64,000 bases of DNA, taken from the NCBI GenBank assembly GCA_963807735.1, contig CAWEDI010000001.1, forward strand, positions 1-64,000, in the 5' to 3' direction. Shown here piece after piece: positions 1-64,000 of the stretch. The first letter of the stretch is position 1. Every line of letters starts with the position of its first letter. The position numbers were made by a program, and so were the translations under genes. Under the pieces are notes generated by a model. The model had not been told where the DNA came from, did no database searches, and was given only the letters and a program-made list of their open reading frames with translations. The DNA comes from an uncultured Pseudomonadota bacterium. Its GTDB lineage: Bacteria; Pseudomonadota; Alphaproteobacteria; Rhizobiales; Beijerinckiaceae.

Positions 1-868
1 CGCCATCGCGAACGAGCGACCCTGAACGAGCCTCTGGTTCTCGAAGATCGAGCCCTGATGCGGCGCCGGCGGATAAGGCATGCGCACCGGCACGTCGCGC
101 AACCTGCGGCTGCAGCGTCGGTTCGCCGCGCACCATTTGCGCGTTGAAGCTTTCGAGATCCTTGAACCAGTCGGAGCGCAGCGGCCAGGCGTCGGCGGCG
201 CGATAGCCGAACAGCAGCAGCGGCCGGTCGCGGTCCGAAAGGTTAGCTCTCGAACCATGCACCGTGCGCACGTGGTGCAGGGAGATGGCGCCCGCCTTGC
301 CGATCACCGGCGTAGCGTTGCGGACGTCGAGCCCCGCCGCGACAGGATCCATCGCCCCCGCGAAATGGCCCTCGTAATGATGATCGTAGACGGGGCCCCG
401 GTGTGAACCGGGTATCATCAGCATCGGCCCGTTCTCCAAAGTGCAGTCTTCGATCATCACGCCGACTTCGAGAATGTCGTCGTTGGTGTGCGGATAGAAG
501 GCCCAATCCTGATGCCATTCCACCGGCTCGCCGCCCCGCGCCGGCTTGATGTTGAGCTTGCTGTGGTCCATGCGCAAATTCGGACCTATGAGTTGAACGA
601 CGAGATCCATGATCCGCGGCGAGGTCAGCATCTCGCTGTAGATGGCGCCGTTGATATGCGGGTCCTTGATCCTGCGAACCCTCGGATTCGAGCGAGAATG
701 CGCATCTTCGAGATCGTAGACGCTGTCGCTCGCCGAAACATCGCGCGATTTTTCGATAAGCTCGGCAAGCGTCTCCCGCGCCTGAGTCAACCAGACCTGG
801 GGGATGACGTCGGGAACGACGATGTAGCCGTTCTCGCGATAGAACTCGATCTGCGATGGGGTCAGCAT
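1..868 (-). CDS. Phytanoyl-CoA dioxygenase (PhyH) family Fe(II)/2-oxoglutarate oxygenase; C-terminus runs off the left edge
   Basis: Hand translation of the minus strand from ATG (866-868): MLTPSQIEFYRENGYIVVPDVI...EWHQDWAFYP...GSHRGPVYDHH. GGAGG lies 5 nt upstream (871-879 on plus). The ORF is absent from the track because it has no stop inside the window. The overlapping track ORFs 243..887(-) and 488..895(+) are shadow frames. Confidence 0.75.
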   Translation of the reverse strand, partial: MLTPSQIEFYRENGYIVVPDVIPQVWLTQARETLAELIEKSRDVSASDSVYDLEDAHSRSNPRVRRIKDPHINGAIYSEMLTSPRIMDLVVQLIGPNLRMDHSKLNIKPARGGEPVEWHQDWAFYPHTNDDILEVGVMIEDCTLENGPMLMIPGSHRGPVYDHHYEGHFAGAMDPVAAGLDVRNATPVIGKAGAISLHHVRTVHGSRANLSDRDRPLLLFGYRAADAWPLRSDWFKDLESFNAQMVRGEPTLQPQVARRAGAHALSAGAASGLDLREPEARSGSLVRDG

Positions 869-920
869 GGTTTCCTCCGTCTCTCATTTTTGTGATTCAG
901 CGTTATTCAGCTTCGGGGTT

Positions 921-1982
921 CTACTTCGCTTGTAGCTCCCCCGTCGAGACGACACGGCCAATCTTCGACGAACGCAACATCGCCTCAACCACCTCAACCG
1001 AGCGCAAGCCGACGACGGCGTCCGCGCAGTTCTCGACCGCCTTGCCAAGGCAGAGATCGACGAAGCGGTGGATTGGCTCGGCGCAGGCGTAGGCCCCGTC
1101 GCCGGACGAGATGGCGACGTCCGCGTTTTCTCCGTCGAACCGACGAAGGCTGAGGCGCTCCCGTTCGACGTCCAGCAACAGCATTCCGGCGTCGCCGAAG
1201 ATGCGAATGTCGACCTGGAACGGCGAGCCGGGCGGGACTGTGGCGGCGCCGGACAGCGCCGCCGTCACCCCGTCAGCAAAACGCACGACGGCCGCGTCAT
1301 AGAGATCGCCGCCGAGCTCCGACCGGCCAACCATCGCGAACACGTCCTTCGGCGTGAGATCGGCGAGGTAGAACAATCCTCCCAGCATGTGGATGAGCTG
1401 TCCCCAGGCATACCCACCGGTCGCGGAATTCGCCCAGGTTTGCGGGTCCGGGCGGAACATCTCCCGTTCGGTTCCGGCGAGGTCCGATCCCGACATGAGG
1501 TCCCCGACCGGCGTCGCCATCTGCGCGCTAACGTGGCGGATGCGGCCAATGCGTCCGGCGCGGACGAGCGCGCGCGCCTCGGCGAAATAGGGTTTGAAGT
1601 TCCACCCGTAGGGAACCAGCACATGAAGAGCTTTGGCCCGCGCCAAAGCGGCGATCGCGCGCGCCTCAACCGCCGAGACCGTCATAGGCTTTTCGATCAG
1701 GACGTGGATGCCTCTTTCCATCGCCGCGATCGCATGGGCGCCGTGCAGATTGTGCGGTGAGGCGACGACGAGCGCGTCCATCGGCGCCTCGCTCAACATC
1801 GTCCCAAAATCCTCAGAGCCATAGGGGATGCCGAAGGTCGTCTGCACTTTGTGGAGTTCAGCCCGGCCAAGCCGGCAGACCGCGACCAGCTCCACGTCGG
1901 AACGCGCTTTCAGAATCGGCATATGGTTGGCCACCGCCCACCAACCGGCGCCCACCACGCCGATGCGCAATTTTCCGCTCAT
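921..1982 (-). CDS. Gfo/Idh/MocA family NAD(P)-dependent oxidoreductase
   Basis: N-terminal Rossmann motif LRIGVVGAGWWA and a central EKPM motif (HVLIEKPMTV). GGAGAA RBS before the ATG. Confidence 0.85.
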   Translation of the reverse strand: MSGKLRIGVVGAGWWAVANHMPILKARSDVELVAVCRLGRAELHKVQTTFGIPYGSEDFGTMLSEAPMDALVVASPHNLHGAHAIAAMERGIHVLIEKPMTVSAVEARAIAALARAKALHVLVPYGWNFKPYFAEARALVRAGRIGRIRHVSAQMATPVGDLMSGSDLAGTEREMFRPDPQTWANSATGGYAWGQLIHMLGGLFYLADLTPKDVFAMVGRSELGGDLYDAAVVRFADGVTAALSGAATVPPGSPFQVDIRIFGDAGMLLLDVERERLSLRRFDGENADVAISSGDGAYACAEPIHRFVDLCLGKAVENCADAVVGLRSVEVVEAMLRSSKIGRVVSTGELQAK

Positions 1983-2077
1983 GCGATTCTCCGACCGCCA
2001 ATTCCGATCACATGTTTACGCCGGCCTCGCTGCGCGAGGCAACGACATAGCGGGCTTGCAAGGCCAAGCCTGGCGGG

Positions 2078-2971
2078 TCACTTGATCGGCGGTCGAGGCA
2101 GTTGGGCCTCGCCCGGCTCCATGACGTAGGTATAATCGAGCGAATACCAGGGTGCACGGATCGACGGGTCCGAAGGATGCGGCTCCGCATGGCGGACATA
2201 GTCGCCGAGCAAGGCCCGGGTGACGCCGAATTGGGGGTCCCGGTTGATGTTGGGGTCGTCGGGATCGTAGACCTGCGAGATCAGCACTTTGTAACCCGGC
2301 TTGAAGATCAGCGCATGCAGATGCGCCGGCCGTTTCGGCTGGCGGTTTTGGGTCTTCAGCATCAGTCCGACGACGCCGTCCGTCGGAATGGGGTAGCCGA
2401 CCATCTTGACCGTGGTGAACCAGAACCTGCCGGCTTCATCCGTCGTGAATTTGCCGCGCAAATTCATATCGGCCTGTTCGGGGTCCTGGTTTTCGTAGAG
2501 ACCGAGCGGAGAGGCGTGCCAAATGTCGACCTCAGCGCCGGCGATCGGCGCGCCCGCCCTGTCTACGACGCGGGCCGTCACCAGCAGCGCATGGCCGGGC
2601 GTGTCGGAGCGAACAATCGTTCCTCCGTTGGCGACGCGCGGTGAATTCAATCGCCAGAACGGACCCAGCAGCGATTGCGATGTTTCGGTGTTGCCGCCCT
2701 CGCCATTGTTGAGCAGACAGACGAGCGAGGAGACGCCGAGGGAACCGGCCATCAGCACCGGCTCGTTGTGCGTATCCGAGGACAGCTTGCCCATCTCGTT
2801 GAGGATCGCGGCGGCGTCGCGAAACTCGACCTCGGTCAACCGCACTTCGCGCACGAAGGCGTGCAAATGGGCGACAAGGGACGTCATGATTTCCCGCAGG
2901 CGCGGGTTTTCCGTGCGCTGCATCGCGACCAGCGCGTCGGACGTCACGTCGTCCAATGTCCGGATAATCAT
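2078..2971 (-). CDS. Intradiol ring-cleavage dioxygenase (hydroxyquinol/catechol 1,2-dioxygenase-like)
   Basis: 297 aa. Family-typical motifs: LLGPFW, VDIWHASPLGLYENQ, RPAHLHALIF, GYPIPTDG. GGGAGG RBS. Confidence 0.8.
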   Translation of the reverse strand: MIIRTLDDVTSDALVAMQRTENPRLREIMTSLVAHLHAFVREVRLTEVEFRDAAAILNEMGKLSSDTHNEPVLMAGSLGVSSLVCLLNNGEGGNTETSQSLLGPFWRLNSPRVANGGTIVRSDTPGHALLVTARVVDRAGAPIAGAEVDIWHASPLGLYENQDPEQADMNLRGKFTTDEAGRFWFTTVKMVGYPIPTDGVVGLMLKTQNRQPKRPAHLHALIFKPGYKVLISQVYDPDDPNINRDPQFGVTRALLGDYVRHAEPHPSDPSIRAPWYSLDYTYVMEPGEAQLPRPPIK

Positions 2972-3046
2972 GTCGGTCCTCCCGATCAGATTCCCCTTAC
3001 ACTCGGCGCGACGCTGCGTCGATAACCCCTGTGGCGCCTCAGCGGC

Positions 3047-3844
3047 TCATTCGGCGGCCGCTTCGACGAGCGCCTTGCGCCCGGCGGCCGGGCTGGCGGC
3101 GAGATAGCCGCCGGCGACAAACACGGCGCCGCCGATCACGTTGCCGATCGTCACCCAGAACAAGTTGTAGGCCATGCCGGCGAGCGACACGCTAGCGGGA
3201 TGATGGCCGAGCAGAGCGATCGAGAACACCGTCATGTTGGCGACCGAGTGTTCGAAGCCCGCGGCGATAAAGGCGAACAGACACCACCAGATCAGGATAC
3301 ATTTCGCCGCGTCGCTGGTCGCCCTCTGGCTGGTCCACAGCGCCAGGCAGACGAGCCAGTTGCACAAGGCGCCGCGCGCGATGAGCGCCGTCGCCGAAGC
3401 GCTCATCTTCGCCGCGGAGGCGGCGAAGATGAGGTCGGCGCCCTCCTTGAGGATCTGCCCGCCGCCACCGAGCCAGAAGACGAGCGCGAGCAGGACCGCG
3501 CCGGCGAGATTGCCGATCCAGCACAAGACCCAGGCGCGGATCAACGCGGCCGCGTCGATCGTCCCGCGTGCGAGACCGATCGTCATGAACATCGTGTGGC
3601 CGGTAAACAGGTCCGACCCGGCGAAGACAACCAAAGTCAGCGCGATGCCGAAGGCCGACCCCATGACGAGGCTGCGGAAGGCCGGTTCGATCTGTTGGCC
3701 GAGGGTGAAGATCAGAATGATGCCGATGCCGACATAGGCGCCCGCCAGCATTGAGGACACAAAGAACGCGAGCGGCGCGTCCCGACTATACGCAGCCTTG
3801 GCGGCGGCGATGGCGGCAAAATCGTCGAGCGTCTTGGTGAACAT
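3047..3844 (-). CDS. Formate/nitrite transporter (FNT) family channel, NirC-like by context
   Basis: Polytopic membrane protein (FFVSSMLAGAYVGIGI..., FEHSVANM). Start moved to the internal ATG at 3844, preceded by GGGAGA. Last gene of the nirA operon. Confidence 0.85.
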   Translation of the reverse strand: MFTKTLDDFAAIAAAKAAYSRDAPLAFFVSSMLAGAYVGIGIILIFTLGQQIEPAFRSLVMGSAFGIALTLVVFAGSDLFTGHTMFMTIGLARGTIDAAALIRAWVLCWIGNLAGAVLLALVFWLGGGGQILKEGADLIFAASAAKMSASATALIARGALCNWLVCLALWTSQRATSDAAKCILIWWCLFAFIAAGFEHSVANMTVFSIALLGHHPASVSLAGMAYNLFWVTIGNVIGGAVFVAGGYLAASPAAGRKALVEAAAE

Positions 3845-4017
3845 TTCGGTCTCCCTATTCGGCGACGGTCGCGGCGGCGAACGCGGCGAACGCACGCGGC
3901 CCGCCGTCTATCGTTGGATGCAGCAACCGCACCGCTGTCCCTGTCCGGGGTCGCGAGGACTCCGCGTCCGACGCCGGATTCAGGCGGGTCGTCGCGACGG
4001 CGGGCACGGCGCGTTCA

Positions 4018-5625
4018 TCAGTAGACGTCCTCCTGATAGCGTCCGGCTTTCTTCAGTCCCGCAACGAAGCTCACAGCCTCCTCGGTCGAGCGCGCGCCAC
4101 AGGTCGCCGCAATATCGACCAGCGCCCGCTCGACGTCTTTCGCCATGCGGGTGGCGTCGCCGCAGACATAGACATGCGCGCCCTCGGCGAGCCATCGCCA
4201 CAGCTCCGGGCCGACCTCGCGCATACGATCCTGAACGTAGAATTTCTGATCGCCGACGCGCGACCAGGCAAGCGACATGCGAGTGAGGTGACCCGCCTTG
4301 CGCATCGCCTCGAATTCGTCCTCGTAGAAGAAATCGTGCTGACGGCGCTGATGGCCGAAGAAGAGCCAGTTCGGCCCGCGGGCGCCAAGCGCCTGTCGCT
4401 CCTGGAGGAAGGCGCGGAACGGCGCGACGCCGGTCCCGGGACCGATCATCACGATCGGCGTTTCGGGATTGTCCGGCAGCCGGAAGCCGTGCGCCTTCTG
4501 CACATAGGCTTTGACGCGTTCGCCCGGCGCGATTCGCTCGCCGAGAAAGGTTGAGGCGACGCCAAGGCGATCACGCGGTCCTATCTGATAACGAACGGTG
4601 TCCACCGTCAGCGTCACCCGACCAGGGACAGCCTTCGGCGACGAGGAGATCGAATAGAGCCGCGGCGCCAACGGATCGAGCGCCTCAAGGAACGCTTCTG
4701 AGTCCGGGCGCGCCCCTTCAAATTTGCGCAGCGTCGCCAGCACGTCGAGGCTAGACGCGTCGCCGTCGGGGTCCTCGCCGCTCGCCAGCGCGCGCGCCTT
4801 GGCGCGGCGATCGCCGCCGAGCATATAGGAGAGCAGCTGGAACAGATTGTCGGGCGCCGCGCCGAGCGAGACGTCGGCGATCAATGCCTGCCGCAGGCTC
4901 TTACCGCCGACGTCGCGACGCGGATTGGCGCCGAGCGCGCCGATGATTTGATCGGCGAGCGCCGTGTGATTCCTTGGGAAAACGCCAAAGCTGTCGCCGA
5001 CGGCATAATCGAGCCCGCTGTTGCTGAGATCGAACTCGATATGCCATGTCGTCTTCGACGAGCCGGCGCCATTCAGCCGCCGGCGCGACAGGAACTCGGC
5101 TTCGCCCGGGTTATCGCGCGAAGCGCGGGCCGTCGCGGGCGCGGGCGCGGGTTCACTCGGCCGTTCGGCGACAACGGCGGGTGCGGCGACGCTCGGGCCG
5201 ATCTCGGCGGCCAATTGCTTCAACATACGCGCCGTTTCCTTGCCGCCCGGGGAGCAAAGGGTCAGCCGCTCCTCCTTCTTCAGGAACAACGCGTTGGCGT
5301 AGTCGGCGCAATTGTAGCCGCATTGCCCGCAATCCTGCTGCGCCATCGCGGCCATCAGCCGCAGCGCCGGCGGTTTGCTCTCGGCCATGGTCATACGCTC
5401 GCCGAGCGACAGCGACGGGTCGTGCCATGGCGCGGAATCGTTGTCGGCGAGCGTTGCCTCGGGGCCCGGAGTAAGCGCGGCGTTGTCGGCGGCCGAAAGC
5501 GGCGCGGGCGCGCCGTCGGCCGCGAGAATCGCGGCGAAGAAGCCGTCAAGCCAGGACCGCTGCTCCGGCGAGAACGGCGCGCTCGGCGGGATCAGCATGC
5601 GGGGCGGCGAAACTCGGGCTGTCAT
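4018..5625 (-). CDS. CysJ-like FAD/NAD(P)H reductase (annotated in databases as sulfite reductase subunit alpha). It lacks an FMN/flavodoxin domain and carries an N-terminal 4-Cys motif.
   Basis: C-terminal FNR-type fold motifs (RLYSISSSP, MIGPGTGVAPFRAF, YVCGDA, final EDVY). N-terminal DCGQCGYNC...LCSPGG. The ATGA start/stop overlap with nirA (5622-5625) indicates translational coupling. Confidence 0.85.
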   Translation of the reverse strand: MTARVSPPRMLIPPSAPFSPEQRSWLDGFFAAILAADGAPAPLSAADNAALTPGPEATLADNDSAPWHDPSLSLGERMTMAESKPPALRLMAAMAQQDCGQCGYNCADYANALFLKKEERLTLCSPGGKETARMLKQLAAEIGPSVAAPAVVAERPSEPAPAPATARASRDNPGEAEFLSRRRLNGAGSSKTTWHIEFDLSNSGLDYAVGDSFGVFPRNHTALADQIIGALGANPRRDVGGKSLRQALIADVSLGAAPDNLFQLLSYMLGGDRRAKARALASGEDPDGDASSLDVLATLRKFEGARPDSEAFLEALDPLAPRLYSISSSPKAVPGRVTLTVDTVRYQIGPRDRLGVASTFLGERIAPGERVKAYVQKAHGFRLPDNPETPIVMIGPGTGVAPFRAFLQERQALGARGPNWLFFGHQRRQHDFFYEDEFEAMRKAGHLTRMSLAWSRVGDQKFYVQDRMREVGPELWRWLAEGAHVYVCGDATRMAKDVERALVDIAATCGARSTEEAVSFVAGLKKAGRYQEDVY

Positions 5626-7367
5626 GGCGTCTCCGCGAGGGACTTGAGCGATTCCGTGTCGTGGCGAGCGGCGAATGCCCGAAAGCTTTCGTCCGGCGCC
5701 GAACGGCGGGCGAGATAGGCGCGCAGCAGGCTCTCGACCTTGTCGGCGCAGCCGTCAGCGGGCACATCGCGCCAAAGCTCGCGACCGATACGCGCGCAAT
5801 CGGCGAAGCCGCCGCCGACGACGATCGTGTAGCCTTCGACCGGCTCCTCGTCTTCGCCGCGGGCGATCTTGACCGCGATCAGGCCGATGTCGCCGATGTA
5901 GTGCTGCGCGCAGGAGTGGTGGCAGCCGGTCAGGTGAATATTGATCGGCGCGTCGAGCGCGACACGCGTTTCCAGCCGCGCGGCGAAATCGAGTGCGTGC
6001 TCCTTGGTGTGAGCGGCGGCGAACTTACACCCGGTCGCTCCGGTGCAGGCGATGAGACCGGCCCGGATCGCATTGGCGCGCCAGTCTAAGCCGAGGGCTT
6101 CGATCGCCGCCTTCGCGGAGGCAACGTCCTTATCGGCGACGCCGGAAATGAGAAGATTCTGCCACACCGTGAGACGTAGGTCGCCATCACCGAACTCGCG
6201 GGCGACGGCGGCGATTCCGCGCATCTCGTCGGCGCTCATCCGCCCGACCTTCAACGCAACGCCGATCCAGTTCAGCCCCGCTTGCGCTTGGGCGTGGACG
6301 CCGATGTGGGCCATGCGATCGATTGGCGGCCGCGGTGCAATCACCACCGTCGCGACGCGCGTTAGCGGCCGCCCCAGCTTCGCTTCGACGGCGGCGAGGA
6401 ATTTGTCCATGCCCCAGTTGTCGAGCACATATTTGAGCCGCGCCTTGTTGCGGTCTGTGCGGTCACCGCTTTCGATGAAGACGCGCACGATCGCGTCGGC
6501 GACGTCTACGCATTCGTCGGCGCGGCAGAACACGCCAGCGTCGCGCGCAAGATCGCGATGGCCCGTGATCCCGCCAATGACGACGCGGAACCAAACGCCG
6601 GGCTCAACGCCAGCGCCGTCGCCGACCAGCACGGCCTGGAACCCGATGTCGTTGGTCTCCTCCAGCGTCGCGATGCAACCGCCGCCGTCGAAGGCGACAT
6701 TGAACTTACGCGGTAGGCCGGTCAGCGATCGGTCGTTGAGGATATGGAAGTGCCAGTCGCGCGCCAGCGGCCGGGTGTCAATCAACTCTTGCGGATCAAT
6801 CCCCGCCGTCGCGCCGCCGGTGACGTTGCGAATGTTGTCCGCGCCGGAGCCGCGCGAACAGAGACCGAGGTCCTGCACCGCCTCGACGACCGCCGTCGCA
6901 TTCGCCGCGGCGACCTCGCGGACTTGGAGATTGGCGCGTGTCGTCGTGTGCGCGTAGCCGCCGCCATACCGCTCGCTCAGATCGGCGAGGCCGGCGAATT
7001 GTTGAAAGCTAAGAATTCCGTTGGGGATGCGCAACCGCAGCATGTAGCTCGATTGCGCTGGCGCGACGTAGAAAAGGCCGAAATAACGCCAGCGGAAATT
7101 ATCGTCGGGCTTAGGGAATACGCCCGCCTTCGCCTGCGCTTTCAGCCTTGGGTAGGCGTCGAACGGGTGTTCGGCGCGCTTCCATTTTTCCTGGTCGGCG
7201 AGCTTCTTCCCGGCGGCGGTCAGCGCGTCCTGGGCGGCGAAATGCGGGGCGTCGGGACCCATCGGCGCGGGTGCGGCGGACGCCGGGCGCGCGCCGCGTA
7301 TCGCCTGCGCGCCGGCGACGAAGCCCTCGAGATAACGCTTTTGATCCAAGGTGAAATCGTTGCTCAT
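5622..7367 (-). CDS. nirA: NirA-family sirohaem/[4Fe-4S] nitrite (or sulfite) reductase haemoprotein
   Basis: About 581 aa with duplicated nitrite/sulfite reductase halves and a Cys cluster (CTGATGCKFA ... LTGCHHSCAQH). The track start 7370 is TTG. The ATG at 7367 overlaps the stop of the upstream small ORF (TGATG). Confidence 0.9.
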   Translation of the reverse strand: MSNDFTLDQKRYLEGFVAGAQAIRGARPASAAPAPMGPDAPHFAAQDALTAAGKKLADQEKWKRAEHPFDAYPRLKAQAKAGVFPKPDDNFRWRYFGLFYVAPAQSSYMLRLRIPNGILSFQQFAGLADLSERYGGGYAHTTTRANLQVREVAAANATAVVEAVQDLGLCSRGSGADNIRNVTGGATAGIDPQELIDTRPLARDWHFHILNDRSLTGLPRKFNVAFDGGGCIATLEETNDIGFQAVLVGDGAGVEPGVWFRVVIGGITGHRDLARDAGVFCRADECVDVADAIVRVFIESGDRTDRNKARLKYVLDNWGMDKFLAAVEAKLGRPLTRVATVVIAPRPPIDRMAHIGVHAQAQAGLNWIGVALKVGRMSADEMRGIAAVAREFGDGDLRLTVWQNLLISGVADKDVASAKAAIEALGLDWRANAIRAGLIACTGATGCKFAAAHTKEHALDFAARLETRVALDAPINIHLTGCHHSCAQHYIGDIGLIAVKIARGEDEEPVEGYTIVVGGGFADCARIGRELWRDVPADGCADKVESLLRAYLARRSAPDESFRAFAARHDTESLKSLAETP

Positions 7368-7555
7368 CAAGCCGCCTCCCTTTGGGCGTCGGGGCGGCAG
7401 AACGCGGGACCGAAGAGCACGTCGTCGCGAAACGCGGCGACGTCGGCGGCGTCGCGGATCAGGTCGCGACCCGTCGCGCGGCGCGTCAGCTGGTCCCAGA
7501 ACCGCTCGGCGGCCATGCCGGCGCCGGCCAAAAGGAGGCGTTCGCGGGTTGTCAC
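7367..7555 (-). CDS. Small 62-aa ORF, translationally coupled on both sides. Possibly the N-terminal remnant of an FAD-dependent oxidoreductase (Flp/NirB-like).
   Basis: The GTG start overlaps the globin stop (GTGA at 7552-7555) and its stop overlaps the nirA ATG. The sequence LLLAGAGMAAERFWDQL resembles a dinucleotide-binding GxGxxG/A N-terminus, but the ORF ends after 62 codons. Confidence 0.3.
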   Translation of the reverse strand: MTTRERLLLAGAGMAAERFWDQLTRRATGRDLIRDAADVAAFRDDVLFGPAFCRPDAQREAA

Positions 7556-7974
7556 GCAGTCGCCTCTTCCCGATTGGCGGCGGCGATCATCACGCCCGAC
7601 AAGGTTTGGTAGGCGGTTGTCCAGGCGGCGGCGACCTCGGCCGTGTAAGCCTCTCCGAGCCCTTGGCTTAACGTCCACATCAGCGCCTCGCCGACCGGCG
7701 TGTAGTCAGCCGCCTTGACCCCGTAGCCAACGTGCCTGACGGCGAGCGCTTGTGCGGCCGGGACGACGGTATCGAGGCTCTTCAGGCCGTTGACGACGAC
7801 GCCCAGCGTCGTCATCAACTTGCGCCGCTGCTCAGCCATATCGCCACGGAAGAGCGGCTTGACGTGCGGCGCGATCTCAAACAGCCGCGCGTAGAACAAC
7901 TGCGCCGCCGTGTCGGCGATGGGAACTACTTTGCCGAACGACGATTGGACGAGGTCGATTTCACGCGGGGTCAT
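7552..7974 (-). CDS. Single-domain globin (Bjgb-like NO-detoxifying haemoglobin)
   Basis: 140 aa. Globin-like N-terminus (MTPREIDLVQSSFGKV...AAQLFYARLFEIAPHVKPLF) and a candidate proximal His in VRHVGYGV. Confidence 0.85.
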   Translation of the reverse strand: MTPREIDLVQSSFGKVVPIADTAAQLFYARLFEIAPHVKPLFRGDMAEQRRKLMTTLGVVVNGLKSLDTVVPAAQALAVRHVGYGVKAADYTPVGEALMWTLSQGLGEAYTAEVAAAWTTAYQTLSGVMIAAANREEATA

Positions 7975-8044
7975 CAGTCGTCTCCTTATGAGCGATGCAG
8001 TCAGATCGGGCGGCGGCCTAGTTGTCGAGGGACCAGTCCGCGCG

Positions 8045-8547
8045 CTACCGTCGATTGACCCGCGTCAGTAGCGTGAGTGCGCTAAAGCCGAGCGTGGCGA
8101 AGACGAGCAAACCGACTTGATGGGACCCGGTCAACTGTCTGGAGACGCCCGGGCTGCAGGCGAGAGAGAAGCCGCCGACGCCTCCAGTCATGCCAACCAG
8201 ACCAGTCATCATGCCGATCTCAGCGTGGAAACGTTGGGACACAGCGAATGGTTAGGGCCGACCGTGGCGATGAGGCCGGCAATGACGAGGGTCTGGCCGA
8301 TCCGTCCCGTGCGCTTGGGTCCGATGCGATCAACCAGGGCGCCGTTGAAGACGCGGAACAGCGCGCCGGCGAGCACCGGAAGCGCTACCATAAAGCCTTT
8401 GCTGGCAGGATCGAGCTTCAGATCGGCGCCCATCGGCATGCCGAGCGACCCAGGCAGAATCCATACCATGAAGCTGATGTCGAAATATAGGAAGGCCGCA
8501 AACAGCGTTGGCCAACGGGCCGCCTTCAAGAAGTCCTTGCTGGTCAT
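8045..8547 (-). pseudogene. narK: NarK/NasA-type MFS nitrate/nitrite transporter remnant with a large internal deletion plus a frame change
   Basis: ORF 8209..8547 encodes only the first ~100 aa (WPTLFAAFLYFDISFMVW...LVDRIGPKRTG). ORF 8045..8242, in a different frame, encodes only the last ~60 aa (QRFHAEIGMMTGLVGMTGGVGGF...). Together they span ~500 bp, versus the >1.2 kb expected for the family. Confidence 0.75.
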
Positions 8548-8569
8548 CGTCCGTCATCCTCGCGACTGC

Positions 8570-8633
8570 GCCCAAACGAAAAAGCCGCTCGCGGTTTTCC
8601 GCCGGATCAGGGCGCAAAATCGTCAGCGGCTTT
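8570..8633 (-). terminator. Leader hairpin plus U-tract between the sigma-54 promoter and the narK remnant (candidate ANTAR/NasT-controlled attenuator)
   Basis: On the minus strand, AAAGCCGCT (8633-8625) pairs with AGCGGCTTT (8589-8581) and is followed by TTCGTTT. Confidence 0.5.
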
Positions 8634-8698
8634 GCTCAATGTCGTCCGTCGCTGGAGCGGCGAAACCGGGCGACGCTGCCCTTTGAACAAGCGCGAAC

Positions 8699-8713
8699 GC
8701 AAGGTCTGTGCCA
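8699..8713 (-). promoter_or_regulatory. Sigma-54 (-24/-12) promoter
   Basis: The minus strand reads TGGCAC-AGACC-TTGC, an exact match to TGGCAC-N5-TTGC. It lies ~150 nt upstream of the narK remnant start. Confidence 0.6.
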
Positions 8714-8789
8714 CCTCATCCGTTACGCCATGTCGTCTTTTTTTCAATGGTTTACAATACGAATGGCGGCAAAAGGGCGTGTCTATCAA

Positions 8790-8804
8790 TTGTGCAATGC
8801 ACAA
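8790..8804. promoter_or_regulatory. Perfect 7-1-7 palindrome TTGTGCA-A-TGCACAA, candidate enhancer-binding-protein (NtrC-type) site
   Basis: Perfect inverted repeat centred ~85-90 bp upstream of the -24 element. TGCAC/GTGCA half-sites are reminiscent of NtrC sites, but the spacing differs from the canonical 17-mer. Confidence 0.4.
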
Positions 8805-8832
8805 ACCGCGAGCGCGGCCAGGCGCGGGCGGC

Positions 8833-9660
8833 TCAACGGGTCTTCGGCGAGCGTTCGAACAGGTCGCCGCGAAATGCCCCGCGCGCGGCAGCTCGCGCTC
8901 CTTCGCTATCGACGACTTGTCCAGCCGCCAGCATCGCGGCGAACAGACGATTGGCGGCGGCGACGCTGGGAAGAAGCGCGTCACGATCCAGGCGAAGATA
9001 ACCTGCCGCGTGGCGCCGCGGCCGCTGGCCGCCGACCTCGATGTTGCTCGCAAGTACAGCTTCGATCATCGGAGCCGGCGCGTCGACATAGTCGGGGCGC
9101 GCGAGATGCCACGCCAGGCGCTCGCGGTGTTCGGGCATGTCCGCCCAATGCGCTGCAGCGACCACCGAGCGCGGCAGCGAGAGCGCCACCTCGGTTCGCC
9201 GTTCGACGTCGTCTGGCGCGCATCACCATCAGTTTTTCCGGCGCATCGGGCATGAGATCGACGCCCAAAGCGGCGATCACCCCTGCCCCGGCGCCACCGC
9301 GCTGCATTCCACGGTGCCCCCGAGCAGAACCCGTCGATCTGACCATTGGCAAGGCTCGCCGCCATATATTGTGGCGGCAGCACGATGATTCGCGACCACG
9401 GGCGCAGCTCGCCGGTCGACCGTTCGCACGGATTGAGTCAAACCAAGCAGGACCTCATCACTCGCGCGCAGCCAGAGACGTGGCGCCAAGCGCAAGTCGT
9501 GTCTCAAAGGCCGATCGGGCATATTGCGAACGACATTGACCGGCGCGGGCTTCTCGGCTGGCGGCTCGTCCAGCGCCTTGAAACGCGACCGTTTCAACGT
9601 CAATCTCACAAAAGCCGCAGGCTACGAGCGCGCCTGGCTCAGACGCGCGGCTTCTCGCGA
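8833..9660 (-). pseudogene. nasS: NasS/NrtA-like nitrate-binding (sensor) protein gene broken by several frameshifts
   Basis: Family motifs are spread over three minus-strand frames. PPQYMAASLANGQIDGFCSGAPWNA is in ORF 9066..9383. AGVIAALGVDLMPDAPEKLMVMRA is in ORF 8981..9352. The C-terminal part, HWADMPEHRERLAWHLARPDYVDAP...LLPSVAAANRLFAAMLAAGQV, is in ORF 8833..9189. Confidence 0.6.
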
Positions 9661-9779
9661 TTGCGGGCGCTGACAAGCTCCGTTGGCGTCGGCTCGAGCG
9701 AGAAGGCGTCCGGCTGCGCCAGACCCCAGGAATTCGGGCGCGTTCAATTCAATCAAAGGCTGTGACATTTAGGCGACAC

Positions 9780-10140
9780 CCGAATGACGCACAAGCAAAC
9801 TTGGGCAGACAGCAAAGGTTTCGCGGGCTCAAAGGGTTAGAGTCAAAGGCGACGCGCTCAGCGGAGAACGGTCGCGCGCGAGGGCGTTTCGAAAGCTTCC
9901 GATCAACCATTGCAAATGCGAAAGTTTGTGAGCTCGAAATGGCGCTTCCGAGGCGGAGCCCATTCCATTATCAAGGCCTTGGAGAAATCCAGCAGCGAGG
10001 CGCGTTTTCCCGGCGGGCCCGCGCAGCGAGAGTCGCCAACCTCGAAGGAGGCATTTCGATTGCCCCTATGGCTCGCCCATGGCATAGAGAGTGACAGGAA
10101 ACTCGGCGGGCGGGGCCGATCATGGCGCAGTTCTCTAAAT
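9780..10140 (-). pseudogene. nasT: Possible NasT-type ANTAR-domain remnant
   Basis: Hand translation of the minus strand gives ANTAR-like pieces in different frames (SKALIMEW / SASEAPFRAHKL / FAFAMVDRKLS). No receiver domain is recognisable. Weak. Confidence 0.3.
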
Positions 10141-10633
10141 ATCAAAATTGGAACAAAGGGAATTTAGCGCCAGGAGTTCAAGTCGAAGATTTTCCGATCC
10201 TTGAAATTGTAGTGACTACTCTGCCGATTTAGTTAGCCGAGCCGGTGATAAATCATCTTCTCTCGGCAGGCGTGTTGACTGCGGTAGGTTGATCCCGGAT
10301 CAGGGGACGTTTTGACCGTAAACAGAAGTCCTTGGCTGCGCCGAATATTATTCGTCGGGTACTTCCGGATATGAACCTTCATGAGATTGTGATGCGACAT
10401 CAAACAGTGTTCTGCATATCAATATCCGGATTGGCGCCCTCTGTTCACGAGCGACTTTGGGTCGAGACAATGTACGGGAGGGTTTGCTACGGGAGAGGAA
10501 GTCGCCTTTAGGCAGCGGGAGCCGCCGCGCAGAGGCCGACAGAAGGGGCCTTCACCCTCCTTCTCCAACAAGTTGCAGCCAGGGACTCTTTCATGCCGTC
10601 CAATCTTTACAGATCGCGCGGAGGCGTAAACTC

Positions 10634-12104
10634 GTGAGCGCGAAAGGACAGTTGCGAGCGCCTTTGAAATCCGAGTCTTCGGGGTTTGACGATGTCTGGC
10701 GCCGGACCGCCGAGCGGCTGCGCCTGGCGTTGGGCGACAGCGTGTTCAATAGCTGGTTTGGCAGCGTCAGGGTCGAAGAGTTCGTCGCCGGACGGGTTCG
10801 TCTGTCGGTGTCGACCCGCTTCCTGAAGAGCTGGATCGAGAACCACTATCAGGAAAGATTGCTAGCGGCGCTTTCCGCGGAGCTAAAGGACGTGACTGCC
10901 GTCGAGGTTTTCGCGCGGACGATGCATCCCAACGCGGGACGTCCTGCTAACGGGGGCGCCGATACCGGGCGGAAGGGACCAGAGATCCTTGCCAACGACG
11001 TCGGTGCGACGGCGCCGGCGAGCCCCGTCGCCGCTCGCAAAGCCGAAAGCGTGGTGAAATCGCCCCTGGGATCACCACTTGATCGTCGGTTGACTTTCGC
11101 GACCTTCATCGGAGGGCGCGCCAACCAACTTGCGCTGTCGCTTGCCCGCAAACTGTCGGAAGGCCGAGACGCCGGCGCGAGCATGACGCCCCTGTACATT
11201 CATGCCGCGGTCGGACTCGGCAAGACCCATCTTTTGCAGGCGATCGCGCATTCTGCGTTAGCGCGGCATCAATCGGTCGTCTATCTCACAGCCGAAGCTT
11301 TTATGTATGGCTTCGTCAATGCGCTGCGCAACCATTCCGCCATCGCGTTCAAGGAATCGCTACGCACGATTGATCTGCTGATTTTCGACGACGCCCAGTT
11401 TCTGCAGGGGCGAGTGATTCAGAGCGAGTTTGGTCATGTCCTCAACTCGTTGATCGACGCGGGCCGACAGGTCGTTATCGCGGCCGATCGTCCGCCGTCG
11501 GACCTCGAGTTCGGTCGACGAGCGGGTGCGCTCGCGCTTGGCCGGCGGCATTTGCGTGGAAATGCTAGGTTTCGACGAAGCTCTGCGCCTACGAATCTTG
11601 GAGACGCGACTGGCCGTCGCCAAGCAATCGCATCCCGCGCTAGAGGTGCCGCGCGATGTGTTGGTCTTTATCGCAAGCTCCATTGTCTCCAACGGTCGCG
11701 ACCTTGAAGGCGCGATCAACCGGCTCGCCGCACACGCCCAACTCGGCGGCGCGCCGATGACGCTGGCGGCTGCGGAAGTCGCGGTGCGAGACCTGATCCG
11801 CACGCGCGAGCCCAAACGGGTCAAGATCGAGGAGATCCAAAAACGCGTCGCGCACCACTACAATGTCTCCCGCGCCGATCTGTTGTCGTCGCGTCGGACC
11901 GCGGCCGTCGTGATGCCCCGTCAAATCGCAATGTTTCTGGCGAAGACCCTGACCTTGCGTTCTCTCCCGGAGATCGGCCGACGGTTCGGCGGCCGGGATC
12001 ACACAACGGTGCTGCACGCGGTACGCAAGATCGACAATCTCTACAATAAGGACGCGACTTTGCGCGAGGAGCTAGAACTGCTGAAGCGTATGCTGCAGGA
12101 ATGA
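10634..12104 (+). CDS. dnaA: Chromosomal replication initiator DnaA, interrupted by an apparent 1-nt insertion near 11510
   Basis: The GTG at 10634 lies 9 nt after GGAGG (10620-10624). Walker A GLGKTHLL, and [11 protein letters not shown] in frame 1. Frame +1 (track ORF 11526..12104) continues with [12 protein letters not shown]..., the box VII/sensor region and domain IV ([13 protein letters not shown]). 1471 nt equals 490 codons plus 1 nt. Confidence 0.9.
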
Positions 12105-12108
12105 GATC

Positions 12109-12456
12109 ATGACGCTCGTCTATAAAGTTGTCTCGCAAGCGCAATGGTCGGCGGCGCTTGAGATGGGCGTATTCTCGGGCGCGGAAATTGACCATCGCGA
12201 CGGCTACATCCATCTCTCCAGCGGCGAGCAAGCGGAGAGGACGGTCGCGCTCTATTTCGGTGGCCGCGACGATCTCGTTCTTGTCGCGATTGACAGTGAG
12301 CATCTTGGGGAAGCGCTCAAGTGGGAACCGTCGCGCGGCGGTGATCTGTTCCCCCACCTTTACGCGAAGCTCCCGCTCGAACGCGTGGCGTGGACCAAGC
12401 ATTTTTCTTCGCAGCGCCCCGACGAACTCCGCGCACTTCTTTCGGGCGGACCGTGA
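12109..12456 (+). CDS. DUF952 family protein
   Basis: 115 aa. DGYIHLSS and FPHLY motifs typical of DUF952. Confidence 0.8.
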   Translation: MTLVYKVVSQAQWSAALEMGVFSGAEIDHRDGYIHLSSGEQAERTVALYFGGRDDLVLVAIDSEHLGEALKWEPSRGGDLFPHLYAKLPLERVAWTKHFSSQRPDELRALLSGGP

Positions 12457-12462
12457 CGCCCG

Positions 12463-13524
12463 ATGCGGGTCGTCGCCTCCCTGCTCGGCTCGCTTCCGCC
12501 GGAGGTCGCCCATCGCACGGCGATACGCGCGATCAACGCATTTCCGCTCAGGCTATCCCCGGAACCGGATGCGCGCTTGCGCCTGCAAGCGTTCGGGATG
12601 AACTTTGCGAATCCGCTTGGGCTCGCCGCGGGATTCGATAAGAGCGCCGAAGCTGTTGAAGGGCTCGGCCGGCTGGGATTCGGCTTTATCGAGGTGGGGA
12701 CACTGACCCCGAGACCGCAGATCGGGAATCCGAAACCTCGGCTGTTTCGGCTACCGTCTGATTTCGCCATCGTTAACCGCATGGGTTTCAACAATGATGG
12801 CTACGCGCATGGACGGGAACGTCTCGCCGATGCGACCCGCCGAGGCATTGTGGGCGTCAACATCGGCCCCAACAAAGACTCGCCGGATCGGATCGCCGAT
12901 TTCGTCAACGGCGTCGAAACATTCGCACCCGTCGTCGACTACTTCACCATCAATATTTCCTCGCCGAATACGCCAGGTTTGCGGAATCTTCAGGCGCGCG
13001 CCGAACTTGCGAGGCTACTCGACGGCGTGCTCGCCGCGCGAGCGAACGCGGCCGCGTGGCGCCCGATCTTGCTGAAAATCGCGCCGGATCTCAGTGACGA
13101 TCAACTCGAAGACGTGCTCGACATAGCGCTTGACCGTCGCATCGATGGATTGGTCGTCGCCAACACCTCCATCCATCGGCCGCGAACGCTCACTTCCAGA
13201 CTGGCGCGCGAGAGCGGAGGCTTGTCAGGCCGACCGATATTTTCTCTGTCGACGCGCCTACTCGCGCAATGTTTTCTGCGATGCGGCGACGCCTTGCCGA
13301 TCGTCGGCGTGGGCGGCGTCGAGGATGCGCCGACCGCGATCACGAAGTTCGAAGCGGGGGCGAGGTTGGTGCAAATCTACACGGCGTTGATCTACCGTGG
13401 GCCCGGATTAATCGGCGAGATTTTGCGCGGCCTGACCTCTGAGGTCGAGCGCCGCGGCCTTACATCGCTGTCAGCGTTGATCGGGACGCGAGCTCACGAA
13501 ATCGCCGTTGGCTCCCCACCTTAG
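12463..13524 (+). CDS. pyrD: Dihydroorotate dehydrogenase (quinone), class 2
   Basis: NPLGLAAGFDK, GFIEVGTLTPRPQIGNPKPRLFRL, NISSPNTPGLR. Confidence 0.95.
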   Translation: MRVVASLLGSLPPEVAHRTAIRAINAFPLRLSPEPDARLRLQAFGMNFANPLGLAAGFDKSAEAVEGLGRLGFGFIEVGTLTPRPQIGNPKPRLFRLPSDFAIVNRMGFNNDGYAHGRERLADATRRGIVGVNIGPNKDSPDRIADFVNGVETFAPVVDYFTINISSPNTPGLRNLQARAELARLLDGVLAARANAAAWRPILLKIAPDLSDDQLEDVLDIALDRRIDGLVVANTSIHRPRTLTSRLARESGGLSGRPIFSLSTRLLAQCFLRCGDALPIVGVGGVEDAPTAITKFEAGARLVQIYTALIYRGPGLIGEILRGLTSEVERRGLTSLSALIGTRAHEIAVGSPP

Positions 13525-13533
13525 CGCGAGAGA

Positions 13534-13556
13534 CCGGGAGCGCCACGCGCTCCCGG
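13534..13556. terminator. Perfect 10-bp GC hairpin between convergent pyrD and fae (bidirectional terminator candidate)
   Basis: CCGGGAGCGC-CAC-GCGCTCCCGG. Confidence 0.5.
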
Positions 13557-13566
13557 CGCATGCGTC

Positions 13567-14076
13567 TTAGTTCGCGCCGAAGGGGTGCTTGGCGGTGTCG
13601 CGCTTGGACACAACCTCTTGTGGCGTCGGATGCCCGGCGACGGCGCGCTCAATCGCCTCCTTCGTCGCGCGGTAGTTGAAATCCTGAATCTTCTTGTCGT
13701 CAGCGGCTTCCCAATGAATGAACACGCCGACGCAAATGAAGATGTCGTCGGCCTCCCAGGCGGGAATGGTGCCGTCGGCGACCGAATCGGCGACCGCCTT
13801 GGCGACCGCGTGCTGGGCCGGCCCGAACATCTGCACCGCCTGTTTCGCGCCCTTGATCGTCACTTTGTTGAACATGACGGTGGCCGGCTTGGCGAGAAGG
13901 TTCGGCGCCACCACGGCGAGCAACGCCGTGAAGCCGTCTTTGTTGTTGCACAACGCATTCGCGAACGCGGTTTCGACCGCGCTGCCGCGCGGGCCGATGA
14001 GTAGATCGATGTGCGCGACTTCGTTGCCTTCGCCAACCAACGACTCGCCGACACACATCTTCGTGATCTTAGGCAT
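13567..14076 (-). CDS. fae: Formaldehyde-activating enzyme
   Basis: 169 aa. The N-terminus ...[24 protein letters not shown]... is characteristic of Fae. Confidence 0.95.
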
Positions 14077-14246
14077 GCCATTCCTCCCTGCAATCAGACG
14101 GGCCTTCCGGCTCGGCAGATCTTTGCGACCCCGAACCGGCTATCCTTGTTGTCAGCGTCCCGCGAAACGCGGAACCGGTTGGCCGGATAGGCGCAACCTC
14201 GTGGATCGCGCGCGCCACTCAATCATTGTTGCGCGGGACCCGCAAG

Positions 14247-15083
14247 TCATTCGTGGCGGTCCGTCGTGAGGTAAGCGGCGAAAAGGGTCGCCACGGTCAG
14301 GTCGGCGGAAGTCCCGGGGTTCAAGCCGCGCGCCTTGAGATCGGCGTCCCAGTCGGCAAGCGCCGCGACGCGTTGCTCGCGATCGACAATTTCAGCCAGA
14401 CGCGAGCGGCGCAGTGCGGCATCCTTCTGCACTGTCTCAGCGACTTCGCGGCCAAACTTGCGCCCGACGTGCGAATCGGGGTGCTCCGCCAAAAACGCAA
14501 GATAAACCGCCAGCGCGGCGTCGGCCGGGTCCAACCCGCGGGCGATTGCATGCGCGTGAGCGGTCGCGCCGAGGCCTAGCACGTCGGCGAAGTCGTTGGC
14601 GTATTGCCGCGCCACGAGGTCGCGATCGGCGGCCGCGGCCATCGCTTCGCGCAGGGTCACCGCGGGCGGGCGGCGCACATCATGTTCGTCCGTCGATCCG
14701 AGACCGCCGGGAGCGGCCAGCACGATCGCGTCGAACACCGCGCGCGCGTCGGCGGCGTCGAGTTCGCTTAGCACACGGGAAACGCTGGCGCGCAGGTCGG
14801 GCGCGGGGCGCTCCGCGGCGGCGGCGAGCGGCGCGCACAGCAACACGACGCCTAGATTGGTATTCTGGCCGACCGCCGCGCGGGTGGCGGCGACCGCGCC
14901 CCAGACACGCGCGCCGAAACGGGCGCCAAGACGCGCGAGCTCCGGCGCGCTCACCCGCGCGCTGGCTTCGAAGTCCGCCACCGTCATCCCGTGGCCCTCG
15001 CCAAAGCGATGGACGTTGCCGGGCTTGAGCGCGTCGAGTTCCGTCGAGCAGGCGGCGACATAGGCTTTCGCGATTCGATTCAC
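14247..15083 (-). CDS. Triphosphoribosyl-dephospho-CoA synthase (CitG/MdcB)-like protein of the H4MPT cluster (Orf7-type)
   Basis: LKPGNVHRF, QNTNLGVVLLCAPLA. Start placed at the GTG 15083, which overlaps the upstream stop (GTGA). Confidence 0.8.
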   Translation of the reverse strand: MNRIAKAYVAACSTELDALKPGNVHRFGEGHGMTVADFEASARVSAPELARLGARFGARVWGAVAATRAAVGQNTNLGVVLLCAPLAAAAERPAPDLRASVSRVLSELDAADARAVFDAIVLAAPGGLGSTDEHDVRRPPAVTLREAMAAAADRDLVARQYANDFADVLGLGATAHAHAIARGLDPADAALAVYLAFLAEHPDSHVGRKFGREVAETVQKDAALRRSRLAEIVDREQRVAALADWDADLKARGLNPGTSADLTVATLFAAYLTTDRHE

Positions 15084-15958
15084 GATCCCGCCCCGCGCAA
15101 CACGTCGGCGGCAATCGCCTCGGCGATACAAGCGTCCGCAACTCTCTGTAGCCCGCGCCACGCCGGCATGCTGTTGACCTCCAGCACGCGCGGACCTTCG
15201 CGGCCGACGATGATGTCGACCCCGGCGATTTCGACGCCGACAGCGCGCGCGGCGGCGAGCGCCATCGCCTCGAGCCGCCCGTCGCGCGCCACCGGGAACG
15301 GCTCGCCGCCTTGTTTGACATTAGTGATCCATGTCGGCGCGCGCCGCATCATCGCCGCGACGACCCGCCCGCCAGAGATGAGCAGCCGGAAATCGCGGAA
15401 ATCCTCGCCCTCGACCGGCTCGAACCTTTGCAAGTAATAAACACCCGCGACCGCATCCGGGCGCGGCAAATCGTCGACGGCGCGCAGGAGGCGCAATCCC
15501 TTGCCCTGTGCGCCGAACAATGGCTTCAGAACCAAGGGTCCGCGCTCAATTTCCCGACGCACGAGCGCATGCGCTGCGTCAAAGGATTCCAGCGTCCAGG
15601 TGTCGGGCGTCGGAATCCCGGCGCGTGCGACGAGAAAGCTCGTCATCGACTTGTCGACGCAGGCCTCAATTCCGCGGGGCGCGTTGACGACACGCACGCC
15701 GAGGCGGTCTAGTGCATGGAGTATCCCAAGCCGACGCGTAATCGCCTCGAAACTTCCCGCCGACATGGTGCGAACGTGCACGGCGTCGGGCAACGCGGCG
15801 AACCCCGGCAGCGCAAGCCCGGTCGGACTCGCGGTCGCAAAGTCGCACACCGCAAGATCGAGTCGGATGACGACCGCGCCCTTCGCGGCGTAAGCCTCCT
15901 CCATGCGCCGCGCATGCCAGTCGCGCGTCTCGCTGACGAGCAAGATTCGTTTCGCCAC
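15080..15958 (-). CDS. RimK-family ATP-grasp ligase (H4MPT:alpha-L-glutamate ligase-like, Orf5/MptN-type)
   Basis: 292 aa ATP-grasp fold (LVLKPLFGAQGKGL, VLEVNSMPAW). Sits in the H4MPT gene context. Confidence 0.8.
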   Translation of the reverse strand: MAKRILLVSETRDWHARRMEEAYAAKGAVVIRLDLAVCDFATASPTGLALPGFAALPDAVHVRTMSAGSFEAITRRLGILHALDRLGVRVVNAPRGIEACVDKSMTSFLVARAGIPTPDTWTLESFDAAHALVRREIERGPLVLKPLFGAQGKGLRLLRAVDDLPRPDAVAGVYYLQRFEPVEGEDFRDFRLLISGGRVVAAMMRRAPTWITNVKQGGEPFPVARDGRLEAMALAAARAVGVEIAGVDIIVGREGPRVLEVNSMPAWRGLQRVADACIAEAIAADVLRGAGS

Positions 15959-15962
15959 GGGC

Positions 15963-16934
15963 TCAGCCCAAGGAGGCGTCGAGCAACGCCTCGTCGATAG
16001 CTCCGGAGCGGAAGGTCGCGCCCGATTCGACTGCGGTTACCAGGGTCTGCGCCGGGCTGAACAGCATCGGATCAATGGCGTAGAAATCCCCGTTGAACCG
16101 CTTGAAGATTTCGCGGAACGGCGAGCCATAGTCGCGGGAGGCGCGGCTCGGCAAGGCTTCGGCCAGCTCCCTTGCCTCGTCGGCAGGCCCGGTGACGAAC
16201 AAATGCACCCGGCCGCCATAAATAATTGCGTCGTTGGTGCGGCCCATCGCGGTCATGAAATCGGGATGCGGAGGCGAGAGTGGCGCGGCGCCGAAGCCGT
16301 CGACGATTCGCGCCAGTGGAAACTTCAGGGCGTGAGCCTTGTGCAGTGCGACTTCCAAGACGCGCGCGACAACCTGCACGCTGCCGGCAATGCTCTGCGT
16401 CGGCGCGAAGATTACGGTGAGAGCAGACGGCGGCAAACCACATTCGGCGGCGATCTTGGCCACGACCTCCGCCGGCGGCGCCCGTCCGCTCTCGATGACC
16501 AGCGTCGTCTGCGCGGCGGCGTCGCGATAGCCGATCTCTTCGAACAGCGGCTCCTTTCGCGCCAACGACCGCGCCGGCCCCGACCCCAAGGCGAAAAAGG
16601 CGCCGCGTCCCTCGCCATGTGAAAGACTCCAGCCGGCGTATTGACTTGCCAAGCAGGCAATCACTGGCTGCGAAGAGCGCACGCCAATCGTCCACGGCCA
16701 ACGCCGAATAGTGCCGTCGGACGTCAGCGAAACTTCGCCCAGCCCGCCGAGGCAAATTTTTGCAATCGTTAGGCCGGCCTCGACGCCGCCGCGGCGCTTG
16801 GCGCCGGCGTCGATCAGGGTTTCGCCGAGCTTGCCGGTCTCGATACTGACCTCCATCCGCGCAGCCTCGGCGCGCAACAGCTCTGCCCAAGGCGCTGAGC
16901 TGGTGTTGACACTGATTTGTGACGCGCCGCTCAT
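15963..16934 (-). CDS. mch: Methenyl-tetrahydromethanopterin cyclohydrolase
   Basis: Start moved to the ATG at 16934 (ATGA overlap with the upstream gene). Motifs IACLASQYAGW and FALGSGPAR. Confidence 0.9.
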   Translation of the reverse strand: MSGASQISVNTSSAPWAELLRAEAARMEVSIETGKLGETLIDAGAKRRGGVEAGLTIAKICLGGLGEVSLTSDGTIRRWPWTIGVRSSQPVIACLASQYAGWSLSHGEGRGAFFALGSGPARSLARKEPLFEEIGYRDAAAQTTLVIESGRAPPAEVVAKIAAECGLPPSALTVIFAPTQSIAGSVQVVARVLEVALHKAHALKFPLARIVDGFGAAPLSPPHPDFMTAMGRTNDAIIYGGRVHLFVTGPADEARELAEALPSRASRDYGSPFREIFKRFNGDFYAIDPMLFSPAQTLVTAVESGATFRSGAIDEALLDASLG

Positions 16935-18037
16935 AGGGCGTCCCCCCGTAGCCAGGATTGGATGCGCGTGGATCGCTCTTTCATGGTCGCTTTCGCTTCC
17001 GTGACCGTGGCGCCGCTCGCCGAAACCGTGCAGATCGGCGCGCCCGCTTGGATACGTGAGCCGCGCGCGGGGCGGTCGGCGACCCAATCCGGCCAATCCG
17101 CAGGCGGCGCGATGGCGTCAACCGAAGCGTAGACGATCTCCGCAGCCTTTGGCCGCCGCGGTTTTGGCGGCGCCGCGGCGCGATGTGCGAGCGCATCGAT
17201 GTGTCGTGTCAGCAACGGGTCCGCTGCGTCGTCGAATAGATCCAAGGTGGCGCCGGGGCGCGGATTGACCTCTAACAGCCACCAAGTCTCGCCGTCATCG
17301 ATAAAATCCGCGCTCGCCAGACCCCGGACACCGAGCGATTCCGTGAGCGCCGCAAGCTCCTGCATAAGGCGATCCGGTGGAGACGGGTCCACCGGACCGG
17401 CCGCGCCGCCGTAACGGAAAGGGGTACTTGCGCAGGGCGAAGTCCATTGTTCGCTCCACGCGATAGGCGTCAGTTCCCGGGAATCGCGAGCGAATAGTAA
17501 CGAGACTGCGCGGCCGCGCTTCCGCCGCTGCCAATATTCGCGGGCGCCGAGCGACCGTTCCGGCGAGCCTTCGGCGATATGCAGGCCGCCGGAGCCGCCG
17601 CTCCGTTTAACGACCCAATCTACAGGCGATTCTGGCGAGGCGAAACGTATCTCGGGATGCGAAATTCCAGCCCTCGCGCAAGCCTCAGAGAAGATTCGCG
17701 GATTCTTCGTCCGCGCCAGCGCCTCCGGCGTCGATCCGAACAACGGCAAGACCGCGCCGAGTTGAGCAAGGCGCTGTGGGCAATCATCGAAGCCCGATCC
17801 GTAAACGAGTCCTAGGAGAGCGTGATCGCGGTTCAGACTCGCGACGACAGGTGCGAGGTCGACCTCAGCGAATCCTCCCAAGGCGTTCTCCATTATGCTC
17901 GTCGCTCGACACGCTGAGCACGTATCCTCATCGCCGAAGGCGTCGATCGCAACCGACGCATAACCGGCCCGCCGCGCGGATGCGACGAGGGCGCGCGCCG
18001 AAATGGCGACAATAAGTAAAGCGTGCGCCTCAGTCAC
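16931..18037 (-). CDS. ATP-grasp protein of the H4MPT-linked C1 pathway (OrfY/COG2232-type carboligase-like)
   Basis: WVVKRSGGSGGLHI and WWLLEVNPRPGATL. The start is uncertain: GTG 18037 was chosen, and the track start 18151 would add an Arg/Pro-rich extension. Confidence 0.7.
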   Translation of the reverse strand: MTEAHALLIVAISARALVASARRAGYASVAIDAFGDEDTCSACRATSIMENALGGFAEVDLAPVVASLNRDHALLGLVYGSGFDDCPQRLAQLGAVLPLFGSTPEALARTKNPRIFSEACARAGISHPEIRFASPESPVDWVVKRSGGSGGLHIAEGSPERSLGAREYWQRRKRGRAVSLLFARDSRELTPIAWSEQWTSPCASTPFRYGGAAGPVDPSPPDRLMQELAALTESLGVRGLASADFIDDGETWWLLEVNPRPGATLDLFDDAADPLLTRHIDALAHRAAAPPKPRRPKAAEIVYASVDAIAPPADWPDWVADRPARGSRIQAGAPICTVSASGATVTEAKATMKERSTRIQSWLRGDAL

Positions 18038-18408
18038 GCGTCGCGGGCCCGGTCGCGCTCCGCGTGTCTCCACATATCTCTTCGTCCAACTGGGAACCGC
18101 TCCCGGCGATTCCCGCCGCTTGGGAATCGGCGCCAGCGGCGGCCCCACCAAAAGTCTTCGCTATTCAAGACGTCGGCGGGCGATCTGTCCAGTCGCTCGC
18201 AACGCGGATGCGCGCCTTTGGGGAAGCCGGTGCGACCGCACAATCACACAGAAAAGTCGAAGATTTGAGTCGATGCGTGGCGAGGACGAGGGTGTCGATC
18301 AGGACAATTTCCTCGGCGAACGGATAGACAATTCAGGCGAACCTGTATCAGATTGCCGCGAGCGCGGCCGTCCCGTCTTCGCTGCGGGGGGCTCGAAAGG
18401 ACAGCGAA

Positions 18409-19506
18409 TTGGAGGAAATCTCGGAGCCGCCCACGCAGGCCTGGGTTAACGGAGCGCCAGCGAGTTACGAGGCCGCCGTGTCGGAAGCCGCGCGTTTGCT
18501 GCGCGCGGCGACGGCGCCTGTGTTCGCGCATCTGGGCGCCGACGTCGAAGGCGTACGCGAAGCAGTGCTGCTAGCGGAAGGTATCGGCGGCGTCTTGGAT
18601 CACGCCGCGTCCGGAGCGCTCCTCGCCGATCTCGACGCGATCCGCGAGACCGGCGCGATGCTTACAACGCCCCTGGAGGCGGCGACGCGCGCCGATGTCG
18701 TGCTGCTGATAGGCGGTTCGTTGCCGGAGTCTTGCCCGGATACTGGATGGCGTTGGTTCGACCGCCCCGCTCGTCCGCATGGTGGAGACGCGGCGCGACG
18801 CACGATCTGGCTGCGCGGCTTGGCGGGCGACGTTGTTGAGGTTCCTGGTGCGGAGCTGGTGGAAGCGGGCGCCGACGCCGAACTGTTGAAATTTCTGGCC
18901 AAGCTCAGAGCGTGCGCCAAGCGGAGGCGCATCGAGCCGTCGGCATCGGTTCAGGCACTCGCTGACGTCTTGCGCAATGCAAAGTTTGGCGTCGCGAGTT
19001 GGAGCGCAAGCGATCTCGATCCGCTCGCTATCGAGGCGATCCACGGTCTAGTGCGCGACCTCAACGAGACGACGCGCTTTTCAACTCTGGCGATGGCCGC
19101 TCCGGACAACGGACTCGGCGTGCAGATTGTTTGCGGATGGATGACCGGGTTTCCGCTGCGCACGGGGTTCTCGCACGGTTACCCCGAGCACGATCCTTGG
19201 CGCTTCGATTCGCGGCGGCTCCTCGCCTCTGGCGAAACGGATTGCATCATTTGGGTCTCGTCGCTCGATGGCGGCGCGTCGCCTTGCGAAGGGGTCGCTA
19301 TCGCCATCTGCGATGCGCATGTGCGATTTCCGACGGTTCCCAGAGTTCGCTTGGACGTGGGGAGGCCCGGCGTCGATCACGGCGCCGTGCTTTACGATCC
19401 GCGCGTCGGAGGGTTGGTGGCTTGCTCCGCGACGGCGCCCGCGGCGCCTAGCGTCGCCGCGACCCTCGCAGCAATTCGCGCCCAAATTGACTTCCCGCCA
19501 TGCTGA
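18409..19506 (+). CDS. fhcB: Formyltransferase/hydrolase complex subunit B (FwdB homologue)
   Basis: 365 aa. FwdB-like N-terminus and a 7-nt overlap with fhcA. The track start is TTG, so the start is uncertain. Confidence 0.85.
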   Translation: MEEISEPPTQAWVNGAPASYEAAVSEAARLLRAATAPVFAHLGADVEGVREAVLLAEGIGGVLDHAASGALLADLDAIRETGAMLTTPLEAATRADVVLLIGGSLPESCPDTGWRWFDRPARPHGGDAARRTIWLRGLAGDVVEVPGAELVEAGADAELLKFLAKLRACAKRRRIEPSASVQALADVLRNAKFGVASWSASDLDPLAIEAIHGLVRDLNETTRFSTLAMAAPDNGLGVQIVCGWMTGFPLRTGFSHGYPEHDPWRFDSRRLLASGETDCIIWVSSLDGGASPCEGVAIAICDAHVRFPTVPRVRLDVGRPGVDHGAVLYDPRVGGLVACSATAPAAPSVAATLAAIRAQIDFPPC

Positions 19507-21131
19507 CCAGGATCGCCGGCGGACGAATACTCGACCCCAGTCAGCATCGCGACGAAATAGGCGATCTTTGGCTACAAGGCGACCGAGTTGTCGCGGCCCC
19601 TGCCTCTGGTCAGGCCGGCGAGACTTTCGACGCGACGGGCCTGATCGTTATGGCGGGCGCTATCGATATTCATTCCCACATCGCCGGCGCCAACGTAAAC
19701 ACTGCCCGTTTGCTGCTGCCCGAGCAACATCGCGCGCGCGCCGCCCGTCCCGAAGCGACGCCGCTGTCCAATGCCGGCTGGTCGACATTCGAGACAGGTA
19801 AACTCTACGCCCAAATGGGATTCACCACCGTCGTCGAACCCGCCGTCTCGCCGCATCATGCGCTGCATGCGCATCTAGAACTCGCCGACACGCCGGTCAT
19901 AGACAAAGCAATCCTCGCCATCCTCGGCAACGACGACTTTGGTCTTTCGCTGATGCGCGACGGCGCCGGTCCTGACGCCATTCGTGAACACGTTGCCTGG
20001 ACGCTTCAATCGTCGAAGGCGCTTGGCCTAAAAGTTATCAACGCCGGCGGCGTTGCGGCGTTCAAGGATAATGTCAGGAGTTTCTCGTTCGACGACATCG
20101 TGCCGCACTACGGGGTGTCCAGCCGGCAGATTGTCAAAGCGCTGCAGCGGGCGGTCGCCGAACTCGGGGTGCCACATCCTCTTCACGTTCACTGCAACAA
20201 TCTCGGCCTGCCGGGGAATTACGAAACAGCGCTCGCCACTATAGAAGCAGCGGAGGATATGCCGCTACATCTCGCCCATTTGCAATTCTATGGCTACGGT
20301 CAGGAAGGCAAACTCGGCTTCTCCTCCGCCGCGCCAAAACTCGCCGAAGCCGTCAACGCGGCGAAGAACGTCACCGTCGACGTCGGCCAGGCGATGTTTG
20401 GTCAGACAGTGACGATTTCCTCAGACGTTCTGAGGCAATTTTCCGCGCGAGGTCAAGCGCGGCCGAACAAATATGTCATCATCGATGGCGATGCGAACGG
20501 CGGCGGCGTGTTGCCTTATATTTATAAGGCGGGTAGTTTCGCCAACGCGGTGCAATTCGCAGTCGGGCTCGAACTGTTTCTGCTGATCGAAGATCCGTGG
20601 CGCGTATTCTTCACCACCGATCATCCCAATGGCGCCCCGTTCACCGCTTATCCTGATCTGTTCGCGCTGCTGATGAGCCGCGACTTGCGCGCGCAATGGC
20701 TCGCTAGGTTGCCAGCGGAGGCGCTCGCCGTCACGATACTTGGTTCGTTGACCCGCGAATATAGTTGGAGTGAGATCGCCGTCATGACGCGCGCCGCGCC
20801 AGCCCGTCTGCTCGGCCTCAGGGATCGGGGCCACATTGGAGTGGGTGCGCGCGCCGACGTGGCGATCTATCGCCCCGGCCCTGATCTTGCCGAAACTTTC
20901 CGCCACGCCGCGCGCGTTTACAAGGACGGCGACTGTGTGGTGCGCGACGGCGAACTGACACATTACCGCTTCGGTCGCGCTTTACGGGTTGCGCCCGAAC
21001 CAGATTCGGCGATGCGCAAACGCATCGGCGAATATTACGATCGGCGATATGGGCTTGACGCAGATCTTCTCAGCGTTCCCGAAGCGGCTCTTCCGCGCGA
21101 GCCATTCGAGACTGTCGCATGTCTGAATTGA
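19500..21131 (+). CDS. fhcA: Formyltransferase/hydrolase complex subunit A (FwdA-type amidohydrolase)
   Basis: GAIDIHSHIAG metal-binding motif. 543 aa. Confidence 0.9.
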   Translation: MLTRIAGGRILDPSQHRDEIGDLWLQGDRVVAAPASGQAGETFDATGLIVMAGAIDIHSHIAGANVNTARLLLPEQHRARAARPEATPLSNAGWSTFETGKLYAQMGFTTVVEPAVSPHHALHAHLELADTPVIDKAILAILGNDDFGLSLMRDGAGPDAIREHVAWTLQSSKALGLKVINAGGVAAFKDNVRSFSFDDIVPHYGVSSRQIVKALQRAVAELGVPHPLHVHCNNLGLPGNYETALATIEAAEDMPLHLAHLQFYGYGQEGKLGFSSAAPKLAEAVNAAKNVTVDVGQAMFGQTVTISSDVLRQFSARGQARPNKYVIIDGDANGGGVLPYIYKAGSFANAVQFAVGLELFLLIEDPWRVFFTTDHPNGAPFTAYPDLFALLMSRDLRAQWLARLPAEALAVTILGSLTREYSWSEIAVMTRAAPARLLGLRDRGHIGVGARADVAIYRPGPDLAETFRHAARVYKDGDCVVRDGELTHYRFGRALRVAPEPDSAMRKRIGEYYDRRYGLDADLLSVPEAALPREPFETVACLN

Positions 21132-22030
21132 CGGTCAACGGCGTCGTCATCGACGACACTTTCGCGGAAGCCTTCGACATGCGCGCCACCGCGATCGTCA
21201 TCACCGCCGACAGCGCGAAGTGGGCGCTGCAGGCCGCGGCGACGATGACTGGGTTCGCGACCTCCGTGATTGCCTGCGGCTGCGAGGCGGGCATTGATCG
21301 GACACTCGCACCGGACGAAACGCCGGACGGACGGCCGGGTGTACGGGCGCTGCTGTTTGCGACTTCGACGGCGGAGTTGCAAAAGCAATTGCAGAACCGG
21401 GTCGGTCAATGCGTCCTCACCAGTCCGGGTTCGGCGTGCTACGCTGGCCTCGACGCCGGCGAGGAGAAGCTGAAGCTCGGCGCGGCGATTCGCTTTTTCG
21501 GCGACGGTTGGCAGATCGCCAAGAAGATCGGCGAACGACGCTATTGGCGCCTACCGGTTATGGATGGTGAATTCGTCTGCGAGTCGACGACCTTTATGAC
21601 CAAGCGCGCAGTCGGCGGCGGCAATCTGCTTATTATGGGCGCGACGCCGCAAACCACGCTTGCGGCGACCGAAACTGCCGCCGTTGCGATGCGCGCCGTG
21701 TCCGACGTGATCCTGCCATTCCCTGGCGGAATCGTACGCTCCGGCTCGAAAATCGGCTCCAAGTACAAAGGCGCCATCGCCTCCACCAACCATTTCTACT
21801 GCCCGACGCTGAAGGGCGCCGTCGACAGCGCGATAGGCCCCGAGATCGCTTCGGTGCTGGAAATCGTCATCGACGGACTCACCGGCGAGGCGGTCGCCGC
21901 CGCCATGCGGGCCGGACTCAAGGCGATCGCCGAACTCGGCGCCGCGCGAGGCGTCTTACGCGTGGGTGCCGGAAACTACGGCGGCAAGCTCGGCCGGCAT
22001 CACTACCGACTGAAGGAGCTGGCGCTATGA
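21119..22030 (+). CDS. fhcD: Formylmethanofuran:H4MPT formyltransferase (Ftr homologue)
   Basis: 303 aa. TFAEAFDMRATAIVITA... is typical of Ftr. Overlaps both neighbouring genes. Confidence 0.9.
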   Translation: MSELTVNGVVIDDTFAEAFDMRATAIVITADSAKWALQAAATMTGFATSVIACGCEAGIDRTLAPDETPDGRPGVRALLFATSTAELQKQLQNRVGQCVLTSPGSACYAGLDAGEEKLKLGAAIRFFGDGWQIAKKIGERRYWRLPVMDGEFVCESTTFMTKRAVGGGNLLIMGATPQTTLAATETAAVAMRAVSDVILPFPGGIVRSGSKIGSKYKGAIASTNHFYCPTLKGAVDSAIGPEIASVLEIVIDGLTGEAVAAAMRAGLKAIAELGAARGVLRVGAGNYGGKLGRHHYRLKELAL

Positions 22031-22839
22031 GCCGGCTGACTTTCAACCTGCGCAACGCCCCGGCGCAACGCGTCGATCTCTCCGTGCTCACGCCCGCGAA
22101 GCTGACAGGGAAGAGCCTTCCCGAGATCGCTGCGCTGAAGATTGGCACGACTCGCGCCCCGCTAGAGGTCGGTGACTTGTTTGATCTGAGGGACGGCGAC
22201 CGCGAAGAGATCGTATTCGAAGGGGGGGCGGAGCGTTTCGATCGCGTAGGCGGAGGGCTTGGCCAAGGATTGATCCGCGTACTCGGCGACGTTGGCGTCG
22301 AAGCCGGGCGCGGCATGACGGGCGGCGTTGTGACGATCGAAGGCGCAGCAGGGCCATTCGCGGGCTCGGGGATGCGCGGCGGCCGTCTGACGATTGGCGG
22401 CGAAGCAGGCGAGCGACTCGGCGGCCCGCTCGCGGGCGAGACGGAAGGCGTGAATGGCGGAGTGATCCACGTCCGCGGCGGTGCGGGCGCACGCGCAGGC
22501 GACCGACTGCGTCGCGGATTCATTTTGATCGAGGGAGATGCCGGCGACTACGCGGGGAGCCGCATGATCGCCGGCACCCTTGCGGTCGGCGGCCGCTCCG
22601 GCGCACTCCCCGGATATCTGATGAATCGGGGCACGATTCTGATGGTCGGCGGAACTAAGGAGATTACGCCGACCTTCGTTGATTGCGGGGTTTTCGAACT
22701 GGTCGCAGCGCAATTGCTCGCGACCTTCATCTCGACGACCAGCGTCCGCCTGGGCGCGGCGTTTCGCGGGCCGTTGCGGCGCTATGCCGGGGATATGGCT
22801 GCGCTTGGCAAAGGCGAGATTTTTCTGAGGACGGAATGA
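22027..22839 (+). CDS. fhcC: Formyltransferase/hydrolase complex subunit C (FwdC homologue)
   Basis: Gly-rich beta-helix repeats (GMTGGVVTIEGAAG, GMRGGRLTIGG). ATGA overlap with fhcD. Confidence 0.9.
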   Translation: MSRLTFNLRNAPAQRVDLSVLTPAKLTGKSLPEIAALKIGTTRAPLEVGDLFDLRDGDREEIVFEGGAERFDRVGGGLGQGLIRVLGDVGVEAGRGMTGGVVTIEGAAGPFAGSGMRGGRLTIGGEAGERLGGPLAGETEGVNGGVIHVRGGAGARAGDRLRRGFILIEGDAGDYAGSRMIAGTLAVGGRSGALPGYLMNRGTILMVGGTKEITPTFVDCGVFELVAAQLLATFISTTSVRLGAAFRGPLRRYAGDMAALGKGEIFLRTE

Positions 22840-22885
22840 GTGAAGCAATCGACGCAGCACTTTCGTCGTTGGGAGGTACGGTAAC

Positions 22886-23395
22886 TTGAAGCACGGGAAA
22901 GTTGGAGTCGTCGCGGCAGCGCTGATTGGTCTAGTCGGCTCCGTCTCTTGGACCCATGCCGAAGACGTCGACGCAGCGATCGCAGTGATCGACTTCGATT
23001 ACCTCGACACCTCCGGCGAACCCTCGGATCAGCAAGGGCAGCATACGGCGAGGTTGCAAGAATTCATGCGTTCGCTACGCGCCGATTTGGCCAATGAAGG
23101 ACGCTTCCGGGTCGTGGCGATCGCCTGCGAGCAACCGCCTTGCACCGCGGGCGGCACGCCGCCCGCCGATCTGATTGCCCGCGCCAAGCAGGCGGGTGCA
23201 AGGCTGATGCTGTTCGGCCAAGTGCACAAGATGAGCACGTTGATTGAATGGGCCAACACCGAAATCGTCGATCTGGCTGCAGACAAGCTGATCGAAAGCA
23301 AACTGTTCACGTTTCGCGGCGACACCGACGAAGCGTGGCGGCGCGCCGAACAATTTATTGTCGAGGAAACAACGAACGCCGCGCCCAAATTATGA
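22886..23395 (+). CDS. Secreted protein of unknown function (DUF3280/DUF2380-like, tentative)
   Basis: Signal peptide (VGVVAAALIGLVGSVSWTHA-ED). TTG start 10 nt after GGAGG. Lies 47 nt downstream of fhcC on the same strand. Confidence 0.6.
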   Translation: MKHGKVGVVAAALIGLVGSVSWTHAEDVDAAIAVIDFDYLDTSGEPSDQQGQHTARLQEFMRSLRADLANEGRFRVVAIACEQPPCTAGGTPPADLIARAKQAGARLMLFGQVHKMSTLIEWANTEIVDLAADKLIESKLFTFRGDTDEAWRRAEQFIVEETTNAAPKL

Positions 23396-23461
23396 CGGCC
23401 GCCTTGCTAGTGAACCTAGCAAGGTGGCTAGGTCAGAGCAAACATCACGAGGGTAGACGTC

Positions 23462-24208
23462 ATGAGCGCCACGGTCCTAAACAGCCCCGAGCCTTCAAAC
23501 GCTCCCACGGATTGGGCGCCGCTGCTGCGCTGGCTCGTGTTTACCGGCTTCACCGCCTTCGCCGGATTGTTACTGTGGCGATATGGCTTATTCCGGTTGA
23601 TGGTGCAGTCCGACCGCACTTATATCTCCTCAATCATTTGCGTGCTCTATGTCGGCGCCTCGGCCCACTGCTTCTATCGGACACTCTCGGTTTCGAAGGA
23701 GGGCGAACGCGAAAGACGCGCTGTGGCCGCCCTGGCGAGCCCGGACGCGATCTTTACTGACGGAGCGCTCCCCGAGGGCCTGACTGGCGACCATATCCGC
23801 GATCTCGCTGAGAAAGCGCGTGCGCAAGGGGCGCGCCGGCTCGATCAGACACTCCTGATGCGCGGCCTCGCCGACCGCATGCGCGGCTCCAACGGCTTTG
23901 GAAATTTCGCCGCCGATTCCCTCATGAAGCTTGGCCTACTCGGCACCATAATCGGCTTCATCATTATGTTGGCGCCCATCGCCGGGCTCGACGTCAGCGA
24001 TAAATCCGTTCTCAAATCTTCAATGGGCGTTATGAGCGACGGTATGGCGGTGGCGATGTATACGACGCTTGCAGGTCTTGTTGGTTCGATCCTGCTCAAG
24101 CTACAGTACTACATGCTCGACGGCGCGACCTCCAGTCTGTTCGCCCGCGTTGTGCGCCTCACGGAGACACGCGTAGTCCCGGCGCTGGAGCGCCGATATG
24201 ATCGATGA
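23462..24208 (+). CDS. MotA/TolQ/ExbB-family proton-channel protein
   Basis: 248 aa. Family-typical C-terminal helices (LMKLGLLGTIIGFIIML ... AVAMYTTLAGLVGSILL). Confidence 0.8.
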   Translation: MSATVLNSPEPSNAPTDWAPLLRWLVFTGFTAFAGLLLWRYGLFRLMVQSDRTYISSIICVLYVGASAHCFYRTLSVSKEGERERRAVAALASPDAIFTDGALPEGLTGDHIRDLAEKARAQGARRLDQTLLMRGLADRMRGSNGFGNFAADSLMKLGLLGTIIGFIIMLAPIAGLDVSDKSVLKSSMGVMSDGMAVAMYTTLAGLVGSILLKLQYYMLDGATSSLFARVVRLTETRVVPALERRYDR

Positions 24209-24863
24209 GTTCGGGCTCTATCCCCGTGACGAGCCGTTCGATCCGTTCAGCGTCATGCTTTTCAAGGCGCTGCAAGTCATCGCTTTTCTATTCTTCCTCG
24301 CCCTGCTCGCCGTGTCCCCCGACAACAAAGACGGCAAGATCGACTCCAAGGCCGAGTTCCTCATCACGATGGACTGGCCGGACAATCATCCTGACGACCT
24401 CGACCTCTACGTGCAAGATCCGGTCGGCAATATTGCATGGTATCGCCACCGTGAAGCCGGCTTCATGGTGCTCGACCGCGATGATCGCGGCGGCGCTAAT
24501 GACTTCATCGTGGTCAACGGCAAGAAAATCCCTTCTCCGATCCGCGAAGAGATCGTGACCATTCGCGGCCTCCTGCCAGGTGAATATACGGTCAACGTGA
24601 GCCACTTCGCCGCGACGACGGGCTTGCCCGTGCCGGCAACGGTGAAAGTGCAAAAGCTCAACCCAATGGCTCAAGTGATTTTCGACGATAAGGTCACGGT
24701 CGATCACACCGGCGATGAGAAAACCGCGGTCCGCTTCACGCTCGACGCGCAAGGCAAGGTGATCGACGTCAACCGTCGTTCAAAATCGCTGATGGAGACG
24801 TTTCGCGCCGCCAACCGCAACGGTTCGGACCTCGATCCCAAGACGATGGTCAGGATCCGATGA
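24198..24863 (+). CDS. Single-pass membrane protein with a ~170-aa extracytoplasmic domain, unknown function
   Basis: 11-nt overlap with the ExbB-like gene. TM segment FDPFSVMLFKALQVIAFLFFLALLAV. No family recognised by eye. Confidence 0.6.
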   Translation: MIDEFGLYPRDEPFDPFSVMLFKALQVIAFLFFLALLAVSPDNKDGKIDSKAEFLITMDWPDNHPDDLDLYVQDPVGNIAWYRHREAGFMVLDRDDRGGANDFIVVNGKKIPSPIREEIVTIRGLLPGEYTVNVSHFAATTGLPVPATVKVQKLNPMAQVIFDDKVTVDHTGDEKTAVRFTLDAQGKVIDVNRRSKSLMETFRAANRNGSDLDPKTMVRIR

Positions 24864-25474
24864 ACGGGCACGATCAGATCGTTCTGGCGATGGGGCTTGG
24901 CTATGCGCTGCTCGGCGTCGTGTTGCTGGCTATTCTCGTGTTTGCTCGGTTCGACTGGCGTCTAAAGGCGGCGCTCATCGTGATCGTTAGCGGCTTCTAC
25001 GCCGTCGATTTCCGCGCCGCCTACTCGTTGCTCGGCTGGGCCTCGCCCGAGGCGCTGCCGCCCAAGTTTAAGCTGCTGGGCGCGCGCATCGTCGAACCGC
25101 ATTCGCTCGCAGGCGACGCCGGCGCCATCTATCTCTGGGTAGAGGAGGTTGACGACGACAATTTCCCTTCCGGCGATCCGCGCCTGTTCCGATTGCCTTA
25201 TAGCGCGAAGCTCGCTGAGCGAGCGGAGGCGGCGGCGCGGGCGAGCGCTGAAGGGACTCCACAGGGGGGACGCACCGCCGATTTTGGCGCCGGAAGCGGC
25301 GGCGCGGCGGAGCCGACCAACCGCGAGATCACGCCCTCCTCCGTGAGCGTGACCAGCGGCGGCGATCCCATGTCGGGCGGACCCTCGGATCCACAGATGC
25401 CGCGCGACGAGGCGCACGGCGTCGTGTTTTCGCCGCTTCCGCCGCCTCGGCTGCCGCCAAAGGACGCGCCGTAG
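24860..25474 (+). CDS. Two-TM membrane protein with a Gly/Pro/Ser-rich tail, unknown function
   Basis: ATGA overlap with the preceding gene. TMs are LGYALLGVVLLAILVF and AALIVIVSGFYAV. Confidence 0.55.
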   Translation: MNGHDQIVLAMGLGYALLGVVLLAILVFARFDWRLKAALIVIVSGFYAVDFRAAYSLLGWASPEALPPKFKLLGARIVEPHSLAGDAGAIYLWVEEVDDDNFPSGDPRLFRLPYSAKLAERAEAAARASAEGTPQGGRTADFGAGSGGAAEPTNREITPSSVSVTSGGDPMSGGPSDPQMPRDEAHGVVFSPLPPPRLPPKDAP

Positions 25475-25604
25475 GCGTATCGTCACATTTTGCTTGGCGG
25501 CGGCGCGAAAAATCCTATATGGAGTAAATCGTGGCGCGTAACCGAGAGGTTGCGCGCCGCTGATGTTTTGGGCGGATAAGAAAATCGGCCCGGGAAGTCG
25601 AAAC

Positions 25605-25802
25605 ATGGCGAACGCATTCGAATTCATCCAGCAGGTGCGAGCGGAGGCCGCGCGGGTCGTATGGCCGACTCGGCGGGAGACCCTGATCACGACGGCGATG
25701 GTGGTCCTGCTGGCGATCGCCGCCTCACTGTTTCTCATGGTCGTCGACGAAGGGCTGCGTATTCTCGTCAGCCTTGTGCTTGGCTTCGGACGCCACGGAT
25801 GA
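25605..25802 (+). CDS. secE: Preprotein translocase subunit SecE
   Basis: [26 protein letters not shown] plus one TM. Start moved to the internal ATG. Confidence 0.85.
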
Positions 25803-25831
25803 GCGCGTCAGCCACATTACGAGCGGGTCCT

Positions 25832-26362
25832 ATGAGCAAGCGCTGGTATATCGTCCACGCCTATTCGAATTTCGAGAAGAAAGTCGCTGACTCCATAAAA
25901 GAAGGCGCCGCCCAGCGTGGCCTCTCCGACAAGTTCGAGGACATTCTCGTGCCGACCGAAAACGTCGTCGAGGTTCGGCGCGGTCGGAAGTTCAATTCTG
26001 AACGCAAGTTTTTTCCAGGTTACGTCCTGGTCAAATGTGAGCTGACCGATCAGGTCTATCACCTCATCAAGAATACCCCGAAGGTTACGGGCTTTCTCGG
26101 CGCCGACAACAAACCGACTCCAATTTCTGATGCCGAAGCCGACCGCATCAAGGGACAGGTCGCCGAAGGCGTCGAAAGACCGAAGGCTTCCATTCGCTTC
26201 GAGGTCGGTGAGACAGTGCGTGTCGCCGACGGACCCTTCGCCTCCTTCAACGGCGTTGTCGAGGAGGTCGACGAGGGTCGGAGCCGCGTCAAGGTCGCCG
26301 TGTCGATCTTCGGCCGCGCCACGCCAGTTGATCTCGAGTATGGTCAGGTGGAGAAAGTCTGA
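25832..26362 (+). CDS. nusG: Transcription termination/antitermination factor NusG
   Basis: [18 protein letters not shown]... and a KOW motif ([18 protein letters not shown]). The track ORF 25661 is an upstream extension. Confidence 0.95.
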
Positions 26363-26368
26363 GGCGGC

Positions 26369-27262
26369 TCAGTACCGCCAACGCTGCGCCTTGGAGACCA
26401 GAAAGTCGCGGAACGCCTGCACCCGCGCGACGTTCTTCATCTCCTCGGCGTAGACGAGAAAGCAATCCATCTCCGGCATATCCGCTTGTGGCAACAGCCG
26501 CACGAGTCCGGAATTCGGCGCCACGCAATAGTCCGGCAGGACGGCGATGCCGACGCCGTGCTCTACAGCGCGTATGATGGCTCCGAGATTGTTGATGGAC
26601 AGGTGGGGCGTGCGCGAGTTTTTCGGCTCGCGCCCGATCGTCAGCAGCGAGTTCAAATCATAGAGGAAATGGGTCGCCGTCGGCGCGCCGAAGGCCACCA
26701 GCCGATGCTGGTCTAGGTCTTCGATGGTGCGCGGCTGCCCTGCCTTCTTGAGGTATTCCGCCGACGCATAGGCGTGAAAATGTACGGTAAACAAACGCCG
26801 CCGGATGAGATCAGGCTGCATCGGCTCACGAAGACGCAGCGCGACATCCGCCTCGCGCATGCCGAGGTCGAGATCGTCGTCGGACAGGAGTAGCTGCAGC
26901 TTGACCTCGGGAAAAAGGTCCGTGAACTCCCCAAGCCTCAACGCCAGCCAGTTGGAGCCCAGCGCCAGCGTCGTCGTCACGCGGAGATCACCGCTCGGCT
27001 TGTCGCGGCTGTCAATCAATCGACTCCGCACCGCTTCGAGCTTCATGGAGACGTCGTGGACAGCCTTCAGCAGGGTCTCGCCCTGCTCGGTGAGTATGAG
27101 CCCCCGCGCATGGCGGTGGAACAGCGGCGCGGAAAGATCGCTTTCTAGGGCGCTGACCTGTCGGCTGACGGCGGATTGGCTCAATCCCAGCGTCTCGCCG
27201 GCATGCGTAAACGAGCCGGCCTCAGCGGCGGCCTGAAATATTCTGAGCTTGTCCCAGTCCAT
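26369..27262 (-). CDS. LysR-family transcriptional regulator
   Basis: MDWDKLRIFQAAAEAGSFTHAGETLGLSQSAVSRQVSALE (HTH). Confidence 0.9.
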   Translation of the reverse strand: MDWDKLRIFQAAAEAGSFTHAGETLGLSQSAVSRQVSALESDLSAPLFHRHARGLILTEQGETLLKAVHDVSMKLEAVRSRLIDSRDKPSGDLRVTTTLALGSNWLALRLGEFTDLFPEVKLQLLLSDDDLDLGMREADVALRLREPMQPDLIRRRLFTVHFHAYASAEYLKKAGQPRTIEDLDQHRLVAFGAPTATHFLYDLNSLLTIGREPKNSRTPHLSINNLGAIIRAVEHGVGIAVLPDYCVAPNSGLVRLLPQADMPEMDCFLVYAEEMKNVARVQAFRDFLVSKAQRWRY

Positions 27263-27326
27263 CGCCCCGGACGCTCCCCCCATTGGTCCCAGCGATTACG
27301 CGATTATTGCGGGGGAAGAAAGGCGC

Positions 27327-28271
27327 TCAGAGACCGTTGGCCACAAGCCAGCGGTCAGCCTCCAGCGCGGCCATGCAGCCAAGCCCCGCAGCGGTGACCG
27401 CTTGCCGGTAGACGTCGTCAGCGACATCGCCCGCGGCGAACAGACCTTCGACATTGGTGGCGGTCGAGTTCGGCGCAGTGAGGACGTAGCCGTTAGGCTT
27501 CAGTTCGACCTGTCCGCGCACCAAGTCCGTCTGCGGCGCGTGGCCAATGGCGACAAACACTCCGTCGGTTGCAAGCTCCTCAATCGCGTCCGAGCGGACG
27601 TCGCGAAGCAGAACGTGCGTCACACCTTTGGGGCTCCCTCCGCCGACAATGTCTTCGACCTTTCGATTCCACTTGACCGAGACGTTCGGCCGCGCGAGCA
27701 GCCGATCGATGAGGATTCGCTCGGCGCGGAAGGAATCGCGTCGGTGAATGACAGTGACGGACGCCGCGATCCCCGCGAGATAAAGCGCCTCTTCGACCGC
27801 CGAATTGCCGCCGCCGACGACAACCACATTTTTGCCACGGAAGAAAAAACCGTCGCAGGTCGCACATGCGGACACGCCGAACCCCTTGAGCGCCTCCTCG
27901 CCGGGCAGCCCCAGCCATTTCGCCTTGGCGCCGGTGGCCAGAACGACCGAATGAGCTTCGATACGGCGACCGGAATCGCAAGTGATACGGAAAGGACGCT
28001 GCGCCAGATCGAGTCCGACGACATGTTCGTTTTCCAGGCGCGCGCCGACATGTTCGGCCTGGGCGCGAAACTGCTCCATTAGCCACGGACCCTGTACAGG
28101 ATCTGCGAAGCCCGGATAGTTTTCCACGTCGGTGGTAATCATCAACTGACCGCCCGGTTCGAACCCGGAGAGCAGCAACGGCTTCAGCATCGCACGCGCA
28201 GCATAGATTGCAGCCGTATAACCGGCAGGGCCGGCGCCGATGATGACAAGACGTTCGGGGGAATCGGGCAA
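27327..28271 (-). CDS. trxB: Thioredoxin-disulfide reductase
   Basis: VIIGAGPAGYTAAIYAARA, the redox-active CATCDG, and GGGNSAVEEA. Start set at the TTG 28271. The track ORF continues upstream into an Arg-rich extension. Confidence 0.9.
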   Translation of the reverse strand: MPDSPERLVIIGAGPAGYTAAIYAARAMLKPLLLSGFEPGGQLMITTDVENYPGFADPVQGPWLMEQFRAQAEHVGARLENEHVVGLDLAQRPFRITCDSGRRIEAHSVVLATGAKAKWLGLPGEEALKGFGVSACATCDGFFFRGKNVVVVGGGNSAVEEALYLAGIAASVTVIHRRDSFRAERILIDRLLARPNVSVKWNRKVEDIVGGGSPKGVTHVLLRDVRSDAIEELATDGVFVAIGHAPQTDLVRGQVELKPNGYVLTAPNSTATNVEGLFAAGDVADDVYRQAVTAAGLGCMAALEADRWLVANGL

Positions 28272-28367
28272 GGGAGACCTACGGGGCGAACTGGACGAAA
28301 ATGCACGCGCCGCCTTATATCGGCGCTGCGGTCGCGCATTCAACGGGCGCGCAGAAGGACGCTTCCC

Positions 28368-28973
28368 ATGATGATCCTGCGGTCTTCGTCCGCCTCGCCC
28401 TTCGCCCGAAAAGTCCGCATTGCGGCGACACTGCTCGGTATTTCCGATCAGATCGAGATCGTGCCCGCCGACACGTCGGATCCGGTTGACAACTTGCGCG
28501 CACAAAACCCGATCGGCAAGATTCCGACGCTGGTCTTGGAGGACGGTCGGGCGATCTACGACAGCGCTGTTATCCTCGAATATCTCGATTTTCTTGCTGG
28601 GGGCGGCAAAATCATTCCTTCAGGCCGCGGGCGCTTCGATGTGTTGACCCGCGCTGCACTGGCCGACGGCGTCATCGACGCCGCCATTCTCAAGGTCTAC
28701 GAGCAGCGCTGGCGCGAAGACAGCGCGCGCAGCGCGCGTTGGCTCGACCACCAGACCGGTAAGATCAATCGCGGCCTCTCCGCACTGGAGGCTACGCGGC
28801 CCGATCCCAGCCGAGCCGACGTCGCCGCCATCGCGATGGCCTCGGCGCTTGGCTACCTCGATTTGCGGTTCGCCGGCGCCTGGCGCGCCGAGCGACCACA
28901 GCTCGTCGCCTGGCTCGACGCCTTTTCCGCCGCGGTTCCGGCATTCGAGGCGACCCGGCATCGGGAAGGATAA
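28368..28973 (+). CDS. Glutathione S-transferase family protein
   Basis: SPFARKVR...NPIGKIPTLVLEDG...YDSAVILEYL. Confidence 0.85.
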   Translation: MMILRSSSASPFARKVRIAATLLGISDQIEIVPADTSDPVDNLRAQNPIGKIPTLVLEDGRAIYDSAVILEYLDFLAGGGKIIPSGRGRFDVLTRAALADGVIDAAILKVYEQRWREDSARSARWLDHQTGKINRGLSALEATRPDPSRADVAAIAMASALGYLDLRFAGAWRAERPQLVAWLDAFSAAVPAFEATRHREG

Positions 28974-28981
28974 TTGCCGCC

Positions 28982-30208
28982 ATGATCTGGGGCCAGGACG
29001 AGGCGGAAGTGGCGGCGGAAAGTTTCGACCTGCGTCGGCTGCCGGCAAAATTCTATCTCGACCCCTACCCGGTGTACCAAGCGCTACGCGAACGCTCCCC
29101 TGTCAAGCAGCTTCCCGACGGCGCTTTGTTCCTATCGCGCTATGCGGACCTGGTCGCTGTCTACAAGGACTGCGAAACTTTCTCATCCGACAAGCGCGAG
29201 GAGTTTCTCCCGAAATACGGCGACAGTCCACTTTACGAGCATCATACGACGAGTCTCGTGTTCAACGATCCTCCGTTGCATTCTAGAGTTCGAAGACTCA
29301 TCGCCGGCGCGCTGACGCCGCGCGCCATCGCCGATCTTGCGGCCGATCTCGAAGCGCTCGTCGACGACCTCATCGAGGTCATGGAGGGGCGGGAGGACGT
29401 CGATTTGATCGAGGACTTCGCCGCGAAAATCCCCGTCGAAGTCATCGGCAATCTGCTCGCGGTGCCTCGCGACGAACGTGGGCCGTTACGCAGTTGGTCA
29501 TTGGCGATTCTGGGGGCGTTGGAACCCGCGCCGGCGCCGACTGTGCTGGAAGCCGGAAACCGCGCCGTGGTGGAGATGTCGGTCTACCTTGAACGACTCG
29601 TTGCGCAACGTCGCGCGAAACCGGGCGATCCTGCGCGAGACGTTTTGACCCGGCTGCTCGCCGGCGAGGACGACGAACGGCTTAGCGTCAAAGAGCTGAT
29701 CCACAATTGCATTTTCTTACTCAATGCCGGCCACGAGACGACGACCAATTTGATCGGCAACGCGCTCGCGACGCTTTGCGCCTGGCAGGAGGAAAAGCGG
29801 CGGCTGATCGATTCGCCCGAGCTTATCGCTTCGACCGTCGAAGAGGTTTTGCGCTTCGAGAGCTCTAACCAACTCGGCAACCGCCGAGTGACACGCGAAA
29901 CGGAAATCGGTGGCGTAAGGATCGCGGCCGGCCAACTTCTGACGCTCGGGATCGGCGCAGCGAACCGCGACCCACGGCAATTTCCGGATCCGGAGCAATT
30001 CGCCGTCGCCCGGAGTCCCAATCGCCATCTCGCTTTTGCCGTCGGTCCCCATCAATGCGCAGGGCTCGCGTTGGCGCGACTTGAGGGCCGTACGGCGATC
30101 GGGCGGCTTCTACGGCGTCATCCGGGTTACCGGCTAACCCGCGAACCGACGTACGGCGGTCGTGCACGTTTCCGTGGCTTCCTCAAGCTGCCGGCGCGGC
30201 TCGCCTGA
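28982..30208 (+). CDS. Cytochrome P450
   Basis: I-helix AGHETT, EVLRFES, and haem loop FAVGPHQCAGLALA. Confidence 0.9.
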   Translation: MIWGQDEAEVAAESFDLRRLPAKFYLDPYPVYQALRERSPVKQLPDGALFLSRYADLVAVYKDCETFSSDKREEFLPKYGDSPLYEHHTTSLVFNDPPLHSRVRRLIAGALTPRAIADLAADLEALVDDLIEVMEGREDVDLIEDFAAKIPVEVIGNLLAVPRDERGPLRSWSLAILGALEPAPAPTVLEAGNRAVVEMSVYLERLVAQRRAKPGDPARDVLTRLLAGEDDERLSVKELIHNCIFLLNAGHETTTNLIGNALATLCAWQEEKRRLIDSPELIASTVEEVLRFESSNQLGNRRVTRETEIGGVRIAAGQLLTLGIGAANRDPRQFPDPEQFAVARSPNRHLAFAVGPHQCAGLALARLEGRTAIGRLLRRHPGYRLTREPTYGGRARFRGFLKLPARLA

Positions 30209-30214
30209 GAGCGG

Positions 30215-30517
30215 TCAGATATGCGTCGGATAGCCGTGGCGCGCCTCGGAGGCGTGAATCATCGCGGTGGCTTTCGCATCATTTCCGGCCGAGCAGACTT
30301 TCTCCGCCGCCTCGATCTCGCGTTTGATCTGCGCGTAGACCGATCTTGCGACATGCCCCATAGCCAGATCGTTGTCTTGAACCGCCCGGTAACGCGCGAT
30401 CTCGCCTGCGCAGCCAACGCCTCCCGGCATTTGGAAACTTGGAGGCGTGACCGGAGATTGTGCGTACCCGGCGGCGCACGAAATGACAACAAGCGCCAAC
30501 GGCGCAAAGCGCTTCAT
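30215..30517 (-). CDS. Small secreted protein or lipoprotein, unknown function
   Basis: Signal sequence MKRFAPLALVVISCAAGYA. 100 aa. Confidence 0.5.
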   Translation of the reverse strand: MKRFAPLALVVISCAAGYAQSPVTPPSFQMPGGVGCAGEIARYRAVQDNDLAMGHVARSVYAQIKREIEAAEKVCSAGNDAKATAMIHASEARHGYPTHI

Positions 30518-30627
30518 GAGGCGACTCCCAGCCGATTCGCTTCCAAAAACTTGACGTGGCGCCAGCCAGGGGTCAAGCGGTGGACTACAACGGCCAATAA
30601 GCGTGTTCGCATAGGGAGAAAACTACG

Positions 30628-31686
30628 ATGTGGGCTCTCTCCGCTCTGCCGATTATTCAGGCCCCTATGGCGGGCGTTCAGGACGACGACCTTTGCGTCG
30701 CCGTCTGTGAAGCGGGTGGCCTCGGCTCGATCCCCGCCGCTATGCTGGCGCCCGCCGCGCTTTCCGAACAGATTACGCGCGTGCGCGCTCGCACGAAAGC
30801 TCCTTTCAATGTCAACTTTTTCGCCCACAGAGACCCCGATCCCGACCCACAGTCGCTGACGCGCTGGCGTGCGCGACTTGCCCGTTACTACGCAGAATTT
30901 GGCTTGTCGTCGGACGCAGCCTCAGGCGCGACGCGTGCGCCGTTCAACAGCTCCCTTTGCGAGGTCGTTGAAGCGTTGCAACCGCCTATCGTCAGTTTCC
31001 ATTTCGGACTGCCGGAGCCGGACCTGCTCGCGAGGGTAAAGGCATGCGGGGCAAAGATTCTGGCTAACGCCACCACGGTCGCGGAAGCACGTTGGCTGGA
31101 AGCGCTCGGCGTCGATGTCGTCATCGCGCAGGGGCGAGAGGCGGGAGGACATCGCGGCCTCTTTCTGACCGATGATCTCGATGCGCAGCCCGGATTGATG
31201 GCGCTACTGCCACAGGTGGTCGACGCGGTTCGCCTTCCCGTTGTGGCCGCCGGGGCCATCGGCGACGGCCGTGGGGTGGCGGCGAGCCTGGCGCTCGGCG
31301 CGGCGGCGGCGCAGATTGGGACGGCCTATTTGCGGACGGATCAAGCGAAAACATCCGCGCTGCACCGCGCGGTTCTCGAAGAGGCCTGCGATGACGCCAC
31401 GCGCCTGACGAATCTATTCACTGGCAGGCCCGCGCGCGGACTTCTCAACCGGTTCATGCGCGAAATGGGACCGTTGTGCGCCGACACACCAGCCTTTCCG
31501 CTTGCCGCCGCTGCAGTCGCGCCACTTCGCGCTGCGGCGGAAAAAGGCGGCCGGGCCGACTTTTCGCCGCTCTGGGCCGGCGAAGCCGCCGCACTCGCAC
31601 GCGCCGAGGACGCCGGAGAGGCGACGCGGCGTTTCTGGCGCGAAGCGCAGGCGGTTTTCAGCGACTGGGCGGCAAGAGGGGCTTGA
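30628..31686 (+). CDS. Nitronate monooxygenase (NMO/2-nitropropane dioxygenase family)
   Basis: PIIQAPMAGV..., VIAQGREAGGHRG. Confidence 0.85.
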   Translation: MWALSALPIIQAPMAGVQDDDLCVAVCEAGGLGSIPAAMLAPAALSEQITRVRARTKAPFNVNFFAHRDPDPDPQSLTRWRARLARYYAEFGLSSDAASGATRAPFNSSLCEVVEALQPPIVSFHFGLPEPDLLARVKACGAKILANATTVAEARWLEALGVDVVIAQGREAGGHRGLFLTDDLDAQPGLMALLPQVVDAVRLPVVAAGAIGDGRGVAASLALGAAAAQIGTAYLRTDQAKTSALHRAVLEEACDDATRLTNLFTGRPARGLLNRFMREMGPLCADTPAFPLAAAAVAPLRAAAEKGGRADFSPLWAGEAAALARAEDAGEATRRFWREAQAVFSDWAARGA

Positions 31687-31816
31687 TGGTCAAGGACACG
31701 GCGGGCTTATGGAACATCCTCTTGCCCGTTGTAATTTCTCACCGCATCCTGACGCCGCTAACGTTCACGCGAGAAACAGGTCCGGGCTCAGAGACGACCA
31801 AGGGAGTGCGAGACCG

Positions 31817-32596
31817 ATGAGCTACAAAGATATTCTTGTCTATCTTGATCCGACGCCGGCCTCGGCGAGCCAACTCGACATTGCATTGCAAATCGCTGTC
31901 GTGGACGGCGCGCATGTGACTGGCGTCGACGCTTCGACCGACGAGGCGTTTCTCGACGACTGGCGTGATGCCGCGACCAACATTGAAAGCGCCTTTCAGG
32001 CAGCTTTGCAGGCGGCGAACGTCGCCGGCGAGTTTTACGTCGTGGGCGAACGGGGAAAATTGGCGCCGCAGGATTTCGTCATCCCCGTAGATCTCGTGAT
32101 TGCGCCCTCGCCGGCGCCAGACCATCGCAAACTTATAAATGCGGCGCTGCCGGACGAGGCAATCAAGCAGTCTGGCGCACCAGTGCTCGTGGCGCCTACC
32201 GAATGGCCGGCCGGCGTCTGGGGGAAGAGCGTTGTGATCGCTTGGAATGGTAGCCGTGAGGCGAAACGGGCGGTGCACAACGCCCTACCGATCTTGAAAC
32301 GCGCCGAAAAGACGACGATTTTCGTGTTTTCCAGCGCCGAAAGCGAATTGCGAGGCTCCGCCGACCGGCTCGTCACGCACCTTTCCCGTCACGGCGTTAT
32401 CGCACAGGTCTCCGACTGGACCCACACGGGTGACGTGACCGCAGTTGAGGCGCTGTTCGCGAGTCTCGACACTCAGACGGCCGACCTGCTCGTCGCGGGC
32501 GCGTTCGGACACTCGCGCGTGTTTGAAGGTCTGTTCGGCAGCGTCAGCCTCGACTTGCTCCGTCAACCGGTGTTGCCAGTTTTGATGTCTCACTAA
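31817..32596 (+). CDS. Universal stress protein (tandem Usp domains)
   Basis: MSYKDILVYLD... and C-terminal LLVAGAFGHSRVFEGLFGSVS. The track ORF 31502 is an upstream extension overlapping the NMO gene. Confidence 0.8.
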   Translation: MSYKDILVYLDPTPASASQLDIALQIAVVDGAHVTGVDASTDEAFLDDWRDAATNIESAFQAALQAANVAGEFYVVGERGKLAPQDFVIPVDLVIAPSPAPDHRKLINAALPDEAIKQSGAPVLVAPTEWPAGVWGKSVVIAWNGSREAKRAVHNALPILKRAEKTTIFVFSSAESELRGSADRLVTHLSRHGVIAQVSDWTHTGDVTAVEALFASLDTQTADLLVAGAFGHSRVFEGLFGSVSLDLLRQPVLPVLMSH

Positions 32597-32766
32597 GGCA
32601 TCGATTGCTCGAACCGTCGCCCTGGAGCGCCCGCTGATGTCCCATAGGCGTGCTGTGGTGGCCATCTCGCAGGCGCCGCGGCCTACTTGCGGCGCAATAA
32701 CTGCCTTGCCAGCAACTTTCACAAATCACCCAAGCGTTAACCCGCGCATCCTATAGAAACCGGATC

Positions 32767-33672
32767 GTGCGCAATCTTTGCAAAAGCGCCCTCTGCGCCT
32801 TTGTTGGCCTCGCTTTCGCGTGCGCGGCAGCGGCGGGACCGGCAGAGGACGGCTTCGCCGCGTATCGCAGAGGCGACTATGCAAAGGCTTTGTCAGTGTG
32901 GCGCCCCTACGCAGAAAACGGAAACGCCGCCGCGCAAGCCTTTCTCGGCGACCTCTACTTCAATGGACAGGGCGTGCCCCAGGATTTCAAGCAAGCGCTG
33001 TTCTGGTTCAAACTTTCCGCGGCGAAGGGCGATGCTGCAGCTCAATTTAACCTTGGAGTCGCGTCGGAATATGGGAAAGGCGAACCGAAATCGACGACGC
33101 AAGCGATGGGCTGGTACGCCAAGGCCGCGGATTCCGGCAATATCCCGGCCATGCTTTCGCTAGCGCGCCTCTATCGCGACGGCGATGGGGTCGCCCGCGA
33201 TCTGGAGTCGACGGCGCGTTGGACCGAAAAGGCGGCTAATGCCGGAGATCCGGAAGCTGAGGACGCCCTTGGCTCCCTGTTCCGATTGGGTCAGGGAGTG
33301 GAGCCCGACCTCGCCCGCGCCCGCGAGTGGTATCGCAAGGCGGCTGAGCAGGGTTACGCGGCGGCAGAAAACAATCTGGGAATGATGTATCGGCTCGGGG
33401 CGGGGGGCCCGGTGGATTACGAGCGCGCATTCGGTTGGCTACACCGCGCCGCGGACCACGGCGTCGCGGCAGCTAAGTATAATATTGGGGCAATGTATGC
33501 GTTGGGACTCGGCGCGCCCAAGGACCCGATCGAAGCTTACGCATGGTACAAAGCCGCAGTATCCGGTGATGATCCCGACACGAAATTGCAAGCCGAAAAA
33601 GCGCTGTCGCTGCTAAAGGCGGAATTGAAGCCGGATGACCTTGCGGAAGCCGAGCGCCGAGCGTCTCACTGA
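32767..33672 (+). CDS. Sel1-repeat (SLR/TPR-like) protein with signal peptide
   Basis: Repeated A(A)AQxxLGxxYxxGxGVxxDxxxAxxW units. GTG start. Confidence 0.85.
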   Translation: MRNLCKSALCAFVGLAFACAAAAGPAEDGFAAYRRGDYAKALSVWRPYAENGNAAAQAFLGDLYFNGQGVPQDFKQALFWFKLSAAKGDAAAQFNLGVASEYGKGEPKSTTQAMGWYAKAADSGNIPAMLSLARLYRDGDGVARDLESTARWTEKAANAGDPEAEDALGSLFRLGQGVEPDLARAREWYRKAAEQGYAAAENNLGMMYRLGAGGPVDYERAFGWLHRAADHGVAAAKYNIGAMYALGLGAPKDPIEAYAWYKAAVSGDDPDTKLQAEKALSLLKAELKPDDLAEAERRASH

Positions 33673-34352
33673 GAAGGCAAGCCTTTCCCCTCGCGCCACT
33701 CTTTAATCAGATTCGCCCGACGCCGCGGATAACGAACTTCCTCTAGTTCCAGCAAGGCAATCCTATCAATCCGAAAATGTCGGAAATCCTGACGCAATTC
33801 ACACCAGGCGGCCAAAACGTGCAGACGATCGAAATAGGCCAGCGCAAAGGGCCATACCGTGCGCCGGCTCGCGGCGCCTGTTTTGTCCTCATAAGCAATC
33901 GTGACCTTTTTTTCGCGCCGGATCGCCTCGCGCACCGAACCGAGATCGATGCGAGTGGCGACGGTTTCGCTGGGGCCGACGATCAGGCCGGTTGCCTCGG
34001 CTTCTGTGCGAAGTTCCTCCGGCAGCACGCTCTTGATTTTCGCGAGCGCCTTGGCGGCCGACGCGGAAAGCTCGGGGTCGCCGCGTTTGGCGACCCAGCG
34101 TGAGCCCAAAACGAGCGCTTCGATTTCTCCACGCGAGAACATGAGCGGCGGGAGCAGAAACCCCGGCTTGAGCACATAGCCGAAGCCTGCTTCGCCCTCG
34201 ATTTCAGCGCCGCGAGCGCGCAGAGCGTCGACGTCGCGATATAGAGACCGAAGGCTGACGCCCAACTCTTCCGCAAGTTTCGCCCCCGTAACCGGTCCGC
34301 GATGGCGGCGAAAAATTTCCAGAAGTTCGAGCAATCGGTCGGCGCGGGGCAT
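33666..34352 (-). CDS. YafY-family (HTH + WYL domain) transcriptional regulator
   Basis: MPRADRLLELLEIFRRHRGPVTGAKLAEELGVSLRSLYRDVDALRARG. Confidence 0.85.
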   Translation of the reverse strand: MPRADRLLELLEIFRRHRGPVTGAKLAEELGVSLRSLYRDVDALRARGAEIEGEAGFGYVLKPGFLLPPLMFSRGEIEALVLGSRWVAKRGDPELSASAAKALAKIKSVLPEELRTEAEATGLIVGPSETVATRIDLGSVREAIRREKKVTIAYEDKTGAASRRTVWPFALAYFDRLHVLAAWCELRQDFRHFRIDRIALLELEEVRYPRRRANLIKEWREGKGLPSQ

Positions 34353-34483
34353 GAAACCCTCAATTGTAGAGCGCGTTGGCGCCGCAGCAAGCCTCGCGAC
34401 GCGCAGCGCAAGAGCGCATCGCCACGAGAGCGTCTCGATTCGCGACTAAGCGAAAATTAAAATGTTGATAGGAACATCCGCCC

Positions 34484-34825
34484 ATGATTCGCTCCGGACT
34501 TGCATTCACAATTTGCGTCGTCGCTGGCGCGGCCGCGGCTCATCCCGCCATGACCGCCACCGAAACAACCATGCACGCCGCCCCAAGCGTACACGCGCGC
34601 ACGGTGCAGGCTATTCCGGCTCACGCTCAGATCGACGTCGGACAATGTGGCGATCGTTGGTGCGCGGCCTCCTGGCGCAACATCGACGGCTGGGTCCGCG
34701 TCGAGACCATCGCCGCCAACGACGCGCCGCTAGAAGGCGCACCGCCGCCTCCCTACCCTCCTGTATACGGCGGTCCCGTTATATTTGGGCCGGTGTTCGG
34801 CTTTGGCTACTACCATCGCTGGTGA
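34484..34825 (+). CDS. Secreted SH3b-like domain protein with a Pro/Gly/Tyr-rich tail
   Basis: Signal peptide. CGDRWCAASWRNIDGWV matches the bacterial SH3-like pattern. Confidence 0.6.
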   Translation: MIRSGLAFTICVVAGAAAAHPAMTATETTMHAAPSVHARTVQAIPAHAQIDVGQCGDRWCAASWRNIDGWVRVETIAANDAPLEGAPPPPYPPVYGGPVIFGPVFGFGYYHRW

Positions 34826-34832
34826 GGGCGAC

Positions 34833-35312
34833 GTGGCGGGGCCGCTTGCCTTATGGGACATCTCCGTCGCGCCCGACTGGGTCGACTACAATGGCCACAT
34901 GAACAACTCGGCGTACGCGCTGGTGTTCAGTCGCGCCGGCGATCGTTGGATGGAGCGTATCGGCTTGGGCGCCGAGGTACGGAAGGCGACGGGCTATACA
35001 CTTTATACTTTGCAAATTATGTTGCATTACTTTCGCGAGGCCAAATCCGGCGCGCCGCTGCGGGTGTTCTGCCAGCTTTTGGAGTTTGACGCCAAGCGGG
35101 CTCGCGTTTGGATGGAGATGCGTTCGCCGGCAGACGACGCACTCGTCGCCGCCACCGAGCAGCTCTACCTTTCCGTCCGGCAGGCCGAGGCGTCTCGAGC
35201 GGCCCCGTGGAGAGACGAATCCTATTCGCTGTTGCAGACGATGATGCATGAACACGCAGCGCTGCCCATTCCGCCGCAGGTTGGGCGCGGAATTTCGCTC
35301 AAGCGCGCCTGA
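34833..35312 (+). CDS. Hotdog-fold acyl-CoA thioesterase
   Basis: DYNGHMNNSAYALVF motif. Start uncertain: GTG 34833 was chosen to avoid overlap with the upstream gene. Confidence 0.7.
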   Translation: MAGPLALWDISVAPDWVDYNGHMNNSAYALVFSRAGDRWMERIGLGAEVRKATGYTLYTLQIMLHYFREAKSGAPLRVFCQLLEFDAKRARVWMEMRSPADDALVAATEQLYLSVRQAEASRAAPWRDESYSLLQTMMHEHAALPIPPQVGRGISLKRA

Positions 35313-35376
35313 CGACGTGGACAGACTGCCCCGCGGGGGCTAAACGGGCGGAAACTTTCACCAAATGAGGCGCCCG

Positions 35377-36090
35377 ATGCGTCCTTCCAAGCGCGCCGCC
35401 GACGAGATGCGGAAGGTCAGTTTCGAGCGCGGCGTCGCCCGCTATGCGGAGGGATCTTGTCTGGTCCGATTTGGGGAAACCCACGTGTTGTGCGCGGCTT
35501 CCCTCGAGGACAAACCTCCGCCGTGGCTGAGAGGGCAGGGTCGGGGCTGGGTAACGGCGGAATACGCCATGCTGCCGCGCGCGACTTCGACGCGCACCCG
35601 GCGTGAATCCGCGACGGGCAAGGTTTCGGGCCGCACGCAGGAAATCCAGCGCCTCATCGGTCGCAGCCTACGCGCTGTAGTCGACCTGCCGAAGCTCGGC
35701 GAACGTCAGATAACAATCGACTGCGACGTACTTCAGGCCGATGGCGGCACGCGTACGGCCTCGATCACCGGAGCCTATGTGGCGATGCGCGATTGCATGT
35801 CCTGGATGGCCGACCGTTCTATTCTTCGGGACATTCCCCTCAAGGATCACGTAGCCGCTGTTTCGTGTGGCGTCTACCAGGGCGAGACCGTCTTGGATCT
35901 TGACTACGCGGAAGATTCTGCCGCGGAGACGGACGCCAACTTCGTCATTACCGGCACGGGCGGATTGGTCGAAGTGCAAGGTTCCGCGGAAGGCGCGCCG
36001 TTTTCCGAGGCGCAACTCCTGGATATGTTAGCGTTGGCGAGACGCGCCGTTGCGGACCTCATCAAATTGCAAAAGACCGCGTTGGCCTGA
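35377..36090 (+). CDS. rph: Ribonuclease PH
   Basis: [39 protein letters not shown]... Confidence 0.95.
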
Positions 36091-36156
36091 CCGACCTACG
36101 GACCGCCAGCGCCGCGCCAACCCGTGGCGGCGCCGATGCTCAAGTCAGACGCGCGG

Positions 36157-39100
36157 TTACTCGGCCGCCACGGCGGCGCCGCCCTGTGCCGCGAGCTCCG
36201 CCAGCGCCCGGCGGTATTCGACCGGCATAACTTTTCTGAACTTGGGCAAATAGACTTCCCAGTTCTCCAAAATATGCCGTGCACGCGTGGATTCTGTAAA
36301 GCGCGCATGATTGCCGATGAGCTGATGCAGTCGCTCGGCGTCGTGGCGACTCATGTCGCCCATCACATCAACCCTGCCGTGCGAAAGCAGGTCGCCGCCA
36401 GAATGGAGATGGCGTTGCATGACCTCCTCCTCAGCCGCGACAGGCTCCAGCTCAACCATCGACATATTGCAGCGCTCTGAGAAGTTGCCGGTTTCGTCGA
36501 GCACATAAGCTATGCCGCCGGACATTCCCGCCGCAAAATTGCGACCGGTCTCGCCGATCACTACGATCACCCCGCCGGTCATGTATTCGCAACCGTGATC
36601 GCCTGCGCCTTCCACCACCGCAATGGCGCCCGAGTTGCGCACTGCGAATCGCTCGCCAGCCACGCCGCGGAAATAACATTCGCCGGAGATAGCGCCGTAG
36701 AGCACCGTGTTGCCAACAATGATTGACCGGTCGGGCGTTAGCCTCACCGCCTCTTTCGGAGGATAGACAATGATGCGACCGCCTGACAGGCCCTTGCCGA
36801 CGTAATCATTTCCGTCTCCTTCGAGCTCTAGAGTCACGCCCTTCGCCAGGAAGGCGCCAAAACTCTGCCCAGCGGTGCCTCTGAGCTTGATGTGAATCAT
36901 CCCGTCGCGCAGTCCGGTATGGCCATAGCGGCGGGCAATCTCGCCGGACAGCATAGCCCCCGCGGAGCGGTCGGAGTTGGCGATGCGCATATCGAGTCGT
37001 ATGTGCTTGCCCGACTCCAGCGCATCCTTGGCCTGCGCGATGAACTTCCGGTCCAGCACGTTTTCGAGCTGATGGTCCTGGCTGGTCGCGTGATAGATCC
37101 CGTCGCTTGGCCAGGGCTCAGGCTTATAGAAAAGTTTGGAGAAATCGAGACCCTTCGCCTTGGCCCGCTCGATCAGGTTTGTTTTGTCGAGCATTTGGCG
37201 TTGCCCGACTATTTCATTAAACGAGCGATATCCAAGCAAAGCCATTAACTCGCGCACTTCTTCGGCGACGAAAAAGAAGAAGTTGATGACATGTTCGGGC
37301 TGGCCGACAAAACGCTTGCGCAGAACCGGATCCTGCGTGGCGACGCCTACGGGGCAAGTGTTGAGATGACACTTGCGCATCATGATGCAGCCGGCGGCGA
37401 TCAGCGGCGCCGTGGCGAACCCGAACTCGTCGGCGCCGAGCAGCGCTCCGATCACAACATCTCGGCCCGTCCGCACGCCGCCATCGACCTGAACGGCGAT
37501 TCGCGCGCGAAGACCATTCATGACCAACGTCTGATGCGTCTCGGCAAGGCCGATCTCCCACGGCGAACCAGCGTGTTTGATCGAGGTCAACGGCGAGGCG
37601 CCCGTCCCCCCCTCGTAACCGGAGATCGTTACGTGGTCGGACTTGCACTTGGCGACGCCCGCTGCGACCGTGCCGACCCCAACCTCGGAGACCAGTTTGA
37701 CTGACACTAGCGCCTGCGGGTTCACGTTCTTCAGATCGTAGACCAGCTGCTTCAAGTCCTCGATTGAATAGATGTCGTGATGCGGGGGCGGTGAGATGAG
37801 GCCGACGCCCTGCGTCGAGTGGCGCACCTTGGCGATAACCGCGTCGACCTTGTGACCAGGCAATTGGCCGCCTTCACCGGGCTTTGCGCCCTGCGCCATC
37901 TTGATCTGCATCATATCGGAGTTGACGAGATATTCCGCCGTCACACCGAACCGACCCGACGCCACCTGCTTGATGGCGCTACGCATAGAATCGCCATTCG
38001 CCATCCGCTTGTAGCGGTCGCTCTCCTCGCCGCCTTCGCCGGTGTTCGATTTGCCGCCGATGCGGTTCATCGCAATCGCCAGCGTTGTGTGCGCCTCGCG
38101 GGAGATCGAGCCGTAAGACATGGCCCCGGTCGAAAAGCGCTTGACGATATCGACTGCAGACTCGACCTCATTGATCGGCACGGGCTTGCGACCGTCCTCA
38201 TCCGCCGATTTGATCCGGAAAAGCCCTCGGATGGTCAAGAGCTGCTCCGACTGGTCGTTCAGCAGCTTGACGTATGCGTCATATTTATCCCGTGCATTGC
38301 CGCGCACCGCGTGCTGCAACAACGCGACAGTTTGCGGCGACCAATTATGCGCTTCACCTCGCAGGCGGTAAGCGTATTCGCCACCAACCTCCAGGGCGCC
38401 TCGCAGAACTGGGGAGTCTCCGAACGCATCACGATGACGCCGCGTCGTCTCGCCCGCGACATCTAGCAAGCCGACGCCTTCTATGGTTGTCGCTGTGCCG
38501 AAGAAGAACTTGTCGACAAACGCCTTCGACAGCCCGATTGCATCGAAAATCTGCGCGCCGCAATAGGACTGATACGTCGAGATGCCCATCTTGGACATCA
38601 CCTTCAGCAGCCCCTTGTCGATAGACTTTATGAAGCGCTTGACGACCTCGTGAGCCGAGATCTTCTCGGGCAAATCTCCCGCCATCGCCGCCAGCGTCTC
38701 GAACGCGAGATATGGATTGATCGCCTCCGCGCCATAGCCGGCAAGGCAGCAGAAATGATGCACCTCACGCGCGTCGCCCGTTTCGACGACAAGGCCGACC
38801 GACGTGCGCAGGCCCTTGCGGATCAGATGATGATGCACGGCGGCGGTCGCAAGCAGCGACGGGATCGGGATACGGTCCGGGCCAACCATGCGATCGCTCA
38901 AGATGATGATGTTGTAGCGACCGACGACAGCGGATTCTGCGCGCTCGCAGATGCGCAGGAGCGCATCCTCCATGCCCGCCGCGCCGCGGCCGACGTCGTA
39001 AGTGATGTCGATCGTTTTGGTGTCGAAGGAATCCTCGAAATGGCCAATGCAGCGAATCTTCTCAAGGTCTTCATTGGTGAGGATAGGTTGGCGCACCTCC

Positions 39101-40827
39101 AGGCGCTTGCGACGTGCGTTGCCTTCGAGGTCGAGAATATTTGGCCGCGGGCCGATGAACGAGACGAGACTCATCACGAGCTCCTCGCGGATCGGGTCGA
39201 TGGGCGGGTTCGTCACCTGCGCAAAGTTCTGCTTGAAATAAGTGTAGAGGAGCTTCGACTTATCGGACAAAGCCGAGATTGGCGTGTCGGTACCCATCGA
39301 CCCGACCGCCTCCTGACCCGTGGCCGCCATCGGCGCCATGAGGATTGCGAGGTCTTCCTGGCTGTAGCCAAACGCCTGCTGACGGTCGAGCAATGAAACA
39401 TCGGTGCGCGACGCGCGCGGCTCGACGGGGTTCAGTTCCTCGAGCACGATCTGCGTACGATCAAGCCAGTCCTTGTAAGGGTGCGCCTTCGACAACGATG
39501 CTTTGAGCTCATCATCGGAGATGATGCGGTGTTCTTGCAGATCGACGAGCAGCATCTTGCCCGGCTGCAATCGCCACTTCTGCACAATCGATTCTTCCGA
39601 CACAGGCAGCACGCCCATTTCGGACGCGAGCACGACAAGGCCGTCGTCGGTCACGAAGTAACGGGCAGGCCGCAAGCCATTCCGGTCGAGAGTGGCCCCG
39701 ATTTGTCGCCCGTCGGTAAAGGCCATCGCTGCGGGGCCGTCCCAAGGCTCCATTATTGCCGCGTGATATTCGTAGAACGCGCGACGTTCATCACCCATGA
39801 GAGGATTGCCACTCCAAGCTTCCGGGATCAGCATCATCATTGCATGGGTCAGCGAATAACCTCCGCGCACGAGGAACTCGAGCGCATTGTCGAAACAAGC
39901 GGTGTCAGATTGCCCCTCGTAGGAGATCGGCCAAAGCTTCGAAATGTCATTGCCGAACAGTTCGGAATCGACATTCGCCTGTCGCGCCGCCATCCAATTA
40001 ACGTTCCCGCGCAATGTGTTGATCTCGCCATTGTGCGCGACCAAGCGATAAGGGTGGGCGAGCCGCCAAGACGGAAACGTGTTGGTGGCGAAGCGCTGAT
40101 GTACAAGCGCGAGAGCCGTCTCGAATTGAGGATCTAGCAGATCCTTGTAGTACGGGCCAAGTTGCTGCACGAGCACCATGCCCTTATATACAATCGTTCG
40201 ACACGACATTGAGACCGGGTAATATTCGGCGATTGCGGGGCTACCCAATTCATAAGTGCGATTGGACACAACCTTGCGGACGAGAAAGACGCGTCGTTCG
40301 AAAGTGTCTTCGTCTTCGACGCCAGCGCCGCGACCGACGAACACTTGACGGTGGACGGGTTCGACGGCCTTAACGCGCGGGCCGAGGGTCGCATTGTCAA
40401 CAGGTACGTCACGCCAGCCGAGCAATTTCTGCCCTTCCGCTGAAATCGCTTGCTCGACGATCTTTTCGACCCGCGCGCGCGCGTCCGCGTCGCGCGGCAT
40501 GAAAAACTGTCCGATAGCGTAGTGGCCCGGCCCAGGAAGCGTGAATCCGAGTTTGGCGCACTCTTCCGCGAAGAAGCCGTGGGGAATCTGCGTCAGCACG
40601 CCGCAACCGTCGCCGAGCGTCGCATCCGCGCCGGTCGCCCCGCGGTGGTCGAGGTTGAGTAGAATCTGCAGGCCTTTCTCGAGGATCGCGTGCGATTTCC
40701 GATTGTGTAGATCGGCCACGAAGCCGACGCCGCACGAATCATGTTCTCTCGCAGGGTCATAAAGACCGACCGCACGGGGGAAGAACGGGTCGGAGCCGAG
40801 CCGAGCCGGGGCAAGCTTCTCGTTCAT
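36157..40827 (-). CDS. gltB: Glutamate synthase (NADPH) large subunit
   Basis: 1556 aa. N-terminal amidotransferase Cys ([10 protein letters not shown]), FMN/Fe-S and GXGXG domains. Confidence 0.97.
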
Positions 40828-41200
40828 CTCTCCACTCCTTTAGCCCCGACGCACAGGCGTCGGATGCGCTAGCACAAATTTGTCGATCGCTAATTCAACA
40901 AGTAAGGACAAATTGCCGAAGTTGACGAAGGTGCTCGCCAACTCAGGCGGATCGTTTCCGAGATTTCTCATCGTGTGCGGCGTTCGCCATCTTCACGTCC
41001 CTCAGGGCCCACATTGGGTGCGGGCCATCCAAATAGGTCAGCAAGGCTGTCCTATTTCCTGCGACTGTGCCAGAAAGGTTTCCTCTGCACAAGGACATGC
41101 ACCCACTTCTTGCGAACTTTTTTAGTCGGGGATGCCGCGTTACATTATTCGTGTCGTCGAATAGGTCTTGCATGGGTCGGGCCAAAGGGAGTGTAAAGAC

Positions 41201-42259
41201 TTGAATTTCGCAAGCGACAATGCGTCGGGCGCCGCACCGGAAGTTCTTGCAGCCGTCGTGTCCGCAAACGATGGGGCTACCCCAGCTTATGGGGCGGATG
41301 TGTGGACGCAACGCGCAGTTGCGCAGCTCACCGAGATATTCGAGACAGACCTAACCGCCTACCTTGTTGCGACCGGGACCGCCGCCAATTCCTTGGCTCT
41401 TGCGGCGCTGACTAAGCCCTGGGAGGCGGTCTTCTGTCACGAAGAGGCCCACATCCATGACGACGAATGCGGGGCGCCTGAATTTTTTACGAGCGGCGCC
41501 AAAATTGTCGGCATTCCGGGGTTTTGTGGCAAGCTGACTCCCGCAGCGCTTAAAGAGACCCTCGCGCGGTTTCCCCGCGGCCTTGTCAAATCCAATCAGC
41601 CGGCTTGCCTGACCTTAAGCCAAGTCACCGAAGCCGGCACGGTCTACACGCTCGACGAATTGCGCGCGCTTGCGGGAACGGCCCATTCCGAGGGCCTTTC
41701 CGTCCACATGGACGGCGCGCGGTTCGCTAACGCACTTGTTTCTCTGAAATGTTCACCCGCAGAGATGTCGTGGCGCATCGGCGTCGACGCACTTTCTTTC
41801 GGGGCCACTAAGAACGGGGCACTCGCATGCGAGGCGGTTGTGTTCTTCGGCAAAGAGTACGGTGAGGGGCTTCCTTTTTTGCGAAAGCGCGGCGGCCACA
41901 CGCTTTCCAAAGGGCGCGTTCTCGGCGCCCAGATGTCGGCGTATCTCGAACGTGGCCTTTGGCTCGCTCTCGCCGGCCGCGCCAACGCGGCGGCGCAGCG
42001 TCTCGTCGAGAGCTTGGTCGCGACGCCTGGCATTCGCGCGCCGTGGCCTACTGAGGCCAATGAGGTCTTCGTGATCGCGCCTTCGGCTCAAGTCGAGAGG
42101 TGGCGCGCAGCCGGAGCGGACTTTCACGATTGGCCGACCCGAGGCGTCCCTGAGGATCGCGCCCCGCGTACGGGCGAAACGATGATCCGCTTGGTAACCT
42201 CGTTCGACACATCCGAACGAGAAATCGAATCGTTTCTCGCCCTATCGCGCTCGTCGTAA
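41201..42259 (+). CDS. ltaE: Low-specificity L-threonine aldolase (beta-eliminating lyase family)
   Basis: NFASDN..., ATGTAANSLAL, FGATKNG (PLP Lys). TTG start after GGGAG. Confidence 0.85.
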   Translation: MNFASDNASGAAPEVLAAVVSANDGATPAYGADVWTQRAVAQLTEIFETDLTAYLVATGTAANSLALAALTKPWEAVFCHEEAHIHDDECGAPEFFTSGAKIVGIPGFCGKLTPAALKETLARFPRGLVKSNQPACLTLSQVTEAGTVYTLDELRALAGTAHSEGLSVHMDGARFANALVSLKCSPAEMSWRIGVDALSFGATKNGALACEAVVFFGKEYGEGLPFLRKRGGHTLSKGRVLGAQMSAYLERGLWLALAGRANAAAQRLVESLVATPGIRAPWPTEANEVFVIAPSAQVERWRAAGADFHDWPTRGVPEDRAPRTGETMIRLVTSFDTSEREIESFLALSRSS

Positions 42260-42336
42260 TATATTGTCCTAACGAAGCCTTAATTTCGGGGGAAGGTCTA
42301 GCTGTCCCCTGGTCGCGATTTTTAGGAGAGCCCGTC

Positions 42337-43218
42337 ATGATTATCCGCTTCGCGGCGACGTCGAGGCTGGCGCTCGCGGTTGCGCTGGTCGTCGCTACCC
42401 CTGCGGCGGCCCAAAGCTTCTTCTCGTATTATGAAATGTCGCCAAGGCAAATCGCCGGGATGCTTGCCGACGACGGTTATGAGATTCGCGGCCCGATGTA
42501 CCGGCGTGGCGACGTTTATATTTGTGATGTGATCTCTGTTTCGGGGCGGCCGGCGCGATTGATCGTGGACGCTCATGATGGTCATGTCGTCGAGCGCTTC
42601 GCGTCAGCGCCACGTTGGCGTTATTCGACGGAGGATGAATCGCTCCGTCCGCCCCGCAATATTGGCGGAGGCGATGACAGACAAGCAGACCAAGACGAAC
42701 GTTCTGCACCCCACCGTAGCGATCTGACGCTTGGCGATGTTCTCGGTCCGCAGACGCGGGTCTATGGTAATGATAATTTGCTGTCCCAGAAACCGCCGTC
42801 ACCCTCGATTGTTCCAGATGAATCCGCCGCACCCAAGCCGAAACATAGCGCAGTAAAGAAGCATCGACCGTCCAGCGTAGCCAAGGCAATTCCTGTCGTT
42901 CCTGAAACCACCCCGAGCCCGGAAGTCCCGACGCCCGCGGCAGTGGCGCCCTCGTCCGTTGCCGCCGTTGCGCCCAACGGAGCCGGGGACGTGAAGAAGT
43001 CCACCGAGGAGGCCGCGAGACCGGCCCCAACGGTCGCAGCGAAGCCTGCAGCCGAGCTTGCGCCCACGCCAGCGGCTTCGCCTAAGCCGGGTCAGAGCAA
43101 GCCTGAGACGGAAAAGCATACCGTTAGCGAAGCAGAGCGAGCGCCGGCCCCAGAGAAACCGAAGGTCGATCCCGCGCACAAGAAGATAAACGACCTGCCC
43201 GTGGGCACATTGGAGTGA
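42337..43218 (+). CDS. Secreted PepSY-like domain protein with a long Pro/Ala/Ser-rich tail
   Basis: Signal peptide ending PAAAQS. DDGYEIRGPMYRRGDVYICDV...AHDGHVVERF. Confidence 0.6.
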   Translation: MIIRFAATSRLALAVALVVATPAAAQSFFSYYEMSPRQIAGMLADDGYEIRGPMYRRGDVYICDVISVSGRPARLIVDAHDGHVVERFASAPRWRYSTEDESLRPPRNIGGGDDRQADQDERSAPHRSDLTLGDVLGPQTRVYGNDNLLSQKPPSPSIVPDESAAPKPKHSAVKKHRPSSVAKAIPVVPETTPSPEVPTPAAVAPSSVAAVAPNGAGDVKKSTEEAARPAPTVAAKPAAELAPTPAASPKPGQSKPETEKHTVSEAERAPAPEKPKVDPAHKKINDLPVGTLE

Positions 43219-43304
43219 GATCAAAGCACCATGTCCGCGCAGTTCTAAAAGCCGAATCGCGCGGCGGGTCGGAGATTCGCTGCGGTTCGCTGGACCAGCT
43301 TTTG

Positions 43305-44291
43305 TCAGCCGACTTTGACGGTCCGTCCGGTCTTCCATGATTGATAGGCCGCGTCGGCGAGGAGCAGCGCCTGAAGGCCGTCATGACCGCTCGGCTTTGT
43401 TTCTTGTCCCGACTTCACGGCCATTACGAACGCGTTCAGTTCACTTCGGTACGCCGCGTCATAACGCTCGAGGAAGAAATTGAGGGCTTTGTCCGCAGTA
43501 TAGCCTTGAGCACCGGCGTGCTCAACGGTCGTCTCGCGCACGTTTCCGGCGGCGACCATGCCCGTCGAGCCATGCACCTCGGCTCGCTGGTCATAGCCAT
43601 AGCTGGCTCGGCGGGAGTTGGAGATCTCGCATACCTTACCCGATTTGGTTTGCAGGAGCACTACCGCCGTATCGACATCGCCCGCCTCGCCAATGGCGGG
43701 GTCCACCAGAGAGGCGCCAAAAGCGGACACGGCGACCGGTTCCTCGCCAAGCAGAAACCGCGCCATGTCGAAATCGTGGATCATCATGTCGCGGAACAGG
43801 CCGCCCGATCGTTCGATATAGGAGACCGGCGGCGGCGAAGGGTCGCGAGAAGTAATCTGGACGATCTCCACTTCGCCAACGGCTCCCTGCGCGATCCGCT
43901 TTTGCAAACTCGCGAAATTTGGGTCGAAACGACGGTTGAAGCCGATCATCAGCTTAGCCTTGTGCGCCCTTACCACTTCGAGGCACGCGCGTACCCGGTC
44001 AGTCGAGAGGTCGACAGGCTTCTCGCAAAATATCGCTTTGCCAGCCTTGGCGCAGCGCTCGATCAGGTCGGCGTGGGTGTCCGTCGGAGAGCAGATCGCC
44101 ACAGCGTCAATGTCTTTTGCTGCTATGATGTCTTCGATAGAGCCAACTTTGCCGCCCGTCGCAGCCGCCAACGCCGTTGACGCGCCAGCGTCGGCGTCGG
44201 CCACAAGCAGCACAGAACAGTCCACATGCTTCGCGATATTGCTGCCGTGGATCTTACCAATACGCCCTGCTCCGATCACCCCGAATCGCAT
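43305..44291 (-). CDS. Gfo/Idh/MocA oxidoreductase (inositol 2-dehydrogenase-like)
   Basis: MRFGVIGAGRIGKIH..., FCEKPV. Confidence 0.8.
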   Translation of the reverse strand: MRFGVIGAGRIGKIHGSNIAKHVDCSVLLVADADAGASTALAAATGGKVGSIEDIIAAKDIDAVAICSPTDTHADLIERCAKAGKAIFCEKPVDLSTDRVRACLEVVRAHKAKLMIGFNRRFDPNFASLQKRIAQGAVGEVEIVQITSRDPSPPPVSYIERSGGLFRDMMIHDFDMARFLLGEEPVAVSAFGASLVDPAIGEAGDVDTAVVLLQTKSGKVCEISNSRRASYGYDQRAEVHGSTGMVAAGNVRETTVEHAGAQGYTADKALNFFLERYDAAYRSELNAFVMAVKSGQETKPSGHDGLQALLLADAAYQSWKTGRTVKVG

Positions 44292-44659
44292 CTAAACCTC
44301 CCTGCCTTATGGTTCAAACAGAAGAATATATGATCCATCAAGAATTTTAAATAGAATTTTCGTTTCATTTCGGTGTAGCCGAACGAGACTATCGCCGCAG
44401 GCGTCAATACGGCTCTGGTTGGACGTGGTCGCTTCGAAGTTTCCGCGCGCCCGGATGGAGAGGCGGCGCGGAAGGTCCTCCGAGACCGCACTGTCTCGAT
44501 TTGGTTGAACCCCGAGAATCCGTGGCTCTCAGAGTGAACAGCGCCGGCGGGGCTAGCGCTCGCCCTTTGCCGGAATTGGCGTATACTCAGCCGCAATCGT
44601 TCCGGAGTTCTGGTTTGCTCCCTTCGCCGTTGTTCTGGCCTATATCGCGCTCGGTCAAG

Positions 44660-44845
44660 TTGGCCGCGGCGGCGTTAGTCATGCTAGCTTTGCAGAGTTG
44701 CGGCCGTTACGGCCCGCTCGAACCTCCCGAGACGGCTGCAAACGCCAACAATCCCGAGAACCGCCATGATCTCGATCTGCACCGCGCGAACCAGCCGATC
44801 ACGCCGCCGAAAAAGGACTTCATGCTCGACCCGCTGCTGCAATAA
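44660..44845 (+). CDS. Small lipoprotein upstream of lysA (LptM/YifL-like position)
   Basis: Lipobox-like LALQSC followed by GRYGPLEPP. The start (TTG 44660) is uncertain. Confidence 0.4.
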   Translation: MAAAALVMLALQSCGRYGPLEPPETAANANNPENRHDLDLHRANQPITPPKKDFMLDPLLQ

Positions 44846-44872
44846 ACGTTTTTTAAGTTAGTCGGACCCCCT

Positions 44873-46141
44873 ATGCAGAATTTCGAGTACCGCGATAGCC
44901 GGCTATACGCCGAACACGTTGACCTGGCTGAAATCGCAGCGAGGGTCGGAACGCCGTTCTATTGCTACTCGACGGCCACATTGAGCCGTCACTTTCGGAT
45001 ATTCACGGACGCTTTCGCAGGCCAGGACGCACTCGTCTACTACGCGATGAAAGCGAATTCCAATCAGGCGGTTCTGAAGACACTGGCCGATCTCGGCGCG
45101 GGCATGGACGTCGTTTCGGAGGGCGAGTTGCGTCGTGCGCTTGTCGCCGGAACAAGCCCATCGAAAATCATATTCTCTGGGGTCGGAAAGTCTAAGGCAG
45201 AAATGGCATTGGGGCTCGAGGTCGGCATTCGCTGCTTCAATATCGAATCCGAACCGGAGCTTGAGGCCCTCTCCGAGGTCGCCGCGTCTCGAAACCAGCA
45301 AGCCCCCATTGCGATCCGAGTCAACCCGGACGTCGATGCCCGCACGCACGTCAAAATTTCCACCGGCAGATCGGAAAATAAATTCGGTGTTCCGATTTCA
45401 CGCGCCCGTGATGTTTATGCGCACGCGAGGCTTTTGCCGGGAATCAGGGTCGATGGCGTCGACATGCATATTGGCTCGCAAATCACCGATCTAGCTCCGT
45501 TCGATAACGCCTTCGCTCTCTTGGCTGAGTTTGTCGGCGCGCTGCGCGCCGACGGACACACGATTCACCATGTCGATCTCGGCGGCGGCCTGGGAATTCC
45601 TTACCATTTCGACAAAGCGCCACCGCCGCATCCGCGAAACTATGCAGAAATCGTCGCTCGCCGGACCCGGAGCCTGGGATGTCAAATTTTCCTGGAGCCC
45701 GGGCGCCTTATCGTGGGCAACGCCGGCATCCTGGTTACCAGCGTCATTTACGTCAAACGCGGTGAGGACAGGAATTTCGTGATCGTTGATGCAGCGATGA
45801 ACGATCTCATCCGGCCCACTCTATATGAAGCGTACCACGAAATTCTTCCCATTAACGCAGGGCGGCTCGATGATCCCCGTTTCGTGGCTGACGTCGTCGG
45901 GCCCGTGTGTGAGAGTGGCGATTTTCTGGCGCTCAATCGCGAAATGTTTGCGCCTCGAGCCGGCGATCTTCTTGCGGTGATGACCGCAGGCGCATACGGC
46001 GCCGTACAGGCGGGTACTTACAACACCAGGCGGCTTGTGCCGGAAGTTCTCGTAAATGTTGACGCTTACGCGATTGTCCGCCCGCGGCCGACATATGAGG
46101 AATTGATCGGCCTGGACAAACTTCCGCCCTGGTTGGCGTGA
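44873..46141 (+). CDS. lysA: Diaminopimelate decarboxylase
   Basis: 422 aa. YAMKAN (PLP Lys), HIGSQI, CESGD. Confidence 0.95.
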   Translation: MQNFEYRDSRLYAEHVDLAEIAARVGTPFYCYSTATLSRHFRIFTDAFAGQDALVYYAMKANSNQAVLKTLADLGAGMDVVSEGELRRALVAGTSPSKIIFSGVGKSKAEMALGLEVGIRCFNIESEPELEALSEVAASRNQQAPIAIRVNPDVDARTHVKISTGRSENKFGVPISRARDVYAHARLLPGIRVDGVDMHIGSQITDLAPFDNAFALLAEFVGALRADGHTIHHVDLGGGLGIPYHFDKAPPPHPRNYAEIVARRTRSLGCQIFLEPGRLIVGNAGILVTSVIYVKRGEDRNFVIVDAAMNDLIRPTLYEAYHEILPINAGRLDDPRFVADVVGPVCESGDFLALNREMFAPRAGDLLAVMTAGAYGAVQAGTYNTRRLVPEVLVNVDAYAIVRPRPTYEELIGLDKLPPWLA

Positions 46142-46185
46142 GGCTTAGACCACGCTGTCAGGGCGATTAGCGCTGAGCGACCGGA

Positions 46186-48642
46186 GTGTCCCGTTTGTCG
46201 CCTAATTCTCAAAACCAAGACCCCAAACTTACCGTCCTTCGACGCCGGGCCGCTCTGACGCTCGTGTGGGAGCGTCTCTGGCCACCGCTGGCTTTCGCCG
46301 GGGCGGTCGTGCTTTTGTTCGCGGCTGCCTCCTGGTCGGGGCTTTGGATCGAAGCGCCCCGTTATGCGCGTCCATTCGTCCTCGGACTCTTCGCGTTGGC
46401 TTTGGTCCTAGCGCTGGCGCCACTGGTTAGGGTCAGGTGGCCCGGGCAAAGGCAACTGCTGGCGCGTCTCGATCGAGACGCGCCCTTCGGTCACAGCCCC
46501 GCCACGGGATTGGAAGATGCTCTCGCCAATGCGGGTGACGATCCGGCGACGCAAGCGCTCTGGGCCCTCCATAAGGAACGGTTGGCTCGAAATGTCGCCC
46601 AGTTGCGGGTTGCGCCCCCTGCTCCGAATCTGGCGGCGCGCGACCCCTATGCCCTGCGTTTCGTGGCGGTTCTATTGGCATTGATCGCGGCGTTCGCCGC
46701 AGGACCAGAACGCTTCGCCAGACTTGCCGCCGCCTTCGGGGGGCTGCCGGAGCTATCGAGCGCGGAAAGCATGCGCGTGGATGCCTGGATTGATCCACCC
46801 GCATACACAGGCAAACCGCCTATCTTTTTGAAGGTTTCAGACGCCGAGCGCATGAGGAGCGTCGTTGTGCCGGAGGATTCTGTTTTCGTCGTGCGGGCCG
46901 ATCCGAAGGTCTTCAGCATTACGGTAACCGGCATGCTTGCGAAGCCGGGCTCCTCTTCATCACAGGAGCGTCGATTTGAAATTCGCACTGACGGGACGGC
47001 AAAAATTATTCAAGGCACGGCGTTATTGGCCGAGGTTGCGATCAAGGTGTCGCCCAGAACGGCTCCATCGATCCGATTGCTCGATCCGCCGCAGAGCAAC
47101 ATTTCGGGTTCTTTGTCCTTGCATTATGCGATCGAGGATGCCTATGGCGTACGCGAAGCAAACAGCGTATTTTCGCTTGTCAAGCCAGACGGCAAAACGG
47201 CGTCCCACACTCTGTTCGGGCCGCCAGTGGCGACGCTGTCACTCCCCGAAGGCGCCAACGGAATTGGTGAGGCTCGTACCACTTTCGATCTTTCGGACCA
47301 CCCTTGGGCTGGCGCGCGCGTAAATATGACTCTGAAAGCGACGAGCGTGTCACGGTCGAGCGCGACAAGCCCGACTGTCGAGGTTACGTTGCCGCAGCGA
47401 CACTTCGCGAATCCATTGGCGAAGGCGTTGGTCGAGTTGCGCCGTGACCTTGTGCTCGATCCAGATCGCAGCAATATGCGCGTCTCGCGCGCGCTGGCAG
47501 CGTTTCGTCTTGGTCCGGACGTTTTCGATACCAGTCCGCGCGTCTATCTCGATCTTGGCGGAATCGAACGTCGCCTCAACGATGCGCACAATGACGACGA
47601 TCTTCGTGAGGTCGCCGCGTGGCTTTGGGCGCTGGCGCTCAGCATTGAAAATGGCGATGCTCCGGAGGCACTCAAGAATCTGCGCGCGGCCGAGGACAAG
47701 CTGCGCGAGGCGTTGCGCAAAGGCGCCAGCCCCTCTGAGCTCAAGGCGTTGACTGAGCGGCTGCGAGAGGCGGCCGAGCGTTACCTCGCCGAGCAGATGC
47801 GTAACGCAGACAAACAAGCGTTGGAAAACGACGCGCCGACGGATTCCAAGGATCTCGACGCGATGCTAGACCGCCTCGAGCAAGATACGCGGTCCGGCGC
47901 CAAAGAGGATGCGCAGGCGATGCTCGATGAGCTTCAAGAAATGACGGAGAATCTGCGCAGCGCGGAATCGAGCCAATCTAACCCGGCCGCGAAGCAGATG
48001 CGCGAGTCCCTTCGCAATCTTGGCCAGCTCTTGAAGGATCAACAAGCCCTGCGGGACGACACTTTCCGTCAGGATCAGAGAGAGCGATCAGGCGGCGCGC
48101 CGCCGGACGATGGCAAAGGACCCTCTTCACTGCAGGATCAGCAAAAGGCGTTGCGGGACCGACTGGAGCGCTTTGAAAAGCAACTACGAAGCTTGGGCGC
48201 CGAAGCGCCGAACAACCTTGATGACGCTGCAAAGGACATGCAGGACGCTGAGCGGAACCTGCAAGGCGATGGCGCTGAGGGAAAGGGTAAGCCCCAGCGC
48301 CGTTTCGGACACTCCGCCAAAGGCGACGCAGTTGACGCTCAGGGAAGAGCGATCGAGGCCCTGCGTCAGGGTCGGCAGTCGATGCAACAAAAGATGCGGG
48401 GGCAGGGCAAGGGAAAAGGTGGTTACGTCGGGATGTCGGGAACCAAACGCGGTGACAATGATGATCCGCTAGGTCGCGGCCAGGATGGCCGGAAGGGAGC
48501 GGCCGTAGGGGAGCTTGCGGGAGGTGCAGATCGTGCTGAGCGAGCTCGTCGCGTGCTGGAGGAGCTCCGCCGTCGCCTCGCTGATCCGAATCGCTCAGTT
48601 GACGAGCGCGACTACCTTGAGCGTCTTATCGGCCAGCCTTAA
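46186..48642 (+). CDS. TIGR02302/DUF4175-type alphaproteobacterial membrane protein
   Basis: N-terminal TM helices, a long C-terminal region and a Gln/Gly/Lys-rich low-complexity stretch (GQGKGKGGY). Conserved position after lysA. Confidence 0.75.
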   Translation: MSRLSPNSQNQDPKLTVLRRRAALTLVWERLWPPLAFAGAVVLLFAAASWSGLWIEAPRYARPFVLGLFALALVLALAPLVRVRWPGQRQLLARLDRDAPFGHSPATGLEDALANAGDDPATQALWALHKERLARNVAQLRVAPPAPNLAARDPYALRFVAVLLALIAAFAAGPERFARLAAAFGGLPELSSAESMRVDAWIDPPAYTGKPPIFLKVSDAERMRSVVVPEDSVFVVRADPKVFSITVTGMLAKPGSSSSQERRFEIRTDGTAKIIQGTALLAEVAIKVSPRTAPSIRLLDPPQSNISGSLSLHYAIEDAYGVREANSVFSLVKPDGKTASHTLFGPPVATLSLPEGANGIGEARTTFDLSDHPWAGARVNMTLKATSVSRSSATSPTVEVTLPQRHFANPLAKALVELRRDLVLDPDRSNMRVSRALAAFRLGPDVFDTSPRVYLDLGGIERRLNDAHNDDDLREVAAWLWALALSIENGDAPEALKNLRAAEDKLREALRKGASPSELKALTERLREAAERYLAEQMRNADKQALENDAPTDSKDLDAMLDRLEQDTRSGAKEDAQAMLDELQEMTENLRSAESSQSNPAAKQMRESLRNLGQLLKDQQALRDDTFRQDQRERSGGAPPDDGKGPSSLQDQQKALRDRLERFEKQLRSLGAEAPNNLDDAAKDMQDAERNLQGDGAEGKGKPQRRFGHSAKGDAVDAQGRAIEALRQGRQSMQQKMRGQGKGKGGYVGMSGTKRGDNDDPLGRGQDGRKGAAVGELAGGADRAERARRVLEELRRRLADPNRSVDERDYLERLIGQP

Positions 48643-48644
48643 TT

Positions 48645-49076
48645 TCAGAATGGCTTAACGATGACAAGAACAACAATGCCGATCATCAGAAGCGTCGGTA
48701 TCTCGTTGAGAATTCGGTAGAAGCGGGGCGACGCGGTGTTGCGGTCTTCCGCGAAAGCGCGCACCCGCCCGGCAAGATAGCCGTGAAAAGCGGACAAGAC
48801 AAGCGCGAGAGTCAGCTTGGCGTGGAGCCAGGGCGCGAGATAGTACTTGAAAGCATAGGCTATATATAGTCCAGTTAGCCAAACAATAATAAAAGCAGGA
48901 TTCATAATTCCTTTTAGGAGTCGTCGTTCCATGACTTTGAAGGTTTCGGAAGATTGAGAGCTTCTTTCGGCGTCCGCGTGATAAACAAACAAACGTGGTA
49001 GATATAGCATACCTGCCATCCAAGAGATCACGGCAATAACGTGGAGAGCTTTAATCCAAATCGCCAAGCTTTCCAT
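48645..49076 (-). CDS. hemJ: Protoporphyrinogen oxidase HemJ (TIGR00701 family)
   Basis: 143 aa, 4 TM. IKALHVIAVISWMAGMLYLPRLFVYH. Confidence 0.85.
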   Translation of the reverse strand: MESLAIWIKALHVIAVISWMAGMLYLPRLFVYHADAERSSQSSETFKVMERRLLKGIMNPAFIIVWLTGLYIAYAFKYYLAPWLHAKLTLALVLSAFHGYLAGRVRAFAEDRNTASPRFYRILNEIPTLLMIGIVVLVIVKPF

Positions 49077-49284
49077 GAACTTTATCCGTCTTTGCCTTTG
49101 GGTATATCTAATTGCCTATGATATTTAATCATATAGCATGGGCATTGGACAATATAAAGAGATTTTTAAGATGAGGTTTTATTAATAGGCTGTGGAAAAG
49201 ACTCATGGGGCCTTTGAATTGGATTTTCCCCAGACGGGCTAGCCGGTGAGCCAGGGCGCAGGCTTTCACAGGGCTGCGAGGTTA

Positions 49285-49299
49285 TTAATGGAATCTTAA
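49285..49299. promoter_or_regulatory. CtrA-box-like TTAA-N7-TTAA with an embedded GANTC
   Basis: TTAATGGAATCTTAA. A further TTAA follows after 5 nt. Confidence 0.45.
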
Positions 49300-49452
49300 T
49301 GATCTTAAAGGCTTCGTTAACAGGAAAACACAGTGAGGGAGCCGGGCGGTCGTTTTCCACACAGTCCACAGGCGTAGTGGCGTAGGCGGGGAACCGGCGT
49401 TAAACTGTGGACGAATTCAGGGCTTCGGGCAGGTGCGTGTGCGGAGCGGCGG

Positions 49453-49461
49453 TTATCCACA
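49453..49461 (+). promoter_or_regulatory. Consensus DnaA box TTATCCACA
   Basis: Exact 9/9 match. Confidence 0.7.
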
Positions 49462-49513
49462 TAGTTCCCCGCTTAGTTGAAATTGTAGGGGATAGGGCTG
49501 CGAGGGGGCTTGC

Positions 49514-50347
49514 ATGGGACGCAGCTATTTTCACCTGCATTTGGTCTCGGATTCGACCGGCGAAACCCTGATCGCCGCATCCCGGGCGGCTGCCGCTCAA
49601 TATCAGGGGGTAGCGTCTATCGAGCACGTATACCCGCTGGTGCGCTCAACAGCTCAACTTGATCGGGTCATCGCCGAGATCGAGGATGCGCCGGGCATAG
49701 TACTTTTCACTTTAGTTGATCCTGAACTTTCGAGGCGTCTCGAGGCAAGCTGCGACCTGTCCGGTTCGCCCTGCCTTTCCGTTCTCGGTCCGATTCTCAC
49801 GCTCTTTCAGTCCTATCTTGGCCAAAATGCAACGTCGCGTGCTGGCGCGCAGCACATGCTCAACGCTGAATATTTTAAACGTATCGACGCGCTAAATTAC
49901 ACCATGCTGAATGACGACGGGCAGATGCCCGAGAATCTTGAACAGGCTGACATTGTGCTGGTGGGCGTTAGTCGCACATCCAAGACGCCGACCAGCATCT
50001 ATCTCGCCAATCGCGGTTACAAGACAGCCAATGTTCCATTTGTCCCGCAAGCCCCGTTGCCAAGAGGATTGACCGAGCTGCGTCGACCATTGATCGTTGG
50101 CCTTATCGCCTCGCCAGAACGCATCATCCAAATACGGCAGAATCGCTTGTTGTCACTTAACGCTGATACGCAGAGTGAATATATCGACCGGGTGGCGGTT
50201 GCAGAGGAGATAGCGGGTTCGCGACGTTTTTTCGCCGAACGGCGCTGGCCCATGATCGATGTAACGCGGCGATCAATCGAGGAGACTGCGGCTGCGATTC
50301 TCGATCTTTATCGCGAGCACCGGCTTAAATTCATTGCGCAGGCTTGA
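49514..50347 (+). CDS. Pyruvate, phosphate/water dikinase regulatory protein (DUF299, RP001-type)
   Basis: [14 protein letters not shown]... and P-loop [12 protein letters not shown]. Confidence 0.85.
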
Positions 50348-50360
50348 GCTTGACGCTTCC

Positions 50361-50990
50361 ATGACGACTACGCCGCCGATGTCGCAATTTTGGACTTGCA
50401 TCTTCGACCTAGTGCTCGCTTCGGGCAGCGACATACGTCGCCAGTTGCTCGAGGCGGCGGGATTGCCCTTCACCGTAGTTCCGCCGAACGTCGATGAGCG
50501 CGCGATCGAGGTCTCAGCGCCCGATGTTGCTCCTTGCGATCTGGCGCTTGCGCTCGCTCGCGCGAAGGCGCTGGCGATAAGCGCTGAATTTCCGCAGGCG
50601 TTGGTCATCGGCGCCGACCAGGTGCTCTCTTTGGAGCGGCGCATTTTTCACAAGTCGTCGACGCGCCAGGAGGCGCTCAAGGTCCTTCTGGATCTATCGG
50701 GCCGAACTCATCGCCTGACTTCCGCCTTTGCGCTCGCCCGGGGCGGTCGGGTGCTCGAGGCCGATGTCGAAATCGCTGATATGACGATGCGAGTGCTGGA
50801 CGAAGATGCGTTGTGCATTTATCTTGATGCGGTTGGTGAAAGTGTTTTGCGTAGCGTCGGGGCCTATCAGTGGGAGGGACTCGGCGTGCATTTGTTCACC
50901 CGTGCGACCGGGAATCACTCGACAGTGCTGGGAATGCCGATGCTCAAGCTTTTGGCTGCTCTGCGCACGCTCGGCGCGCTCCGGATCTGA
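50361..50990 (+). CDS. maf: Maf-like nucleoside triphosphate pyrophosphatase
   Basis: LVLASGSDIRRQLL..., GADQV, GAYQWEG. Start ambiguous (ATG 50361 or 50379). Confidence 0.85.
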   Translation: MTTTPPMSQFWTCIFDLVLASGSDIRRQLLEAAGLPFTVVPPNVDERAIEVSAPDVAPCDLALALARAKALAISAEFPQALVIGADQVLSLERRIFHKSSTRQEALKVLLDLSGRTHRLTSAFALARGGRVLEADVEIADMTMRVLDEDALCIYLDAVGESVLRSVGAYQWEGLGVHLFTRATGNHSTVLGMPMLKLLAALRTLGALRI

Positions 50991-51003
50991 GTGACGCCGG
51001 CAG

Positions 51004-51612
51004 ATGATCATTGTTGGCCTTACGGGGTCTATCGCGATGGGCAAGTCGACGCTTGCCGCCATTTTTCGTGATCTTGGCGTCCCGGTGTTCGATGCAGACG
51101 AGGCGGTGCGCGAGGTCTATCGCGGCGAGAGCGCTCGAGAGGTTGAGGCGACGTTTCCAGGCGTAACGATTGATGGGGCTGTCGATCGCGAACGACTTAG
51201 CGGCTATGTGGTGGGCGACGGCGCGGCGATGAAGCGACTCGAGGCCATCGTGCACCCTGCTGTGGCCGCACTTAGAAGGGTGTTTCTTGAGCGCGCGACT
51301 CGCATCCCGGCCCGTGTCGCCATTCTGGACGTGCCTTTGTTGTTTGAAACCGGCGGCGACCGTGGCGTGGATGTGGTTCTGGTCGTGAGCGCGCGGCCCG
51401 AGGTTCAGCGTACAAGAGCACTCGCGCGTCCTGGCCTTAACGCGGAGCGCTTCGAGGCGCTGCTCTCGCGGCAGGTGGCCGATTCGCAAAAACGACAACT
51501 CGCGCATTTCGTCATCGAGACCAGCGGTTCGCTAAACGACTCCGTCCGCGAGGCCGAGGATTTCTTGCGAGCGATTATTGGGACGGAGAGAGCAACCCAC
51601 AATCATGCGTGA
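51004..51612 (+). CDS. coaE: Dephospho-CoA kinase
   Basis: MIIVGLTGSIAMGKST (P-loop). Confidence 0.9.
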   Translation: MIIVGLTGSIAMGKSTLAAIFRDLGVPVFDADEAVREVYRGESAREVEATFPGVTIDGAVDRERLSGYVVGDGAAMKRLEAIVHPAVAALRRVFLERATRIPARVAILDVPLLFETGGDRGVDVVLVVSARPEVQRTRALARPGLNAERFEALLSRQVADSQKRQLAHFVIETSGSLNDSVREAEDFLRAIIGTERATHNHA

Positions 51613-52294
51613 AATCGTGCTCGACACCGAGACGACCGGTCTCGATCCGGCCAAAGGCGACCGAATCGTGGAAATCGGCGCCGTCGAAATCGTCGATAAG
51701 GTGGCGACCGGCCGCACCTTTCATGTGCTGATCAACCCGGAGCGCGAAGTACCCCAGGACGCGTTCCGCGTACACGGGCATTCGACGGATTCGCTTAAGG
51801 ACAAGCCGAAGTTTGGTAGTATCGCCGAGGAGTTCCTGATTTTCATTGGCGACGACCCACTTGTTATCCACAACGCCGAGTTTGACGTGCGCTTTCTCAA
51901 CGCCGAACTGGGGGTGATCGGCAGAAAACCCCTGGAGACAAGTCGGGTTGTCGACACCTTAGCGTTAGCTCGCCGCAAGCATGGCGGCGGCGCCAATAGT
52001 CTCGACGCTTTGTGCGACCGCTACCGCATCGACCGCTCGCGCCGCGTCAAGCATGGAGCCCTCGTCGATGCGCAGATCCTGGTCGAGATTTATTGCGAAC
52101 TCAGCGGCGGAAGGCAGCGCACTCTAGGCCTAACCGCGCGCGCAGTGAAAGAGGCGAGACCTTTTAAATCCACCACCGTGACAATTCGCGCGATGCCACT
52201 GGCTTCCCGGCTCAGCACGGCGGCCGCGATCGCGCATCGCGCGTACATCGAGGCTCACGAAACCACGGCCATTTGGCTTAAATTTATGAAGTGA
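51605..52294 (+). CDS. dnaQ: DNA polymerase III epsilon (proofreading exonuclease) subunit
   Basis: MREIVLDTETTGLDP (Exo I), HNAEFD (Exo II), HGALVDAQIL (Exo III). 8-nt overlap with coaE. Confidence 0.9.
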   Translation: MREIVLDTETTGLDPAKGDRIVEIGAVEIVDKVATGRTFHVLINPEREVPQDAFRVHGHSTDSLKDKPKFGSIAEEFLIFIGDDPLVIHNAEFDVRFLNAELGVIGRKPLETSRVVDTLALARRKHGGGANSLDALCDRYRIDRSRRVKHGALVDAQILVEIYCELSGGRQRTLGLTARAVKEARPFKSTTVTIRAMPLASRLSTAAAIAHRAYIEAHETTAIWLKFMK

Positions 52295-52321
52295 TGCAAG
52301 ATCGCACGTTTGTGATGCTCA

Positions 52322-52801
52322 TCACGCTCGGTTGGGCTGGGCCTGGGCGGACGCCAAGCGCTGCAAATAAAGGCCCTGGAAATCGATCGGGTCGACATAA
52401 AGCGGCGGAAAGCCGCCGCCCCGCACCGCCTCGGCGACGATCTGACGCGCGAATGGAAACAGGATACGTGGCCCTTCAATCATAATAACAGGTTGAACTT
52501 GTTCATTCGGGATATTTTCTAGCCGGAAAACCCCGGAATAATTAAGCTCAAATTTAAACAGAGAGTCCGGACCCTCACCCGCGCCCCCTTCAAGCAGGAG
52601 ACTCACCTCATAGTCGGTAGGCGAAAGCTGGCGCGCGTTGACGTTGATCTGCAGATTGATACGTGGCGCCTGCGATTGCGGGGCCAAACTGCGAGGCGCG
52701 TTCGGGTTTTCGAAGGAAAAGTCGCGCGTGAACTGGGTGAGCACAGAAAATCGCGGTGTATTGGCCGCGCTGGCGCCGCCGTTACCGTCTTGTTCCGCCA
52801 T
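52322..52801 (-). CDS. secB: Protein-export chaperone SecB
   Basis: FSVLTQFTRDFSFENP..., ILFPFARQIVAEAVRGGGFPPL. Confidence 0.95.
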   Translation of the reverse strand: MAEQDGNGGASAANTPRFSVLTQFTRDFSFENPNAPRSLAPQSQAPRINLQINVNARQLSPTDYEVSLLLEGGAGEGPDSLFKFELNYSGVFRLENIPNEQVQPVIMIEGPRILFPFARQIVAEAVRGGGFPPLYVDPIDFQGLYLQRLASAQAQPNRA

Positions 52802-53633
52802 GCCCTACTCCCCTGCTTCGCGTTTGGCGGTCGCCGGTAACACGGCGACCCAGCGTCGACAAGCGTCGCCCTTAGACGCTCCGGCGAGCGGCCATTGGTG
52901 CAATGCGGTATTTGAATCGCCAAGCGAGTCGCCTCTCCGATTGCGGCGAGTCCCAGCGCTTCGGCGTCAATCAAATAGGCCTCACGCCACTAGACTCGAG
53001 TTACCTTGGTCGCGTTGGGGACTCAGGAACGATACGGAAAGCCGGACGCCAAACGTAGGCAATTCGACCTCGGTGTACGAGATGCACCATCGGTCCATGG
53101 GATTTGAGGGTCGCGAATACATTTCTGTGTGCGGGACCATTGCAACGCCCTGCCTTTTAAAATGGTCATTATTCGTTAAGCGATAGGCAACCGTCGCGCA
53201 AATTTCAATTTCGGGACAAGGCGTAGCCGTGAGTTTCGTCGCACCGGCTTCAGGCAGTTGTGCGCCGGCCTAATCTTAGAGTCCGATATTTTTGCGACTT
53301 TAAGCCCCAATTCGATTCGTTGCATATCTCGTGACGATAATATTGTGATTGATCGACGATCTAAAATATCGAGATGGCGTAAAGTTGTTTTACAAAAAAT
53401 TCAATATACATCAACGTAAATAGATTATATGCAACTGATATCGCTGTTAACAATATTATAATACGTTACGTAATACAGAATCGACAATTTGACCAATGTA
53501 CAATTCGTGATGGACGTAACGTAATCTTGCCTATCCAAAATAAATCTGTATCCCCGAGCGATCGGCGGCGAAGCATCGAAGTGATTCGCGCGCGGCTGCG
53601 CCGTCTTGGATGTGAGCGCCCTGGGGGTTCGCG

Positions 53634-56600
53634 ATGACGTCTTTCATTAGTTCGCTGTCGAATGCGCAGATCGCCAACCTGTCGACCACGACAATGGCGA
53701 GTCTAAAAACTACTGACATCACTGCGTTGACGGCCGGTCAGGTCGGGGCGTTGAGCGGCACCCAGCTTAGCGCGCTGACAACAACTGCCGAAGCTGCTTT
53801 GACTACGTCGCAGATTACCGGCTTCTCGACGCAGGCGGCGCCTTCGCTCTCCATGGCGATGATCTTAGCGCTCGCCAATACGCAGGCCGACGCAATGACG
53901 GCGACAGTGCTCGGCGCGTTAAGCACGACCAACATCAACGCCCTGACGAGTACGGAGTTGCAGGGTCTTACGTCCGCGCAGGTTAACGGCTTCAACTCGA
54001 CACAGATCGCCGGAATGACGACGACGACCCTCGGCAATTTGGGGACGACGCTGCTTGGCGACCTCAACGCTGGTCAAGTCAAAGGCCTGACGACAACGCA
54101 GATCAACACGACCACGACAACGGCCCTCAACGCAATCAACGCTGTGAACTTCTCGTCCACGCAAATCGCCGGCCTATCGACGACCACCCTTAACAACCTG
54201 TCTACGTCCCAGGCCTCGGCGCTAACCAGCGCGCAGGCGTCGGCGCTCTCGACAGCCGACCTGACCGCGTTGACTTCCACCAATCTGCGTGCGCTTAGCA
54301 ATTCCGCGATTACCGGCATCTCGCCCACCAACATAAGTCAACTAACGACGACGACGCTGAGCAACTTATCAACTACCCAGCTCGCCGGATTGACGACGTT
54401 GCAGGTCAGGGGATTGACGACAAATCAAATCAATGCCAGTCCCACGACCGTTCTCAATGCGCTCAATGCAGCGTATATATCATCCTCGCAGATTGCTGGT
54501 CTTACAACGACCGCGCTCAATAACTTCACGACTTCGCAGCTCGCCGCACTGACGAGTGCGGCGGTTAGCGCTCTCAACGGCACGGACGCCAACGCGCTCA
54601 CTTCGACCAATTTGCAGGCGCTCACCACGACAGCGGACCTGGGCTTAACCTCGACGACTTTGTCCGGCATGACGACGACCGCGCTTGGAAATTTCTCCAG
54701 CACCGAACTTAGCCTGCTCACAAGCACCCAGGTGCAGGGACTAACGTCCACGCAGCTAAATTCGATCAGTACGACGACGCTCGCCGCACTCAACGTCGCA
54801 ACTTTGTCGAGCACGCAAATCACGGGCCTGACGACAACGACACTAAACAACATATCAACGACGCAAATCGGCGTGTTGACCAGTAAACAATCCGCCTCGT
54901 TGACCTCCTCGGAACTCAACGCTCTGAGCTCGACCAACGTTCATGCGCTGTCGGCGACGGGACTTGCGGGCCTTACCACGACGGCACTGTCCGGTCTAAC
55001 GACGACAGCGCTCAGCAATTTCGCGACGACGCAATTTTCGCTGCTCTCTACTGCACAGGTGAAGGGCCTATCAACAACACAGTTGAACTCCGCGACGACG
55101 ACCGTGCTCAACGCGCTCAACGCGGCGAGCCTGTCCAGCACCCAGATCGCCGGACTCACAACAACGACGCTGCTAAACGTGACGACCGCGCAATTCAATG
55201 CGTTGACCGCAACTCAAGCCTCGGCGCTCGCATCGACCGGTCTTAACGCCCTTACGTCGACCGACGTCCAAGCTCTTAGCACGACTGCGGTTGCTGGCTT
55301 GGCGACAGCGAGCCTCAGCGGCGTGACGACCACGGCGCTATCGAACCTGACTTCGTCGCAGGTAGCCACACTGACTTCGTCGCAAATTCAGAGTCTGACA
55401 ACTACGCAACTCAACGCAGCGACGACCACCGTACTTGGCGAGTTCAACGCCTCCAATTTGTCGAGCACACAAATCGGCGGATTGGCCACGACGACGTTCA
55501 ACAATTTGACGTCGACACAGTTTAGCTCGCTTGCCAGCCGGCAGTTAAACGCATTGACTTCGACGGAGCTCAACGCGGTAACCTCGACTAACATACGCGC
55601 CCTTGCCGTGACCGCCCTCGGCGGCATCACGACGTCCACGCTCGCTGCCGCGACTACAACCGCAGTCGCGAACTTCTCGACCACGCAACTAGGCGCACTT
55701 ACGTCGTCTCAGGTACAGGGTCTCACCTCAACGCAGTTGAATACGGTCACGTCGACTTCGCTCAACGCTCTCAACGCGGCGAACCTGTCGGCGGCGCAGA
55801 TCGCGAATCTTTCGACGACGGCCACCAATCTCTTGACGACTGCGCAGATTGGTTCGCTTACGAGCAAACAGACATCCGGGCTTACTTCAACAAGTCTCAA
55901 TGCTCTGACCTCAACGAACGCGCAAGCGCTAACGTCCTCGGCGATTGCCGGTATAACCTCGACGGTCGTGGCCGCGTTGAGCACAACGACGCTCAACGCG
56001 ATTACGACGACTCAGGTTGCGGCGCTAACGGCGACACAAGCTGATGCGCTATCCTCGAACGCAACTCTCGGGTCTAACCACAACGCAGCTCGGAGCGCTC
56101 AACGCCGCGAAATTCACGTCGACGCAATTCGGCGCGCTCACGACCACCACCCTTAACGCGCTCACAACAACGCAGCTCAGTTCGTTGGCGAGCAGTGGCG
56201 TAGCGGGTCTGACTTCAACCGAGCTGAACGCGCTCACCTCGACGAATCTGCGAGCGCTCACCAATACGTCCCTACCCGGTATTACTTCGACAGCCCTTGC
56301 GGGCGCCACGACGACAACTCTCTCGAATTTCAGCACTTCTCAATTGGCGGCGCTCAATAGTACGCAGGTGCAGAGCCTGACGACAACGCAGCTGACTGCG
56401 GCGACGACTACGTCGCTTAACGCTCTAAACGCCGCCTATCTATCCGCGACGCAACTATCCGGCTTTACTACAACTGCTGCAAACGCTCTCACAACTTCGC
56501 AGCTCGGCGTCCTAACGAGCAAACAGACCTCTGGACTAACGTCTACCGATTTGAATGCATTGACCTCCACCAACCTGCAAGCGATCACAACCTCTGCGAT

Positions 56601-59600
56601 CGTCGGCTTCACCACTAGCGCGGTGGCCGCGTTGGCCTCCACGGCGCTTAACGGTCTAACGACGACGCAGGTAGCCGCGTTGACGACCTCGCAACTTGAC
56701 GCGCTTTCCACGACGCAGCTTGCTGGCGTGACGACAACAAATCTTGCCGCAATAAGTGCGTCGAAGTTGACCTCGGCGCAGATCGGCACCCTGACGACCA
56801 CGACATTTAATGCTTTGACGACGACGCAAATGGGGTCGCTGACCAGCGCAGAAATCGCCGGCCTTGCCTCGACTGATCTCAATGCGTTGAGCTCGACGAA
56901 CCTGCAGGCGCTCACTACTAGCGCCCTCGCTGGCTTGAGCACCACGGCTGTCGCCGGTGCGACGACGACGGCGCTTGCCGTCTTCTCCACGACTCAACTG
57001 GCGTCGCTCAGCACAACCCAAGTAGAGGCTCTAACCACAACGCAGTTGACGACGGGAACCAGCACCGCCCTCAACGCGCTTGCTGCGGCCAAGTTATCTT
57101 CAACGCAGCTTGGCGGACTCACGACGACGACCGCGAATGCCCTCACTACTACGCAGATGGCTGCGCTGACGAGCAAACAGACCGTCGGTTTGACTTCGAC
57201 CGTGCTTAACGCGCTGACTTCGACAAACCTTCAGGCGCTTACAACGACTTCGGTGGTCGGTCTAGCAAGCACGGTTATCGGCGCGCTCGCCTCGACCGCG
57301 CTCAATGCGTTGACTACGATCCAAATTGCGTCGCTAAATTCCACCCAGCTGGATGCTCTTTCGTCCACGCAGCTCAGCGGGTTGACCACGACCAATCTCG
57401 GTGCTGTCGGCGCCGCGAAGCTGACGTCAACGCAAGTAGGCGCGCTGACCTCAACCACGCTTAATGCGCTGACGACGACGCAGGCAGGGTCCTTGACCAG
57501 TGCGGAGTTAGGCGGCCTCACCTCGAGCGAGCTCAACGCCCTTACCTCGACCAATTTGCAGGTGCTGGCGACGACGGCGCTTGCCAATCTTTCCACGACG
57601 GCGATCTCTGGGGCGACGACCACTGCGCTTGGTCTGTTCACGACGACGCAGCTCGGCGCGTTGACCACGTCGCAGATCCAAGCCCTGTCGACGGGCCAGC
57701 TTACCACCGTGACCTCGACTGCGCTGAACGCTTTGAACGCAGCGCGATTGTCAAGCACTCAGCTGTCAGGATTCACTACAACGGCGGCGAATGCCCTGAC
57801 GACGACGCAGATCGCGGCACTAAGCAGCGGCCAGGTTGCAGGGCTCACATCCACCGTCGCAAACGCCTTGACCTCGACGAATCTTCAAGCGCTCAACACC
57901 TCGGCGCTTGCCGGGCTTACGAGCACCGTCGCCGGGGCGCTTACGTCAACCTCGCTCAACGCTCTTGCGACGACGCAACTCGCAACGTTGAACGCAACGC
58001 AGCTCAACGCTCTTTCGTCGACCCAATTCAGCGGTCTTACTACGACGAACCTGGACTCCTTGGCGGCGGCGAAGCTGACCTCGACACAGATCAATTCTTT
58101 GACATCCACTACGCTCAATGCTCTGACAACAACACAGGTTGCGGCGCTGACGAGCGGCGAGATCTCGGGTATGACTTCGGTTGAGCTTAATGCGTTGACG
58201 TCGACCAATTTGCAGTCCCTCACCACGTCCGCGCTGACCGGTCTATCGTCGAACGCTCTTGTCGGCGCCACTACGACGGCGCTCGCGGTATTCACAACGA
58301 CGCAGCTCGGTGCGCTGACAACAAGCCAAATCCAGAGTCTGACGACATCGCAACTCAACACGGTGACTTCTACCGTGCTCAATGCGCTCGAGGTCGCGAG
58401 GTTGTCGACCACACAAGTGTCGGGTTTGACGACGACAGCGGCGCTGGCGATGACGACAACGCAGCTTGGGACGCTGACGAGCACAGAGGTGGGCGCGCTC
58501 ACGACTACGGACCTCAATGCCCTGAGTTCGACCGATTTGCAGACTCTGACGTCTACCGCGCTTGGTGGTATCACCTCCACAGCGGTATCTGGCTTGACGA
58601 CAACCACGCTGAACAATCTGACGACGACGCAACTGGGCCTACTGAACACTACGCAGGTTCAGGCGCTCGCGACGACGCAGCTTGGCCTCATCACGACGAC
58701 GCAGCTGGGCGCTATCACCGCCTCGAAGTTGTCTTCGACGCAAGTCAGCGGTTTGACGACGACAACACTGCAGTCCTTCACGTCAAGCCAATTGAACGCA
58801 CTATCGGGGACCGAGGTTGCCGCATTGAGCGCCACCGATCTCAATGCGATGACCTCGACGGACCTGCAGGCGTTATCGAGCACGGGCGCGTCGGGCCTAA
58901 CGACAGCCGCGCTTTCCGGCGCCACGACCACTGCGCTGACCAACTTCACCACAACTCAGCTTAATGCGCTGACGGCCACGCAGGTGCAAAGCCTGACGAC
59001 TTCTCAGCTTGACCTCATTGCTTCGACGGCGCTCGAGGCGCTCAACGCCGCAAGGCTCACGAGCACGCAGATTGGTGGTCTATCGACCACCGCGCTTAAT
59101 GCACTTTCGACTACGCAAGTCTCCGGCCTGTCCAACTCGCAAGTTCCACTTATGAGCTCGGCGTCGATCGGAGCTCTTACCTCGACCAACTTGCAGGCGT
59201 TGTCGACGACGGCGATTGGAGGCTTGGCGCCGACGACGGTTGCGCAGCTCACCACGACGGCGCTCAGCAATTTCACAACGACGCAGTTGGGCGCGCTGTC
59301 GTCGGCGCAGATCCAAAGCCTTTCTGCGAACCAGCTCAATTCCGCGACGACCACGGTGCTTAACGCCGTGAATGCAGCGCAGTTCAGCACGACCCAGGTC
59401 GGCGGTCTGACGACGACGGCGCTCAACGCTCTGACGACAACGAATCTTGCGGGCTTTACGTCAGCGGAATCGTCGGCCTTGTCTGCAGCGGCTGTTAACG
59501 CGATGACATCGACCAACTTACAGACGTTGAGCACCTCGGCGCTTGATGGTTTGACAACCGCGGCGTTGTCGGGGGCGACCACCACGGCGCTCAGCAACTT

Positions 59601-60177
59601 CACGACCACTCAGCTCGCCTCGCTTTCGAACGCACAGGTCCAGTCGCTTGGCGCGAGTCAGCTCGGTGCGGTAACAACGACTGCGCTCAACGCTTTGAAC
59701 GCCGCAAGCCTGTCGAGCACACAGCTTGGCTCACTGACCACGACTGCGATCAACAACCTTAGTGCGACACAGCTGAGCGGCCTCGTGTCCTCTCAGCTGT
59801 CTGGTTTAAGCGCGGCGGACGTCAACGCCCTGACGTCGACGAACCTGCATGCCTTGGCGACGGCCGCAATATCGGGCCTTGCGACGAGCATAATCAGCAG
59901 CCTGACGACGACGTCTCTGGGCAACTTCAACGCCGTACAGGTCAACGCCCTATCAGGAGCGCAGATTCAATCCTTTGGTGCAAGCCAACTCAACTCTATC
60001 ACCTCGACAGTGCTGCAACAGCTGGACGTAACGCAGCTTTCGACCTCGCAAATCTCTGGCTTAACGACCACGACGATTGGAAACATGACATCAACTCAAG
60101 GCAACGCCCTGACTAACACGCAAGTGCAAGCCATGAACAGCGCGCAACTCACCGCTCTGCAGACGCTAGTCGGTTAG
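53634..60177 (+). CDS. Giant Thr/Ser/Leu/Ala/Asn/Gln octad-repeat protein. It would be ~2180 aa if the single +1 frameshift at ~56058 is ignored. No recognisable N-terminal signal peptide.
   Basis: Track ORFs 53634..56156 and 56044..60177 carry the same repeat. The repeat register continues from ...TATQADALSS (ends 56057) into TQLSGLTTTQLGALNAAKF (from 56059). 2424 nt + 1 nt + 4119 nt equals 2181 codons when one base is removed. Confidence 0.8.
53700..60150 (+). repeat. Coding tandem repeat: 24-nt (8-aa, xTxTxLxAL-type) periodicity nested in ~327/654-nt (about 109/218-aa) higher-order repeats
   Basis: Hand-parsed copy: GATTTALAVF...LSTTAIS is 218 aa, made of 24 octads plus two 13-residue AAKLxSTQxGxL elements. 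Successive copies start with GATTTAL(A/G/S/T)xF. Confidence 0.8.
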
Positions 60178-60193
60178 CGGCTTATGTTAGAAT

Positions 60194-60220
60194 CAGTGGC
60201 GCGCGACAGGTGCGCCACTG
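60194..60220 (+). terminator. 9-bp perfect hairpin just after the giant gene (no U-tract; weak terminator or processing site)
   Basis: CAGTGGCGC-GCGACAGGT-GCGCCACTG. Confidence 0.4.
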
Positions 60221-60296
60221 CAAGTAAAGGCTTGGCAAGTTAAGTTCGAGCTCCGAGCCTAGTAATGTCTATGCGAGACGATGGTGGAGAGACTAG

Positions 60297-62360
60297 ATGC
60301 TGCGGCAAAGCCAATTCGAAGGGCAGTCCCTCGTTTCTCCCGCCGAGTTGGAGAGTTACGGCTTCTACCAGAGCTGGAGCGCCGGCGATCTCCTTACGCA
60401 CGCCGAACGTTTCAACGCTGACGGCGCCTCGAACGTCGCCGCCGCGCTGTATAAGAATTGGATCGCCGCCAACCCTCGTCACGATTTTTTGCATGCCGCC
60501 TACTTTAACTACAGTTTTTCGCTGGCGAAGGCGGGCGATCGACTTGGAGCGATCGCCGCCGCTCGTGAGTGCCAGCGGCTGAAGCCGGATTTCTTCCCCA
60601 TTTATGTCAATCTCGGACGGCTTCTCGAAGACGCCGGCCAACTCGCCGAAGCGATCGAACAATGGCGGTCGATGATCGAACATCTGCCTCAAATTCGTGG
60701 CGAGACGATACGGAACAAACTCACTGCGCTTGAACAAATGGCGCGCGTTCTTGAGGCGCACGACATCGACGGGCCGGGCGAGGAGGCGTTGCGGCTTTCG
60801 CTCGATATTTCCATTCATCAACCCGCTGTGATCCAGCATTACATTGCATTGCGGCAACGCCAATGCAAATGGCCCGTTGTTCAGGGGTGGGATGGCGTCA
60901 AGACGGAAGCCCTGATGTCGGACATTTCGCCGCTTTCGATTGCCAATTTGTCCAACGACCCGCTATTCCAGTTCGCGCGCTCAGCGACCTATTATCGAGA
61001 GCTTGTCGGTCCGAGACCGAGCCAAGTCGAGATCCCAGCGCCGCCCGCGGCGATGGATCGCAAGCCGGGGCGCTTGCGCATCGGATACGTATCTTCCGAT
61101 CTTCGGGAGCACGCCGTCGGCTTTGCAATGACTGACGTGCTGGAGACACACGACAAAAACAATTTCGAGATCTTCGCGTATTACTGCGGGATCGCTCGTG
61201 ATGACGGTATCAAACAGCGGTGCCGAAGCGCTGCAGATCAATGGATCGACATCAACGAACTTAGCGATGAGGAGGCGGCTCGGCGAATACGGGCCGACGA
61301 TGTTGATATTCTCGTCGATTTAAACGGCTTTACCAAGAGCGCGCGGACAAAGGTCCTCTCATTTCGCCCGGCGCCCGTGATCGTCAATTGGTTTGGTTTT
61401 CCCGGTACTATGGGTTCGCCGGATCATCACTATCTGATCGCCGACTCCCGGGTCATTCCGCCTGAAGCCGAGCGCTTTTACACAGAGAAGGTTGTGCGGC
61501 TCTCTTGTTACCAACCGAACGACCGTAAACGCATCGTCGCCGCCCCGTCTAGTCGCGCGGGCGAGGGATTGCCAGACGACGCATTTGTGTTCTGCTCGCT
61601 CAACGGTCCGCAAAAGTTTACACCGAGCATTTTTTCAAGCTGGATGGGGATACTCAGTGCGGTGCCCAACAGCGTCATGTGGTTGTTCGGCGGCGCGGGC
61701 GACACCAACGACCGCTTGCGGGCATTTGCGCGCGCAGCCAACGTTGCGTCGGAGCGACTCATTTTTGCAGAGAAGAAGGCTAACCCGCATCACGTGGCGC
61801 GCTACGCGCTGGCGGATTTGTTCCTCGATACGTTTCCTTATGGCTCGCACACGACAGCCGCCGATTCGCTCTGGATGGGCCTGCCGGTCGTCACGTTCTC
61901 TGGCCGCACCTTTGCCTCGCGGGTCTGTGCAAGTCTTTTGCATGCCGCTGGAATTGGAGAGTTGGCATGCGCGTCGCGCGAACAATACGTTGAAACTGCT
62001 GTCGCCCTAGCGAAAGATCGCCACGCCCTTAAGCTTCTGAGACAACGGCTTGTCGAGAATCGTGACAAGTGCCGGTTGTTCGATACGCCGACGTTGGTCC
62101 GAGAATTGGAGGAAGCCTACCGCGGTATGCACGAGGACTATAAGGTCGGCCGACTTCCGATCCCTAATCTAATCAATATCGGCTACTACCACGAGATCGG
62201 CGTTGCGCTCAGTGCAGGAGAGTTAAATGATGACGCCTATCTGGGCGTCTACACGCACGAACTCGCGCGACGGGATGCGATCACTCCCATACCGAGGGAC
62301 GGGCGGGCTTGGGACGGGCGGCCGGGCAAAAAAAGTTCCCAGCTGAACTTTTTTTCTTAA
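60297..62360 (+). CDS. TPR-domain + GT41 (O-GlcNAc transferase/SPINDLY-type) protein glycosyltransferase
   Basis: N-terminal TPR-like helices (LYKNWIAANP..., CQRLKPDFFPIYVNLGRLLEDAGQLAEAIEQW). C-terminal GT41 motifs: RIGYVSSDLREHAVG, VDLNGFT, FCSLNGPQKFTP, PNSVMWLFGG, LADLFLDTFPYGSHTTAADSLWMGLPVVTFSGRTFASRV. Confidence 0.85.
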   Translation: MLRQSQFEGQSLVSPAELESYGFYQSWSAGDLLTHAERFNADGASNVAAALYKNWIAANPRHDFLHAAYFNYSFSLAKAGDRLGAIAAARECQRLKPDFFPIYVNLGRLLEDAGQLAEAIEQWRSMIEHLPQIRGETIRNKLTALEQMARVLEAHDIDGPGEEALRLSLDISIHQPAVIQHYIALRQRQCKWPVVQGWDGVKTEALMSDISPLSIANLSNDPLFQFARSATYYRELVGPRPSQVEIPAPPAAMDRKPGRLRIGYVSSDLREHAVGFAMTDVLETHDKNNFEIFAYYCGIARDDGIKQRCRSAADQWIDINELSDEEAARRIRADDVDILVDLNGFTKSARTKVLSFRPAPVIVNWFGFPGTMGSPDHHYLIADSRVIPPEAERFYTEKVVRLSCYQPNDRKRIVAAPSSRAGEGLPDDAFVFCSLNGPQKFTPSIFSSWMGILSAVPNSVMWLFGGAGDTNDRLRAFARAANVASERLIFAEKKANPHHVARYALADLFLDTFPYGSHTTAADSLWMGLPVVTFSGRTFASRVCASLLHAAGIGELACASREQYVETAVALAKDRHALKLLRQRLVENRDKCRLFDTPTLVRELEEAYRGMHEDYKVGRLPIPNLINIGYYHEIGVALSAGELNDDAYLGVYTHELARRDAITPIPRDGRAWDGRPGKKSSQLNFFS

Positions 62361-62455
62361 AGCGGCTTGCGTTTTTTGCAACGCAATGTATCTTATTGCT
62401 GTGCGGCGCCAGTCGCCGCATATGCCCTCCTTGGGCGTTTCCTCCCTTAACTCGG

Positions 62456-62491
62456 GGCCGCTGTCTTACGATAGCGGCCTCCTTTTATTTT
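62456..62491 (+). terminator. Rho-independent terminator after the GT41 gene
   Basis: GGCCGCT-GTCTTACGAT-AGCGGCC followed by TCCTTTTATTTT. Confidence 0.6.
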
Positions 62492-62508
62492 CAGTCAAAT
62501 TTTCTCGT

Positions 62509-63576
62509 TCATCCTAGCGTGACAACGCGCCCCGTTCGGATGCTTTCGTCCGCCGCGAGGACGATCCGAAGCGAATCAATCGCCGCCCGGACATGTTCGG
62601 TTGTATCCTCTTTCTCGCGGATGGCTTTTAGAAAGGCTCGCTGCTCGCGATTGCAAAGCTCCTGATGCCCCGGCTCGTCATCCATGCGTAGAATCTCGTC
62701 GCGCTTTGCAAAGCGCCCATCCGGCCCGACAGCGGCGTGGTGCAATCGTAGAGCGCTGGTTTTTGTGTGCGAGTCAATGTCGGAAGATTCCGTCTTGCTC
62801 TCGTCGACGGCGATCGAAACGGCACCCTTGGGGCCAATCATGTCTTTCACGAAGAAGGCAGTTTGGCTCATCATCGGTCCCCAGCCGGCCTCGTACCAGC
62901 CGATGGAGTCGTCATCGAAAGCGACTTGGAGACAACCATAATTGTACATTGCGGGCGACACTTCGTCCGATAACCGCGCGCCGAGCGCATGGACCCGCAA
63001 TGGCCGCGCGCCCGTCACTTGACACATCACGTCGACGTAATGGACGCCACAGTCGACGATCGGACTGACCGTTTCCATGAGCTTCTTGTGAGTCGTCCAT
63101 TCTGCTCCGAGCGACTGTTGATTAAGGTTCATCCGCAACACCAGCGGCTTCCCGAGCGTACGGCCGATCTCTACGAATTTCTTCCAGGAAGGGTGCACGC
63201 GGAGGATATAGCCGATCGTCAAACTTCGGCTCCTCGCGATCGCGAGCGCCGCGATAGACTCCGCTTCCGCCACCGTTTGGGCGAGCGGCTTTTCGATAAA
63301 GACATGAGCGTCCGCCTCTAGGGCGGCTCGCGCGAACGAAGCATGTGTGTCAGGCCACGTGTTGATGGAGACGGCTTCGGGCTTTGTCGCCGCTAAAGCC
63401 GCTGCGAAGTCGTCGAAGCGCGGCACGCCCCGAAACTCAGCCTCAACGTCGGGCCGTCGGTAAATGTCGCGGCTGCACAAGCCGACGATTTCGAAACCCT
63501 CGATTTCCTTATAGGCGCGCGCGTGGCTGAGCCCCATGTTGCCAAGACCAACGACGAGTATGCGGACGTTCTGCAT
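62509..63576 (-). CDS. Gfo/Idh/MocA family oxidoreductase
   Basis: VRILVVGLGNMGLSHA, FIEKPLA. Start at ATG 63576 or 63588. Confidence 0.85.
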   Translation of the reverse strand: MQNVRILVVGLGNMGLSHARAYKEIEGFEIVGLCSRDIYRRPDVEAEFRGVPRFDDFAAALAATKPEAVSINTWPDTHASFARAALEADAHVFIEKPLAQTVAEAESIAALAIARSRSLTIGYILRVHPSWKKFVEIGRTLGKPLVLRMNLNQQSLGAEWTTHKKLMETVSPIVDCGVHYVDVMCQVTGARPLRVHALGARLSDEVSPAMYNYGCLQVAFDDDSIGWYEAGWGPMMSQTAFFVKDMIGPKGAVSIAVDESKTESSDIDSHTKTSALRLHHAAVGPDGRFAKRDEILRMDDEPGHQELCNREQRAFLKAIREKEDTTEHVRAAIDSLRIVLAADESIRTGRVVTLG

Positions 63577-64000
63577 AATTGACCTCACGCGTTGAACAGG
63601 CCAGATTTGATACAGGCTTTCGAGGCTTGTTGAGCGCCGTCACGTGGGGCTCATTCGCATCTATCCATGGCATGCGCTACATCGTCAGCACTTTACGCAT
63701 TTGCGTGAACATGTTCGGTCATCGGTGCATTTGAGAGGGACGTCTTCTACGATTTATAGAAGTCGTCGACTTCGAGAACTCGCACAAGCTATCAGGTTTT
63801 TTTTATAGAGAACAAGGCCCAGCGGCTGGCGAGCTTAGGAGTTCGATCCCCGCTCGAGAACCAAGACCTCACCAGCGCTAATCTGCTAGACGCCCCAAAT
63901 AGCTCGTTGATATAGACGTATTTTGGGCGGTACGCATGACTTATCTTCAGCAACACGGACCCGTAGTACTTGTTCGCGGTCCTGGGTCGATCTTCGTTGA

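Follow-up and report, generated by a model that had tools for sequence, protein, structure and literature searches.

A giant ALTTAQ-repeat protein and its OGT-type GT41 partner: a candidate O-glycosylated alpha-solenoid fibre system in an uncultured Pseudomonadota bacterium

What is a giant, threonine-rich and almost uncharged repeat protein, and what might it do for the bacterium that encodes it? This question is raised by about 6.5 kb of DNA within the window (the whole stretch analysed, 64,000 nucleotides from an uncultured Pseudomonadota bacterium, GCA_963807735.1 CAWEDI010000001.1:1-64000; Table 1). The original prediction had described this region as one motif class that is near charge-free, lacks Cys and Trp and repeats hierarchically at 8, 109 and 218 residues, and both composition and periodicity bear this out. 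It had also read the region as a single coding frame, which the DNA as sequenced does not provide, as there are two overlapping ORFs in different frames. Removing one base yields a protein of 2,180 aa, exactly 20 x 109, made of 10 units of 218 aa and about 272 octads. The repaired protein is rich in T, L, A and S (23.8, 16.6, 15.2 and 13.3%, respectively; Thr+Ser 37%), with D+E+K+R at 2.75% and no Cys or Trp at all. Its self-identity peaks at lags of 8 (0.34), 109 (0.51) and 218 (0.58) and is only 0.16 at lags 108 and 110, and the 109-aa units (n=20) align without any indel. Each unit comprises 12 octads and one 13-residue element ('LNAAkLSSTQIgG'), with 'GATTTAL..F' marking every second unit, an anatomy that agrees with the earlier count of 24 octads plus two 13-residue elements per 218-aa super-repeat starting at GATTTAL..F.

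Table 1. Positions of the repeat gene, its partner and associated features, counted from the first nucleotide of the window.
Feature	Coordinates	Strand	Basis
ALTTAQ-repeat gene	53634..60177	+	ORF reading, periodicity, Pfam PF20080
Conserved N-terminal octads, MTSFISSLSNAQIANLSTTTMASLKTTDITAL...	53634..53795	+	family consensus MsiissLT..QIAgLSTTaI..LtTTDiaaL
Conserved C-terminal octads, ...MTSTQGNALTNTQVQAMNSAQLTALQTLVG	60040..60174	+	family consensus LstTQgNAFTttQI.aMs.dQl.ALvtlvg
Upstream non-coding region: AT-rich (about 53270-53560), then 5' leader	53270..53633	+	sequence reading
TPR + GT41 glycosyltransferase, 687 aa	60297..62360	+	Pfam, homology to OGT/SPINDLY
ORF 1 as sequenced, 840 aa; final roughly 33 residues out-of-frame	53634..56156	+	
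ORF 2 as sequenced, 1377 aa; same array carried on in +1 frame	56044..60177	+	
Frameshift site, extra A in TCGAAC (S-T-Q expected)	56055..56060	+	paralogous-site comparison

The protein had seemed by eye to belong to no characterised family, and here the profile searches disagreed: Pfam PF20080 (ALTTAQ_rpt; gathering score 26.4) matched the first half in 23 stretches (E 9.4e-62, 204.8 bits) and the second half in 35 (E 6.1e-107, 349.4 bits). No other Pfam family rose above threshold, leaving RTX, Ig, cadherin and haemagglutinin modules absent as had been stated, and the RTX nonapeptide model PF00353 (HemolysinCabind) gave no match at E up to 1. A leucine-rich repeat protein was rejected as well (LRR_EndoS 22.4 bits against a cut-off of 27.9, no stretch passing; model all-helical). 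The repeat protein is covered by no NCBIfam family, and a homology search of a large protein collection with ORF 2 returned relatives only at 23-41% identity. Neither the GT41 product nor any of six ortholog sequences has an entry in that collection. A profile match to a family of known function had been named as grounds against an undescribed protein; the family match stands and the known function does not, and the objection holds halfway only because PF20080 is catalogued without characterised function or structure. Most PF20080 members listed carry additional modules (calpain, C39, TPS, RTX, Ig-like), and elsewhere giant secreted proteins combine ALTTAQ arrays with TPS, RTX, Ig-like, cadherin and Calx-beta modules; the present subfamily consists of repeats alone, shows conserved N- and C-termini of its own and is the sole one seen with a GT41 partner. 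ALTTAQ-only giants that have no GT41 neighbour are the Verrucomicrobiota proteins P0001, P0033 and P0016 and a protein of 2,264 aa encoded on a Shinella plasmid, which bears the annotation 'hypothetical protein' (1156 bits to PF20080). A faint Pfam Mesothelin match is on record for P0001.

How such a sequence might fold can be read from its octads, whose consensus is L-T-(T/S)-T-Q-(L/V/I)-x-(A/G). An AlphaFold2 model of 436 aa, with the protein's own repeats as input alignment (pLDDT 89.8, pTM 0.75), has one helix per octad, each of 4-7 residues (mostly 5-6) and starting after the N-cap Thr, and the last 327 residues, a different segment modelled from the single sequence, gave the same pattern at pLDDT 77.9, although four of the five models in that run were poor. 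Strands are absent from both predicted models, and the second has a longer terminal helix at 316-326 of its 327 residues. The solenoid that had been guessed thus survives as a predicted architecture, a long all-alpha rod with a register break of 5 residues every 109 residues; the beta-helix with Thr ladders does not, and a heptad coiled coil fits as poorly as had been argued, given the period of 8 and short predicted helices broken in each octad. On the models, a hydrophobic staple (N' and N4) plus a capping box (T at N-cap, Q at N3) can be recognised in the octad L-T-T-T-Q-L-x-A, and the octad profile follows this pattern: N' is hydrophobic in 96%, T/S occupy N-cap, N1 and N2 in 84, 85 and 82%, N3 is Q in 38% and A in 23%, and N4 is L/V/I in 87%. 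Thr is favoured at the helix N-cap and at N1/N2, and since the octad profile and these capping rules explain much of the Thr richness, the water-ordering role that had been offered for it is not required. The N-cap Thr would be structurally engaged, which may limit the accessible acceptor sites and weighs against the glycosylation proposed below. Foldseek searches of the PDB with both models found no significant match (TM 0.2-0.47, E 1e-3 or worse). The closest solved folds are the Mesothelin/ARM-like alpha-solenoids, which are likewise superhelices built from short helices; chains of Mesothelin come up repeatedly in the match list at probability 0.9-1.0, but their repeats are far longer than 8 residues and their TM-scores against the ALTTAQ models are low.

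The neighbouring gene encodes what its sequence indicates is an OGT/SPINDLY-type GT41 enzyme, a putative O-glycosyltransferase. The GT41 domain matches PF13844 at E 1.5e-78 (264.9 bits against a cut-off of 25), and the enzyme matches human OGT (E 3.5e-81), XcOGT (E 3.3e-79) and SPINDLY (E 5e-55). TPR models were matched at residues 62-154, each below its gathering score (best TPR_2, 24.5 bits against 27), and this region aligns to the hOGT TPRs. Alignment to hOGT and XcOGT revealed that the motifs LNGPQKFTP (catalytic Lys), SHTTAAD (with the H-T-T..D that binds the UDP phosphates) and HHVARY are kept, including the equivalents of hOGT K842, H901/R904 and H920-T921-T922-D925. The layout suggested here, a putative TPR region ahead of the GT41 domain, is that of human OGT, Xanthomonas XcOGT and Arabidopsis SPY; the window enzyme departs from them in its short and weakly matching TPR region, in having Gly at the Q839 equivalent, and in being tied to a single Thr-rich giant encoded beside it instead of serving many proteins. 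An enzyme of the HMW1C/NGT type was rejected (NCBIfam NGTferase 20.8 bits against a cut-off of 1000; AaNGT E 2.9e-4 over ~90 residues), and because the enzyme is OGT-type rather than NGT-type, HMW1C-type N-glycosylation of the 34 NxS/T sequons in the ALTTAQ protein was rejected too. Neither a signal peptide nor a transmembrane segment is visible by eye in the enzyme, which looks soluble and cytoplasmic.

Does the association of these two genes extend beyond the window? We compared 80 loci with GT41 relatives at 50-83% identity, 78 of them assessable and 2 not, and 77 of the 78 have an ALTTAQ gene directly flanking the GT41 gene and sharing its strand in every case (directly upstream in 73, directly downstream in 4, absent in 1), which confirms that the octad-repeat and GT41 pairing recurs. 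Among the loci are those of Roseiarcus, Methylosinus, Methylocystis, Methylocapsa, Hyphomicrobium, Methylobacterium/Methylorubrum, Pseudolabrys, Lichenihabitans, Aestuariivirga, Acetobacteraceae and Hyphomonadaceae, and in one genome the pair is found twice, at separate places (L028 and L050). Cys is almost wholly missing from the orthologs, and their lengths among close relatives differ by whole units (1388/1497/1606 aa; 953/1171 aa). Locus annotation and BLAST queries, as distinct from flanking-ORF clustering, which alone showed no third conserved gene, placed an SDR nucleotide-sugar epimerase/dehydratase beside the pair in 23/80 loci and an HlyB-type ABC protein with an HlyD-type adaptor (TIGR01843, 291 and 275 bits; cut-off 209) in 9/80; two loci also have an FkbM methyltransferase. 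Because SDR sugar enzymes adjoin the pair in those 23 loci, the donor sugar may be other than plain UDP-GlcNAc. The statement that no T1SS lies nearby therefore stands for the window and fails for the orthologous pairs with HlyB/HlyD-type neighbours; in the window, the large ORFs scanned are housekeeping genes and include no T1SS, flagellar or autotransporter gene, the last as the original prediction had it, and tblastn likewise found no T1SS gene there. The window also has a Gfo/Idh/MocA oxidoreductase gene downstream of GT41, which was rejected as a component of the system and read as synteny, because it is conserved in the closest relatives only. Upstream of the pair, secB ends at 52801 on the opposite strand, and the upstream non-coding region (Table 1) likely holds the promoter of a two-gene unit; it contains one sigma-70-like match (53435-53462, 10 of 12), although shuffled sequence would be expected to yield no fewer matches of this kind.

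The ends of the repeat protein are conserved across an alignment of 39 proteins (the window protein and 38 orthologs), from which the terminal consensuses in Table 1 derive. We suggest that the N-terminal octads are a candidate solenoid cap, TPR docking site or export signal and that the C-terminal octads are a candidate T1SS signal or C-terminal solenoid cap, though both termini could be merely caps. The C-terminal motif is also found in orthologs adjoining HlyB/HlyD genes.

Glycosyltransferases encoded beside an exported substrate follow a known logic, seen in FlmG-flagellin (Caulobacter), HMW1C-HMW1 (Haemophilus) and GtfA/B-serine-rich repeat adhesins (Gram-positives). In these systems, a soluble glycosyltransferase modifies a large Ser/Thr- or sequon-rich protein before export. 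FlmG binds flagellins through its TPR domain, and its GT domain adds sugar to them in the cytoplasm ahead of their export (PMC7591256), a use of TPRs for substrate recognition such as we propose for the window enzyme. The present pair differs from all three in substrate fold and candidate export route (T1SS), and from each in particulars: flagellin domains are missing from the ALTTAQ protein, the enzyme is not of HMW1C/NGT type and has no TpsB partner, and the SecA2/Y2 partner of the GtfA/B adhesins is absent. The giant T1SS repeat adhesins and S-layer proteins LapA, SiiE, MpIBP and RsaA are likewise very large, Cys-free, repeat-built and devoid of an N-terminal signal peptide (for the ALTTAQ protein, as judged by eye), and HlyB/HlyD-type genes adjoin the orthologous pair in 9 loci, but the ALTTAQ protein is without their RTX nonapeptides, Ig-like/beta-rich repeats and retention module and is predicted to be alpha-helical; a cytoplasmic glycosyltransferase partner is not known from systems of that type. 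Literature searches on ALTTAQ, bacterial GT41/TPR, threonine-rich OGT substrates, COG3914/SPINDLY and T1SS O-glycosylation returned nothing on this system.

Because the ALTTAQ/GT41 pair recurs, in at least 77 alphaproteobacterial species, the ALTTAQ protein is probably an undescribed sugar-coated fibre. Our best explanation, to which we give about an even chance, is a cytoplasmically O-glycosylated alpha-solenoid fibre protein that is possibly exported by a T1SS; glycosylation, export and function are what we infer here, and with them the repeat protein as the enzyme's substrate, its sugar, export route, extracellular location and role. The ALTTAQ and GT41 genes would act as a two-gene unit, each octad of the product folding as one very short helix and the helices stacking into an all-alpha solenoid rod. 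The soluble TPR + GT41 enzyme would recognise this protein in the cytoplasm and O-glycosylate many exposed Ser/Thr at octad positions N1 and N2, with an adjacent SDR nucleotide-sugar enzyme sometimes tailoring the donor sugar in other lineages. Export of the glycoprotein would proceed without a cleaved signal peptide, most likely through a T1SS reading the conserved C-terminus. Outside the cell the product would be hydrated and mucin-like, forming a fibre on the surface or part of a matrix, with the number of 109-aa units fixing its length. More tentatively, and with rather more doubt than belief, we put forward that the pair represents a widespread undescribed protein-glycosylation system in which a bacterial OGT-type GT41 would for the first time have a natural substrate dedicated to it. 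That substrate would be of a new architecture, a solenoid of ~270 helices of one and a half turns, each closed by a capping box and hydrophobic staple; heavily O-glycosylated in the cytoplasm and exported by a T1SS, it would form a mucin-like fibre on methanotrophs, methylotrophs and other soil/peat Hyphomicrobiales.

XcOGT has served as the structural model for human OGT, yet few natural substrates are known for bacterial homologues of OGT. If the enzyme-substrate pair is real, TPR-GT41 substrate recognition becomes directly testable in cultivable methylotrophs and methanotrophs. Hyphomicrobiales of environmental importance may have in the ALTTAQ protein an unrecognised major component of their surface or matrix. 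Units of 8 residues defined by helix N-capping would be a possible new repeat architecture with no solved counterpart, which could aid repeat-protein design. Should T1SS export hold, the protein would be an unusual pre-glycosylated T1SS substrate; no precedent is known for a cytoplasmically O-glycosylated one.

Other roles were weighed against this fibre. Eukaryotic OGT modifies nucleocytoplasmic proteins, and the ALTTAQ protein might in the same way be modified by its OGT-type partner and never leave the cell, serving as a giant alpha-solenoid scaffold in the cytoplasm (cytoskeletal, polar or storage-like), a reading that we consider unlikely. It would suit a soluble-looking cytoplasmic enzyme, a repeat protein in which no signal peptide is visible (judged by eye only), termini explicable as solenoid caps and the absence of adjoining secretion genes from the window and from most orthologous loci (about 70/80), but T1SS genes do adjoin the pair in 9 loci, ALTTAQ arrays elsewhere lie within TPS-, RTX-, Ig- or cadherin-module proteins, and near-zero charge, near-zero Cys and whole-unit copy-number variation are typical of surface fibres. 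We think it very unlikely that the protein is instead a flagellum-associated substrate, exported by the flagellar type III apparatus after glycosylation by an FlmG-like TPR-glycosyltransferase. FlmG, itself of TPR+GT make-up, does act on flagellins before they are exported, msrB-flgE-flgK-flgL follow the pair on the same strand in about 15 loci, and flagellar axial proteins share a T/S/A/Q/N/L-rich composition, a lack of Cys and Trp and an uncleaved N-terminus; that linkage, however, is restricted to one MAG clade, with neither the window nor most lineages showing it, Flagellin_N/C, Flg_bb_rod and hook domains gave no match even at E up to 1, the carriers Methylocystis, Methylocapsa and Roseiarcus are described as non-motile, and the T1SS-linked loci indicate a different route. 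An ice-binding, antifreeze or water-ordering (glyco)protein, which the original prediction had also raised, seems to us highly improbable even though Thr/Ser rows fill three consecutive octad positions, the partner is of O-glycosyltransferase type, fish antifreeze glycoproteins are Ala-Ala-Thr repeats with an O-linked sugar, and several carrier genomes are named as coming from peat/bog metagenomes (e.g., SPRUCE and bog MAGs). Helix capping already accounts for the Thr pattern, and the protein bears no sequence or fold relation to ice-nucleation or beta-solenoid antifreeze proteins: ALTTAQ is the sole Pfam family, the predicted fold is all-alpha with no strands, and the period-8 L-T-T-T-Q-L consensus is not the GYGS type, whose absence had been correctly noted.

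There is also a very small probability, in our estimate, that the locus is a dead pseudogene or repeat-assembly artefact yielding no functional giant protein in the source organism. The frame is broken, into two ORFs, by a single extra A at 56057/8 in 'TCG AAC GCA A', where paralogous sites read 'TCG ACC CAA' or 'TCC ACG CAG', and relatives from long-read metagenome-assembled genomes (MAGs) include fragmented ALTTAQ copies. This is the sole disruption in 6.5 kb, however, with 1377 codons open downstream in perfect 109-residue register, and the extra A is probably a sequencing indel because the essential gene dnaA, in the same window, is frameshifted as well, a sign that the assembly contains indel errors. 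We also considered phase variation or programmed frameshifting at 56057 and set both aside, since the site is neither slippery nor homopolymeric and dnaA shares the defect. Nor is the array an assembly artefact, an objection that had been foreseen, or a product of chance: DNA-level tandem repeats are nearly absent (Tandem Repeats Finder reported just two small 24-nt arrays), the gene has no exact repeat of >=20 nt able to mislead an assembler, and its 109-aa units have diverged to 54-67% nucleotide identity. Between units pS is about 0.70 (near saturation) and pN 0.17-0.35; the array is old and under purifying selection. Dozens of genomes hold an intact ortholog (e.g., L002, L011, L023 and L027).

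Both ORF halves of the repeat gene match Pfam PF20080, the 'ALTTAQ repeat' (E 9.4e-62 over 23 stretches and E 6.1e-107 over 35 stretches), with no other Pfam family above threshold in either half and no matching NCBIfam model. The original prediction could not assign the protein to a characterised family by eye; the Pfam run now places it in one that is already catalogued and itself uncharacterised, the term 'ALTTAQ' having been found in no paper by our literature search. The best relatives in a large protein collection are just 23-41 % identical, and their ALTTAQ arrays are often fused to a TPS/haemagglutination domain, RTX, Peptidase_M10_C, Ig-like, cadherin or Calx-beta modules, or to calpain or C39 proteases. 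TPS, RTX, Ig-like and other such fused modules are typical of secreted giant proteins.

As sequenced, the roughly 6.5 kb expected to encode one motif class does so, albeit in two overlapping ORFs in different frames, with the octad repeat running uninterrupted across their junction. This junction reads GCG CTA TCC TCG AAC GCA ACT, and the paralogous sites read ...TCG TCC ACG CAG CTC and ...TCG TCG ACC CAA TTC, coding A-L-S-S-T-Q-L/F; because they spell S-T-Q without an extra base, one extra A at 56057/8 disrupts the frame. Removing it yields a protein of 2,180 aa without internal stop, exactly 20 x 109 residues, composed mainly of T (23.8 %), L (16.6 %), A (15.2 %), S (13.3 %), Q (6.8 %) and N (6.6 %), with 2.75 % D+E+K+R and no Cys or Trp over its full length. 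Shifted against itself, the protein reaches an identity of 0.58 at a lag of 218 residues, 0.51 at 109 and 0.34 at 8, against just 0.16 at 108 or 110. All 20 units stack indel-free in 109-residue rows, each comprising 12 octads and one 13-residue element (LNAAkLSSTQIgG), a layout that bears out the predicted nesting of 8, ~109 and ~218 residues with its 218-aa super-repeat; the 218 period arises because alternate units are slightly unlike.

Features of the window (coordinates, strand and main attributes)
Feature	Coordinates	Strand	Remarks
ORF 1 of repeat gene	53634..56156	+	840 aa; frame differs from ORF 2
ORF 2 of repeat gene	56044..60177	+	1377 aa; overlaps ORF 1
TPR + GT41 gene	60297..62360	+	687 aa; PF13844 E 1.5e-78
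dnaA part 1	10457..11707	+	DnaA_N and most of ATPase domain, then out-of-frame sequence
dnaA part 2	11526..12104	+	other frame; domain IV and the remainder of domain III
mmgR/suhB alphaproteobacterial sRNA (Rfam RF00519)	62417-62495	+	59.2 bits vs gathering score 41
Terminator-like hairpin, strong, within RF00519 match	62454-62481
Gfo/Idh/MocA-family oxidoreductase	62509-63588	-
Gfo/Idh/MocA-family oxidoreductase	43305-44291	-
Gfo/Idh/MocA-family oxidoreductase	921-1982	-
AT-rich stretch upstream of repeat gene	53270-53560		~300 bp, markedly AT-rich; surrounding region 55-60 % GC

To evaluate the fold, units 9-12 (436 aa) were modelled with AlphaFold2 using an alignment of 13 internal segments of the same protein, giving pLDDT 89.8 and pTM 0.75. 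Secondary structure in this model is strictly periodic, each octad forming a single helix 4-7 residues long (in most cases 5-6) followed by 2-3 non-helical residues, with the 13-residue element as the sole irregularity. When the last 327 aa were run through AlphaFold2 as a single sequence, the top model (pLDDT 77.9) repeated this helix pattern and added a longer terminal helix; the other four models were poor. Foldseek searches of the PDB with both models returned nothing significant (best E 1e-3 and 7.3e-4, TM <=0.47), mesothelin and armadillo-type alpha-solenoids being weak resemblances. We consider it very likely that the repeat protein is a real alpha-solenoid protein.

Profiling 239 octads, we found position 1 to be Leu in 71 % (hydrophobic in 96 %), positions 2, 3 and 4 to be T/S in 84, 85 and 82 %, position 5 to be Q, A, N or E (38, 23, 9 and 5 %), position 6 L/V/I in 87 %, position 7 small polar and position 8 A/G in 68 %. 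Since the predicted helix begins immediately after position 2, this residue would be the N-cap, with position 5 as N3, position 1 as N' and position 6 as N4. In classical helix capping, an (S/T)-x-x-(E/Q) capping box is combined with an N'/N4 hydrophobic staple. The octad as modelled fits both, so that neither beta structure nor ice binding is called for to explain why hydrophobic residues are spaced 5+3 and why much of the protein is Thr. The earlier guess of a beta-helix with Thr ladders, or of an ice-type Thr array, gives way to all-alpha models with one short helix per octad, in which much of the Thr is accounted for by capping.

The downstream gene encodes an O-glycosyltransferase-type enzyme by sequence, with weak Pfam TPR matches at its N-terminus and human OGT (E 3.5e-81), Xanthomonas XcOGT (E 3.3e-79) and Arabidopsis SPINDLY (E 5e-55) as closest solved relatives. 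Its catalytic Lys is kept, as are the H-T-T..D and H..R motifs; neither a signal peptide nor a membrane segment can be seen in the protein, and the enzyme is probably active and cytoplasmic. An HMW1C-like N-glycosyltransferase identity was rejected, similarity being marginal (E 2.9e-4; NCBIfam 20.8 bits vs a cut-off of 1000). The sRNA match begins 57 nt past the GT41 stop codon. The Gfo/Idh/MocA gene beside GT41 is probably synteny outside the system, because its conservation is confined to the closest relatives (L003, L075).

With the GT41 protein as query against a single genome from each species, 80 loci were recovered at 50-83 % identity, all from Alphaproteobacteria (mostly Hyphomicrobiales, some Acetobacteraceae, Hyphomonadaceae and Stellaceae; the closest Roseiarcus-like), in which ALTTAQ genes were detected by an HMM of the 109-aa unit. 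The pairing, whose recurrence was to be checked, does recur: GT41 is immediately preceded by a large same-strand ALTTAQ ORF in 73 loci and immediately followed by one in 4, making 77 of the 78 assessable loci; the other two were left out of the assessment as GT41 sits at a contig edge. The one locus lacking an adjacent ALTTAQ ORF (L074) is a second GT41 copy on a MAG contig that also carries a complete pair (L036). Orthologs share an N-terminal (MsiissLT..QIAgLSTTaI..LtTTDiaaL) and a C-terminal consensus (LstTQgNAFTttQI.aMs.dQl.ALvtlvg), between which length varies by lineage from about 630 to 2,730 aa. Super-repeat periods are mostly 109/218/327, with 103, 105/210, 106, 110, 112, 162/324 and 192/384 also found, and lengths of near relatives are quantised, differing by whole units (1388/1497/1606 aa; 953/1171 aa) in exact multiples of 109. 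Internal units are 90-98 % identical in some ortholog genomes (recent expansion) versus 51-58 % in the window (old array), and one Lichenihabitans contig carries two complete pairs (L028, L050) with periods of 210/315 and 105/210.

We interpret a dedicated glycosylation pair as the most economical reading. The TPR-GT41 enzyme would O-glycosylate exposed Ser/Thr of the solenoid in the cytoplasm. The product would leave the cell with no signal peptide cleaved off, type I secretion (T1SS) reading the conserved C-terminus being the most plausible route, and would build a hydrated surface fibre or matrix; the number of units would set its length. The enzyme-substrate partnership seems likely to us, T1SS export has about an even chance, and the surface-fibre role is more tentative still. 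By analogy, FlmG-flagellin (PMC7591256), HMW1C-HMW1 and GtfA/B-serine-rich adhesins follow like logic of a dedicated glycosyltransferase and its exported substrate. Such pairs are already known as a kind of system, as is the ALTTAQ repeat type from Pfam. Three things appear undescribed in the literature searched: the tie between an OGT-type GT41 and a giant ALTTAQ protein made of repeats only, the solenoid of capping-box helices as predicted, which lacks a solved counterpart, and the T1SS and sugar-enzyme associations of the pair.

Third components recur near other pairs; none lies within the window and none is universal among the 80 loci. HlyB-type ABC permease/ATPase and HlyD-type adaptor genes (TIGR01843, 291 and 275 bits vs a cut-off of 208.65) abut the pair in 9/80 loci, in the single-strand order ABC-MFP-ALTTAQ-GT41 in Methylobacterium and Methylorubrum, and these T1SS-linked orthologs share the C-terminal motif of the window protein. 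That the protein is a flagellar export substrate seems unlikely; msrB-flgE-flgK-flgL follows the pair on the same strand in about 15 loci, all of one uncultured alphaproteobacterial MAG clade (L012, L013, L016, L019, L066, L069, L070 and relatives, about 12000-17700; the last gene flagellin-N-domain, flgL-like). The protein may, less probably than export, stay inside the cell as a scaffold, where the GT41 enzyme probably resides; the secreted-type modules fused to other ALTTAQ arrays point outward. An ice-binding or antifreeze glycoprotein, drawing on the same Thr-rich arrays, is improbable, and ice binding is not needed where capping box and staple account for much of the Thr. A nucleotide-sugar epimerase/dehydratase of the NAD-dependent SDR family lies <=605 nt from the pair in 23/80 loci of several lineages, on either side, and an FkbM methyltransferase occurs at two of the 80.

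The frameshift raises a pseudogene as a further rival, which seems unlikely. The repeat gene has no exact DNA repeats >=20 nt, its units are 54-67 % identical in nucleotides with pS ~0.70 (near saturation) and pN 0.17-0.35, and Tandem Repeats Finder reports only two 24-nt mini-arrays; we therefore reject a collapsed or inflated assembly and conclude that this is an old array kept by purifying selection on the protein under strict length constraint. The extra A is probably a sequencing indel, because dnaA (10457-12104, +) is likewise frameshift-split, which indicates indel errors in the assembly since this gene is essential, because copies are fragmented in several related long-read metagenome-assembled genomes (L003, L058, L026, L007, L078), and because an unbroken ortholog of 2,588 aa exists in Roseiarcus sp. 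(L002).

Outside these orthologs, other ALTTAQ giants (Verrucomicrobiota P0001, P0033, P0016 and a Shinella plasmid protein) have no GT41 neighbour. P0033 consists solely of ALTTAQ repeats (1,526 aa) and is encoded on a metagenome contig of 242 kb (L082), in what looks like a phage or virus setting of YqaJ exonuclease, DNA ligase, DUF5764 and many ORFs without a Pfam match on record. The Shinella sp. HZN7 protein (plasmid pShin-01, L084, 8350-15144; WP_064333005.1, 2,264-aa 'hypothetical protein') scores 1156 bits over 75 ALTTAQ stretches, with a glycosyltransferase, a methyltransferase and a caspase+Sel1/TPR protein 3-7 kb upstream. The window pair itself sits amid housekeeping genes (maf, coaE, dnaQ and secB upstream; dnaA about 42 kb away), and the AT-rich stretch preceding it may represent a promoter that is regulated or bound by a xenogeneic silencer.

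Follow-up and report, generated by a model that had tools for sequence, protein, structure and literature searches.

A conserved gene pair encoding an OGT-type GT41 glycosyltransferase and a giant ALTTAQ-repeat protein, its probable target

The two genes and their products

The window, by which we mean the whole 64-kb stretch of DNA analysed here, carries two neighbouring genes on the + strand: a giant ALTTAQ-repeat gene (53634..60177) and the gene of a TPR-GT41 protein glycosyltransferase (60297..62360). The repeat gene is preceded by an AT-rich leader (53280..53560, + strand), the GC content of which is 34.5% compared to 61% in the window as a whole. A putative sigma-70-like promoter on the same strand (53435–53462, CTGATA-16-TATAAT) was recognized by its consensus match at 10 of 12 positions. 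The stop codon of the repeat gene ends at 60177, leaving a gap of 119 nt before the start of the glycosyltransferase (GT) gene. In this gap, RNA folding of positions 60170–60300 gives an 11-bp GC-rich hairpin on the + strand (60194..60220), which has no T-run behind it and is a candidate attenuator or 3′-end stabilizer. A GGAG Shine–Dalgarno motif (60286..60289, + strand), read directly from the sequence, is located 7 nt 5′ of the GT start codon, and the GT gene is followed by an intrinsic-terminator-like hairpin (62454..62491, + strand) of 12 bp, eight of them G-C pairs, with the tail CTTTTATTTT. The initial annotation had described the spacing (as 120 nt), the U-less hairpin and the terminator in the same way. 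A comparably strong hairpin is found at most 80 nt past the ALTTAQ stop codon in the majority of 107 loci (median z −2.1; 54% below −2) and, judging by predicted folding, could equally be a terminator or an attenuator. Since the intergenic hairpin may end transcription, the two-gene operon remains putative.

The giant gene is made up of two overlapping ORFs (53634..56156 and 56044..60177). It was identified by its Pfam match, periodicity and composition. Both ORFs belong to the PF20080 family, with E-values of 9e-62 and 6e-107 for the two ORFs, scores of 349.4 and 204.8 bits (gathering score 26.4), and 20 and 14 repeat stretches. What splits them is a frameshift of one base, caused by an extra A in TCC TCG A-ACG (56052..56062, + strand). 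Deletion of one A within TCGAACG at ~56058 restores the repeat frame, joining ...ALSS to TQLSGLTTTQ..., and gives one protein of 2180 residues. The upstream partner is thus on the same strand and Ser/Thr-rich, as had been proposed, but the earlier description was incomplete in that it did not take the locus as one frameshift-split gene. The repeating unit of the protein is the octapeptide L-T/S-T/S-T-Q-hydrophobic-x-A/G, which is organized in super-repeats of 109 and 218 residues. The giant protein has no Sec signal, and its N-terminus opens directly with a repeat-like motif. Both termini are conserved across loci, with the C-terminal ~35 residues kept. Ser and Thr account for 37% of the residues (T 23.8%, S 13.3%) and not for roughly half, as first estimated. 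The N-x-S/T sequons that had been described as numerous are indeed present (34 sites) but fewer than the 53 expected from composition, so there is no enrichment. ALTTAQ proteins of the window type consist of repeats only, are far longer than other PF20080 members and are somewhat richer in Thr. Our search for functional literature on ALTTAQ or PF20080 found none, and looking up five ALTTAQ proteins in exact-sequence clusters returned nothing.

The frameshift is either a real mutation or an assembly error. It cuts the protein short of its conserved C-terminus, and no ribosome-binding site is seen before the ATG of the second ORF. Both features would fit a module that is decaying in this genome, where a pseudogene would stand in place of the repeat gene and the GT would be a remnant. 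We consider such decay rather unlikely, though a real prospect, because the two halves keep intact, unscrambled repeats with no further stops, every invariant residue is kept in the GT, metagenome assemblies often contain single-base indels, and more than one such break occurs in several of the related MAG loci. The orthologues at loci L010, L020, L043 and L047 are single ORFs, and some other MAG loci are also fragmented.

The GT gene encodes a 687-residue protein of the OGT/XcOGT type without an intervening domain. Its initial assignment to GT41 is borne out by the ORF call, by Pfam (Glyco_transf_41, PF13844; E 1.5e-78, 264.9 bits, cut-off 25) and by PDB matches, the closest solved relatives being human OGT (E 3.5e-81) and Xanthomonas XcOGT (E 3.3e-79). 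In phmmer, the protein aligns continuously with XcOGT residues 124–534, and its catalytic region (residues ~255–620; 61059..62156, + strand) forms one unbroken alignment to residues 197–534. Residues H272, K440, H499, H518, T519, T520 and D523 are invariant in 12 orthologues and align with H218 and K388 of XcOGT and with the Lys, His, His-Thr-Thr and Asp motifs of human OGT. By this alignment, the GT keeps the UDP-binding and catalytic residues. Its sequence also places it in the OGT branch of GT41 and not in the HMW1C/NGT branch: the NCBIfam NGT model NF049992 scores it at 20.8 bits compared to a cut-off of 1000, and NGT-type chains in the PDB match it only at E 3e-4 over ~90 residues.

The TPR-like region (residues 29–130; 60381..60686, + strand) is predicted to consist of three helical hairpins (AlphaFold2 pLDDT 84–92) and aligns with the TPR structure of human OGT (PDB id: 1w3b) at E 5e-11 in phmmer. 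These two results agree with the TPR repeats proposed initially, whereas all Pfam TPR matches are below their gathering scores (TPR_2, 24.5 bits compared to 27). Two Asn residues of this region, N71 and N105, are invariant in the orthologue columns. They fall at the asparagine-ladder positions of human OGT and, by analogy with that enzyme, presumably have the same role. The AlphaFold2 model of the whole GT, made from a 12-sequence alignment, has a mean pLDDT of only 64.7.

Conservation and surroundings of the pair

Homologues of the GT were collected at 88 loci. An ALTTAQ gene adjoins the GT gene in all 82 informative loci (51–83% identity); the six loci that have no ALTTAQ neighbour contain less than 500 nt of upstream sequence and are thus uninformative. 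The flanks of the pair vary (36 upstream and 45 downstream gene families, forming at least 36 different neighbourhoods), as does the gene arrangement (tandem, divergent or GT first), and the pairing persists throughout. One Lichenihabitans contig carries two separate pairs (L048 and L072), and the cultured methylotrophs with the pair include Methylosinus, Methylocystis and Methylobacterium. In Accumulibacter, a member of the Betaproteobacteria, two ALTTAQ genes are directly followed by a TPR-GT41 gene, the product of which is 39% identical over residues 23–605. In a metagenome contig (L164), a GT41 gene and an ALTTAQ gene are divergent neighbours. These data support the dedicated, conserved two-gene module proposed in the initial annotation. 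With a GT beside an ALTTAQ gene in every informative related genome, the repeat protein is most likely the natural target of the enzyme.

The co-occurrence is complete when followed from the GT to the ALTTAQ gene and incomplete in the reverse direction. In metagenomes scanned with a six-sequence alignment of ALTTAQ C-termini, 48 of ~64 informative C-termini are directly followed by a GT gene. An adjacent GT41 is missing at the other ~16 and at loci L161 and L165; short ALTTAQ paralogues lack it too, as do some of the long ones. XcOGT was considered as another carrier of the pairing and rejected: the order at its orthologue is hemA-prfA-OGT, with no ALTTAQ gene within 10 kb. The ALTTAQ-linked enzymes are thus a subfamily distinct from the XcOGT type, which resides in a housekeeping context.

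Another reading is that the GT acts on many substrates, as a general or regulatory O-glycosyltransferase of the cytoplasm, in which case the adjacency would reflect co-regulation, or chaperoning or tethering of the ALTTAQ protein by the TPRs without catalysis. Human OGT modifies many proteins, as Yersinia HmwC is reported to do (PMC11329713), and the strong hairpin between the two genes and the ALTTAQ genes that have no GT neighbour would suit such an enzyme. Nevertheless, strict adjacency in dozens of neighbourhoods, with the pair duplicated in one genome, is typical of dedicated enzyme–substrate modules. Few TPRs usually go with a narrow substrate range, XcOGT having modified a single protein in plant lysate (PMC2556091), and the ALTTAQ-linked enzymes form a subfamily of their own. 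We therefore consider this reading unlikely.

The genes near the pair include sugar-related accessory genes, which vary between loci, and candidate export genes. An orthologue of an SDR dehydratase/epimerase lies beside the pair in 24 loci, GT8-TPR-GT41 fusions are found in L057 and L070 (the latter also contains a GT2), and a TPR-sulfotransferase is found in L082. In Methylosinus and Methylocystis, the GT is followed by an ORF (‘unk505’) that has no Pfam match and resembles a GC-rich off-frame artefact. A T1SS ABC transporter and HlyD adjoin the pair, in two arrangements, in Methylobacterium, Methylorubrum and three MAGs. A T1SS gene is adjacent in only five of the 88 alphaproteobacterial loci, and the 64-kb window contains none. 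Contig L164 unites an ALTTAQ protein, a C39-ABC transporter, an MFP and a GT41 with its own C39-like domain. The ALTTAQ-calpain genes of Buttiauxella come after a T1SS, and some ALTTAQ proteins have RTX or Ca-binding C-terminal domains. We know of no T1SS substrate that is glycosylated before export, and a literature search for T1SS together with GT41 found nothing relevant.

Flagellar genes occur near the pair in ~21 loci and in Accumulibacter. In ~19 loci of the Pseudolabrys clade, flgE-flgK-flgL and two flagellin genes are located 0.1–8 kb downstream of the pair; rod and hook genes are near it in L057 and L070; and the Accumulibacter order is fliC-flaG-fliD-fliS-fliT-fliK-ALTTAQ-ALTTAQ-GT41. 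Because FlmG, an enzyme with TPRs and a GT-B domain, has been shown to glycosylate flagellins in the cytoplasm (PMC7591256), the GT could be a glycosyltransferase of this kind that acts on flagellin or another flagellar protein, with the ALTTAQ protein merely co-located or an accessory exported by the flagellum. We find this quite unlikely, since the constant neighbour of the GT is the ALTTAQ gene and not flagellin, and most of the 88 loci have no flagellar genes within 10 kb. In the window, none was found among the ORFs scanned, which cover most of the 64 kb. Moreover, synteny extends further among the ~19 loci with adjacent flagellar genes, which therefore represent one or two evolutionary events, and no nonulosonic-acid, neuB-type or pseudaminic-acid genes were seen near the pair. 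The flagellar neighbours are also compatible with export of the ALTTAQ protein by the flagellar route, or with flagellin being a second substrate.

That the GT N-glycosylates the giant protein at its N-x-S/T sites, as HMW1C does HMW1 and as the initial annotation had allowed, is very improbable: GT41 does include NGTs, and NGT models match the GT weakly over a local stretch, but its similarity to them is marginal next to the E-values of 1e-79 to 1e-81 for OGT and XcOGT, it has TPRs while NGTs do not, the sequons are depleted, and no gene of a two-partner-secretion partner was seen.

Predicted fold and proposed mechanism

AlphaFold2 modelling of 436 residues of the repeat protein gave 56 short helices with a pLDDT of 89.9, and the protein is predicted to fold as a solenoid of 5-residue helices. 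A fold search of this model against the PDB gave no match with E < 1e-3, and the best query-normalised TM-score was 0.29. A β-helix, which the 8-residue period had suggested together with a spurious Pfam Gp5_trimer_C match in L007, was discarded in view of the confidently predicted short helices. In the model, L-T-T-T-Q-L reads as a hydrophobic staple combined with a capping box. Thr and Gln occupy helix positions N-cap to N3, with Thr at N-cap, N1 and N2, so much of the Thr content would be structural. The octads of GT-linked and unlinked ALTTAQ proteins were phased to test for Thr/Ser enrichment. The S+T fractions at octad positions 3/4 are 0.66/0.74 in GT-linked proteins, 0.52/0.57 in unlinked short alphaproteobacterial proteins and 0.49/0.49 in other unlinked proteins. 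Given this modest excess and the Thr positions in the predicted helices, the Ser/Thr richness on which the initial annotation relied is a weak mark of a substrate, unlinked ALTTAQ proteins being nearly as Thr-rich at the same positions.

The reading that we favour, with a probability of roughly 60%, is that the adjacent OGT-type GT41 O-glycosylates a secreted fibre protein in the cytoplasm. Starting from the gene identities, the conserved catalytic residues, the near-universal adjacency in many contexts and the predicted fold, which are established, we infer the identity of the acceptor, an O-linkage, the kind of donor sugar, when the transfer takes place and how the product is exported, as follows. 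The GT would be a cytoplasmic enzyme, the three TPR-like repeats of which bind the still-unfolded repeat polypeptide. Before export, it would use a UDP-sugar as donor to modify Ser/Thr hydroxyls, the likeliest acceptor sites being the exposed N1/N2 positions of each octapeptide. The giant protein, which has no Sec signal, would most plausibly be exported by a T1SS that recognizes its conserved C-terminus, and it would form an extended solenoid of 5-residue helices. Outside the cell, it would be a fibre or coat protein with dense O-glycosylation. More tentatively, it is possible that ALTTAQ giants as a whole are an unrecognized class of bacterial mucin-like glycoproteins, which are decorated on Ser/Thr in the cytoplasm by an OGT-type GT41 subfamily and then exported by a T1SS. 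In that case, bacterial OGT-like enzymes would have their first defined class of native substrates, a glycoprotein would for the first time be seen to pass through a T1SS, and the solenoid, made wholly of capping-box mini-helices, would be a new fold.

Bacterial OGT-like GT41 enzymes are abundant, and the structure of XcOGT has been known since 2008. To our knowledge, most of their native substrates have yet to be identified. A GT41 subfamily constantly accompanied by a single type of repeat protein offers a concrete enzyme–substrate pair, which can be tested directly. If the favoured reading is correct, the pair would give the uncharacterised ALTTAQ repeat family its first function. It would also reveal a new fibre-forming fold and might show that a T1SS is able to export glycosylated polypeptides. 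In addition, the pair might be useful as a simple tool for cytoplasmic O-glycosylation with a highly repetitive acceptor.

Comparison with known systems

Both window ORFs are far above the gathering score of the PF20080 family, other members of which differ from the window protein in being fused to calpain-like proteases or to RTX or Ca-binding ‘SPM’ domains. In the pairs of GspB/Fap1, the serine-rich repeat glycoproteins of Gram-positive cocci, with GtfA/GtfB, and of the autotransporters AIDA-I and TibA with the heptosyltransferases Aah and TibC, a dedicated cytoplasmic O-glycosyltransferase is encoded beside a Ser/Thr-rich repeat adhesin, which it modifies before export. The window pair follows the same gene-pair logic, but the similarity is functional only: the enzymes of these systems (GT4, BAHT) are unrelated to GT41, and their substrates have Sec-type signals, aSec or type V export and other repeat folds. 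No features of the serine-rich repeat/aSec systems (a long signal peptide, LPXTG, SecA2/SecY2, GtfA/GtfB) were found in the protein or in the neighbouring genes examined.

Among GT41 enzymes, XcOGT (PDB id: 2jlb, 2vsy) is similar to the window GT in that approximately three TPRs are packed ahead of a GT-B catalytic domain and no other domain lies between them, and H272, K440, H518-T519-T520 and D523 are kept with respect to XcOGT and human OGT. The window GT differs from XcOGT in its partner gene, in a conserved extra C-terminal tail of ~65 residues and in a distinct N-terminal motif. No activity of XcOGT on bacterial lysates was detected (PMC2556091). In the HMW1C/NGT–HMW1 system of Haemophilus and Actinobacillus, a cytoplasmic GT41 enzyme modifies a giant secreted repeat adhesin, encoded beside it, before export (PMC3983070, PMC3012730). 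The window pair likewise consists of a GT41-family enzyme encoded beside a giant repeat protein. However, NGTs belong to the other GT41 branch and link hexose to Asn at sequons, and HMW1 uses Sec and two-partner secretion, unlike the ALTTAQ giant with its depleted sequons and lack of a Sec signal. Caulobacter FlmG resembles the window GT in domain layout: an N-terminal TPR region binds the substrate, a C-terminal GT-B domain follows, and the enzyme acts in the cytoplasm to O-link sugar to Thr residues of an exported structural protein (PMC7591256). FlmG attaches pseudaminic acid to flagellins, whereas the constant partner of the window GT is the ALTTAQ protein.

Conservation of the gene pair

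The stretch 60297–62360 (+) is an ORF for a 687-residue protein that matches Glyco_transf_41 in Pfam (E 1.5e-78), confirming the GT41 glycosyltransferase (GT) of the initial annotation. In five homologues (55–81% identity) checked singly, an ALTTAQ-repeat gene lies directly upstream of all five, in differing contexts. A scan of one genome per species yielded 80 Hyphomicrobiales loci, from genera that include Roseiarcus, Methylosinus, Methylocystis, Methylocapsa, Pseudolabrys, Lichenihabitans, Methylobacterium, Beijerinckia and Aestuariivirga. Together with the earlier loci, an ALTTAQ ORF adjoins the GT gene in 82 of 88, and the six exceptions have under 500 nt of sequence upstream. Flanking the pair are genes of 36 families upstream and 45 downstream, and its arrangement is mostly tandem, at times divergent or with the GT gene first. 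One Lichenihabitans contig carries the pair twice, in separate copies with GTs 65% identical to each other. The pair also occurs outside the Alphaproteobacteria, in Candidatus Accumulibacter and on the unclassified contig L164 described below. In Accumulibacter (locus L163:1-11668), fliC-flaG-fliD-fliS-fliT-fliK are followed by two ALTTAQ genes (314 and 517 aa), and these directly by a TPR-GT41 gene (39% identical across nearly the full length) and a methyltransferase gene.

The reverse relation is looser. In 72 metagenome loci retrieved by the conserved ALTTAQ C-terminus, the GT follows directly in 48 and is missing from 20 that have 700 nt or more of sequence downstream; the other four have too little to tell. 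About 16 of the GT-less loci are informative (three others are internal matches), and the majority of these represent a class of short ALTTAQ paralogues (~300–410 aa) with no GT41 within several kb. Members of this class (L116:3209-4429; L105, L109, L111, L114, L125, L130) begin with MSVIPFISA and end with ALAALIQ. Two further loci, L161 and L165, have ALTTAQ genes and no GT41 found nearby. Thus, the GT implies an ALTTAQ gene essentially always, and the ALTTAQ gene implies a GT only mostly.

The recurrent neighbours of the pair are of several kinds. An orthologous SDR (dehydratase/epimerase-like, below all NCBIfam cut-offs) adjoins it in 24 loci; two loci (L057:9098-12013 and L070:8978-12028) encode GT8-TPR-GT41 fusions with an N-terminal GT8 domain, the second with an adjoining GT2; and in L082:11956-14049 a TPR-sulfotransferase follows the GT, its start overlapping the GT stop. 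These genes suggest that a glycan is elaborated in variable ways. In Methylobacterium, Methylorubrum and three MAGs, genes for a T1SS ABC transporter and an HlyD-family protein adjoin the pair, ordered in two different ways. On an unclassified metagenome contig (L164:2298-12997), the gene of a 1208-aa C39-like-TPR-GT41 protein and an ALTTAQ+SPM gene diverge, and beyond the latter come a C39-ABC transporter and an AprE/HlyD-type membrane-fusion protein; at the C-terminus of this GT, the motif that opens the window GT recurs (32% identity, E 1e-9). Ca-binding or RTX domains form the C-terminal end of some ALTTAQ proteins. In Buttiauxella gaviniae (L162:187-14715), a C39-ABC/HlyD type I secretion pair precedes three calpain-like (Peptidase_C2) genes, two of which carry ALTTAQ repeats, with no GT41 near this cluster.

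About 19 Pseudolabrys-clade loci, both GT8-fusion loci and Accumulibacter have flagellar genes near the pair, and a flagellin-directed enzyme is a rival reading. Among the window ORFs scanned, none is a flagellar, sugar-related or T1SS accessory gene of the kinds found near the pair elsewhere; here the pair lies among housekeeping genes and genes of H4MPT C1 metabolism. The H4MPT-linked C1-transfer cluster at 14247–23000 (CitG-like, Mch cyclohydrolase, ATP-grasp, FhcA-like amidohydrolase, formyltransferase FTR) suggests that the host is a methylotroph-type member of the Hyphomicrobiales. The window also contains three Gfo/Idh/MocA oxidoreductases (921–1982, 43305–44291 and 62509–63588, all on the minus strand). 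A sugar-supply role for the last, which is convergent with the GT, is not supported, since its match to UDP-GlcNAc 3-dehydrogenase is weak (99 bits versus a cut-off of 450).

A second rival is a general OGT. XcOGT itself is encoded in the order hemA-prfA-OGT and has no ALTTAQ neighbour, which sets the ALTTAQ-linked GT41s apart as a subfamily of their own. The orthologue of the crystallised enzyme (L166:8919-11707) directly follows prfA (release factor 1), its start overlapping the prfA stop, a housekeeping setting very unlike that of the ALTTAQ-linked enzymes.

The ALTTAQ protein and its predicted fold

The giant protein of the initial annotation is, as read, two overlapping ORFs (53634..56156 and 56044..60177), both ALTTAQ-repeat members in Pfam. 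The repeat frame runs uninterrupted across one extra A in TCGAACG at ~56058, and deleting it restores one 2180-residue protein. The extra base (site 56052–56062) could be a real pseudogene lesion, as in a decaying locus (another rival reading), or an assembly error; several orthologues have the gene as a single ORF. The ATG of the second ORF has no visible ribosome-binding site. Upstream of the gene, 53280–53560 is strongly AT-rich (GC 34.5% versus 61% for the window) and holds several promoter-like hexamer pairs on both strands.

The repaired protein consists of 23.8% Thr, 13.3% Ser, 16.6% Leu, 15.2% Ala and only 2.8% Asp+Glu+Lys+Arg, contains no Cys or Trp, and has periods of 8, 109 and 218 residues. 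Its Ser+Thr content is 37%, not roughly half as first estimated. An AlphaFold2 model of a 436-residue segment, with an alignment built from the protein's own repeats, is a solenoid (pLDDT 89.9) of 56 helices, on average 5.2 residues long, one per octapeptide. Helix starts favour Leu at N′ (42/55), Thr/Ser at N-cap (46/56), N1 (50/56) and N2 (47/56), Gln at N3 (23/56) and Leu/Val/Ile at N4 (47/56). By the established rules of helix capping, L-T-T-T-Q-L is a hydrophobic staple plus capping box, so in this model a large share of the Thr and Gln is structural. Foldseek finds no PDB match to the model at E < 1e-3. In ALTTAQ proteins without an adjoining GT41, octad positions 3 and 4 are only moderately poorer in Ser/Thr, and Ser/Thr richness alone is thus a weak sign of substrate status.

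The enzyme and the intergenic region

Among solved structures, the GT is nearest to human OGT (E 3.5e-81) and to Xanthomonas XcOGT (E 3.3e-79), with SPINDLY next (~5e-55). The XcOGT alignment is a single uninterrupted stretch, so the metazoan intervening domain is absent. Residues H272, K440, H499, H518, T519, T520 and D523 align with H218 and K388 of XcOGT and the Lys, His, His-Thr-Thr and Asp motifs of human OGT, and are invariant among 12 orthologues. The TPR-like repeats noted initially match Pfam TPR models only below their gathering scores, but an AlphaFold2 model of the GT, of only moderate overall confidence (pLDDT 64.7), has three confident helical hairpins at residues 29–130. On these features the enzyme is a GT41 of the OGT branch that resembles XcOGT, has about three TPRs and looks catalytically competent. 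N-glycosylation is the least likely of the rival readings: the match to the NCBIfam NGT model reaches 20.8 bits where the cut-off is 1000, HMW1C-type N-glycosyltransferase chains match only at E 3e-4 over ~90 residues, and the "many" N-x-S/T sequons of the giant protein, though present (34), are rarer than the 53 predicted from its composition.

The gap between the genes is 119 nt and contains an 11-bp hairpin without a U-tract; GGAG lies 7 nt upstream of the GT start and a strong terminator follows the GT gene, much as initially described. Across 107 loci, the median gap is 155 nt, and most have a stable hairpin (median z −2.1) of varying sequence within 80 nt of the ALTTAQ stop. This recurrent hairpin is consistent with an attenuator or a stabiliser of the mRNA end, which would keep the structural protein in large excess over the enzyme. 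It could equally be a terminator, and co-transcription of the two genes is only a possibility.

A proposed dedicated glycosylation module

The best-supported reading is that the pair is a dedicated cytoplasmic O-glycosylation module. Its enzyme class, conserved pairing and predicted fold rest on the analyses described here; the acceptor, linkage, sugar and export route we infer. The TPR groove of the OGT-like enzyme would hold the unfolded ALTTAQ polypeptide and the enzyme would modify its Ser/Thr ahead of export, most plausibly by a T1SS reading the conserved C-terminus. Outside the cell, the product would form a glycosylated fibre or coat.

The OGT-branch GT41–ALTTAQ pairing, its possible T1SS link and the predicted fold seem not to have been described in the literature searched. 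A dedicated cytoplasmic glycosyltransferase encoded beside a giant repeat adhesin has precedents in HMW1C/HMW1, GtfA/B with serine-rich repeat proteins, Aah/AIDA-I and FlmG/flagellins, and the ALTTAQ–GT pair would share this logic.
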